From assembly GCA_012295275.1 (NCBI GenBank), contig CM022671.1, positions 18,538,001-18,602,000 of the forward strand: DNA of 64,000 nt, given 5' to 3'. The stretch comes from Chrysomallon squamiferum. Taxonomy: Eukaryota; Animalia; Mollusca. A program made the position numbers and the translations under genes. This document shows, piece after piece, positions 1 through 64,000 of the stretch; the stretch's first letter is position 1, and each line of letters starts with the position of its first letter. The notes under the pieces are model-generated. The model did not search any database. It worked only from the letters and a program-made list of their open reading frames with translations, and was not told the DNA's origin.

Positions 1-930
1 AAAAGGAGCATGTCTTTTGTTTTCTAGATAAAATCACTCATTTTGAACTTGTAGACAAAGGCAAATGTTCTGAAGAAGTTAGCAGTCAAAAAGCTATGTA
101 AAAGTTAATGTATCTTCATCATCATCATTCTTTCTTTATCCATCAGTGAAATGTTTTCACTTTTACTTGATGAATTAACAAACATTTCTAAAGAGGGAAA
201 AGTGACAACAATATGTACTTTCTGTATTAATAACATCTTTTCTTTTGCTATATAATAATCATCATCATCATCATCATCATCGTCAAACCTACTAAGTAAA
301 TGGATTTCAGATATTAACCAAAAAATATCTACTTACATTAAAAAGCTTTTGTTATATTATAATAATAATAATAATAATAATAAAGACAATTAAAGTACCA
401 TACTGTAACTAATGAAATATAATATTAAAAACATATAAAACATTTAATTGTTAAAAACTTTTAATAATAGTAAATAATAAATAATAAACAATAATTGTCA
501 TCATCATCACAACCACTCTGAATAATTAAACAAAATTTTAAAAACTTACGTAACACTCACAAAGGAAATCTTCTCTTAACTCAAAAAAAAATTTCAAAAA
601 CTTTCTGCACACTGCAGTGATTAAAACTTTAAGCAGTGGTGGAGAGATGATTTCTGAGGCTATTTTCTGTTTATTAAGCTATTTATAAATAGTTTATCAC
701 AAGTGCTAAATGCAGCCTGCCTTCAACCTCTCTGTACTCCATTAGATACATCTCCAGAACAGCTTGGCTTTCAGCCATGGTATTAGAATGGATTAAATGT
801 CTTAACAAATATATTAATGGCTCAAGTAGCTGAGTAGAAGTGAGTTGATTAAATAACTTGTTTAAAAGTAAAACGAAGAATGGACTGTTGAGATGAGAAA
901 TAGAAAAAGGTAAATCTGTGGCAGACATGT

Positions 931-1062
<132 letters not shown>

Positions 1063-1719
1063 CGTATGGTTGAGTCATCAGAGAACAAAGAAGAAAACAA
1101 ATAAATTAATGTATCTACAATAAAACAGTGCCCTATTTGGATATATTTTTAAGAAACTACACACATACATGCATACACAAACACACACATGGACAAACAT
1201 ACCCTGATGTATACATACACAAATGCATACACACATACATGGACAAATACACAGACATACACAAAAACACACACACACAAGTGACACATTATTAAATAAA
1301 AAGAAGAAAGATCTTCTTTATTTTTGTAATAAATGTTTGATTAAATGTTATCTAAATTTATTATATTTCACTTGGTGTTTTTGTAAATTAATATTAACAT
1401 GAATATGTGCAGTCTATGAAAATATGAAAGAAACAAATACCTAAAGATAAGTTAATAACAAAAATCCCAGATACATCTAAATACAAACTCCTGTAAATCT
1501 ACGTTCATACCTCCATATTTTTTTTATAATTAAAGATAGGAATTATGCTTTAAAATTCTTTATACAAGTTATTAATATCCCTTCTTAAATAAAAAAAAAA
1601 ATAAATAAATAAATAAATAAAATAAACAAGTTTAAAAAAAAAAAAAAAACTTAATACTATCTAAAAATAACGAATGGGAATTTAATTGGTTTTCATTACA
1701 GTTACATTTTTTAAATAAA

Positions 1720-2310
1720 ACTGAAGCATATTCTTATAAAACTAGTCTGAATTTTGTTATCTGCACTATAATGACATCAATATTATCTGGTTTGTTTAGT
1801 GTTTTTGTTCTTGCTTTTATATATATATATATATATATATATTTAAACTTTCATGATTAATTAAAAAAATTATGTATTGTAAAGCATTTTCTACAAAACT
1901 AGTCTGAATTTAATTATTTTCATGCAGTTATATAAATATTTGATTGTTATATAATTGTTGTTGTTGTTGTTGTTGTTTTTCAATGCACTTTCACACAATA
2001 ATACTTTATAAAAAGTTTTTTTTTTAGTTTTCCAACAAATCGGTCTGAATTTCACTGCTGCTGTGTTTGTGATGTTAAATGTTAATGTAATTACATGGCA
2101 CCTCTAACAGCTGCCTAACTCCTTACATACCAAGGTAGGCCATCATTTATTTTCAACTCAAAGCTATTAATAGTAAGTAGCAGCTTCAGCTGAAAATTGC
2201 AGTTAAATGAGTCAGCAAAGAAAATCTGGAAAACGAAGCATATTTCTTTCCTTTTTTTTTTTTAAACATAAAAAAAAAAAAGTTTCAACGAATTAGTCTG
2301 AACCTGTCAG
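1720..2310. repeat. Degenerate ~150-bp tandem repeat in a paxillin intron
   Basis: Core aaactagtctgaattt and variants recur at ~1738, 1896, 2037 and 2290, some preceded by gcata/gcatt. Confidence 0.6.
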
Positions 2311-2884
2311 ATTTGAAGTTTCTAAAGTGTATATTGAAATAAAGAAAGACAGACTGAACGAAAAGAAAATGTAGCTGGAATATATGACTCATAACAATTT
2401 TTATTTTTTTATTTAGTTTTAAAAACATGAAATTTAGTTTTTAGTGTTTTTGTGCTTTTTTGACAAGACTGGTATATTTAGGAAGTAAATGTCAATGTTA
2501 ATAAATTTTTTTTTTTTTTTTTTTTAAATCAATGTAAAAGATAATCATTTGATTACTGGAGTTGTATATGAGTAAGAAGAGATTAAAATATAAATAACAA
2601 ATAAATAACAAAATTAACTTTTTTTTTAAATTGAGAATTTGAAAGAAGTAAATAAATAATAATAATAATTTGACAAGTTTAATTTCTCTCTAACTTAATC
2701 AAATGCATTGTCTAGGTGCAATATTTTCAAAAATGCTTTTTTAATTTTTTTTTTTTTTAAATTTACTTGAATTTAAATTTTAAAACTTTCTTTGCTACAA
2801 TAACTATTTTAATTTTCAAAAAAATGTATTACAATAAATAAATAATTTAATACAGCATCTCCAACCAGCTCTATTTTAAATTCT

Positions 2885-2916
<32 letters not shown>

Positions 2917-5381
2917 TTACACAAATTACCATGACATTTTCCCAACCCCATCAAGCAAACACATAGTAAACGAACTGGCTTAAACTTTCAAATCTGATAT
3001 GCAGTCATAGTTTAGAATGAAACATTTGCGAAACAAAAATCTGAAACATCACTGATATTTCAGAACAAGACATTAGTTCTGAGATGTTGAGATATTTCAG
3101 AAGGATACAGTTGCTGTACAAGCCTGCTGTGATGAATTTAATTACCTTGTTGCAGCTAATGGTAAAAACAAATTTAAAATTCGTGCAGCTGTTGTTACAG
3201 AGAGATGAAGAATCAGAAAATGTCTCCACTGGTATTAAAAGGATTATTGATAAATGAAACAGATGCAGATTTTCAAAACTATGTTTTATGTAACTTACAG
3301 ATTTTTGTGACAAATGGTTTTTGAAATACATGTTACTCATTTGATAGGTCTAAGCTGGGATTCACTGAAAGGAATAGATTTTCTTACTACAATGCACACA
3401 TGTTATTTATCTATAAATATACTTTCTTATTATAATGCATAGCCTATATATTATTTATATGTAAACAGACTTTCTTATTATAATGCATATAGAGTTGTGT
3501 TTATGTAACTCAATTTTCTTGTTGTAACTCATGTATTTTCTTATTTAATTCATGTAATTTCATAATTAATGCAAATATTTTATGATTTTTAGCTTATAAA
3601 TTTCTCTTTTTTTTTATCTCAAACATTTTCATAATTTAATTCATAGATTTTCTTATTTCAGTTCATGTAAATTCTTATTTTAACTGTTTCATTTCCTTAA
3701 TTTAACTTCAAATTTTTACTCAAATATGTTCTGAAATATTTGAAGTAAAATGTATTCTTAAATCTCAACTTGAGTTCTTCTGAACTGTTTTTTATATTCT
3801 GTCAACTCCTGGAACGTTCAACAAACTATTTCTTTGCTTTTTGCTATTCTTTTTTTTTCCTCAATGAACATTTGTAGAGTTTGTTTAAATGTCAAAGCAA
3901 ATATAATACATATTTTATGACGGTTTCAGTTACATACATGTACATGTGTAGATGTGAATTCAAACTATGTTGTATAAACCAGATAATCAATATATATACA
4001 TATAAATTTCAAAAATTTAAAAACATTTTGCTATAATTTTTCTTCCAAACAATTTGAAAACTAATCATATTACATTTCTTATTTTTCCTTATGATCTTTA
4101 TATATCTCTGTACAATTGTTGCAATTAATAAATATACAAATATACAAAATGTTTTAGGAGCTTATTAACAAATATACTGAATGGAAATGTAAAATTAAAT
4201 AATAATACTTACATTCTACATTATCATCCATCTTTTGATTTCAAAGCACACTAATTATCAAAATTAATAAAAGCTAGTTGTAGTAATATGTAAGACAGAC
4301 TGACAGTTTTTTCAGAACAATGACAAATGAGGAAGAAACTGGGTGAGCATCATTTTAATAAAATTTTCACTTCCTGTTCGACTTGATTTCTGTTCCTAAT
4401 TTATTCTAGACAAAGGTTTCACTTCTCTTTCAGTAAATATTGAAGTATGTGCAGTGAAAATTAACTTAATGTGCTTTACAAAAATAAAATATTAAAACTG
4501 TTATGCTAAGTTTTATAAACAAAAGAGTAAGACTAATTTTCTTTATATTTGAGGGGAGAATAAAAAATCGAAAAATTAAAAAATTTAGTAAGTTAACCAT
4601 TACTTGTAAGTGAAATAATAATAAAAAATGTTGACAATATTTCGACTGCTTGTTTAGGGTACAAAATGTTTGAAGTTACATAACACTGATAAGCTAATAA
4701 CATTTTGTTGACAAGCTGTCAGTTTTGAGTTAAGACAAGAATGTTTCTTCTTCAGAAGTTGGCCAATAAAATGAACAAAGATGAGTTTATTAAGAGAGAT
4801 AAATATGGTTGTATATCAACATTTATCTTTATAATAGCAACAAACAATATATAATACTGTTAAATTTTAAGAAAAGAAAGAAAGAAAGAAAGAAAGAAAA
4901 AGAAAAGAAAAAAAAAAAATATATATATATGTTTATATATAAGCCTTTGGTGATACAAAGAAATTGTCTAAATATGTTCTACATACTTCCAAGTTCTGTT
5001 TCATTTATATTTTGCTATCCAGTCTTAATTAATAATGAATTAATACAACAGAAAACAGATTTAAAATATCAGGAAGCAGTCATTTTTTTGTAATAATGAT
5101 ATCATCATTAACAGGATGCAAAAATTTGTTCTAAATTTAGTTTCATCTTGTACATTGAGAAATTATTACAGCTATCAATCCTCATGACATTATGACTGCA
5201 CTGTTAGGTAGTAAAACGGCAGCAGTCATATCTTTAGTCAAAATATTATTTCATTTTCATGCAAGTAATGACAGACCATCGAAAAACAATACAATAATAA
5301 TTTAGAAGTACGAAAGATTTTTATGAGACCTTTCATTCATATCACCAACAGTATATTATAAAGATGTAAAACAAAAATAAC

Positions 5382-6913
5382 CTGGATGTTTTTTGTCGAC
5401 TTCCGCTATAAACTGAGCTGAGTTGAGATCTTGGAGGAGCTGATCAAGCTCTGTTAGGTTGCTGCTTAGTTGTGACATTCCTTGCTGGTGACGACCTTTC
5501 TCGGGAAATGCGTCTGAACTCTGAGATGTGTCGGAACCCGGAGTCGTTTCTCTCATACGGAAATTCTGAGGCTCGTAGATTGGCTGGAATGAAAAAAAAA
5601 TCATTTCTTTAATGATTTAAATTTTAAAAATTTTTAAAATTTAAAAAAAAAATTAATAACATTTTAAAAAAAAAAATAAAAATAAAGAATATGTCAGTGA
5701 TAACAGGCACAGTTGTAAACGAAGGAAAGAAAGTAAAATTGTAAGCTGTGAGAGTCCATGATATGTGTTTTTGCAATCAGAAAATACAATTACAATGGTA
5801 GAAAATACAACAGTGCAATGTGTGAAATTACTATTTTTCTCTTCTGTTATATGATGCACTTTCCAGTATTATAATTAATGTAACATAATGAATTTAGAAC
5901 TTGAAAGGATAAGATAATAGTAATAATCAATTATAAATCTATATAATTATATTTAAAAAAACTGAAAGAAAAGAAACAGGATGCAAAGAAAAAATAATGA
6001 CATTAATATTACCATTGTAAAAAGATATTAAATTTAAAAAAGGAATTAACATCACAACACATTTTTCACACTGATATTCATTAACATTCTAAAAAAACTT
6101 TTTTTTGCTAAATATATTCATAAACATATTTAAAACCCCAAAAATTATCAAACAAAGCAATTTGATTACACATTTTCAATAATTTTTTTTTAAATTTACT
6201 CACTTCTTATTCTTACAACTGATGTAAAAATTCCAAGAAATCAACCAGGATTAGCGTACCAACTAAACCAGTAGGCTAATACCACTAAACCAGTAAACAC
6301 ATTACTCCATCAAAAAAACACAGTAAACAGCTCTGTATGAAATAAACCAATAAACAGTACTAAACCAGTAAACAACACTTTATAATCCAAACCAATTAGC
6401 AGTACTAAATGAACAAAACAAATAAAAATATTAAATGAAGCAAACCAATGAAGAGCGTTGTATGAACTGGTCAACTTCCGTATGTTAAAAGCACACTTAC
6501 CTAAAACTACCACTGCACATGTGAAAGTCTTACTTGAGTGCCACTTAATGATACATCTACATGAAGATGTAAACATGATGGCGCTTACTTCCTGTACGCC
6601 AAGCACAAACTTATTAACAACTGAGATAAGACAGGCTTGTCGGGTTTCAAAGCAAAATACCTGAATCTTTAGTCACTTCATAAATTAATTTTAAATTTTA
6701 TTACTAATAAATGTGATTATTATATGATGATGATGAAATACACTGATCACTTTAGTCATAAATTATTTTTAAATTGTATCATTAATATCATAAATGTGAC
6801 GATAATAGTAATACAATAACAACAATAATAATAAACATTACTCTCAGTTTAGTTAGAAATTAATTTGTATATTTTATTATTAATATTGTAAGTGTGACTG
6901 TATTTATCATTAC

Positions 6914-6946
<33 letters not shown>

Positions 6947-8284
6947 TATTATTATTATTATTATCAACAAAATAAAAACTATTTCAGGTTTCTTAACTTT
7001 AGTATTATTATCTTTATTATACACAACAAGTTGTATTATCATAGCTGTTTATTTACTTTAACCTTTTTATTTATTTATTGTAATTCAGTTTTAATAATTA
7101 CAAATTCCAATGATTTTTATAATTAACACTAATCCATAAAAACTGTCTTTACCTTTACACAAATGAAACAATGGTTTTAATCTTGATAAAAATGTGAATA
7201 AATAACAATTATTATGAATGTCAATTATTTAAAATGTAATTATTCTTTGCCCAATAACTAAATTATTAACATCATCATATATTTATTTTATTTATTTCTA
7301 TTTTTTTGTTATACTATCTAGATGAATGAATAAACAAGAATTTAAATTAATTATTATGAATATCAATTATTTTAAAACATTTTTTTTTGGTTTACTATCA
7401 CATTAAATTTCACCTATCATTACTATGCCCTAAAATGTTTGTTTTACTTTTCCCAAATAAAATAACTAATTTTATATCATCTGGAAACATGAATAAAAAT
7501 AAGACTAAATTAGTATATAACAATTATTATGATCACCAATTTTAGTTAGTGTACATGATTTTACTAAATCTGAATGGAATGAAATAATCATATAAACTAC
7601 TGTACTACACCATGCCTGTTTGTAATAAATTTTAAGGTCAAGTACAGACAGTGGTGATGTTAAGCCTGTGATGATGTTAACCCTGTGGATGCTGATGGGA
7701 GATACCACAGATGTCAAAACAAATGAAGAACACAAACTGTGGAGTCAGGGGTTATGAAACTGTAAACAGAAATAACCTATACAGTGCTTTGACCTTCACA
7801 AGTGGTACACCTGGGACATAAAAAGAATGCTTTGTTATAGTGTGAGTGGGCGTGTGGGTGTGTTTGTGTGTGTGTGTGTGTGTGTGTTGGTATATTAACT
7901 GCAAATCTATTTATAATTTTAGGTGAGGTTATTTGTGTAAATTTTTATGCAATATGCATGTTTACTTAATAGATCAAAATTTACTTCTAATATACACATA
8001 TACCTGTGCATTGACACGTAGCATTATAGTTTTAAATGATGAGGAAGTAATTATAATTTTTAATTAATATCAGGGGATGTGATAAAATCCAGTAAAGCAC
8101 AACAAATCTAGTTATAATTAATTTTCAAACAAACACTGCTGTAAAGATAAGACAGAAAAAATATTATGAACTTCAGCTAAGGATATGAAACATTTAGGAA
8201 AAAAAATAAATGCTTCCTAAAAACAAATTTGTTTTTATTTAGAATATTTTCAAAAAATTCCTTGCTTCTAATTCTACTGAAAAC

Positions 8285-8322
<38 letters not shown>

Positions 8323-9104
8323 AAAGTAAATAAATATGGAATATTTCTACAAGCAACCTTTCTTTGTCTGGCTCGCTCTCACCTCTTTCTTTATTTCACT
8401 CACTCTCCCTAGCACTCTTTCTCTCTCATGCACATATACAATTCACATAAAGACAGAGAAAGAGAAAAACATACTCTGGTATAAACTTTATCAAACTTTG
8501 GACATTATTTACTCCTCAACTTAATATGAACTTTTTCCAAACACTCCAAATCAAACCATTTTATCTACAGTTATTAAGAAAGCTCGGCAAACTTTTAGTA
8601 GCAACATTAACAAAACAATAACAGTATGATGATTAACATTCTTTCCGTCAAGTGGCTGGTTTTGGCAATAATGGGTGCAGACATTATCAGCATAGTTTCT
8701 ATACTTCCTCATGGTGGCTGATACTTGAGTGGGTACAGAAATAGACAGAGATGAAAAATAGAAAAATAAAAATAGAAATAAAATGTGGGTGTAAAGCAAA
8801 GAAGAAAGAAAGAGAAAAAAAAGGAGTGGTTTATTAATGTGTACCTTTTAAATACTTACAAGTTTGTTCTATTTTTTTTTTTTTTTTTTTTTTTTTTGCC
8901 TCCTGAACTTTAATTAATAATAAAGTCTAATAACGAAAGAGTTGAAATGAGTTTAAAGATATCTGCAAGCCACCATTTTTCTGCAATTGTGAGTTATCAA
9001 ATATTGGCTACAGTTTCTTTTGAAGTTATCAAAAAAATATAATTGTCAGCCAATAGAAGATAACGTCACAAATCCAGTTGTGAAGGAATGTAATGGTATG
9101 AAAG

Positions 9105-9165
<61 letters not shown>

Positions 9166-9674
9166 TTAATTTGACCATTTATTTTATATGATGACAACAC
9201 CATGTTAAAACTATACATTTGTAATAAGAGAATAATTTTTAATATATTATATACATAATTCATTACTAATCTGAGAATTTGTGATATATGTTGACTGCAC
9301 CTTGTGACTCAGAAAGAAAGAGGAAGCCAGTACTTAAAGACAACACTTAAGAGGCTTGTATTTATGCATATACATGTACATGTGTGCATATTATTTCTAT
9401 AATTTATGTAGTACAAATATTTTAACTACTGTAACAATGAATTATATTGTTAAAATGTTGGGACATGTTTGTGACAGGTTCAGTTATTTATGTCTGACAT
9501 TATTTTATGTAACTCTAAACATACTAAAGTCAACACTTACAGAATTATGTAAAAAATTAAATAAATATTTTTAAAAGAATAAGTTAAACTTATTTTTAGT
9601 TAGAATATATTTTATATTTTTTCCCCCTTTATTTTGAAAAAGTTAAATAGTTATAAAATATTTCTATAAAATAT

Positions 9675-9738
<64 letters not shown>

Positions 9739-12700
9739 ACCTTTCTTTTTGTCTATAATTAAACTATTAGGGTTTTGCTCTAATATATTTGAACAATTAA
9801 TAATCAGGCTAATTATTATCTAACATACCAACTGTGTTTGAGATTAAAAACTGAAGAAATTTTTTGTTCTTCAATCACTTTGTTCAGTGAAGTGTAATTA
9901 GAATTGGATCCTCTAAGAAAAAAAAAAGGGGAAGATAATAATGACAGGTTTCTTGGAATTTTATGTTTGGTTCTGACATAAAGCAACAGTTGTCTCAGCC
10001 AGCTTCAGTTAAGTTTTAACAGGTGAACATCCAAAATAAACATTACATGTTCAAATTGGCAGGTGTAACAAAGTTAACTGAGAAACTAAGCTAATTAATG
10101 TTACTCCAGAAAAAAAGATTTAATTATCTTACAAACTAGTATGGTTCGAAATATATTAATAACAAGCTGATGCAAAATTTGGAATTTATTTGATTCCTTT
10201 TTATTAAATACCTTCAGTTTTTCATAAACCAGAATCAAAGCTAAATTTTCATCCATAACTGAAGATGAAAGAAAAATATAAAAAATCACCATTTTTCATA
10301 ATTATTACATTCCAAATCTTGGCAAATGATTTAGGGGAGGAGAAGAAAATATACTGACAAATCACTGACCTGATCTATCACTCTGGGTGGGGGTAGGCTG
10401 TCTAGGACCTCCTGGGGTGGAGGAGGAGGAAGGGGTGGTGTGGAGCTGCGTGAGTCTCGCTCAGAAGCGGAGCTGTCGCGGTTGTTGTTGATCACAACGG
10501 GTGCAGGCTGGCTGATAGTGTGCTGGTACGTAGATATATGAGCAGTGGTTGACTGCAAATCAGCAAGCAGAGCATCTGGAACAAATTAGAAAAAAAGACT
10601 GAGTACAATGTAAACAAACCAACTGTGTATTTTTCTTCTGGAATTGCTTATTGCCTTCCTTGACATACTTAATGCAATAAATTGATTTACAAAAACAAAC
10701 ACAAGAAGAAAAAAAACAAAAAAAAAAACTATATTTTTTTCCCTTTACAATAAATATATTCTCATCTACTTGAGAATGGTAGTCATTAAGCAGTTAATAC
10801 TAAGGAATAATTCTTTAGAAGATAAAAATAAATAAATAAATAAATAAATGAACATACATAAAAAGAGGACTGAAAAAGAGGTTTCTTGTACAAAAATATT
10901 TCAAATGAAAAACCAGATTCAAAATATATTATTTCTTAACAACATTTATATATCAATTTGTATAAATTTAACAAGCTCATAATTTTGATTTTGTAACATT
11001 TACACTGATATCAATTCTCAGATCTGATATATTCATTTTACGAGACAAGAAAAGTAGTAAACAACAAATTATCAAGATTTATTCTTAAAAAGTTGAATAA
11101 ATAAACAGAAAATAATTATTTTTTTATTTTTTATTTTTTTTAAATTTAATAACTCTGAGGTAACCCAGTTCTACTGATCTGACAGTTAATGTTTACAGAA
11201 AGTATAAAAACTAAATGTCTTTTTCAGTTTAAGTATACAGTGTAAATTTCTGGTGTGAGAAGGCAGTGATTTTACTGATTATCCAGCAAAGTCTAGAGCA
11301 ATGATAGAGATTGATATCACATGGCGAAAAAATATAATTTTTATTCTAATTTTAAGTCTGGGTGGTGTGTTATAAAACACATTAAAAAAAAAATTTAATA
11401 ATAAAAATAAAAGACAAACATGAAATTTAAACTATTAATTTTTTGAATATGAAGATATGAAATAATTGTATCAGAATGTAACTATTAGCAATAATGATAA
11501 TGATGATAATAATAATAATAATAATAATTAAATTATTAAAAAAAAAAAAAGCATTTTAAAATAATTCAGATAGAAGATATTTCTATCTGGTTCAGTATAT
11601 ATGTTCTGCATGTCGAATCAGTGACATCATTAACAACCAAAATAAATCTTTAATGGTCACCTGTAATTTAATTAATTTTCATTCTTAATGCAAAACTTTG
11701 GAATATCCAAGTTCATATTATCCATTTAAAATAAAATAAATATATGATTTGTTTTGGTTATGGGTTTTTTTTGGTATTCTTATCTTTGTAACATTCAGTT
11801 TCCTATTATTATCCTATTTCAGTCTACAAAGAGAGAAATAGTATTGTTTTCAATATGCCTAATAACATTTTGTTAATTTATTAGAAAATACATGTTGTTT
11901 GTTTGAATTTTTTGGGGGAGGGGATTTTCCTGGTTTGTTTTTTTCAGTATTCATATCTAGAGAACTTTGGAATATTCATTTTCTTATCCTGTTTCAATCC
12001 AAAAAGAAAGAGATAGTGTTGTATTTGATATCTATTAATTTCTAAATAAATATATGTTTGTTACTTTAGTATTTTTTATCTATGCTTCAGTTGTGTAACT
12101 ATCCTATACTACTGCATACAATGCAACTGAATACATCGCGGAGAAATAAAAAATATATAAATGGGAAGGCTGTTTGTGTTGAATATAAAATATGCTTGGC
12201 ACACAATGTATGCAATGTACCAGTGGAATATACAGTTGTAAACAAAGGTTGTTCAGCAGGTGTCTGTTTGTATACGTGGTTTGTTCTGGAAAGGTTACCT
12301 TTATATATCCATGTACTAGTTATTTTATTTATAAATTTTTATTTCATGGACCAGCAAATTTCTGTATTTATAATGATATTACATGAAGTACAAGATAAAA
12401 TTATAAATGTTTAAAATGTAAATAAAATATTTCTGCAATGTATACATTTCTAATTATGTTACTCTGGAAATTTTTGCTTAGGATACACCTGATACATGGT
12501 GAAAATAAATCTAATAAAGCTCTTAAAAAAGGATAAAAAGAGAGAGCATACTGACTCATTTTTTAAATTTTTTACCTTAATTAAAATAACAAACAATAAA
12601 TAAATCTGAAAATAGCCTGTTCTGAATGTTAAATAGTCATCTAAAATGCTTTTAACAAACAAACAAAGAAACAAAAATCATTTTGAAATCTGCATACAAA

Positions 12701-15700
12701 AGTAAATAAACAAAGGAAAAAAGTTATTCAGTTTCTACACAATATTCAAACCTGTAAAGCTGATACTGCATCCCGAAGATGATTTTTGAAAAATAATTCA
12801 CCACTATAAAGACATTTTAGCTACATACACAGAAACATTTCAATTCAGCCTTTTACCCATGGACCCAGATGCTGTGATACAGAAACACAGAGGATCAACA
12901 GGCAGGTAGGTCACTGTCAGTGATGTCAACAGAAAGAGATAGCACAGTTTGAGAGTATACATTCTGTTCAACGATGCAGAACTCTTGTTTTTCTTAAATT
13001 GTGAATAACAAGATAAATACCTGCTTTTAAGCTTCTGACACTGAGCAGTATGGGTAAAACAGTGTAGGTATTATGGTTATAAATAATCCATTTGTAATAA
13101 ATATGAAGTGAAAAAAAAAAATTAAAAATTAAAATTAAACATATTATGTATATCTCTGTCTGTGTGCGTGTGTAAACTAACTGAACAGTGAAAGGATACA
13201 TGAAGCATGAATTAATTAAAACAGAATGCACAATAGATGAACAAAAAATTGAATGAACCACATACTTTTTAAAACAGTAAATACACACACACACACACAT
13301 ATATATAATAAAGAATAACAAAAGTTAAAATACATATTCTTCAAAACTCTATACTCTTTATATATATATATCGAATTGCAAAATGAATGAATGAAAAATC
13401 TTATTTTATAAAAAGTATGCACATTACAGCTATAAATAAGCCATGAACAACAACTGTTGAGGAAAACCAAACTATATATAAATATATTACACTGGAGCGA
13501 TCGGTGGAAAGATAAAAACAGAGGAGTTCATCTGATACTCCATAAATCAGACAGAGCTGTATCTTTTTACATGTAGCTGCCTACATGTAAAAGAAGTCAT
13601 TACATCATCCGCACAAAGCTAACTTACTTCCCACCTGGAATGCTCCAATTTCAGCTGGCCTCAGATACACATAACAACTACTACTGCTACAGCTGCAAGG
13701 AGCATCCGCTGGCTTTATCAACGTTATCAAAGATGTTGGCAGGTTGATGACAATGCCAGCATAAAAGCAGTTTCAGTTTTGTTACCTCAATCCTTGCTAA
13801 CTTCTGGAGGAATGGGTCATCACAACACTTCAGACCGCTGACATGACCTAACCTTTTTAGGAATCTGTTTGCACATCAGCCAAAAGAGAATTTGGGAAAG
13901 TGTGTATAAACACATATATCTCGTAAGTGGGCACAAGCAATCTCAGTTTCTCATAAAACATAAAGAAGAGATGTCCCACCAACAGATGAATGTTTGGAAT
14001 GAATACTGGGCAGTGTGCAATTAATTCCAACTCAGTTAACACTTGGAAAGATAAACAACTGGAGCTCTCCTACTGGCTTCAGTGAACTTTGCTTGATTAA
14101 TTATGGCAGATCTTTTCTGTGAACCTAACAGGCCAATAACAGACCTGAATTTATTTATAAAAAAAGAAAAAAAAAAAAAAAAAGAAGAAGAAGAAAAAAA
14201 AAAGAAAAAAAAGAGGAACATCTGTCATGAACTTATTAATTACGCATGTTCCATGGGTAACTGCGTGCAAAAAGATAAGTAATTAAATAAAATCATCCAA
14301 ACATCCACATTTAAAAACATTTAGTAACAAAAATTTATTAAATTTTAATCACAAAAAGATAAAATTTAAATTATATTTTCAAGTTATTTTGTTTTTTTAA
14401 TGACTAGATAAATTTCTGTTGATTAATTAATTACAGATATGTTAATCCGTTTTTATTAATATTTATTCTGTAACAAAAATATGAATAAACATATTAATAA
14501 TAACTATTAATTAGGGCATTTTAGAGAAAGAAATTTTCTTTAACTTTTAAGTTGTTTATTTTTTTTATTATTATTATTTTTTTTTGCTCTCCCTGGTTTT
14601 TAATGCAGTATCAACATGAACAAAAAAAATATTTTAAAAGGATTTTGCCACACTCCAAACATACATATTCTGTATGCAGAGGGCACAGTAGGCAGCTGAT
14701 TTAATGATTCTAACCTCATGAAAAAGGTTGTGGCAAACAAGTACAAAAACGTTCTTGTAAAAATAGACATGCTTGCAAAATCATTAGTAACATTATTCCT
14801 CTTTTCAAACAAAACAAAAAAAGAAAAAAAAAAAGTGTAAGAAATAGAAAGAAAAAAAGATCAGAATAAGAAACTCAGCAAACTTTTATTTCAAACTCTG
14901 TACAATGGAAAATGTTTAGGAATGTATGACATTATGTAAGTAAATTCCAAGTTGAAATAACATTTATAATGTGAAAACATTTCAGTTTGAATTATAAACA
15001 AAAAACATTTTTGTTTGGTTGTGTTTGTGAGATTATTTTTATTTTATATATATATAGATGGGTTTTTTTATTTGTGAAATAATACATATATGTGTAAACC
15101 TAGATTAGCTCATTTATCTTAATTAATCCATGTTAAATTATATTCAGTATTTCCATATACAAAATTATTGTGGGAATAATATATCTTGTTGTGGAAAAAA
15201 AACCCACCTCAGAACATGTGGATTCTAGAGAAAAAAACAAAAAAACAAACACCAACAATGTCTGAGTCTGTCAAAAGGTAATATTTATTTCCCTATTTCC
15301 AATACTGTGGTCATTGTAAAAACATGTCTAAAACCCCTGTTAACTGAAAAGAATTCATACTTTTGAATTTAGATGGAGTATATATTTGCACCCTAAAAAT
15401 ACTATAATTATATAATTTTAATTACATTAGACAGAAATCCACACTTGATTATGCAACTGATTCTAATGTTAAAGCCTGGAAAAATAAACAGATAGATAGA
15501 TAAATAAATAAATATTTAATAAAAAGACCATTATTAATAATTAATTATAAACATTTTTTAGAACAATAGGACTCTCACTATTATTAATTATATAATAAAT
15601 TATTTTTCTCAAACAAATAAAAAGGAATATTTATCTAAACAAAAATAATAATAAAAAAACATAAAGCTACAATTCTAACAAAATACAAAATCACTTTGCT

Positions 15701-16977
15701 GTTTATACAAATTTATGTAATATCATTTAAACACAGAAATGCTATCAGGTTAGTTCACAGGCCATTACTGAATACTGTACTGTATAACCATCATGTATCT
15801 AATTTAATACTTTAGACATAACTATAAATTATAGGTAATTGATATATATACAATGTGAGAAGATTTCTTTGTTCTTTTTTTAACAAGATCAAATTGTTTC
15901 TCAGCAAAATTTGTTAATTTTAACTACTTTTTTTTTTTTTTTTTTTTTTTTAATGATTAAAATATACAGTAAACTGTAACAGTTTTCTAATATCACTTTT
16001 TATTACTTTTATAGTTTTATGTTGTTTATTTGTTTTTTTCTTTATTTTTCAGTTTTCTACAAACCTATAAAATGATTGCACATATATACCATTAACATTG
16101 ATGATATTCAACAAATAATACAGAAAACATTATTACAATGCTTTAAACATTGTTAAAGTAATTTCCTAAACAGCTGACTGAGTTGTAAAAAATGTAAGAG
16201 TCACTTAATATTTCATTGTGGTCTATTGGTAATCTACATTTATACAACATTTAATGCCATGTATGTTAGTAGCCTGGCAATAACATTCCCCACTCTACAT
16301 TTCCTGTAACCCTCCATTTCCTTTCAGTGTTCATATTTAACAGATATCATCATGCTAAATAAATGAAACATTCCATAACTATAATTTTTTCAAAACAGAA
16401 TCTCAATAAGTTAAAAAAACATAATCAGTTATGTTTGCCTCCTTTCTGTTAATATTTTATTATTTTTAACTTTTAGTATCTGTAGGTTTTTTTTTTTTAA
16501 TGTTTAAAACTCACATATGATGATATATGACACACACTGATTAATCCTTAATGTGGCACTAATCTGTATGTAAAATCAATGACATAATTTTTAACAGTGC
16601 TATAGTTGTAAAATAATTAATATACTTAAATTATAATTATAATGCAGTCATAGATAATACTTTATTTTATTATTAAGCAATTTCCCCCAAAAATTCTATA
16701 ATGCCAAGAGAATTCAGCTTTATTTTAAATCTGATAAACTAAAAACATTTATATATATATTTGCTTCTGGTAACCTTTACCTCTGTATCACCATTAAAAG
16801 GAAATGTTAAAGTAATTTCCAAAACAGCTGACTGAGTTGTAAAAAATGTAAGAGTCACTAATTATTAACAAAATACAGTGTATATCTCTCAAACTTCTTA
16901 AATCATTTTATTTTATTTCTGTAATACACTGATTACTTAGGACATATGATTAAACTCTACTTACCCAAATCATCCAT
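5382..16977 (-). CDS. PXN: Paxillin, 5' portion (3 coding exons in window: 16965-16977, 10370-10575, 5382-5583); the remaining LD and LIM exons lie beyond the left edge
   Basis: Exon 1 ATGGATGATTTGG|gtaagt spliced to ttccag|ATGCTCTGCTTGCTGAT gives MDDLDALLADLQSTT, the paxillin LD1 N-terminus. Exon 2 has a Pro-rich stretch TPPLPPPPPQE. Exon 3 has the LD2 motif SNLTELDQLLQDLN. All introns are GT-AG, with phases 1, 0, 1. Confidence 0.95.
16151..16859. repeat. 55-bp direct duplication (16151-16205 and 16805-16859)
   Basis: tgttaaagtaatttcc(t/a)aaacagctgactgagttgtaaaaaatgtaagagtcact occurs twice with one mismatch. Confidence 0.9.
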
Positions 16978-16979
16978 CA

Positions 16980-17340
16980 CTTTGTGTTTCGGAGTGTAAT
17001 CCGTTTTCTCTTGCATTAAGTTGAACAAACTTCAGAAACTTCCTGCGGATACAATTCCTCGTTACCGGGGAGTTTGGGATAGGCCTATCTGACTGGTACA
17101 GCTCTTCGAGGGGAATCAGATGTCAACAGAGAATGAGAACAGCACTTCCGAAAGTTTGTCGTTCAGTCATAATACACGGGAGCGTTATCAATTTGATTGC
17201 ATTTATAAAGTGCGAAATATTATTCGTTTTAACTTGACATTTTTCGCCATTGAATTTATTAGTTGTGTTTAATTCCTCCGTATTTTTAGAAGCACCGCAA
17301 TAATAGTTTTGTTCTCAGTAAACCGCCATTAAATAAAGAG
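16980..17340 (-). promoter_or_regulatory. Paxillin 5' UTR/promoter region
   Basis: CpG-containing segment directly upstream of the paxillin ATG, unlike the CpG-poor gene body. It contains ETS-like ACTTCCG/ACTTCCT and YY1-like CCGCCATT motifs. The TSS cannot be located. Confidence 0.5.
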
Positions 17341-17476
17341 CACCTACGACTTCAACTAAGTATATACTGTGTAACATTTAACATTTCATTGGAAACAACT
17401 GTCCAAACCTCGTGTACAAATATTTATATTACTTTATGTTATTTACTGTAATTTCATTTTTTTTTATTATCTTCAG

Positions 17477-17536
<60 letters not shown>

Positions 17537-18020
17537 TTAACGTTATTGATATTGATACAATTTTACATTTCCTTCGTGTACCTTTTTAAATTATAATTTT
17601 ACTTTTAAAACCGACTTTCTTTCAACAATTCATCTGTTTCAACAAATTATTTGAGAATTTAAATAGTCATAATCAGGAATGACTAAATGTTATTTTTGTA
17701 TTTATCAAGTTATTACAATACTTATAATTCGAATAAAAATATTTTCCTCTTTATTCACTGGTTTCATATAAATAATTTAAAAAAAAAATCAAAGATGAAA
17801 ACACTGTCATACAGAATTTCCTTTTAACTTTGGCGGTTTGAGATTGTTTCTGATTCAGTAGTTTGTTTCTATAATGTTTCTGTAATAGACAAGTACTGCA
17901 TCTGTTTTTCATAACACTTCTTTCACATGCTATAATCACGCCCGAGAGAAGAGAAACTAGCCATCTTTCATTAAGGGGAGATAACTTTCGTCTTAAACAA
18001 TGTTATTATTCTGTACAGAA

Positions 18021-18180
18021 TAATTTCTATTAATAACTTAAACCTAAGATCAGTTTTCATCTATCCTGTTGTGTTATTCAGTATATGATAATTTCTATTA
18101 ATCACATAAAACCTAGATCAGTTTTCTTCTATTCTGTTGTGTTATTCAGTAGATAGTAATTTCTATTAATAACTTAAAAT
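18021..18180. repeat. 68-bp minisatellite, ~2.3 copies
   Basis: Units taatttctattaat...agatcagtttt...tgttgtgttattcagta start at 18021, 18089 and 18157. Confidence 0.9.
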
Positions 18181-19143
18181 CTCAATTGTTGTATCGCTGT
18201 CACCCACTTGATATAAAAGAAAGGAGAAATATATTTATAATTACGACTCTAGTGTAAATCCTTACATGTTTTTCAAACTTATTTTAAAAAAAAAAACAAT
18301 TATTATTATTATTATTTTATTCAGTTACTCGTATAATTTTATATTGTTTGTCATGATTTTATTATTATGCTGCATTTCTTGAATAACTATGAGTATTTCA
18401 ATAATTATGTGTGTTTTATTCTTAGTTCTATGAATCAGGAAAGATAAGATGTACACTGATTTCTTGAATTTTTATTTAATTATTTAATTGTTTTCGTTAA
18501 CGGTTGTAAAAATATATATATATATTTTAATATTTTTGCAGTGAAATCCATGCATTTCGAAACCAGTATTTTTATATTTTATTTATTTATGTTTTGGTTT
18601 TTTTTGGGGGGGAGCTAATTTGCCAGTCGTATGGTTGGCAACGATACCGGATTGTATACTTATTTAACAATCATTTTGGCTTTACAATTCTTTAGATCGG
18701 TCATTTTCAATGGTACCATAAAAAGTACCATTTAATCGTACATCAATTAGATCCCTATCATAAATTCACCGCCTCGGAAATCTTCGTATAAGTTTGTATC
18801 GACCTAAACAGTAATGTAACCATCAGGTGATTAACACGTGACAACTTTTGTGCGAGACGCAAAGATTTGCAAAAAAATTTATATAGACCTATCTCTGGCG
18901 GAGAACCAGTGACATCCATCCTAATGTCCGTCTGAGCCGTTCTCGCGTATACATGCTCACAGAGGCATACACAATACGGATACAAATATATGCACACGCG
19001 AGTGTATGTGTGTGTGCATAAATGCATTACGTACATACACACTTGTATACGTTCATATATATTATACGTACATTCATTCTTACAATGGTACATAAACACG
19101 AAAATACACAAACTATAATGATGAGAAGAAAAATGTGTTTTTT

Positions 19144-19179
<36 letters not shown>

Positions 19180-19971
19180 GTTATGAACTTCTTTCCTGAG
19201 ACTAATAAGTTATGTCATATTTTTATTTGATTTCAGTTTCATGGCTAAGTATTTCTACAACACTAGCTGTATGCCATATGTAAACAATATTTAAACAATA
19301 TTTAATGCTTGCTCTGTTTCAGCTACTTAACATTATAATTATAAATCTCATAAATTTCGAAGACAAAATTAATAAAGATGATGCAGCTACTTAACAATGA
19401 TGACTCCTATAAATCTGAATGAGAAAAATAATAAAGATCAAATATTTGACAAAACAACAAAAGTATTTTATAAATGTTTCCTATTTGAATTGTCGCATGA
19501 GACCGAAAGTTTGTTTTGAAGAACATTTTATTATTTTTCGATAATATTTAAAATTAAATTTATTTGTTATTAATGGACCAATATAGTCAAAAGAAAAAGA
19601 ATATATAGTCAAAGGAAGAAAAAGATTGTTTTTTTTTCACTCTCCAAAGATTTCGATTGTTTTTTTTTTTCACTTCTTTAAAAAAATTTCAGGAATCGTA
19701 ATACAAGTGTTTATTCTTAAGAACATGTTATTTAAATAGTTTTAGCATTTTATTTACTACAAGAAAATTTATTTTATTTTTCAACAAAGTCTTTTCTATG
19801 TTTTCATATTTTTAAGATTTGGAAAAAGAAAAGTAAATATATTGTAAAAGTATTATTTTTCTTCAAACTTTTAAATTAACTATTTGAAAAACGAGTTTTC
19901 ACAGCTGTTAGAAGAAAGTATCTCACAGTGAAATAAATAATGATTCATTTTCACACAGAACTCAGACAGTA

Positions 19972-20457
19972 TTATAATATAATGCATCCAGTCTTTTCTT
20001 TGAAAGGATTCTTCTCGGGCTTGTTAGGTCCATTTAGGAATAGATTTTCTTCACAGTATTTGACTAAATCTTCTGTCACTTGGGATATTTTCATGTGCAT
20101 CACCTGAGACTCACAACGTAGCTGTTCAATCAGTTGTCTCTGCTGTTGTATGTGTGCCTCCAGTTTGTCAGCTGTAGATAGATAGATTGATAGATAGATA
20201 GATAGATAGATAGAGAGAGAGTGAGAGAGAGAGATTTTAAATAACTTTAGTTATATTTAAAAGAAAATATCAGATATGCATCCATATTACTGCTATTGTT
20301 TTATTCAGCAATAACAAGAAACATTTAATAAAAATGAAAGAGTAAAGTTATATTTAGTTATTAAACATTTTCGTATAAACCTATGAAATTAATTATAACA
20401 TCATAAATATCTCTAGTTATGTCAAATTATAAACATCAGTCTTTCTCATTGTGAGAT

Positions 20458-20498
<41 letters not shown>

Positions 20499-20535
20499 AA
20501 ATACAAGTAAAGAACTCTTGAAAATACTTACCCAT
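19972..20535 (-). CDS. Heterotrimeric G-protein gamma subunit (GGL domain), 67 aa; coding exons 20532-20535 and 19972-20171
   Basis: ATGG|gtaagt in a 20-nt exon (20532-20551, acceptor ctccag) spliced to ctacag|CTGAC gives MADKLEAHIQQQRQLIEQLRCESQVMHMKISQVTEDLVKYCEENLFLNGPNKPEKNPFKEKTGCIIL*. It has the EQLR helix, DLxxYCE, NPFKE and a C-terminal CaaX (CIIL). Confidence 0.93.
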
Positions 20536-20603
20536 GCTAAATGCACGAAATCTGGAGAAACAAATCCAAAAAATATTATTAAACAAAATTTTTACAAATC
20601 AAA

Positions 20604-20674
<71 letters not shown>

Positions 20675-20899
20675 TCTAACCGATTGTCAATCTATTTATC
20701 TATCAAACTATCTTTAAAAAATCAATTCAAATTAAACTTTAACAAATAATGATATAAATACACAAATAAAAGCTCTAAAATGGAAATCAAGAGTCCGACA
20801 TATCAATTACGATTTCTGAATTAACCTAAGTGTAACCAAAGATCAAACTGAAACAATGATCTGGAAAATATTATTTTAGTAAATGCATCTGAATTACAA

Positions 20900-22362
20900 A
20901 ATGTTGATGGCGGGGTTACGACTGACGTCATTACTTTGTGAGTACATATCTCTACTTTAGAAGGACAGTGAAAGGTGGTTATTTTAATTTTAAATATAAA
21001 ATCATGTCGACATGTAGCCACATTAAAATAAATAAAAATAAATAAATATTAATAAGCCGAATAAACAATAAAAGCTACATTACTGGTTTTTCCATTGGGA
21101 GTCAAGATGAATAAATTCTTTCCATTTCCAACTCTTGAATACCAACACAGAGCTGGCCATGACAGAAGTACTGATATATACATTTCAAGTATTTTATGAT
21201 TATATAAATGTAATAGTTATTATGTTTCCAATTATTTTTTAGTCAAAGGATAAAAAACAAATACGTGCTGGTTTTCCTATTGTTCTTAATTACATTTTTC
21301 TGCCCAACGAAATGATTACAATTTTGGGCGTAATATTAGGACATCTAACGTTTTTAAATTAAAGAAATTACGGAAACTCGTGGAAACTGATAAGCCAAAG
21401 ATGAGGTTGGACACCACTTGAAGTTTACATTTGTACCGAGGTCATCATTTGTCTTCAAGTACTGGATTGCCAAGAATATTACACTGATTTATTTATCCAC
21501 TACTTCGGATATGCTTCCAATTAAAATATGTATTTATTTATTTATAATAAATCGCTTTGATGTATATGCATAGCCCCGAATATCATTGTGATGTGAGATC
21601 AGATATTATATTGCAGTATATCGCAATACAGTTTTCTCAATATGTTTAAACGAATAGTTACTTACATCACAAATTTAAACACTTGAAAGAAAACAAAAAT
21701 GATAAATGGATCTTCATCCAAGTTATGTTGTTCAGTCTTATTTCTCCCCCCCCAGTTACTGCATATACTATCAGTTAAATATTATGATGGAAGACAGGAT
21801 TTTTAAACTTTTTATTTTTTAAATGTCTTTTCTATGTGTTTTTTTTTTTTTTTTTTATTGAAACAAGGAATAGGAAAATGGATATTGGAGTACTCTTAAT
21901 TATTTTTTCACGTCATTATCAGTTTATCCTTTCGCTTGTACACAATTTATTTATTTATTTTAATCGGAAAAAAAAAAAAAAAAAAAAAAAAAATAAAAAT
22001 AAAATTATCGATAAATGAACTTTCATTGATTGACCATTATTTGTTATGTGGAAGTGAGAACTGATTGGTTTTGGGTAAACCAAATGAATGTACAGTTTAT
22101 ATTCTACGTCATTGCTTTCTGTGTCTTTCTTTGCATCACGTGATACGCAATAGGGTTACCTTCATTATGTTTATATTTATCTTTAATTATTTCAATTTGT
22201 AAATTTTAATTATATTCGCTTAATTATTTCAAAATAAAAAGCGCGCATTTTTATATTTAATTAAAAAAAAAAAAAAAATTAAGTAAACATTTTACTGTAT
22301 TATTTATGAAAAACAGGAAAACGATGGATATTATTTAGAGCGCCATATTTGATTTGAGCAAA
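20900..22362. promoter_or_regulatory. Divergent (head-to-head) intergenic/promoter region between the G-gamma gene and the Ice2-like gene
   Basis: CpG-retaining interval between oppositely oriented start codons. It has a perfect CRE palindrome TGACGTCA at 20923-20930, YY1-like GATGGCGG (~20906) and CGCCATATT (22341), and a candidate minus-strand UTR-exon donor gtaagt at 21665. Confidence 0.5.
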
Positions 22363-25300
22363 ATGTTTTGCATTGGTCCGTGTTTATGTTTCATTGAGTT
22401 TCTGCCATATATATGTTTAGTAACACTGCCATTTTATGGTGCATTTTGTGGCGTTGATGTTATATTACGACTTTCGCTGCTACTGTATATTCATTCTGTA
22501 ATTATCAATTACGTACCCAAAGTTCTGGTAAGTTCACTAAACCTTGCCTTCGGGTTACCAAAAATCGGGCTATAGGAATGTTTTCCGAATTCGTGTTTTT
22601 TTCATATCAAGTCAGTTTGAAAAAATAATATCCAGCTGTATTAATTTTAGTAAAGAAATCAAAATACAAAATATTTAATTTTATCGTCAGTATATTCCAT
22701 AGTGTACCAATAATTATGGTGCATTTCAAAATGCAATTCGCATAAACGTTTTCAGTTTTAAATGTGAACTTTTTGATATTATAAATTTAAGTGATAATAT
22801 AATGCAGTGTAAAATAATGTAATATAATATAATTTAATATGTATCCATTTATTTTCAGCTTTCTGTGATTCCTTACCTACAGTTCAGTTTATTAGTTGGT
22901 CTCTTATTACTGCCAATCAACCTGACACCAGGACCAGTAATTTGGATCTATGATAAATTAATATGGCTTGCAGAGCCACTGTTTCTTTTAGCAGAGGTTG
23001 TCCTGGCTCTAAACTTTGTTATGCGTTGCAGTCAGCGTGTAGCTGATAAAATTGAAGATGATGATGAACATGCCCCAAAATGGAAGGTAAGGGTTTACAA
23101 ATTTCTATGAAAGATTTCTGTGTGAGAATTATTGATTCTACCAGACCCCCAATCCTAATTCTTATCATGAAACAGAACATACTGCTAAACCTGATATCAG
23201 AATTAACAACAGTCTAGACAATTTCCTAACAATATTTTTTCTTTCATTTTTTTTACTTGTTAAAATGAAATAAAATAAGTAGTTAATTGGTTAAACATTT
23301 CCATATAGTAATGGTGTCATTCCACTTAGATTACTTCCAGTTACTATAAAATATAAATATTACTAAGTATCAATAAAAATATAACTGAATTAATACTCAG
23401 TAATGAATTTTGAATACAAAATGAATAATTACCAATTTATTACATGTATATATATATATATACAGTTCTAACAACAAACAGTAAATGGCAGATCAGTTGG
23501 ATCACAATTTATTATTCACTAATTCTTTGTTATATTGATGCACTGTATATTTGATTGCGGCTAGGAAATCAGTTGCAGAATATGCACCATCCTTGAACAG
23601 TTTGGTCAGTCACTGATGAATACATTCATCATAGTGATGGTATTTCTTTCTTTTTCTGTTTTTAAAAAAATTGTTTAAGTATATTATTTTTTAGATTTAT
23701 CTGTTTCATTCTGCTGTAACTGTATGCAGGAAGCATTATTGCATCATATTAATTGTTATATATCTACATGTATGTCATAGTATAAATGGAAGATGTCTAA
23801 GAGAAATGAAACCATAACTATAAGTAGTGGAACTTGGTTTGTATCTTTCCCATAGCATATGTGTGTTGAGTTTGGGTGGATTTTAAAAAAAATATTAAAA
23901 GTTTTATAAGTTTTAGAATTTACAAAATATTTAGTGGCTGTTTACCATTTTCAGGTTTGTTAATATTTCTGTTTCAGGCTGTTGTCATCCTTTTTTCTCT
24001 CTTTTGCTACTTCATCAGTGTTTTTCTCATTGTCAACTTTTGTTATGAATCATCTCCCATACAGTTATGGTAATAATACATTTTTTCTTTTGATTTTTAA
24101 CTACTGTTGAAACTATACACATTCATTGAAACACACACAGAATTCACAGCAGCATTATCAATATTTTAAATAATGCTTAAATTACATTATTTTAAAATTT
24201 GTTACATCTGAATCTCTATAATGACATCAGTTTAATACAAACAAATTATATACAAATGTTAAAACAGTTTTATAGTGCAAAATTTCACAAGAATTGATTT
24301 TGAATTAGGTTTATTAAATTTAAGTTGTGATATTAATCTATGTTTTATTTTGTAACCTCATGTTTTGAATGTTAATAAGCGTAACAAGTGTTTTAAATAT
24401 TTGTGATTACTGTCATGTTAACAGCCTAAACAATATGATATTAAATATTTTGAATATTTTATTTTGTAATGTCATCTTTGTCATGTTAATCACAGCAAAT
24501 AATGTTATTTTGAATATTTGTAGGATTTTTTAAATGGTTATTGTCACTTTAACAACTAATAACAATATAATTTTAATTTTAAATAGTTGTAGATTTTTTT
24601 GGTTGTTATTGTCATGTTAACAACTTGTAACAAAAAAAATGTTCAGTTTATATAATATTTTATTTTTAAGGTTGGTGTTTGTAGTTATGGTTGTGTTAAT
24701 AACAGTACACAATATGATGTGGATGGCTCCCCAAGAAGGTTGGTAATCTAATGAAATGGCTACTTTAAATTAAAATTGTACCTATATGTTAAAAGTCTTG
24801 TGTAGTTCTTTAATCAGGAAATTATCAGGAAAAAAATGAATAGTGTTAGGATCAAGTCAATATCAAGTCAAATAATTTGCAGTTGTTCCTTTTACCCACT
24901 TGTATGGAAATTGCAGAATTATTTTAAAAGATAATTTTTTTTTTCCCTTCATATTGAAAGTATCAAATACTAACAAATAATTAAGAACACTGACACAGTT
25001 AGGCACAGCCACACGTTATTAGTCAACCAAAACAAACACTTTGATGTAATATTTAAGTTAATGTGTCATTTTGTTTTTGTTTTATTAAAGTGTTATTTTA
25101 TTAGAGTGTTTACATTCTTGATATCAACAGATACATGTTTTAATTGAAGGAATCCTGAGTGATGCTGCTTTCTGCTGTCTGTGTAGTATGGTCGTCTTGT
25201 ATGCCATGATGGAAGAAACACAACAAGTTCAGCATCCACTTAATGTACCCTCAGCATGGAACAAGTAAGTGATTCAGTTGTGTTTTTCTTCGTCTTTTTT

Positions 25301-27416
25301 AAAATACTTTTTTAACAACTTACCCCAACTTTTTGTGTGTGCTAAAAACAGAAAAGTATATATAAGCAGAGATTAGTGGAAAATAATGCTGTGTTTCTGT
25401 GCTTCTGTGTTTATATATATATATATATGTTTCATAGAAACACAATATTATTATTCATTAATCTCTACAGATAAATACATTTTTACTCTATTTCATACTG
25501 TTCTTTATTACAAGATGTATTTATGATATATTTTGACATCACAACATGTAATATGTACTATGAATTGTATAAATATATTGCCATAAATTGAAATAAATGT
25601 ATATATGTTTTTGTGTGTGTGTGTGTAGACACCAATGCAAATTTTATATTAAACTGCATTCTCCAAAAGACCAGATAATTGGTATTTGTATTATTTAATT
25701 ATTTTGCAGGTCATACAGCAAATCATTTGTTGATGTTTTCTGCTCTATTGTTAAAATGAGTCCAGGTAATTATAAGGGGTCAAATATTCCATATCTGAAA
25801 TTACCCAGTAGTGGTTATATTTTGTAACTAAATAATCTATATCATCAGTGTTCACACCCCCACCCCAAAAACCCCCAACAAAATAATAATTTCTATTTCT
25901 TTTATTTTTTATTATTACCATATGCATTACTTATTTATTATTATTATTTTTTTTTTTTGCCAGTTCAGCCATTATTATTTCCAGAGACTATTAAAAATTA
26001 TTTGAAATTTATAGATATTATTAGTCTTATTTCTATTTTTAAATCCACTTAAATTTCTGTAGCTTTGTATTTATTTTGTATATTAGAGTAGCCCTGAGTA
26101 AGTTTCAGTATCTACGTGTTTCATTAGCTCTACAGTTTATTTTATTAGGTTCCACTAGTTTTTTGTTTCTTAGCTATCTATCATTTTTCAGTATGTTCCA
26201 CTAACTCTATATTCCATCTAATATGTTTCACTAGATTGGTGTCTTATTTTAATATTTTCCACTAGTTCTGTAATTTCTTTTAATGTTTCAATAGCTCTTT
26301 ATTCTTTTTTAATAATTCAGTATTTTGTTTTGATATATTTCATTAGAACTGGATCCTGTTTTATTATGTTACCTTGTGCTGGATTCTGTCTGTTTCACCA
26401 GTTCTGTATTCTTTTAAAATATATTTCAGTAGCTCTGTATTTTAATGTTTCATTAGCATGGTATCTAATATATTTTAATTTTCTGCATCTATTTTTATAT
26501 ATTTCACTAGTCTAATGTAGTTTATTGTTTCACTAGCTCTGTAATTTATTTTAACATGTTTTATAGCTTCCTAATTTAATTTAATGTTTTCTCTATAATT
26601 TATTTTAATATATTTCATTAGCTAGGTAATTTATTTTAATGTTATCCTAACTCTGGAATTTATTTTAATGTGCATCATTATCTGTCATATTTTATTGCTA
26701 GTTCTGTATCTTATTCTGATGTTGCTGTGTATTCTATTTGAATGTTATAGAGGGTGCTTTAAAGGCTGTGCTGTTTATTAAGAAGTTCTTCTCACCATTC
26801 TTCCTCATAACAGTCAGCATTCGACTTTACAGTATCCTCTTTATTGTGGACAGAATCACAAAGAACTTTTTCCAAGATCAGGTAGACTATAATCTAATTT
26901 TATTTATAGTGAGATAGTAAAGTTTATGGAGTTGTAGTTTTTAATTTTGTAATTGTTCTAAGCTGCACATTAAATCTGTACTAAATAAATAAGTTCATAT
27001 GGCATTGTTAGCTGATGCAACATATCAAAATGCAGGATCTAATATTTCAGCACATTTATTTATTTATTTTTAGTGTTTTTAACATTTTTATTAACTATTT
27101 GCAGGATGATCTCGACTTTTTAACAGATATAGATGAAGCAGAGTTATCTTACCTGTCACCATGGAAATCTCCACTGATTCTTAAAGTTGCTGTGATATTT
27201 ATGCTAACTCAATTAACCACTGTATACCTGTCTGAATGCAGTGGTCTGTTTCTCAACAAAGTGTCATGGTTGCCTTTTACAGGAACTGTTTGGCCAAGGG
27301 AAATAATTCTTGGTCGCTTGTTACAAATAGCTGCGGCTAACTGTTTCTATATGTGGAGGTTATATCGAGCAGACGACTGGACTTGGTCTGAATGGCTTAG
27401 TTTTGATGACAGATAA
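22363..27416 (+). CDS. Multi-pass (~10 TM) membrane protein, 388 aa, Ice2/SERINC-superfamily-like; exons 22363-22527, 22859-23086, 23978-24069, 24671-24738, 25150-25264, 25710-25765, 26751-26881, 27105-27416
   Basis: Eight exons with GT-AG introns and matching phases (0,0,2,1,2,1,0) give an open 1167-nt CDS with about ten hydrophobic segments. Motifs AEPLFLLAE, EGILSDAAF, SPFFLITVSIRLY and SPLILKVAVIFMLTQL parallel yeast Ice2p as recalled. The gene structure is high confidence and the family call moderate. Confidence 0.85.
24330..24720. repeat. Degenerate 63-79-bp tandem repeat running into exon 4 of the Ice2-like gene
   Basis: Motif tgtcatgttaac.....acaatat and variants at ~24411, 24479, 24542 and 24610, with a related copy inside the exon at ~24689. 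Confidence 0.6.
26050..26750. repeat. Degenerate ~32-bp minisatellite in intron 6 of the Ice2-like gene
   Basis: Many copies of tttca(c/t)tag(c/t)tctgtat....ttttaat up to the exon 7 acceptor. Confidence 0.75.
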
Positions 27417-29204
27417 TCTTTATTATTTTCATCTCGAAAATAAAAATAAATTATATTTAAAACAAAAAAAATAGAATAACCTTATGACTCGAGAATTTCT
27501 CAGTCCTAATAATTTATATGTAATTTTAGAATGAAGAGATTAGAATCTGTTCTGTTTTATTTTTTGTTCATACAGATAACACCTGGATATATCATTTCCA
27601 AACATATCAGTGAATTCTAAAAATGAAGCATAATAGTATTAAAATTTAAGTAATAATTATTCTCAAATATATTTCATGTAGATCATTAAATTGTGTACAG
27701 TATTTGTGTCAATGTGGAACAAATTTATAGGTGGTTGTGTATTTTATTTAAAATCAACATAGATAATCTATCATGCAGCTGTTTATCGATTTAAAGTTTA
27801 ATAAATTGAAGAAGAGAAATCATTATTTCTAAAATGAAGAATTGGGTGGAAATAGGTATGTTATATTTACAAATATCTTTGCAGACAATTTTATATGTAC
27901 TTTTATATTTTGTAATTGTTTATAATTACTGAACTATCAGCAGATAAAATATATTTTTTCTGTACTTAAGTGTTGTCTTTTACTTTTTTTCCCTCTGCAT
28001 TTGAGATTATAACATGCTTTAATTTATTTATTTTTTTACGAGAAATAACTTAACAAATTTATTACTATTTAACTCCAAAATTAAAATTAAATTCTATCAT
28101 GTAATTTCTTTTTAATAACAATATCAACTTTGTAGTTTAATTTTATTTTGTAAATAACTTCATAAATTTATTTTATTATTATTTGTTTACATATTTATTT
28201 TTTTATAATTTATTATTGTAAAGATATAAATAAATAAATAAACATTAACGATGTAAAGATATAAATAAATAAATAAACTTATGTTTATTGGGTGACATCA
28301 TAATGGACTTAACATTTATGTAGAAAAATTATCAAAGCAAATTTTTAGTGAAGAGGTTTCTATAAAAGAGAACTCCAATCCAAATATCAACAAAAAATAA
28401 TCAAACATAATAACATTTGTTTATTTGATGTCATAATAACACATGTCACTGAAACACTTTTGCATCATAGTGTTGCAGTGTTTTACTGGGTTTCTTCAAA
28501 CCTGCAATATGTAATGTGCTGAGTTAAAATAGTTCCCAGAAATGATAATGGAAAACCTTGTATCAAAAATTAACAGGAACTGGAATGGTGAGGGTATCGT
28601 GTATAGTTTTATTTTGTTTTCTTTGTGTTATCAGAGGAAATACATCAGCTCATCACACATGCAATAATGACAACTCCAGTTGCAATGTGGGTAAAATGGC
28701 AACATTCTAATATTTTTAACTTGTATTATTTTATTGTCATACTTTACCATTAATGATGATAAATCACCCAAAACAATAAAATAATAACTTGGAAGTATCA
28801 ATAATGTTATTAGATCATTTAAATGTACAAACCACAAAGCATTTCATCTTCATTTCAATAAAACAAAATTTTTAATTCATCACATCAATGACAAATGCTC
28901 TGTTATGTAATGGAGATCCTGTTTATAAAATCTAAGTGGTGGAAGCATTTTTCACAAAGGGAAAATATGTGTTGTTTTTCCTAATTGTAATAAGTACACA
29001 TGAACTAAGAACTAAAACAGCCCCAAAATACCAGAATTATTCTACAGCTAATCCAAGTCTTATATTAGCAAAACAGTTCACCTTCAAATGATCTGCTTCA
29101 GACAACTAGCAAGTTCCTGCTGTTTCAAATAATGAATTTAAAAAATATAAAATGACACATATTTTAAAAGATATCTTTTATTTAACATTTATTTACAATA
29201 AGTA

Positions 29205-29990
29205 TCATCTGTGAGTATTTCTTTTCTTTTCTTTTCTTATTTTTATTAAGCCAAATTTAATGTCTTTCTCCCATTTTTTTCTATACATGGCATACAATTT
29301 CATCGCAGCCTGTGAATCTTGAACCTATAATAAAAGAATGAAATCATTATTTTGCATTTATAATCAAATTCTCCCAGTCAAACTGCTTCTGATCATCTTA
29401 AAAAAATAAAAAAAAAAAAAAAAAATAAAATAAAAAACGAACAAACAAAATAGTGATGTTAAAATGCTGTGCTTAAAAAAAAACCCCAAAACAACTAATA
29501 TGTATAATAACTGGGTTTTCTCTGTTATGTATCACCATTATAGTTTATATAAAAACAATATCACTGATATAAAGTAGCCATCTATATCAGAATAAAATTA
29601 GATGCCAATACACTAAAATGCATTAATTTACTACAGTGTATTTGTAATTCACAAAGAATAACTTGTAAAACTCACAGAGTCATGTTCACCAGCCTGTACA
29701 CTAACTCCTAGCAGTTTTTGTGTAAGTTTTTTCAGTGATGGAGTTTTCCCTCCAAATAACTGTCGAAATGGTTTATATGTAGAAGTGTCCCGTATCATTT
29801 TCCTTGGATGATCCAGAAAGAGCACCTATTTGTTAAAAAAAAAAGATTAAAAAAAGAAAGATAAAAAAAGAGAATGGAAATTAGCATCAAAGTGATTAAA
29901 TGTGATACATAATCACCTAACAGTAAATTGAACTAACAGAAAGTTCCCAATTTATTACTGTGAAAGGTTAAACTTTGTGAAAGTAATAAA

Positions 29991-30035
<45 letters not shown>

Positions 30036-30051
30036 AAACAATAAATAATAA

Positions 30052-30111
<60 letters not shown>

Positions 30112-33003
30112 TAATTATACTGAAATTAAAAAGACCTTTATCACACTACCTTCAAATCATTGGATAAAGCATGACCCACAAGCATCCTTCCTTTCATAAT
30201 ATTACAGACATCTTTCTGTACAACACTGAAATCTTCCGCTGTCATAAATAAATTAGTGTCAGTTTAAAATGCATAGTTGGTGAAATACAGTTTCACAAGC
30301 TTTTGAAACTTAGAGTTTTGGCTTCAAATTATGCACTGTACTGTAATACTGTGGAAAATGTTTTGAAAGATATGTTTTATATACAGCATAAGAACATTTA
30401 AAATATAATTTAATGTATTTTGAACATGTCCCAATCTGTTTGATCAACGAGTTACCTCCCTTTACAGTTAATTTAAAAGTTAGCATTTACTAAAACAGTT
30501 TGCCAAGTAATGACATTACGTTAACATAAAACAAATATCTTTCTGGATTTCAGTTTAAAAATAAAATCCCAAAATGTAAACCACTGAACTTTTTCTGAGA
30601 GAAAAAATTAGATACTTTTTTCTGTCTCAAACTGAAAATGACCAGAAAATAAAGTAAAACAAATAATTACATGAAATATTTATTTAGCATTCAACCTCTA
30701 GTCTTTCATTCAGCTGTATCCATCAAAGGCACTTTCGTTTTTTTCTTCTTTTACTACATACAAGAAAATAAGCTAAAAGTGAAACCAAGGACTATTATTC
30801 ATATAATGTGCTGTTAAACTGTAACTTACCATTAACCAAATGTTCTGGAGTCACTCCACTGACAAATGTCCTGTAATCAACAACATCTTCTTGTGGTTTC
30901 ACGTACTTGTCATAAACACAGTTGCCGTACTGGTTCACTATGGAAACTCTTGCCAGTATGCTCTCTTTTCCCTCTTCTCCCACTCCCACCATCTCGCAAT
31001 CCATAGCCACTGCTTTTGTTAAACTACATTTTAACAAACAAATTCAATATAAAATGTAATGGATCTAAAACTCATTAACCATCAACAGCATAAAATCAAC
31101 ATAAAATTAGTCCTGCTCAACACTTTCTGACTATCAAGTGAATTTTATTGGCAAACATTTCAATCTGTTAACATCTGTACTTAATAAAGTTTTCAATTTA
31201 ATTTTGTAAAATGATTTACATCTACAGATATCACATTTGCATTGTTACTACAATATAACATTTAATAAATACATGTAGAAAAAAAAAAAAAATAATAATC
31301 TAAATTACATTTTAATTATTAGTGTATTTTTATTATAATAAACAAGAAAATGAAATTCATCATTTAACAAAATTTTAATTGTTTTTTCTTTAAGATTCTT
31401 AATATGATTTAGATATGAAGCAAAGAAACAAACAATACCCTGAAAATGTGCCAAGCTTCACAAGGGGATTTCCCTTTTCTTCTGAAGCTTTCTTTTCCTG
31501 CAGTCCTTCAACAAGAATCTCATCAACATCATCAAACCAAATGTCTGGTCTTTAAAAATTAAATACACAAATAAATTATATGTTTTTATCAGATGCATAA
31601 ATATATGGTTCTAAGTATTAAATGTAAGTACTTTTTTAAAATGATATTCAAAAAGAAATTTAAAAATGGTTTATTTTTAATTTTAATTTTTTATTAATTT
31701 ATTTTAATTTGATAAAAAATTTATAAGATATAAAAGTGAAATTTTTGTTTCTTTCTGCAGAAAAACTTTATTAAGTCCAAATATTCAAATATTCATAAAT
31801 GAACAATATTAATTTACATTAAACATGTGTACCTGGATATAAATATACTATGTATTCTGATTTTTGTTTTTAATTTCACTTTTTAATATGTTTATAAATG
31901 TTTTATTAACTCAAAGAAGTGAAATTGAACACAAAATTTAGGATACATAGTACATTTATATCCAGATAAGGTATTAGTTTCACAGTAAGTTATAACATTT
32001 AAATTATAACCTGGTTAACAAAAACATAAAACTACAATTAATTATTCAAAAATTCACACACTTCTGTTTTTGTTCAGTTGATTCAGTTTTTGAAGTTTTT
32101 ATATTTTCGGATGCAAATTTTTCCCTTTTGTTGATAAAATATTTTTTCTTTTTGTGTCCACCATCTTTAGCATCTTCAGAAGATAGCTTTCGTTTTCTGG
32201 TGACATTTTCTTCTTTGTTTTTCAGAAGGAGCTTAAAAAATGATTAAGCTAAAGATGACTCAACAAGTATTTTGTTTTCATTATCTTAATAACCAAACAA
32301 TAATACACAAGGATTCAAATCTTTTCTGTGTCTCTAATTTATCATAAGATGGATAAATTAATATTTAATATTTTAAATATAAAAATAAATATCTGACATT
32401 GTTATAAAATATTATATATATTATAATTAAATTAATTTTTAATATTAAAAAAAAGAACAAAAGAACAGATTGTATTGATATATTCTGGTACTCAAAAGAA
32501 TAATTAAAAAAGCCAATACCTCCAATTTTTGCATTGTTGTATCACAAACCACTGCAATCATTAAATGGAAAAATGTATATTAATCATTACCTGTTGAAAA
32601 TTCATCCAATTTGAAGAAACATTCTCAAAAATGTCTTTCTTTAATTTATTCTTATCATTTTTCTTCTTTTTTCTGAAATGTTTGCCATTTTTTTTATCTT
32701 CTTGATGCTTTTCAGAACTGTTTTGCTTTTGACACTTTGCTAAACTTTCTCCATCAGAATCTTTCCTTTTATCTGACAGAATGTTTGAATCACACTGATC
32801 ATTTGTCACATTTTTTTAACCTGCTGACTAGGAATATTTGGTTTTGTATTAATGCTTTTAGCAGAGTCTGATTTATTATTTATTTCACTGTGGTTCTTAG
32901 AATTTTGCATCTGGTTCCGATGCAGACGTCTCCTTTTCCACCTACTGATTTTACTTTCTGATTTTGAAGTTTTAGTGGTCTTATCTTTTTTGTTTTTAGC
33001 CAT
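29205..33003 (-). CDS. REXO4: RNA exonuclease 4 (DEDDh family); coding exons 32591-33003 (apparent 1-nt frameshift at 32811-32817), 32062-32231, 31439-31549, 30830-31023, 30150-30238, 29676-29825, 29205-29324
   Basis: Lys-rich N-terminus, then [71 protein letters not shown] and [16 protein letters not shown], all REXO4 motifs. Introns are GT-AG with consistent phases, and AATAAA follows the stop. Confidence 0.95.
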
Positions 33004-34088
33004 GTGAACTATTGATATATTTTCCTTTTCAATTTTGAATTTTATTATTTACAAATAATCTTTCATTCATCTCCCATGAAATTCTTATATTTTGCTTATT
33101 CTGAGGTATGGAATATGTGATTAAACAAGTATATAAAAACTGTTTTGAAAATTAGTTTATATACCCTCCTTCCTTATTTAAAGTCATCAATGTCATCAGT
33201 ATATTCTATGCTTATTTGGTGTTTTTCTGAAAAATAAAATTTAGTATTAATAATACTAGTACTATTACTTATAAACCTACTTCTATTACCACTAAAAAAC
33301 CAGAAAAAAAAAAAAAAAAAAGAAAAAAAACAAAACCCAGAAGGAAACAAGAACCTTAATTTTAGTGCTAATTAATCATATTCATCTGTTGCTATCTGTT
33401 GATACATTTATGCTAACAAAAGTAATAATTGATTATGCTGTAGTTATGTATGGTTTCACACAAATAAGACTGCTAAACTGGTCTATTATCCATTCACTTT
33501 TAATTTTTTTTTAACAATCACTGAGATCTGTGTGATTCTTTACACTAAATTTAAAAATCATTTAGTTTAAATAGTTATGTATTAAACTAACTGAAGAAAC
33601 GCTAGCACTAGCATTTAAAATTTGGTATAGTTTTATACGAAATTAAACTTTGCATTAAATTTAACATGAAACTGATTTATGATACAATATATACACAAGC
33701 ATATGCCTGACTGAATGGACATAAACCCAAAATATAAACAAAAGTGAAAATACTAACTAGGTTACTAGTCCGTAGTTGTTTAACAAGAAAATCTAAACAT
33801 TTTTTAAAAACAACCTCATTTAATCAGTGTTAAACAGCTACATATTAAAAATGATAATATTGTTATCACTTAATGAAGTACCATTTCATTGGGATTTCGA
33901 TAGCAGCAACACATAACTTTTTATCTCTTAGCGCACGTGTGCAAGAAGACAGACATATTACAAGGGAAATAACTCCATCCATGTGCGATAAATGTGCTGG
34001 AAAAAAGAATAATAACAACATACAAAATCGAAACGGCGCACTCACTTCTATTTAATAAGACAAATAATGTATTTCTTACAGACGAGAA

Positions 34089-34130
<42 letters not shown>

Positions 34131-34167
34131 TATCTATATATCAATAGTATATCTATCTATCTATCTA

Positions 34168-34214
<47 letters not shown>

Positions 34215-34379
34215 GGCCTTAACTTAACTTTTTTTGTTATGAGGCAAAAACATTTAATCATTCTAAAACAGTAAATGGGAGAAATAACAAAAACACACAC
34301 ACACATGCACACAGTGACACATCTATGTGTCAGTCGTAAATATTGAGATTCTTTTTTTAGTTAAAAATTACTGTAGTAT

Positions 34380-34701
34380 AATGAAACTCACCCATTCTTC
34401 CTTTGATTTAATCTGTCCAGAATATATACGTTTCATGCACTTAACAGTATATTATACACAAAAGTTTTGATTCGTCAATGATAAACGTTCATTTGATATT
34501 TTATTTTCATTACTACATTCCTGTATCTTTCATCTATTCGTTTTCTTCTGCTCATCATAATATTAGATTTAATTTTTATCAAATAAAAAGAACACGAAAT
34601 GAAAATGAATATGTTTGTCACGCAAATAGCGACTTGAAGAATCATAATTGCATTCCTCACAATGCCAGTGTGATATAGTTGCTCGGCTGTCTTAACCTAC
34701 T
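34380..34701. promoter_or_regulatory. Probable bidirectional promoter between REXO4 (non-coding first exon) and the CYYR1-like gene
   Basis: A minus-strand donor TGG|gtgagt at ~34391 could pair with the acceptor ttttcag at ~33227 upstream of the REXO4 ATG. The plus-strand ATG is at 34702, about 310 bp away, and CpGs reappear here. Confidence 0.45.
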
Positions 34702-35281
34702 ATGGTGCGAATTGTAAGCGGTGTTTTGATTTTAACACTTATCTATGAAGGTATATGCTTATATAATTAGTTACTTTGATTTTTAATTATTAATTTGAAA
34801 GATCCACAATTTGGTAAAACTTTAATATCAAGACAATCGTTAAAACAATAATTTAGATCTTAGAGTTAATTATTTTTCAATTGTTAGGTTTCTGCGTCTA
34901 GCTATCCGTCATTCTGTCCACACCTCTCTTTTAATTACCAATGTTTTTAGATTGTTACTGTTGTTGTTTCAGCTGAATCACTTGATTGCAACTTTGGATA
35001 CAAAAATTTGAAATGCAGCAATGGATGTTGCTGGACACACGGAAATATTTACTGCTGTTCTGCTCCTGCGCCAGCCAACACAACAACGTTCACTCCGTCG
35101 TAAAAAAAAAAAATTATTACTTTATTTTGTTTTGCTGTTTGATTTTGTCATCATTTCTTACTTTGTTTTATACTCTAACAGAAAGCAAACACAACATGAA
35201 CAGATGTGGACATTATTAACAAATTTGGTTATATTAGTTAAACATTTTAAAGGTCTGTCGAGCTCTCTCTCTCTGCCTCTT

Positions 35282-35370
<89 letters not shown>

Positions 35371-35425
35371 ATTTGTACATATATACCTTTTTTATATCAG
35401 TAACTTTCATCATCATTTAAAAAAA

Positions 35426-35482
<57 letters not shown>

Positions 35483-36212
35483 TACAGAGGCTTGGCCATA
35501 ACTCTTATCATCATTGGTGGGCTATTTATAGTAACCGGCATCCTGCTGCTGATGTGGACGCTGTACAGGTACAGACTACGACTGCAGGTGAAACCCGGAA
35601 TACCTAGACAACCAGATGAATTTCACATGAACATGATCAGTACAGGTAAGTCCAAGTAAAAAATAAAATGTTTTTTTTCACGAATAATATTTGAAAAGTT
35701 GACGTGAATCACTTTCTACAATTAACTCAGAATATATGGTATGCAGTGTGTTATGTGCTTAATGAAAACATATCTGTCGTCTGCTTCTTTTGTTCTTCAT
35801 GTAACAGTTAAATTATAATGAAATCAGTAAAAGCAATTCTATTATTCAGTTTTAAAAAGCATACTCTATGTTGATCATCCATTAGGGTTCAAGAGAGGTT
35901 TTATTAAAAATACATTAATTGATACCAGGAGGGCAAATTCTTTCTCCATATTAACTTTTATATTAATTTTTTTTAGTTATAGAAGTTAGATATGCATTTG
36001 ACTGGAAGCTTAACGTACATGTATAATAGAAAATGAACTTTTGTTTTCGTAATATAATCTCTCTGCCTCTCTGTCACATAATTTATAAAAACAAATATAC
36101 TTCACCATAAAGAAAGATAATTAATTACTTCCTTACTGTCATGTAACGTAGATGTGTTTCAATTTAAGAATAAGATTGAATGCTTGTTTAACATTCTTTC
36201 TTATGTAAAATG

Positions 36213-36250
<38 letters not shown>

Positions 36251-37460
36251 GTCGGTTGTGATTTTCTAGTGTCATTTTCGCATGTTAACTTCACACTAAC
36301 ATTTTTTAGAAGGTATTAACACTAAAGCGATCTTAATGAATATGGCAAATGGACTAATCAGATTGAGGCACTGTAACTTCCATTTGTCAAACTGCTTTGA
36401 TAGATGTGAAACTTTAGTGTCTTGAAAATAGTCAATTAAAACTCGGAATAAGTGTAAGTAAAATTCGAGATCGTTTTGTCGTATATGTAAACATGATTAA
36501 GAAAAATGTTTTTAGATTATTTTAGCAGAAATGCAACGCGCTCAAATTTACAGTTTCAGAAAACTTTCGAAAAGATTCATAATACATACTTTAATTAACA
36601 TTTGTTACAAAAGAATCACAAAGTGGTATGTAAGTTAATGTTATAAACAGTTTTAATGAATACTTAAAAAAAAAAAACCACCAATAAAACAAAGAAAACA
36701 ACAACAACAAAGTAAAAAATAAAAATAAATTATCTGACATCTTATTTACAATTTTTGAAATCTTTAACTTTAACCTTTATGCTTCATAGTGAATGTTTCT
36801 TCTACTTTTCATCTAATTTATTTATTTATTTAAAACGAAGAAATAAATGTAATAGTAATAAGTTATTTAAAGAAAATCTACCACAGTAGGGGCTTGCTTA
36901 TAACTGCCATTCACATTCCTTACGTTTTGAACTAATTTCAGTTGAATTCAGATTCTGAAAGCCATTACATTTAGTCTTATTAACTCAAAATAAAGGAAAT
37001 ATAATATGATAATTCAATTTTATAAGCTTTCTCTCTCTCTCTCTGTCTGTCTTTAGCGTACATACACACACACGAGCTCATACAATAACTGAGTCGCCAG
37101 TATTATACACTTAAACTTTCATTTCCATTTCATTTCCTGTATTCACAGAATGTAGGTTTAATTTTTATTGTTAGAGGAAACAGGCGCACTCCTAGATTTC
37201 ATCCTGTCAGTGTCCTCTTCAGTCACAACAATAGATAACTTTAAACGCTCATTTCCGACTTTGTAAAGAATTTGTTTACATTTTTTGAGTATTATAAAAA
37301 TAATAAAGCATATAAACATAGCCAAAAAAACAACAACAAAAAAAAAACAACAAAAAAACAACCAGAAAAAATCTCCATCAAATCAACAGAACATAGCCAA
37401 AAAACAAACAACATATAAATAAATATGAAGAAGAAAAAGAATCTCACAATTCCCTCCCAC

Positions 37461-37519
<59 letters not shown>

Positions 37520-37685
37520 CTCCAAACAAAACTACTGAAAAATAAACATGATTAGAAAGGTAATATTAACTGTACTGCGATGTTCTATTTTTTAAGGTAA
37601 TCATAATTTGGAGGCGCTGTTTGGATCACCTCCCCTGTATTCACCGAGAATATTAAATCAACAGTTACCAGAGATCTCGACATAA
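34702..37685 (+). CDS. CYYR1/Shisa/WBP1-like single-pass membrane protein, ~140 aa; exons 34702-34750, 34973-35099, 35488-35645, 37597-37685
   Basis: Spliced product: signal peptide MVRIVSGVLILTLIYEAES, six-Cys ectodomain C-x8-C-x3-CC-x7-CC (CNFGYKNLKCSNGCCWTHGNIYCC), TM GLAITLIIIGGLFIVTGILLLMWTLY, basic juxtamembrane RYRLR, and tail GSPPLYSP (PPxY). Phases 1, 2, 1 are consistent; the last exon is the least certain. Confidence 0.8.
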
Positions 37686-38249
37686 AATCAAGAAAAAGGG
37701 AAGAAACTGTTACAACATTTAGCAAATTTCGGAGATATATGCATAATATTTATATATGTGTTGGTTGTAATAATTTTTTTTTTTTTTTTTTTATAACTGT
37801 TAATACTATGAATAATACAACAATTTAACCACAGTATCTGTTTTTTTTATAGCACAAATCACAAATAAACGTGTACGTGCAAATTCCGAAAATAACGTCT
37901 ACACGTAAATCACGAATATACATCGTTTACAACGAAATTACTCCAACAGCGTCGGTTTCAAGATATCCCCCATCATATTCTCTAAAACTGTCCCGGATTG
38001 CCGTTTTTATTATATATGAACTATAATACGTACACATTCACATACATTTATTATAACAAACACCTTTTTTTTCTTTTTTTAAAATAAACCAGTTTTATTG
38101 TGAAGTCGGCAGTAGAAAAGCAGTATTATTCATCTGAAGTAAATAGACGTATAATTATAAATAATATTGCACTCAAGATTGAAGACACAAAAATTTACAT
38201 CATAAAACTGTGAATAAGACAATAATAAATATATTCCACTTATATATAA

Positions 38250-38296
38250 GTATATGTATGTGTGTAGGCATGTATGAATGTATGTATGTATCTATG

Positions 38297-38330
<34 letters not shown>

Positions 38331-38372
38331 TGTATGTATGTATGTATGTATGTATGTATGTATGTATGTATG
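38250..38372. repeat. (TATG)n microsatellite
   Basis: Direct inspection. Confidence 0.95.
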
Positions 38373-38964
38373 CGCGAGTTTGGACATGTATGTTTGCTTT
38401 TAGTTTTGCTATATGGAAACCAGATCAGTATTCCAAAATATAGTTCATTTTGATGACATAATATTTGTTTTCACAACAAAACAGAAATAGAACGATGATT
38501 TTGAATCAACTATAGATCTCTAACTACAATATTACTTGACACTGTTTTCGTTTAAAGAATTAGTCAATCATCTAATCAGAAAAACTAAATACAGACAGAG
38601 AAGAAAAAGAAATAATTACGATTTACGAATATGTACAGAATGTAACTAAAACAGATAAACAACAATAATAACTTAATAAAATTTTTCACATTTTAAAAAA
38701 TAGTATTCATTCATTTATATTATGGCTGGCTGAATATTGTATTGCACTCATACACATGAAATGATTTTGGAACATGCGTTAAAAAATAATCCTACATATT
38801 TTTCTTTCCTTCCTTTTAAATTTTTTTATTAATTGATATTTTCTTTGTAAGTATTGTTATATAGCTTGCACCATCACCAGTTTATTCAGTAGCAGGTTTC
38901 AAATGAATAGATTTAAAATTCAGTGCGATTAATATTTTCTAAAACCAGAAAAACATCATTCCAG

Positions 38965-39310
38965 CTATGATTCAGTATTGTTTGTGCAGTGATCCTTATT
39001 GTACTGTTAGAGTCTTAATCTACCATTGGTCAGTTATTGTTATAACGCTTGACCAGCACTGGTCAGGTAATAATCCAGAATTTAGCACTGATCCTGGAAG
39101 GATCTGCCTCTTATTCAACATAGCTCCAGTACCGATCACAATTAGTCCAATATTCATTTATTACTGATCCAGTACTAATTAAGTAAGCACTTGTCTAGTT
39201 CAGATCACGTACTAGTCTAGTGCTAATCCAGTCCTGGTCAGGTACCGATTTAGCCTGACATTGTACTGTTCCAATTCTTATTTAGCCCAATTCCAACTCT
39301 GATCCAGCAG
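38965..39310. repeat. Highly degenerate ~11-bp repeat (gatccagtact-like) just 3' of the neuroglian-like stop codon
   Basis: Recurrent ccagtact / ccagcact / ggtcagg / atccag units. Confidence 0.55.
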
Positions 39311-39398
39311 AGTTTTTCCTCTTCTTTCATGAAGTGACTCTGTTTATTCTGCATAGGAATAAACAGCTAAAATTATTTTTGACAGGCAAAGAGAGAAA

Positions 39399-41494
39399 TC
39401 ACTTCAGTATTGTTGTAATTAAAACCTGGAGAATAACTACAATCACACAGCACAGAGTCTGCCGAGCTTTTGACGCCTGGGTGTGTTTCGTCTGCATGTT
39501 CCATTTTGGAATGGTTTCTTTACTTGCTTCAGTAACTGGAAAATAAATAAATAAATAAATAAAATAATAATAAGAATAAAATTTCAGATAAATGGAAAAG
39601 AAAAATGGATATGAATGAATGGATAAATAATATACAATGCATATATAATATTAAAATTTTTTTTTAAACAAAATAAAAATAAAAAAGAGGAAAAGAAACG
39701 AAGCAAAGCAAAATTAAAGAAAACATAATTTTTTTTATTTTTTTTTATTATTATTTTTTTACAGGAATCTTTTAACTTCGATAAAGAGTAAAAGAAAGGG
39801 AAGTCGAAGTTAAGAGACTCCCAGGACAATAATAAGATGCAAAATGTTTATAATTTGTTTTGTTTTGTTTTATATCTCTTTTGTCTGCAGGTGTCTTACC
39901 TGGCCACGCTGTATTGATTTGTAATACGTCACTTACAGCAACGTCAGATACGGCGTTGTGCACAATGACGCGCACATAGTAAACCACGTCGTACGTAAGA
40001 TTTCCTAGTACTGTCCAGTGGCGATTCGTTACCGGGAGTGTTCGTTGCCAGTTGTGATCTTCTTTGTTGTGAAAGGTGTGTTTAAAGACAGAAAGAGAAG
40101 GAACAGTTTGTGAAAAAAAGAAAAAAAGAAAATAGAAAGAACCAGAAACCTAGAGAAAGATAAAATAGGTAGTTGTCCTCTGTGTTGTGTGTTTGCCTGG
40201 TTTGTTTGTTTGATTATTGGTTGGTTGGTTGGTTTATGCATATATCCTTTAATTTATCACTGATTATTTTCGTATAAAATATTTTCTATTAAACTTTTTA
40301 TTCTTGTAAACGAACTGAAATAAAAATTTTAACAACACCTCAAAACATTATAATTATATAACGTTGAAATGGTACAGGAAGTCATTGCCGCAGTACGCTG
40401 GCTACTCTTGAAAAATGAACAAGAGTTCTTGTGTACGCTGCCTCCCATTACGACAACGATTTTTGAATGGCTTGAACTTGAAATAACACAAACTCTAGGT
40501 CATACAAAAAGTAGGTTTGTAATTTTACCGCCGTTTCTATAATACGTTCAAAACGTATTTTAAAACATGTTCTTCTATTTGTTTAGATATTAATTAAAAA
40601 ATTTCCAAATAAAATAAAATTCATTACCGTTTTTATATTCACTTTCTGTCACTTTAGATAATTCATAACTATTTTGATTTTTTCTGTTAATCTACTGAAT
40701 AACGTAGAAGGTTGATGATTTACCAGATGTTTTGAATTCTACATAATACTGCAAATGCGGTGTTTTATCGGTCGCCAACCATGTAATATTTGCAGTTGTA
40801 GGTGTATACGTCACCAAATACACTAATGGTGCAGTCGGTGCTATTAAAGAAAAATAATTACAACTGGCTAAAATAACACGTGCAATAAAAATAAATAAAA
40901 AGCATGAGAGAGAGAGGAAGATAAAGTGGAAAACAAAAGATAGAGAAATAAGTAAAATAACGAAATAAAATTTCTTCAAAAACCACCAGAAGGATTTTTT
41001 AGAGAAACGTGGAACTTCAAGCAAGGAGCATGTTAATGACATTTCTTTCACCTTTGTCGTGGTCGAATGACAAACAGTTGCAATGTTTAGACAATCTCAT
41101 TTTGTATAAACTTTGTCAATGCTTTTTAAATCAAAAGAAAAAACTGTCTTCATAATTTGTTGTTGTCTACTGTTAGAGTTTAACATGAGAATCTGAATAG
41201 TTTTTGGACCTATTTTTCTTTTATTATTATTATTATTATTATTATTGTTATTATTATTAATCAATCACTGCAAATACTTAAAACTTAATTAATTCAATAC
41301 GTACGTGTTCCATTTACTGTACGAATATCAACAACGTCTGACGCACCAAGTCCTACTTTAGTCTTTGCGGATACATGGAATCTGTAGTCGTGATGAGGCT
41401 GCAATCCGGTTATTCTTGCGCCGAGTGTGGACGGATTGTTGATTTCTGGGTGCAACGGGACTACTGGCCCCAGACTAACGTTTACAACTAAATG

Positions 41495-41534
<40 letters not shown>

Positions 41535-42556
41535 TGATGATGATGATGATAATAATACATATAATAATAATAATAATAATATTAATATTAATGATGATGA
41601 TGATGATGATAATAGATATAAAAATAATAATAATAATATATGTCTAACTATCTATCTATCTATTTTAAATGCAACGTTTAATTATATATTTTTTGTCTTA
41701 AGAAAATTACCTTGTTGGTAGTCTATATGGTAACCAGTGAGAACTCCGTTTGGTTTCTCTGGAGGCAACCATTTCAGCAGTACGTATGTCATCCCAACAG
41801 ATTCCGCTCTGAGTTCCCGAACCTTTTCTGGAACTAAATAATTACATATTTCGTTTTAGAACCAATCAACCAACCAACCAACTAACCAACAAACAAACAA
41901 ACAAGAAAAAAGAAATTGAAAAACTAAGGAAAAAAAGAATGCATTAATAAATAAGTAAATATTATTACTACTACTATTACTCATACTACTGCTACTGCTA
42001 CTAGTAACTCATTATTACGTAATCAGTTTTCATCGTACCATGAAATTATTCGTATAGATATTTATTATCATTGTTCCATTCTGATTTCGATAATTTTATA
42101 ATTTCATGTTTTCATTATGCTGAAAACTCACCTCCTTCCGGAACGAAGAAGTCAATGATTTGACTGGGCGGCCCCGAGTAGTGCGTGTTTATAACCACCA
42201 CCTGCGCGCGTATTGCTGTGTACGACGGCAAACCGGAAATAGCTGCCCTCACATCCGGTTCGTTTTTGTAGTTCTGTGGTACTATTACGTCAATTTGTTT
42301 CATCTTGTGTCGTCCTTCGCTTGACTTCCAGTACTGGATCTAAAATAGTCAAAGAGATTAAGCATAATTAGGATAATTGTATAAATGCGGCCGAACTATT
42401 TTTCCAGTTTAATTTCATCCGACTGATATTGTTTTCTTGTCGGATATATAATGTTATAAAGCATATAGGGCCAAATTAAATGTGAATTAACTTTTCTTTC
42501 TGAAATATATTGTCATCAACTTACACTGTAAGAGAATACACTTGTTTTTAGTCTCG

Positions 42557-42610
<54 letters not shown>

Positions 42611-45406
42611 CCCACAGAATAAGCAAACAAAGAAACCCCCAAATTACTGATTATTTTTCATAAACTGAAAAAGGTATCTGTGTTGATATAATACTATGTA
42701 CAGAGTACATATAAAGATTATTTTATATACTGAACTGTGGGTTATGCAGGTGAATCGAAAACTGACACTCCCGAAATCTGATGCGTCGATGATAATGGTA
42801 AGGTACTGTATCTATGTTACATAACAATATAGTCACTTTTAACAGCTTATACTATATCAATATAAAAAAATAAAATAACATTTTAATGAAATTATTTTGT
42901 TCGGCTTCTTCTAGGATATTAATATAGCAAAACAAAGTTAAATTTAATATTTCACCCTGTATCCCTGGAACTGTCCACGTATTTTACCAGCCGAGTTTTC
43001 CACAGCTTCCCAGATGAAGTGAGCCGTGCTTGGTGTGAGTGGTCGACTGCGGTCAAGTCGAAAATCTTTTGGTATTACAACCGGCTCTGTAATGAAGTTA
43101 AAAAAGGGTTACAACGAACCAGTTTTTTGACGAGTATGAAAACATCATCAATAAAAATCAGCAATTCCAGCAAGGTCTCTGCATATTGTATTATCTGCAG
43201 CTATTTGTTGTTTGAAATGGTTTACTGTCTACGGTCAAAACAAATATTCAGTACGTTACCATATCCTTTTATTTAAATGATAATGGTGTATATATGATAT
43301 TGACTTTGAATAAATATATTCAGAAAATAAGCACACAGAAGGAAGACTGGGGAACTAGACGTACTTATTTTGTACCCATATACCTGCAGTTATATTTATC
43401 TGTGAATATAGGACGATATGGTCGTACATAGGACTAACCATACAGCATGCATAATCATTTTATTTTGGATTTTATTTTATTACAATTAAATAAGAAGTGA
43501 AATAGCCGAATAAAAATTATTACACAATACGATTAAATATTAAATATCTATTTACCTGCTTCACCGGAATGACCTTTAAATACAAAAGCTGGTTGATGGG
43601 ATTCACCTAGATCATTTTCAGCTTTTACGCGTATGTCATACAATCCAAACACGTCCTCGACGTCAATGACAAAGGAGTCGGCGTCTGCGTCATTCTGGTA
43701 TGCTGAGTTCCAGTACATGCTGGAACTCTGTCGCCAAAATACATGATAACGGAAACCTGGACCATGGCGATATAATCGTTCCATCGGCTAAAATAAAGGT
43801 TAAAAAAAGAAAGGTAAGGAGAGAAAAGAAAAGAAAGAAGGTAATTAGAAAACAACAGCCTGTCGTTGAATACTGAATATTAGAGTCAATATGATATGAG
43901 TATAATGCGTTACAGATTAATATGATTTGCAAAAAAGGAGAGAGCACACAATTGGAATCATTTTATAAAAAAAAGAGGAAAATCCTTTCGGACACTTTTA
44001 TTAAAAATGTATATCAAAACACATTCACAATATATATACAAATATATCCATATTACCACCCCTCCACCATCCCATAACCTCCAAAATCCCGCACAAACAA
44101 AACAAAATAAAACAAAACAATACGTAGGCCTATACTAAAAATCACGTTCACTGAAATTCATATAATAATGTAAGCAAACAGTTCTATAAATCAATAAAAC
44201 GTGACATTTGTTAGAATTCAATAGTTGTTATTAAGTGTAACAGGAAGTCGTGTAACTGCGCCAAACACGCTATTTGTTAATTGGCCTTGTCCTTGGAAGG
44301 ATCAGTTTAGAAACAATTTTCCTTAGAGATAACGTTAATATTACAGTCATCCGTCAACCTGACTATGCTGTATAAAAGCGTTCGGGTCTCGTAATAAGCG
44401 AATACAACTGGCTTGATAAATATGAATTCATCTGTATTTGTTAAGACTTTATTTGAATCCTATGAGATTTGTGGTCAAACTTCTGGGCACATTAACGTCA
44501 ACAAAAGTCTATATATGGATAATTCTGACCACATCTCGATTCCGGGTCATTGGTTGGAAAGGGAAATAGACTGAAAAGAATCGATTATGCCATCAGGTGT
44601 CAGACAAGAGAGACTAGTATTAAACCCCATAACTACATGTTTTATAGTTAATTCGTTGTTTATTTATATATTTATGACACAAGTATATCTATAATTTTAA
44701 AAATAGAACAAAGGTTTTACCTCCCACACAATAACCAGTTTTCCCTTTTGATCCGTTCGCGCATGAACATTTTGGGGATTCCGATCAGGTTTATCCGGAG
44801 GCGCTGAACACGTTGTTGACGTCACATTACTAGGTTCGCTTTGCCCAGCGCTGTTGTAAGCAATAACTCTAAAGGAGTATGTTCCCCAGGGCGAAACCGT
44901 TACCAGGGCGTTGGTAGTTTCTCCGCCAAAATATTCAGAATAGTCGTACCATCTGTCTGGTTCGTAGGACGTGTTAAACTGCACCGTGTACTCTCTAATA
45001 GGGGATCCATGCTCGTCTCCCGGGTCCCACACCAGTTCTGCTGACTGCCCGTGGCAGCTGATAAGTTCGAGATTCTGAGGTGGCTCTGGTTCACCTTAAA
45101 AAAATAAATTAAAAAGTCTTTTTTTTCTTCTTTAAAATTAAAAATAAAAATACTAACATAACAAAATATGAGTCCTTTTAGAGTCAATACAAACAGACAC
45201 TTACATATATAGAAGCTGACAAGTAAAAACAGAAACACATGAAAGTTAATGTTGAACTAAAGCGTGTGCAAGTAGTAAAGCATATGGATAGTCAGAAGTG
45301 AAAAATGAATATATGAATTTGGACAAAGTTAGATACGACACTTCGAGAATTTTAATATTGATAGATTTGGTAGAATCAGTTTCAGTAATGTAAAGAAGCA
45401 TTTTCC

Positions 45407-45437
<31 letters not shown>

Positions 45438-45741
45438 TGTTACCTAAGACTGTGAGGTGGCCCGTGGACACGTCCACGACAGTGCCAGCTGTCGCCTGAC
45501 ACGAGTAGTCCCCAGAGTCGGGGTACTCCGTGTTCTCTATGACGAGGATGTGCTGGTTGTCCTTGCTCTGATACGAGTATTTGTTGTGGAGGGACAGGTT
45601 GACGGGCTTGTTGTCGTGGGACCATTCCACGATCACTTCCAGCTCATCCGCGGGGTGGATGGGTGTGAGACAGACGAACTGGGCAGTCTCGCCAACACCC
45701 ACCAGCTGGTTTTTCAGATGTTCATCTATGTACACCAAGCC

Positions 45742-45791
<50 letters not shown>

Positions 45792-48700
45792 GTGGTAGTT
45801 ATAGTAGAAGTAGTAGTAGTTTGGTAGTAATATTAGTAGTAGAAGAAAAAGTTGTAGTGGTACTTGTAGAAGTAGTAGTAATAATAATAATAGTCACGAT
45901 GATGATGATGATAATTATACTGCCACTACTTTAACAGTATCATGAAGTAGAATGTAATAGGAATTGTAGTGGCAGAATTAACAGTAGTATTTTGGTTGCT
46001 GGCAATACCAGTAGTTATTGTGGTAAGAATAGCAGTAGAAGTAGTGATAGCGGTAGAAACAGTAGTGTTAAATGTAGCTGCACCGATAGTAATAGTACTA
46101 TTGGTAGTAGTATTACTAAAGGTACAAGTAGTATTAGTAATATACAGTATTAATATTTTGTCAGTGACTGGTTTTTTTAATTTTTTATCAAAACTATTTT
46201 TAAAATATCTCACGCAGAAAATAGCTGATTTACTAAAAGAAAAAAAAACCCACTCTTCAATCACGTTTTATTGATGTTTTATTTTCATCATATTTCACAT
46301 AGCTACGATTCACTGACGTCTGCTCCACCCTGAACTATCTATCAGAGAGTTGTCAGACAGAAGCTAAATGGCGCCTCAAACAAGTGTTTGATTGACGCAA
46401 CAAAGAGCTCTCATCACCACATTATTGTTTGACTATTAAACTGTCACGATGCATGATGACACAGCCAACACAATGATCAATGTGGAGAGAATCTCCGATA
46501 GTCACGAGCATTGATATCAAGGCCGAGAATAAATGATTATATGTTTCTTGTTTGCACGCTAAGTTCAATTTAACAGAAAGCAGATTCGAAGGAATAATTA
46601 AAATATAATTCATTTAAATTTTATAATCAAGAATTTCAATATGACTGGGATAAATGTTGTATCTGTAAAAGCATTTAAAAAAAAAAAAAAAAAAAAATAT
46701 ATATATTTTTGATCTGTTATTCGGTTATTACAGAGGTTTACAAATTGACTGAATATACTCTGATTTCTACTGAATTAATTAGTTAGTACTGACACACATT
46801 TTCAGTAACTTGTTAATCTGTTAACACGATTAGTGTTAAATGAATGCTCTTCAAGTCGCAGTTTAAACACTAGTAGATGACTTTTAATGAATGAATCATT
46901 CAATAACAGTAAATACAGCCTTTGGTCGGTTTATATTTAAATATTGAAATGTTTCAGAATTTTGTCAGTATCTTAGTTACGTTACTGATTAAACAAATAT
47001 TTATAGGGACACACAGACATAATGATAAATTGGTTGAAAGATCGGACGGGGCATTCCGTAGATGAGTTGAAAACTGTCATCTCACGAAATATTTATCTGT
47101 GTATATAAAAATATATTTTGTCCTTAAGAAAGAGACATAATTATACTCGAAACATTCTGTTATATGATAACAATACGGCTTGTTTCGTGATTACGGAAGT
47201 ACACGAACAATTATCTTGTCATTTTATTAAAATGAGATGTGCAGATTGGTTACAGCTGTGTTAAATAATCGAAGGTTCGCGTGCCGGTGTTACCGTTTGT
47301 GTCGAGAAGTGTTTGACTGTTTGTTTTTCTAGAACGTTAGTGAAACGAGTGCAGTCTGAAATGAAATTACAAATGAGTAATTGTTATTGAGTGGAAATAA
47401 ACTGCGGATGTGCTGACAGCATAAGGCTGGCAACATTGTTCTGTTCGTGTGGGTGTATCGACGTTCGAGTTTCACGTAGATTAAGAAAACTTAAAAGAGG
47501 AAGATATGTCGTAAATGAACTTTTAAATATATTTATTTATACACACACACATATATATATATATTTTAAAAGTCCATTTATTAAAAATATAAATAAAAAA
47601 TAATCCTTCAAAAATTTGAACTGTTTAAAGCATTCCATTTCAGGTTGTTTAATACTCAGTTTGTGTATCTTTCTAAGTACAATCTTCTATTTTCTCCCTC
47701 CTTTCTCTGTTTTTCTGTTTTCATCACTGTGTATTTTACCTTTCATTTTGTTCATCGCTATATTCTCGATCTTATACTTTTACTGTAAACTCATTTTTTT
47801 ATTTATTATTTCTACAAGAAAACCTTATCCTAATATAAACTTTTTGTACTGACTTTAATTTGAACAAGATAAGTTCATAAAATCTGTTCATCCTTACATA
47901 CATCTACTTTGCCATGATACTTTTACATTCACGACGCGCCATTAATTCAGCCGGTTTTATTTTGTCTTATCTTTGAGTATCTGTCGTCTGGATGTCGATC
48001 TTTTCCTTCCAGTTCTATTTTCGGCAATTCTCCCGGGAACGGGCTCCGCGCTAGGAAAAATACTTAATTTGTAAGAATAGTGCTTCATTCAACAAGACCA
48101 GGACTTGCCTCTCGTGTAGCGAGATATGAAAAATTAAAGAATCATCTCCTGGCTGTCGAGGGAGACACGTACCGTCAACACGAAGACGCGCCTAGCATGG
48201 ACGAACATTGCCGAAATGTCAACACGAAGACGCGAATGGCATGGACGAACATTGCCGAAATGTCAGTTCGAAGATCGCCGAGAGCTCTGAGCGAACAAGT
48301 GATTGACTCGGTGTGTCACGAGAGCTGGGATTGCATTTAATAATCGTCATGTCAGTTTCTCTGGTTACTTCGAGCAATGAAATTTAGTCTTGGATTTACC
48401 AGATATAAATATAAATCATCAGAATTATCGTACATGCCCTGTTTTGTGATAAGGGTTCAGTTCCTGTTACAAAAACTAGAGATTATAAATCTTTATCAGA
48501 ATTTGCCCATGTCATTAGTACTTAAACATTAACCCAGAACTACCACTCGATTATCTAATTGTCTCTCTGATGCTGTGCCGATTTATAGAACGAGTGACAT
48601 CAAAATGTATGCTGTTTTCATAGAATAAAATCAGAACTGATATAACACTGAAATAGTCGATGTTATGAAGATGTTTTCTTTTCTTTTTTTTCCCCTTCTT

Positions 48701-49295
48701 AACAAAATCTTTACTATAACAGAAGTAAATTGTACATTATATTTATAATGATATCTGTCTATCTGTGTATCTCTCTATCTGTCTATCTCTCTATCAATCC
48801 ATCGATCTATCGAGCTGTTGATCTGTCGATCTGTCTATTTATCTATTTATCTATCTGTCTATCTATCAGCCTATCTATCTCTATTTCTCTGTCAGTCTTT
48901 CTATATATATCTCTATTTTTTTTCTGTCTATATTTCTATGTGTGTGCGTGTCTATAATCATTATTTTATGCATGTATTGCTGCGTCCATGACTATATAAT
49001 AATAATAATAATGGTAGTTTTAATTTTAGTTGTGTTTCTGTGGGTGTATTTATGTATGCATGTATCCATGTATGTATGTGTATGATATGTCTTCTTTATA
49101 TATGTGTACGGACTATAATATATATAACAGCTATAAACAGATAACGTGTTACAGAAGTAAATATATCAGACGATGTATGTAAAGAAGCTCTGTTTTTAAA
49201 ACACCCCCCTCCCAAAACATACAGAACTCACCCCATAACGGCACAACAAAGTACCAGAAGCAAATCTGAAGAGACTCGAAATAGGCGATGTTCAT
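39399..49295 (-). CDS. Neuroglian/L1CAM-family-like cell-surface protein, 675 aa: signal peptide, 1 Ig, 5 FN3, hydrophobic GPI-like C-terminus; exons 49232-49295, 45444-45740, 44721-45094, 43556-43787, 42956-43086, 42132-42339, 41711-41833, 41305-41487, 40724-40840, 39900-40061, 39399-39535
   Basis: Eleven phase-consistent GT-AG exons give an open 2028-nt CDS. The Ig I-set domain reads FVC...VEW...DSGDYSC. FN3-1 (SPIREYTVQFNTSYEP...SPWGTYSFRVIAYNSAGQSEPS...PDRNPQNV) closely resembles Drosophila neuroglian FN3-1 as recalled. The protein ends ASKARQTLCCVIVVILQVLITTILK*. Confidence 0.88.
48174..48265. repeat. 44-bp GC-rich tandem duplication
   Basis: gtcaacacgaagacgcg(ccta/aatg)gcatggacgaacattgccgaaat at 48174-48217 and 48218-48261, followed by gtca. 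Confidence 0.92.
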
Positions 49296-49430
49296 GATCT
49301 TGGAATTTATTCATCGCTCAGGGTGACTCTCTTGAAAAGATAATTATTCACTGCACGGTCTGAAAATTAAAAAAAAGTTAATAAAATTAATTTGTTTTTT
49401 ACCAAACATTCAGTAGGATATTACCCATAT

Positions 49431-49470
<40 letters not shown>

Positions 49471-49841
49471 ATACACACACAAACACACACACGAACACAC
49501 ACACACACACACAAATGAACCAGTTAAGGCAGAGAGAGAGTCTGAAAGAAAGAGAAAGCGAGCGAAAGAAAGATGAGTGATAAGGTTATCAGTCATGAAC
49601 ATTTGCATTATTAAAAATGTGTGGTAGTTTAGAAATCTCTAAAGTCTTAATTTTTTTTCTTTTTAATCTTTTATTCTCATAACGTATTCTGCTTCGACTT
49701 TGTTTCGTAAAGTTAGTATTCAAGAGACTACTGAAAATTTCGATTCAATTTATTTTCTCGTATCAGCTTAAAACACGCCGTTTTAAATCACGTCCAAATA
49801 GAATTAATTTAAGAAATTCAATTGGCTTGTAAATGAAAAAC

Positions 49842-49876
<35 letters not shown>

Positions 49877-50731
49877 ATCATAATCTTTTGAAGAACAAAA
49901 TTCACATATTATGAAAAGGTCCATGAAATCACAACACTGCTATCTGAATAAAAACATTAAAAGAAATCAAACCACATTAACTAAATTAAAAAGTGATAAA
50001 AAAAAAAAATAATAATAATAAAAAAAAAATGATAAATGAAACCAAACAAACAAAAAGGAAGTTTATGAAGAATAAGAAAACAACAACATAAACAAGAAAA
50101 CAAACACCAACAAAAAATAAATAAATAAATAAATAAACACCAACCAAAAAAAAAAAAAAAAAAAACACCACCAAAAAAACCAAAACAAAACAACCCCCCC
50201 AAAACCCCCCAAAAACAACAACAACAAAATGCCCAACAAAAACAACAGCACGACAAAAAAAAAACAACAAAAAAAAAACAAGCTCAAAACTATAAAAACA
50301 AAGCACGTACAAACAGAATTCTAACTGAAACAGCAAAACAACAAACAACTGCGATGTAATTTGAACAAAACAAAACAAAATGACAGTATTCATTGAAAAA
50401 AAAAAACAAAAAAAAAATCGATATTTAGGCATGTTCTGTCATTGCTGAATTTTCAGGTACAGTTTAGAAACCACACTGTGTGAATGTTCTATTGAAATAC
50501 ACGCTTCTTTATGAATAAATCAGATCAGTTCTACCCGCTGTCTCGTGAGACTCGCAGTATTAGTGAGCAGCTAGCGAAGCTGATGACGGTCGCAGATAAA
50601 AACCTGTGTGTATCACTTGTCCTCCATACGTGTGCGTTGATTACGTTTCAAAACACCACCGGCAGCAGCACAAAACCTAATTGTTCAGAGAGGAAAAAAA
50701 AAAAAAAAATCCTCATTCTTATCGTTGCAAA

Positions 50732-51195
50732 TGAGCATAATGTAGCCCAGTGGTTAGAACGTTATTCCTAAAAGCGTGGTGAATCATCGGGTATTCAGTC
50801 ATCTTCAGTGGGCCTGTTAGATTTTACTAACCTAGCAGAGGATGTTATCAAAAGATTTTCAGTGGATGTTATGTTTACTGCCATGTCTGTATGAAAAGGC
50901 CTATATGAGATAATTTGATGCTTATACATAGAAATGGTATAGGAAGTAGTTATGGTTTATGCGATTTTATTTTCTAATTTAAGTTGCAATTTTATTATGT
51001 TATGGCTAAGGTAAGACTTTAATCAAATGCATTTCTGTCATTTTGTGATCAATCCAGACTACGAAATGCCTGCAACATGTTTTTTTCAATGAGAACACGC
51101 CATCCCCGTCAAATACCCGACCTCCAACTAACATTTTACCACGGAAATAACTGCTAACATGAAAATGTGTAGACTTGTCGTTAAACAAAGATTTA
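50732..51195 (+). mobile_element. Possible decayed tRNA-derived SINE
   Basis: A tRNA-like 5' head TGTAGCCCAGTGGTTAGAACG (Pol III A-box-like, 50741-50761) is followed by a degraded B-box region that does not fold as a tRNA. Boundaries are uncertain. A possible second, reverse copy lies at ~44450-44640. Confidence 0.4.
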
Positions 51196-53437
51196 CTCAT
51201 ATCTTTCTTTTGTTGAACGATGTTGTTTGTAATTCATATTTTAGGCACACGGTAACATGGTGCGTCTTAAAAAGCAGTATAAAAGTACATAAGCCAATCC
51301 GTAGAGGAATTAAGAGAAACTAAAAAATGAATATAGCGAAGACAAAAAGGCAAACAGGATATGAATTATACACCAAATTTGAGATACAGACCTCTGGTTT
51401 TGATCTGTTTGGTGCATCTGTAAAATTACTCGTTTAACAAAAAGATTTACTGAAACAAATTTTACAGATTTAAAAAAACAACCGAACATGGATATTTGAT
51501 CGGAAGACGAATGGGATTTATAATGGACTATTACATTCGGGAAGTAAAACCACATATTATTTAATATTTAAATTCAGCCTGACATCTTCCACTTTCTTCG
51601 TTTTAGCAAATGCTTCGTTTGGAAGGAAAACCAGTTTACGGAGAAAGCACCATTCCATTATCATTGTATTCCCCTTGGACACATATCGATAGATGTCACG
51701 TGCCATGAACTTCACTAGTCAATAATGGCGTGATGACATGACTAACGGTAACTAGATGACTCACGTGGTCAAGGAGAATTGGTTGTATTACATTTCACGA
51801 CCCTGCTGCTGGCTAGCACATATGATTTTCAACTTTGACATTTAGGTGGGGTTTTTTTTTTCTGTTTAGAACAATAATAATAACAATAATAAAAATCTAT
51901 GTCTTCATTCGAACATATATTCATCTTGTCACTTAAGGTATGCCTGGATAAAATAAAGATAATATAAAAAAAAAAATGCTTTTGAATATATGTAAACGAT
52001 CAAGAGCAAACATATTGTTAAGGAATGGCAGAGATTTTCAAAAAAAAACAAAAACAGACTGAAAGAGAGAAATCTGTTTCAGTTAAACCATCAAACAATA
52101 AAATAACAAAAAGGCTGAAGTAATTATTATTACTGTTTATTTAGTGATTTAATCACGGACATCACACTCCGCTAGGATCATGTTGCCTGGATTTCATAGA
52201 CAATTCTGGCCCAAGTCTAGCAAACAAATAGAAAAATGGTGTCATTACCGATTCTTTCTTGCAGCCTTACGCATTCTGTTTACTGGCGTTCAGCCACCTT
52301 GGTAACTGTTCTTTATTGTCTAGCTGTTTTTGCCCTTGCAGCTAATTTATGCATATCATACGGTATAATAATATTATAGGTCGAAATTGTTGTTGTCAGA
52401 AATAAAATGCCATGTAACAATAATAAATATTATGAAAACCTTAGAAGAAAAAAAAAAGAAAAAAATGAAGAAGACTAAATAGAAGAAGAAAAAGAATTCT
52501 GTGATTAGGAAGAAAAGTTAATAAAGTTTAGAAAATAATGCTAACGATGACAAAGAAGCCAATGATAAAAAATGACGATTGTCAAACAATGATTCAAGCA
52601 CAACATCTTGCCAAACTAACCCAGCTGTTTTTCCTCCTCAAAGCGTTACCAGATTAAAACAAATATGGGTGTTCTTGGAATGAGCTGGTACGGGGACAAG
52701 GATCCCGGGAGGCTTCAGTCTTAATTCCAGCGCGCGGTACTGGTCTTCAAGCGATACGTCAAAAATCACACTTATAATCAACTCTCATACAACACATTTC
52801 ATTTGCATATAATTATACTTGTTACGATAATAATAGCAGTATTGTTGACATGGACTCATTATAAATGCGGATATTGCCAGTTATGGGCAATTTCAACTAA
52901 TTTCTTTCTGTAATTTGAAAATTGTTGTCTACAATGGAACACGCGGCGAGATGGCACATAATTAACGGTGATACGGTGTCAAGAGACAAAGCGATTTTGT
53001 CCCAGCTGCCAATGCCTCATGTTTAAATACGCCCACCATGTTCATCCTCAACACTGAAAAGCTTTGCTGTTTTATAGACTGTAAAATCTGTCACGCTGCA
53101 TGAAAAATAACAACAAAACAATCGGCTACACGTTTATACTCAGTAACTCATCTGTGATGTTGTAATGAAACAAAGACCACCGTCTGTGTTTCGAGTTTCA
53201 GCTTTAACGTGCTTTATTTTTTATCCGGATTTAATTAATACAGGCGTCTTTCCAGACAAGTATATTCCAGCTACAAAACAGTAACAAAAATTATTTTAGG
53301 CGGTGAAAACAAGTGTAATTTTATTTTGAGGCTGTCTGTTCAAACCAAAGGGCATACAGATTTAAAGAATTTCGGTTACAGTAATTTACAATTTTTTTTT
53401 TCGAGATAAAAAACTGTACTGTTTACGAAACAACCAG

Positions 53438-53472
<35 letters not shown>

Positions 53473-56400
53473 CAGAAAAAGTACTTCTTCTCCTCCTTCT
53501 ACATTATTATACATACTTCTTACACATGGAAGCTCTTGTGGAGTTGAACACATATCAGTACTTCAGCTGTAGTGTCATATTTGTGAGAAAAAAACGACTG
53601 TTTAACGATTCCTTAACAATGATTTAAAAGCCATTTGATATAACATCTGTATCTAAGTATTTTGATTGAAATATGGTACAAGCTGTTACCAAGAATAAAC
53701 TGCCAATAACCAAAACTTCTTTATTTAATCCACTATTTGAAGTTATTTTGTGGAATTTCAAGCATGAAAATATCTCCAGTTTTTAACAGTCTCGGGAGAT
53801 CTGTCACGTCTGATATATGTTTTATGATCACTATCAACCGACACTTCGTAATGCTTTGTTAAAGGTGGTACTACACATTGTAATTATATTCTCCTTATCT
53901 GCCATTTCTTCTCTCCCGAGCACCATTTCAACAGTAATTTTCTCCTAAGCAAAATATTTATAAATTTCATGTAATATTGTTTCTATCGAGGGAATGATGT
54001 ATGAGATGACTGTCGGAGAAACGCAAAACAATTGTGTTACTGGCATCCGCAAATGTCTGTGCTTGCTTTCCTTGGCGCATATTACAGAAGCAGCCTGCAT
54101 GTTCTGTAACCACCGGTTCGTGAATTTTAGCGGAATAAATTGAATGTAATTTAACTATAACTGATTGATGTTTCGTATAATATTGATAAAACCAGAAAAT
54201 TTATACCCCGGAAATTAATATCGTTTACACAGTCACTGTGTATAGAACTCATTCTCTCAGCCGGCTCTCATATTAACAAAGGTCTGTGAACTTGTGCCGT
54301 TCATGACGACAAACAAAAAGATCAGGTCATTACAAGCAAGTCGGATCTGTTTCCAGGATGTTGCTCTAGCCCTATCTTGTCTAACATAATCCATCAACGT
54401 CGACAGCGACACGTGCACGACTGTAGCATCAATAGGAAAGTTCATGATGTCGTTGTCGAGATCGGTCCAGATCTGTGTAAATGTTGTAAACGTCCTTCTA
54501 ACATCCATTTTATCAAGAGAACGTGTAAGTCTTCTTGTGCGAATTGTAGTTTTATAAAATATACAGAATCTATGAGGTTAACCCAGTTTCTTTGTTTCAT
54601 TCCTCTATTTGTTATGTTATTTCGTCCAGGATAAATTCTTGCTTGTTTTTTTGTTTTTTTGAGCATATCGAATAATACATTAACGGTAATAGTTAAATGA
54701 TCTTTGATTAAGAGTAGACTTTTTTTTTTATTACTAAGTTTTCTGGTGTGAATATAATAATATGTAAAAAGCGTATTTGGCCCTTAATGAGTTTTGTTAT
54801 TTGTTTAAAAAGAAGCGAGGAAAAAATTATTAATCTGCAGATTTTATCTATCATTTTAAAAGTATTACATCAGCTTTTTAATATAATTTTCTAACAAAAA
54901 AACAAAACAAAAAAGAAAACAAAAAAACTAAAGTTCTTGAAAGAAAGAAACTCTCATATCCACAAATAATCTGTAATTTAATTAAAATTTTAAAATCGTT
55001 TTTTTTAAATTTGTATGCGGAGTCAATAAAACCTCGCATCCAAGGACATTAATTACTTCCGATATTCAATACATCGTCTGCACCAGTTGTTGCCTAAAAT
55101 ATCGTAAAATTAAATGTAGCAGGTGTTCATTTCGTTTTTGAAAAAAAAAAAAAAAGAAGAAGAAAAAAAAAAAGATCATGTGACATCGCTTATTCGACTG
55201 GTGTCAGACTACTGCGGATACAACGCCTGCATGTTCAGCGAAACACGTTTGAAAAGTACTCATCAAATAATAATAGTGTCTGGTGTATTAAAGACTACCT
55301 TAATGCACGGCAGTAAAGTACACGATCGTTCTTTGATGCAGTCATGCAGACGTAACAAAATTTATTTTTGTTGCAAGCGTGTAAGCAGTACGTCAGAAAA
55401 ATAAATAAAAGATAAATACGAGGGCGGCGATTAATGTGTTACGTATCCAGGAAAGAATGGTTTCTTGGAAATTGGTATTATACTGTCTGAATCTCTAAAG
55501 CATAAAATAAAACTATTTTAAACCCCGAAATACAGACATATAAACGAAAAAGGAGGAAATGAAAACAAAATAAAGACAAAAATAAAATACAACAGCAACA
55601 GCAACAACAGCTATTTCTTCTTCGTCGTCTTCTGCTTTTATTTTTACTACTTTTACTAATTCTACCATCACCACCATTACCACTACTACTGCTGCTGCTG
55701 CTACTACTGCTACCAAATAATAATAATTATAGTAATAGTAATAATAATAATAACAACGACAACAAATAAATATAGTAAAACTTCTAAAAATCGGACATTC
55801 ATTAAACTCAGTGATTTACACAGTCGTGTGATTTGTCAAGAACTATAGAACCAAACGTTTCATTTGACCCCGATTATATTGGTCTTGAAACATTTTTTTT
55901 TTGGTTCTAATTGTTCAGATAACAATTTTCGGAAATAATTCAGGTTGTTATTAAGAAATATTAATTAATCTGACTACTTATAGTGATAATTCAAAACATA
56001 GCTTATCGTATCACGTCAGTGTTTACGTTTTTCATTATATCGCTAATTTCGTTTAAGTGTAATTAATACTGCTACGGCTGCTATATTGTAAGTAATTTAT
56101 TGGTTTATACTATCATAAACCTCCTAGTCACAGTATTACAATATTGCTGTAATTCATTATATTCTTATAATCATGGATTTTTCTTTTTTAAATATATAAG
56201 AATGTCATATCTAAGTACGTGTTAGATTACTATCGTTATTTCTCTATAATTATATTTTCCTATACTGTATAACCATTGTATTTATTGTTTAATGTTGCAA
56301 TTCTTCATACTGTTGTATTCTTAAGCTTAGTCGAATTTTATTGTAATATAAATATTTATAAATAGTAACCATTATCAGTAGGTGGTCTGTCGTTAAAACA

Positions 56401-56936
56401 AAGGCTGGTAGCTGATTATTTATGTGTTTATCGTTTTAATCTATTACACTACAGTAGGTGGTCCAGCACAGGCGTAGTTTATTAACGTAACTTTTACGAT
56501 GTTGCTAGTAGCATGTCCTCAGGGACTCTATTTTTCTACTGTAATTTACGATACTGCTCAATCTTTTAAATCATGATTTGTTTAGGTTACGTTTCTGATA
56601 TCTCAATATAACGGATAGCCTATCTGTGGTGGTCACACATTGTAAGCAAGTGCTATAACGAAATAATTGGAAACCTTAGCAGAAACATGACTGCTTATTA
56701 ATTTACACAATTCAGTAATAACAATATCAATAGGCTATTTTTTAAAATTATTATTATACTGTTGTAACTAGTATGAGTAGCTGATCAAATGTTGCTTCTG
56801 TTTATCGTTCATAGTTATTACTATAGGGCTTTAGGGCTGATTCAATAACAACAGTACAAATACTGTTATATCTAATTAATACTTCTGTTTTGCGATATCT
56901 ACTAGTACTTCTGTTACTTACTACTACTATTATCAC

Positions 56937-57000
<64 letters not shown>

Positions 57001-57800
57001 GTAGTTGTAGTAGTAGTACTAGTAGTTGGAATAGTAGTGGTAGTAATAATAGCAGCGGTAATAGTGACATTATTTTTATTATTATTGTTATTACTATTAC
57101 ACTATCCAATACCAATAGTATTGCTGCTTCTACTTCAGTTAATATAATATTGCCAGTGTCACTACTTTACATTAAATGCTTTATTACTATTACACTGTTA
57201 CAGCTACCAAAACTAGTATCAATATCGCTACACCTGTACTCAGCTTTTGTCTCCAGATGACATTTTATTCAGTTATTGAAAGACTACAATGTGCACTTTA
57301 GGTGGAACTTATCATCTAATATTTATAACACCTGCAGGTGCAGTGTGCCTGACGTCACCGCATGGCTTGCGAAAACGACGTTATGGACAACATCCTGAAC
57401 AAAGCAACTGCGAACAGTCGTTTTCGAGCGGCTTATATCGGCAATACATCACTTTGTAATAGATAATGTATACACCTGTGCTCCATAATGACAGAGCCAT
57501 TATTTTTATTTACTCTGCTGTTATTATCAACTTTTTTTTTCTTTCTGTCTCTTTTTTCGGATGACAGGTTGATTTTAGAAGTGTAAATTGTTAGAATATT
57601 ACAACGTAACAGAAAAAAAAAAACCCAGAGTATATAATCATTATAAATCGTTATTAATTAGTAATGACGATAATGATGATGATGATGATGATGATGATAA
57701 TAATAATAATAAGAACAACAACAACAACAACAAAAATAACAAAAATAAAGACAGAAAAAAAGAGAAAAATCTAACAAACAATTAAAAAATACGGTTAAAA

Positions 57801-58126
57801 AATCCACAAAGTGGCAGAAATGTTTATGAATTATTTGTGTATATAACAAACAGTTAAAAAAAAGTATTATTAATAAATCCACAAAATAGCAGTAAAGTTA
57901 ATGAATTATTTGTGTACATAACAAACGATTAAAAATTATGATTAATAAATCCACAAAATAGCAGTAACGTTAATGAATTATTTGTGTACATAACAAACGA
58001 TTAAAAAGTATGATTAATAAATCCACAAAATACAAGTAACGTTAATGAATTATTTGCGTATTAAACAAACAATTAAAAAGTATGATTAATAAATCCACAA
58101 AATAGCAGAAAAGTTAATGAATTATT

Positions 58127-58130
<4 letters not shown>
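57801..58130. repeat. 72-bp minisatellite, ~4.5 copies
   Basis: Units atccacaaaa...gttaatgaattatttgtgtacataacaaacgattaaaaagtatgattaataa start at 57802, 57877, 57949, 58021 and 58093. Confidence 0.93.
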
Positions 58131-58167
<37 letters not shown>

Positions 58168-60025
58168 CCTTATGTGTTAGGTGTGTGTACTTAAACATAA
58201 AAAACAACCATGTGTTATACATTTTTTTATAACTAGCAAAATTACTTTAATTTTATTCAAATGTGGTTATATTTGTAAAGAAAAAAATAACGTAGTAAGA
58301 ACACAGTTTTTTAACATACGAATGTCTTGGTCTCACAGTTCAGGTGCCTGGGCTGTTTTATCAGGCCAGCTTAATATTTGTAAATCAGTAGATTAAATAG
58401 AGAGAAGCGATAGCTGCCTTATTCGTTGTTAACTAACTCTAGGCAAATCATGACACGAGGATTTCGTGTTATTATGTAAAGAAATTAAGGCCATAATTTA
58501 GCTATGTCGTAACAGACTTGCAGATAGGGTGTTGTTTGTGGTCGGGCTAATAAAAAATTAGTTACTGGGAAATAAATAAATAAATAAAAATAGATAATTC
58601 CCGAAACCACAGAATAGTGGATGCCATTCTAAATTTTTATTTGTCAGCTTAATTAACGAATTGCTTGCTGAAACGTGCGTAGTGTATATCTGAAATTGAA
58701 GTCAGTGTGAACGCCATTTTAAACATGCGAAGGTTGATTTTTATTAATGTGTTTGAATGCAAAGGTCAGTTCTGCAGATTGTTGTCAATTATCTGTATTT
58801 ATTTCATAAAACATTTAGTTGACGAACGTTGACTCGTTATGTTAATTTACAACAAGTTTAATATTTTATATTAAAGCTTTGAATTTCGACCTCCTATTAT
58901 GTTCATTATAGTATGATTATAGGTGCAGTACTTATACATATTCAGCTAATTATTTGAATATTTGTGTATGTATATGTATACATACATACATACTTATATA
59001 TATGTGTGTGTGTGTATTTGTGTATTAAAGCATATATATAATTTTACTGTAAATCCCATGTAATTAATTATCATTTATTTTGTACATAAAAATAACAAGC
59101 AAACCACAAACTAACTAAATAACTAAAATTTAAAAAAAAGAAGTCGCAGTGTAAAAAACCATATTCATTAAACTACAAAAACAAAATCTCATTTGATGTA
59201 CAATATTATTCAAATTTTTGTGGGCTTTCCCCTCCAAAACACAATATTTAATTGGCAATAATTTTACATTATTATATTTTAAATAAGTAAAAAAAAAAAA
59301 AAAAAATCTATTGTTGTACATTAAAGTGTAAACGACAGATGGCGGTGGAGCAGTAATGTTAAAATATAATACATAATAAACAAGTACGCATCTGTTACAG
59401 TTACTGAAATAACGTGAATGTAACGTGGCACATCTACAGGCCTGGAGGTTATATCAATAAACATTAAACATGTGAAATGTTTTATAATATTAATAACGGG
59501 GTAAAACTTAAACAACTGACTGTTTATTAAGTACAGAAATATGAGTATAATGAGTCAAAGTAATTCACAAAATATGAAGCCTAAGATGCAGCATATTTTA
59601 TTTATATGCATATGCGTAAGCGTTCCTTACTGATTTTAATGATGTTTTAATTGAAGAAGTCATAACAAGGGTGAAAGCAGGACATTGTTGGGGAGAAAGG
59701 TTTCGCTAAAATAACGTGTATATTTGTATGCATGGAAATAAAATCTCTGTGTGTACGAAGTCAAATGAGTTTGTCTATACGTCAGGATGGTCAAAGGATA
59801 ATTATTGTGAAGGAATTATTTTAAAACTACATCTCCTTGTCATATATCTCTTTATATTTTTCGAAAACACAAAGACATTTTTCCAGAACGACTGACAAAA
59901 ACCCAGTCATTCAAATAAACAAAGAAACGAACGAAAATGTAAACATAAGTAATAATAATGATAATAATAATAATAATAATAACAATACCAATATCAATAC
60001 CAAGAAGAAGAAGAAGAAGAAGAAG

Positions 60026-60070
<45 letters not shown>

Positions 60071-60767
60071 AATAATAATAATAATAATAGTAATAAAGAT
60101 AATAAAAATAATAAATGCAGCTGTATCAAAATGATTAAACATTATTTTACATTTTCACGCACAGCAAAGTCAGTTAAAAAAAAAAAGTAAGAAAGAAAGA
60201 AAGAAAGAAAGAAAAAAGAAGTGAAACAAATAAAAAAATTTATACATAATTTTATGTATACGTGTATGTTTTAAATTTTTTTAACTATTTTTATAACATG
60301 ACGATATTTATTGTACCTTGTTATCTTTACCAAAACAAGGTATAATGTTATCTTACTTTGTCACTCTTCATAGATAATAACTAATATAAATCAGCCCCGT
60401 ATTAGCTATTTCAGTTCATAATATCCTGGAATTGAATCAAATCTGAGGGATTGAAAAAGGTTAAGTCGAATGCCCTTATTGTTCGCTATTATTATTAATA
60501 TTTTTTCCTTCTTTCTTCTTTTTCATGAGACAGTATTGATTATGTAGTGTCTAAAACGTTTCACATCATTGTCTTTTTATATTTAACGAATAATAGAGAA
60601 TATTGAAAGAAAATGTTAGGACTCCAGTGTGCTTTATTATTACATTATAATTTTATTGTAGTTGTTGTTGTTGTTGTTGTTATTACTATATAATTATATC
60701 ACTGGTCTTGTTATTTTACTGCTATTTATTATTGTTGATGTTGATGTTGTTGTTATTATTATAGTTG

Positions 60768-60811
<44 letters not shown>

Positions 60812-61513
60812 CAAACAAAACATGATTAAAACTGCTTGAGACTATATCTGGGACTATAACATTACAAATCTATGTTTTACTAATATTTAAAAATTATAAA
60901 AAAATTATTAAAAAAATCATTAACAGTCATACAATAATATTAATTATACATTCTAAATATATACAAACAGAATAGATATTTAATAAATAAAGATATTTGT
61001 GTTTTATGAAACACATTCAATACAAAACGAAAACAGCGAGTTATTGCAATACGTCATTTTAACATTATATTGTCATTATCTATCGAGTAATATGTTACAG
61101 CGCGTTACCTGATATATATATGTATGGGTGTATATATATATTACTGATTTGGAAACTGATGTATAATTTGCATTTCTAATCTGTAAAGTATATCTTAGAT
61201 GTAAAATTATATAAAATAACGAAAGAAATGAGCTACAAAGCTCTTCGTGGTGAGACCCGATTTTTATTTTATGTCGTCTGCTCGTTTGGACATGGTTTTT
61301 TATCCCAAATTTCTCTTTAAACAACAAAATATCATAAAGACTTGTATAAAAGTGATACAGCATTAATTTGAAACTGTCAGAAACATTAGTCTCATTTTAA
61401 ACACAGCACATAAAGATTATATACCATCAAAACAACACACGAATACTAAAAATATCGTAAAATCGATTGAAAGCGAAGTCTTTACATTTCTATAACAAAC
61501 GACTACGACTTAC

Positions 61514-61760
61514 CTTATACAGCTGTTTTTACCACTGTCACGCTGAAAAGTACATCCTAAGACTAAAAAACAATGACTTCCTTCATATTTTGACAATCAG
61601 TGTAAGACGTTTTCATTTTTTTCCGCAGCGCTTGCGATTAGTAGGACTTGTGTTCGCGCGTTGACAGAACATCTGTGGGCAGACGACAGTCAGCACGCTA
61701 TGGGCAAACAAAGACGTCCACGGAATACAGACAGTGTGCAGCGGACCGTGCCACTTCTCT
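61514..61760 (-). other. Candidate non-coding first exon/promoter of the neuroglian-like gene
   Basis: A perfect minus-strand donor AAG|GTAAGT at 61513 lies next to a GC/CpG-rich island. The signal-peptide exon (49232-49359) starts with an acceptor, so an upstream exon is required. The link between the two is inference. Confidence 0.4.
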
Positions 61761-62569
61761 CAGAGTACAGTAAATGAATGGAATACATTAATTTGTATTA
61801 CGGGGAGACAACTGGCAGTAGAACGCGTTCTTGACTTGGAAACAAAGAAAATGCTGGATTTAAAGTGAAGAACGAACGAATAAATAAACCAGTAAATAAA
61901 TACTACTTTTGTTTTGCTCCTAGTACTATTGCTACTGCTGCTACTACTGTTACTACTACCACTACCACCACAACTACAACTGATACTACTAATAATGATT
62001 GAATGAATGAACAAATAAAAATCAGACATTTATTTTACTTCGCACCGTTTTATGTTAGGCCTGTATGATCTAAATTTAACTTCAAAGTCGCATTTAACCA
62101 TTGTTAATTCACAGATTAATAAATGCTCGCATGACGGAAAACGTTCATTCCGTTTCGGATACTTTAATATGCATCAGTTTTAAAATATTTTTGTGCTGGA
62201 AAGTCTTTTAGGACTAGGCGACAATATCTTTTACATCAATAATGAAACCATAAATAACGCGTATTTTTTGTTTGAAACTGAATAAACAACCAAAATAAAA
62301 TCAAACATATTTAATCATGCTTGTTGTGATCGACAAATGAAAATAAACTTTAATAAAAAAAAAAAAAAAAAAAAAAATAAAAAATCTGACCTAAAATTCA
62401 TTAAATAGAAAGGTTTATAAACTGGATAAAGAAGCTATTTGAAAAGTCAGTTAATGTGATACGTTAGTCAGCTTCAGTATCTCGTTTAATCAACAGTGTC
62501 AGTGAACATAACACTCAGATGACAAAACTAATTAGTATGAGCAAATAATTAGTGCTAGAGGAGTCAGGG

Positions 62570-62654
<85 letters not shown>

Positions 62655-62737
62655 GTGTCTGCGTGTGCATGCCTCAGCTTCTGTTTGTTAGAAACAAATT
62701 GAATTTTTTTAATGTTAAAATAAACAGAGAGAGAAAG

Positions 62738-62847
<110 letters not shown>

Positions 62848-64000
62848 ACGAGTCATAGTGGAAAAAACCCAAAAACAATAGTTAAAATGTAATGCTGATG
62901 GTGACATAGTAAAAAAAAAAATAACGAAAGGAAACAAAGAAAAAGAAAGAAAAAGAAAGAAATTAGAAAACCACAGAATCTGTCCAGTATGGATTCTCGA
63001 ATGAAATTTACTCGTAAATGGATTCAGATCTGGTGAGTCACGCCAGGCCAGCAACACATAACTCTATTCCAATTTGATTTCCCCCGCTGTAAACGAGACG
63101 AAATAGCCGAGGCAAATTGAGTCAAGTGAACACTGAAGGCGACCATAGAATTCACGTAATAGTTTTGTCGCCGGTGAACGAAGGACCAATAACTTGTTGT
63201 CACGGAACGGTGTTGCAGGAATGCATTAACCGCTCTTTGAGATTCAGACATCTCGTCAGTTGTCTTCCATTCACAGCGCGGCAATTAACTTCCTGAATAT
63301 TTGGCAAATTCTTTCACCGCGATGTCGCTTAAAAAAACAAATTTCGAGTGGAAACGGAAAGTTTGTTCGATATTTTTTTTTGTTCGAATGAAAAAACACA
63401 AATTTAATGGTAAACTTTATTATTATTTTTTTTATTTAAAAAAACTTCAGTATCTTGTTTGAAGGAATAACTGAATGAATGAATAAATGAATGAATGAAT
63501 ATATACGATGTAATAATTTACAGTACGGTGCATTACTTTTCAGTTTTGTACAGTATAACAAAATCTTAAATCTTATTTTTGTAAAAAGATGGAGTAGAGA
63601 AATTGTTTGACATAGTAGCCGAATAAAATAAGAGAATGAAATAAATATGAGATATAATAAAGATCTTTCAATCTACATGTGTTTTTGTTTGTGTACAATT
63701 CCATGGAAATGAAGCTAGCTCTCTCACAGTTTTAAATAAAGAGTCCCCAGACACTCAGGCCCACTGTTACTACTACTGTCACTACTACTGTTTTATTGCC
63801 ACTGTTATTTCCCATTTAACAATACTGCTGTTGTTGCCACTGTAATCATTATCATCATGGACATTATATCTGTCATTAATACTACTCCCGCTACAACAAC
63901 AACAACAACAACAACAACAACTACTACTACTACTACTGCTCCTTCTACTATTACAACTACTATTACTGCTACAACTACTATTATTACTAGAAGTATTATT

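What the first reader, a model, noticed from the sequence alone, without database searches (positions are those of the whole stretch)
22363..27416. Intron-rich animal gene resembling fungal Ice2 (SERINC superfamily)
Seen: a 388-aa protein with about ten hydrophobic segments. By-eye comparison with yeast Ice2p, recalled from memory, gives colinear matches: AEPLFLLAE vs STPFFTLSE, EGILSDAAF vs KGSVIESSLF, SPFFLITVSIRLY vs SPAIVINLCFRVL, SPLILKVAVIFMLTQL vs SPCILIAMYTHL. Known: Ice2p is an ER protein that restrains the Nem1-Spo7/Pah1 (lipin) pathway, is related to SERINCs, and is usually discussed as fungal. Inference: an uncharacterised metazoan Ice2-type regulator of ER/lipid metabolism. Seven introns and a CpG-depleted body suggest an old, constitutively expressed native gene rather than contamination or recent transfer.
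Basis: partly seen in the sequence, partly recalled or inferred. Interest (0 to 1): 0.72.

Follow-up and report, generated by a model that had tools for sequence, protein, structure and literature searches.

The report
Snail member of animal Ice2-like family
This is a real, spliced snail gene whose membrane protein is predicted to share the fold of the SERINC lipid-flipping proteins and likely belongs to an already reported but never tested invertebrate family related to yeast Ice2, so it likely handles lipids in the ER membrane.

Summary
The gene is real: 8 exons, seven GT..AG introns, 388 aa. It aligns without gaps at 81% to an uncharacterised Gigantopelta aegis protein, and RNA contigs show intron 1 spliced out and exon 2 running into exon 3.

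The Ice2/SERINC link holds. An AlphaFold2 model of that orthologue (pLDDT 89.7) has ten membrane helices with a 43-residue crossmember. Its only clear structural match is SERINC (Z 18.0, next 7.7). ESM Atlas features rank fungal ICE2 clusters above SERINC.

It is not a new discovery. Alli-Balogun and Levine (2021) described an Ice2-like 'intermediate family' in invertebrates and amoebae, and the relatives found here (molluscs, brachiopod, annelid, echinoderms, amphioxus, corals, chelicerates, amoebozoans) match that range. The gene tree follows animal groups, so the gene is native.

Function is untested, and my searches found no experiment on any animal member. Most likely it is an ER lipid-binding or lipid-flipping protein (about 0.5). 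Direct braking of CTDNEP1-NEP1R1/lipin, as yeast Ice2 does to Nem1-Spo7, is the interesting rival (about 0.25) and could not be tested here. Verdict: new member of a known, unstudied family; interest 0.33.

The parts
22363..22527 (+). Exon 1 (aa 1-55): Cys-rich N-terminus, TM1-TM2; not CpG-depleted
   Evidence: helices from model
22859..23086 (+). Exon 2 (aa 56-131): TM3 and the 43-residue crossmember helix TM4
22994..22996 (+). Codon for E101 on TM4, the best-conserved residue (E in 56 of 57 rows); inferred counterpart of Ice2 E158 and Drosophila SERINC Q181
   Evidence: literature numbering; register inferred from F-x3-E spacing
23978..24069 (+). Exon 3 (aa 132-162): TM5
   Evidence: RNA loose end from exon 2 reads into it
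24671..24738 (+). Exon 4 (aa 162-185): TM6
25150..25264 (+). Exon 5 (aa 185-223): conserved G185..D189 and TM7, start of the TM7-8 loop
   Evidence: G 56 of 59 rows, D 46 of 59
25710..25765 (+). Exon 6 (aa 223-242): amphipathic helix in the predicted lumenal TM7-8 loop
   Evidence: hydrophobic moment 0.59 for 11-mers at 223 and 229
26751..26881 (+). Exon 7 (aa 242-285): second loop helix and TM8 with R266
   Evidence: R 47 of 55 rows
27105..27416 (+). Exon 8 (aa 286-388 + TAA): short acidic TM8-9 loop, TM9 (T320, Q321), TM10 (R356, Q359, Y367), Trp-rich tail

Best explanation
This spliced, native gastropod gene encodes a 388-aa protein predicted to have the ten-helix SERINC fold; it likely belongs to the published invertebrate/amoebozoan Ice2-like 'intermediate family' and likely works in the ER membrane as an ATP-independent phospholipid binder or flipper. 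Predicted by the model of the 81%-identical orthologue: ten membrane helices including a 43-residue TM4, superposing on SERINC3 nearly end to end. Shown by alignment: conserved polar residues inside TM4, 7, 8, 9 and 10 (E101, S188/D189, R266, T320/Q321, R356/Q359/Y367). Inferred: these line the cleft between the two helix bundles, where SERINC3 is reported to hold lipid headgroups; the protein sits in the ER like Ice2; and by moving or presenting lipids there it would help set the balance between membrane growth and fat storage. Confidence is about 0.9 for the family call and about 0.5 for the mechanism.
For: Fold: VIA-align over 48,161 chains gives 7rug SERINC3 Z 18.0, rmsd 5.1, 276 aligned, model 12-377; it is the only chain with Z >= 8, next is 7.7. 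7ru6 Z 17.1 (rmsd 4.9, 275 aligned) and 6sp2 Z 16.8 (rmsd 5.8, 297 aligned), next 8.1. Foldseek ranks 7ru6 and 6sp2 first and second with probability 1.00. Model pLDDT 89.7, pTM 0.88, helix 81-123; SERINC3 has a ~40-residue crossmember H4 (PMC10359404 passages). Ice2 side: Atlas features give the nearest cluster 30% PF08426, then fungal ICE2 clusters at 0.88/0.86 for P0001, and 0.90/0.87 against Serinc 0.76 for the starfish member P0028. The TM8-9 loop is short and the TM7-8 loop carries an amphipathic helix, as the paper describes for Ice2. Family: 140 hits at E <= 0.001; the 18 named among 30 looked up are invertebrates incl. Branchiostoma, two amoebozoans and one foraminiferan-labelled sequence, the range given in the paper. 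Mechanism: purified SERINC2, 3 and 5 flip lipids in proteoliposomes; a simulation preprint puts H4 Gln175 in the headgroup ring (PMC12642633 Results).
Against: Foldseek E-values are weak (8.8e-3, 1.4e-2; TM 0.42/0.50), identity is 10-11% and rmsd about 5 A, and a shared fold shows no function. Scrambling was not reported for Ice2 itself in the listing (10 of 11 papers listed; one opened, as passages). No hit reached the Pfam Serinc cut-off (best 23.2 against 24 bits), and no ICE2 hit was seen in the local Pfam scans. The first half of TM7 has no conserved Tyr, whereas Ice2 Y254 and SERINC Y282 line the cleft. The paper itself warns of repurposing within the superfamily. No C-terminal KKxx ER signal is present (sequence). 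The Atlas notes that scores under 0.9 are leads only.
Confidence: 0.5

Rival explanations
1. It is the functional animal Ice2: an ER scaffold that binds NEP1R1 (Spo7 counterpart), clusters and inhibits CTDNEP1, keeps lipin phosphorylated and so favours ER membrane growth over fat storage. Lipid flipping would be secondary or absent.
For: Closer to fungal Ice2 than to SERINC. Yeast Ice2 co-precipitates with Spo7 and Nem1 and blocks Pah1 dephosphorylation, and Nem1/Spo7/Pah1 are conserved in animals (PMC8591542 passages). One copy per named species in the 47-row tree, which follows animal groups, and a CpG-depleted body fit a housekeeping regulator.
Against: No binding evidence. Similarity to Ice2 is too remote for any ICE2 hit seen in the local Pfam scans. 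No vertebrate member was among the 18 named distant hits or the 22 named proteins, although vertebrates keep CTDNEP1-NEP1R1. PMC11145253 (passage) suggests the human complex may not need an outside inhibitor.
Confidence: 0.25
2. It is a divergent SERINC paralogue that works like SERINC3/5 at the plasma membrane or endosome, for example in lipid asymmetry or antiviral restriction.
For: The fold is SERINC's. Serinc is the most recurrent weak Pfam hit: 6 of 60 members at E <= 1, best 3.8e-5, over Serinc profile positions about 105-298.
Against: All Serinc scores are under the cut-off. The long loop after TM8 and the TM9 histidine that mark SERINCs are absent. Atlas features rank Serinc (0.76) below ICE2 (0.87-0.90). 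The paper says its intermediate family is more SERINC-like than Ice2 is, which would explain the weak hits.
Confidence: 0.12
3. The SERINC fold has been repurposed as a carrier for a small polar solute or ion, using the conserved buried E101, R266 and R356.
For: Charged residues are strongly kept inside membrane helices: E101 56/57, R266 47/55, R356 44/49. The TM7 tyrosines of the SERINC cleft appear not to be kept.
Against: I know of no solute-transport role shown for this fold (own knowledge). No transporter came near SERINC in the fold searches.
Confidence: 0.1
4. The gene is fungal contamination or a recent transfer from a fungus, or the exon chain is a chance construct.
For: None found beyond the likeness to a mainly fungal family.
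Against: Spliced RNA; gap-free 81% orthologue; sister to Gigantopelta at 100/100 inside a 98/97 mollusc clade; flanked by paxillin, G-protein gamma and Ig/Fn3 exons.
Confidence: 0.01

Closest known systems
'Intermediate ICE2-like family' of Alli-Balogun and Levine 2021 (bioRxiv 10.1101/2021.01.08.425964, whole main text read; supplements not seen)
   Same: No annotated domain; 388 aa against seeds of 338 and 395 aa; invertebrates incl. Branchiostoma and cnidarians, plus amoebae; members find each other by one profile; between Ice2 and SERINC, nearer Ice2.
   Different: The paper gives no structure or function for this family. It reports some insect members and one fungal member, which were not among the hits I could name. 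Overlap with its 42 sequences could not be checked.
Fungal Ice2 (Pfam PF08426; S. cerevisiae Ice2p)
   Same: Ten TM helices; F-x3-E on TM4; amphipathic helix in the TM7-8 loop; short TM8-9 loop; no TM9 histidine; nearest named family by language-model features.
   Different: Animal, 388 against 491 aa; no ICE2 hit seen in the local Pfam scans; no conserved Tyr in the first half of TM7; ER location and Nem1-Spo7-type inhibition not shown.
SERINC/TMS1 (Pfam PF03348; human SERINC3 7RU6/7RUG, Drosophila 6SP2)
   Same: Same predicted fold over nearly the whole length (Z 16.8-18.0), with a ~40-residue crossmember TM4 and a polar residue on it.
   Different: 10-11% identity, rmsd 5-6 A, below the Pfam cut-off; lacks the long ICL4 loop that Nef binds; lipid flipping shown for SERINCs, untested here.

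Membership tests
SERINC superfamily (SERINC + Ice2 + intermediate family) | Ten transmembrane helices | tested here: met
   Hydropathy; AF2 model of P0001 shows ten long helical segments plus short loop helices
SERINC superfamily (SERINC + Ice2 + intermediate family) | ~40-residue crossmember TM4 joining two helix bundles | tested here: met
   Helix 81-123, 43 residues; definition from PMC10359404 passages. Bundle membership is inferred from the full-length superposition.
SERINC superfamily (SERINC + Ice2 + intermediate family) | Structural superposition on a solved SERINC | tested here: met
   7rug Z 18.0, rmsd 5.1, 276 aligned; only chain with Z >= 8 of 48,161; 6sp2 Z 16.8, rmsd 5.8, 297 aligned
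SERINC proper (PF03348) | Score above the Pfam Serinc gathering cut-off (24 bits) | tested here: not met
   6 of 60 members hit at E <= 1, best E 3.8e-5 = 23.2 bits; P0001 and the 7 window exon pieces scanned give no Serinc hit
SERINC proper (PF03348) | Long cytosolic loop after TM8 (ICL4) | tested here: not met
   22 residues between helices in the model; span 274-309 has median 32, range 21-53 in 44 rows; feature named
SERINC proper (PF03348) | Conserved histidine inside TM9 | tested here: not met
   No His in window residues 307-324; His in at most 3 of 53 rows among the five commonest letters of any TM9 column; feature named
Fungal Ice2 (PF08426) | Match to the Pfam ICE2 model | tested here: inconclusive
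   No ICE2 row; one search showed 25 of 33 families, none ICE2. I did not confirm that PF08426 is in the local copy. The Atlas (Pfam 38.1) marks 30% of the 141-member nearest cluster as PF08426.
Fungal Ice2 (PF08426) | F-x3-E cleft plug and liner on TM4 (F154/E158) | tested here: met
   F97-x3-E101 on model helix 4; E in 56 of 57 rows, but the F column is L in 34 and F in 8 of 57. Register inferred from spacing and helix number, not from an alignment with Ice2.
Fungal Ice2 (PF08426) | Amphipathic helix in the TM7-8 loop | tested here: met
   Model helices 230-238 and 242-255; hydrophobic moment 0.59 (11-mers), 0.47 (best 18-mer)
Fungal Ice2 (PF08426) | TM7 tyrosine lining the cleft (Y254) | tested here: inconclusive
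   No Tyr among the five commonest letters of P0001 columns 186-202; Y/W at 203 in 45 of 59 rows; exact register to Ice2 unavailable
Fungal Ice2 (PF08426) | ER residence and inhibition of the Nem1-Spo7 (CTDNEP1-NEP1R1) phosphatase | not testable with these tools
Intermediate ICE2-like family (Alli-Balogun and Levine 2021) | Proteins without a known domain that find each other by one profile | tested here: met
   140 hits at E <= 0.001 from a mollusc-only profile; 0 of 35 long hits pass any Pfam cut-off
Intermediate ICE2-like family (Alli-Balogun and Levine 2021) | Range: invertebrates incl. Branchiostoma, plus amoebae | tested here: met
   18 named of 30 looked up, incl. Branchiostoma, Stylophora, Montipora, Protostelium, Vermistella
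Intermediate ICE2-like family (Alli-Balogun and Levine 2021) | Nearer to Ice2 than to SERINC, yet with more SERINC signal than Ice2 has | tested here: met
   Atlas feature order ICE2 0.90/0.87 above Serinc 0.76; weak Serinc Pfam hits. Not a phylogenetic test: no Ice2 or SERINC sequence was held.
Intermediate ICE2-like family (Alli-Balogun and Levine 2021) | Contains the paper's listed sequences (seeds XP_001631941.1, XP_013756618.1; Supplementary Table 4) | not testable with these tools
   Supplement not available; neither seed accession was among the 30 look-ups, which cover only representatives of 50% clusters and their 90% clusters

The most novel reading that the evidence does not exclude
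This family is the true animal counterpart of Ice2: an upstream brake on the CTDNEP1-NEP1R1-lipin switch between ER growth and fat storage, kept from amoebozoans to amphioxus and lost in vertebrates. That would mean the open question 'do SERINCs do Ice2's job in animals?' has been asked of the wrong proteins, and it would explain why the human phosphatase seems to be regulated differently.
Probability: 0.22. Interest if true: 0.65.

Novelty: new member of a known kind. Interest (0 to 1): 0.33.

Why it matters
Two papers (PMC8591542, PMC11145253; passages read) leave open whether any animal protein restrains the lipin phosphatase as Ice2 does in yeast, and both name only SERINCs as candidates. 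This family is the closer candidate. My searches found no experiment on it. The family itself is in print since 2021, so this locus adds a confident SERINC-fold model and a list of conserved residues to mutate, not a new system.

Tried and rejected
Pfam on 7 single exon pieces gave nothing useful. Sequence searches of PDB chains found 0 hits at E <= 10 with profiles A2 and A3 and with P0148 and P0024, so no residue-level alignment to SERINC was obtained.

No fungal Ice2 or SERINC sequence turned up among the hits that were named or Pfam-scanned. About 95 short fragments were neither named nor scanned. The three-family tree could therefore not be built.

The Atlas structure search with its own low-confidence model of P0001 (pTM 0.65) found only the protein's own cluster (TM 0.86); the other rows were at TM under 0.3. 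The Atlas gave no result for the amoebozoan member P0115.

No whole genome is held, so copy number outside the window, and the presence of SERINC, CTDNEP1 or NEP1R1 genes in this animal, were not checked. The journal version of the 2021 paper is not held.

No complex prediction was sent, because no NEP1R1 sequence was available. Scattered single-member Pfam hits (YibE_F, Silic_transp, CybS and others) were rejected as generic hydrophobic matches. An FFAT-like reading of the acidic TM8-9 loop was rejected by eye (poor fit to the recalled consensus, loop poorly conserved). Absence from vertebrates, insects and nematodes is not shown: only 30 of 140 hits were looked up. Two look-ups in earlier findings returned nothing.
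Full report
1. Observation. The gene is in the sequence as described. Eight + strand exons (22363-22527, 22859-23086, 23978-24069, 24671-24738, 25150-25264, 25710-25765, 26751-26881, 27105-27416) are separated by seven GT..AG introns and give 388 aa plus a stop. The translation aligns to Gigantopelta aegis LOC121366798 (P0001, 389 aa, found) at 311 of 386 identities with no gap, and tblastn of P0001 recovers all eight exons. RNA contigs of four runs from one study were laid on 21500-23600 only. Three of four skip intron 1, two of four run from exon 2 into the first letters of exon 3, and intron 1 and the laid part of intron 2 have no cover away from the exon edges. Introns 3-7 were not checked by RNA. 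CpG o/e is 0.26 across the gene against 0.70-1.22 in the 34-64 kb bins. Reading that as gene-body methylation of a broadly expressed gene is general knowledge of invertebrates; I saw only a search listing on it.

2. Relatives. P0001 finds 25 proteins, of which 22 are named, all molluscan. A profile of 22 of them, run on 1.84 billion representatives, gives 140 hits at E <= 0.001, 77 at 1e-10 and 27 at 1e-30. I looked up 30 of the 140, chosen among the longer ones, and 18 carry a name: three echinoderms, a cephalopod, two corals, an annelid, a brachiopod, Branchiostoma, three mites, two ticks, a horseshoe crab, two amoebozoans and one sequence labelled as a foraminiferan. None is vertebrate, insect, nematode or fungal, which is too small a sample to show loss. 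A 47-row tree (fragments and several partial or near-duplicate proteins left out) places the window's protein sister to Gigantopelta (100/100), with Haliotis (97/94), in a 21-row mollusc clade (98/97). Bivalves, heterobranchs, corals and chelicerates form starred groups; deep branches are open and long branches meet. This fits vertical descent. Exon-sized fragments whose best matches are echinoderm or coral proteins often begin near residue 57-60, where exon 2 starts, a weak hint that intron 1 is old.

3. What fold. No Pfam family passes its cut-off. Serinc is the most recurrent weak hit, 6 of 60 members, best 3.8e-5. AlphaFold2 on P0001 with a 60-row alignment gives pLDDT 89.7 and pTM 0.88, with ten membrane helices including a 43-residue helix at 81-123. 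The window's own protein was not folded; the gap-free 81% alignment lets the model stand for it. Foldseek ranks human SERINC3 (7ru6) and Drosophila SERINC (6sp2) first and second, probability 1.00 but E only 8.8e-3 and 1.4e-2, TM 0.42 and 0.39 by query. The search that does not lean on Foldseek gives SERINC3 Z 18.0, rmsd 5.1, 276 residues, model 12-377, the only one of 48,161 chains at Z >= 8. The second look gives 17.1 and 16.8 against 8.1.

4. Ice2 or SERINC. No solved Ice2 structure appeared in the fold searches, and no Ice2 sequence could be fetched. By ESM Atlas features, P0001's nearest cluster (141 members, mostly molluscs) is 30% PF08426, followed by fungal ICE2 clusters at 0.88 and 0.86. 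The starfish member gives 0.90 and 0.87 for ICE2 and 0.76 for Serinc. Scores under 0.9 are leads, and the tool noted that only 6 of the 10 best named hits share a family. Anatomy agrees with Ice2 as described in the 2021 paper: an amphipathic helix in the TM7-8 loop, a short TM8-9 loop in place of SERINC's long ICL4, no TM9 histidine, and F97-x3-E101 on TM4 with the spacing of Ice2 F154/E158. Against: the F column is mostly Leu in the family (34 of 57), and no Tyr is conserved in the first half of TM7, where Ice2 Y254 and SERINC Y282 line the cleft. These registers are inferred, not aligned.

5. What is known. Alli-Balogun and Levine (bioRxiv 10.1101/2021.01.08.425964; all five parts of the main text read; supplements not seen) report 'a previously unrecognised protein family' of 42 proteins without known domains. 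They are mostly in invertebrates including Branchiostoma and some insects, with one fungus and several amoebae, and are closest to Ice2 but more SERINC-like than Ice2. The family found here matches in range, size and position between the two. Supplementary Table 4 would settle identity directly and could not be read. Yeast Ice2 binds Spo7 and Nem1 and blocks Pah1 dephosphorylation; the authors name SERINCs as the possible animal counterparts, untested (PMC8591542, passages). The CTDNEP1-NEP1R1 structure paper repeats this as open and suggests the human complex may be regulated otherwise (PMC11145253, passages). Purified SERINC2, 3 and 5 flip lipids (PMC10359404, passages). A simulation preprint lists a polar ring including H4 Gln175 (PMC12642633, abstract and Results). 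Searches for later work on the animal family (open-access library only) found none.

6. Mechanism. Shown: gene, splicing of the first exons, family, conserved residues. Predicted: SERINC fold. Inferred: ER location, a polar cleft formed by E101 (56/57 rows), D189 (46/59), R266 (47/55), T320 and Q321 (40/53 each), R356 (44/49), Q359 (42/49) and Y367 (46/49), and ATP-independent phospholipid binding or flipping there. I put this at about 0.5. Direct inhibition of CTDNEP1-NEP1R1 is about 0.25, and the two are not exclusive. A SERINC-like plasma-membrane role is 0.12, a solute carrier 0.10, contamination or transfer 0.01.

7. Verdict. The family is already in print, and its function is still untested as far as my searches reach. 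New member of a known kind, interest 0.33. It would rise to about 0.65 if the family proved to be the animal brake on lipin activation.

Noticed in passing
window 19975-20172 (-): G-protein gamma subunit exon (Pfam G-gamma 1.2e-11) ending in a CaaX-like tail; lies divergent from the Ice2-like gene across a CpG-undepleted stretch (o/e 0.59-1.04 at 16-24 kb).
   Followed up: partly
window 10334-10585 and 5359-5616 (-): Paxillin exons (Pfam Paxillin 5.3e-6 and 6.9e-3) in CpG-depleted DNA.
   Followed up: partly
window 30798-31043 (-), with further candidate exons near 29652-29825 and 31402-31551: DEDD exonuclease exon (Pfam RNase_T 3e-7), REXO4-like by recall; convergent with the Ice2-like gene.
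   Followed up: partly
window about 39770-45800 (-): Ig and fibronectin-III exons (I-set 1e-10, fn3 7e-11), L1/neuroglian-like by recall, in DNA without CpG depletion.
   Followed up: partly
window 22363-22400 (+): Cysteine near the N-terminus is kept in 19 of 21 mollusc and 19 of 33 other rows; a possible acylation site.
   Followed up: no
window 27370-27413 (+): The C-terminal tail is acidic and Trp-rich in molluscs (W at P0001 378 and 380 in 18 and 19 of 21 rows) but not in other groups; a possible lineage-specific binding motif.
   Followed up: no
window 22328-22334: RNA contigs of 2 of 4 runs carry a 7-nt insertion in the 5' untranslated part relative to the window; likely allelic.
   Followed up: no
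P0148 (EukProt label Nonionella stella): A family member labelled as a foraminiferan has the strongest Serinc score (23.2 bits). If the label is right the family reaches beyond amoebozoans and opisthokonts; prey or contaminant origin is not excluded.
   Followed up: no
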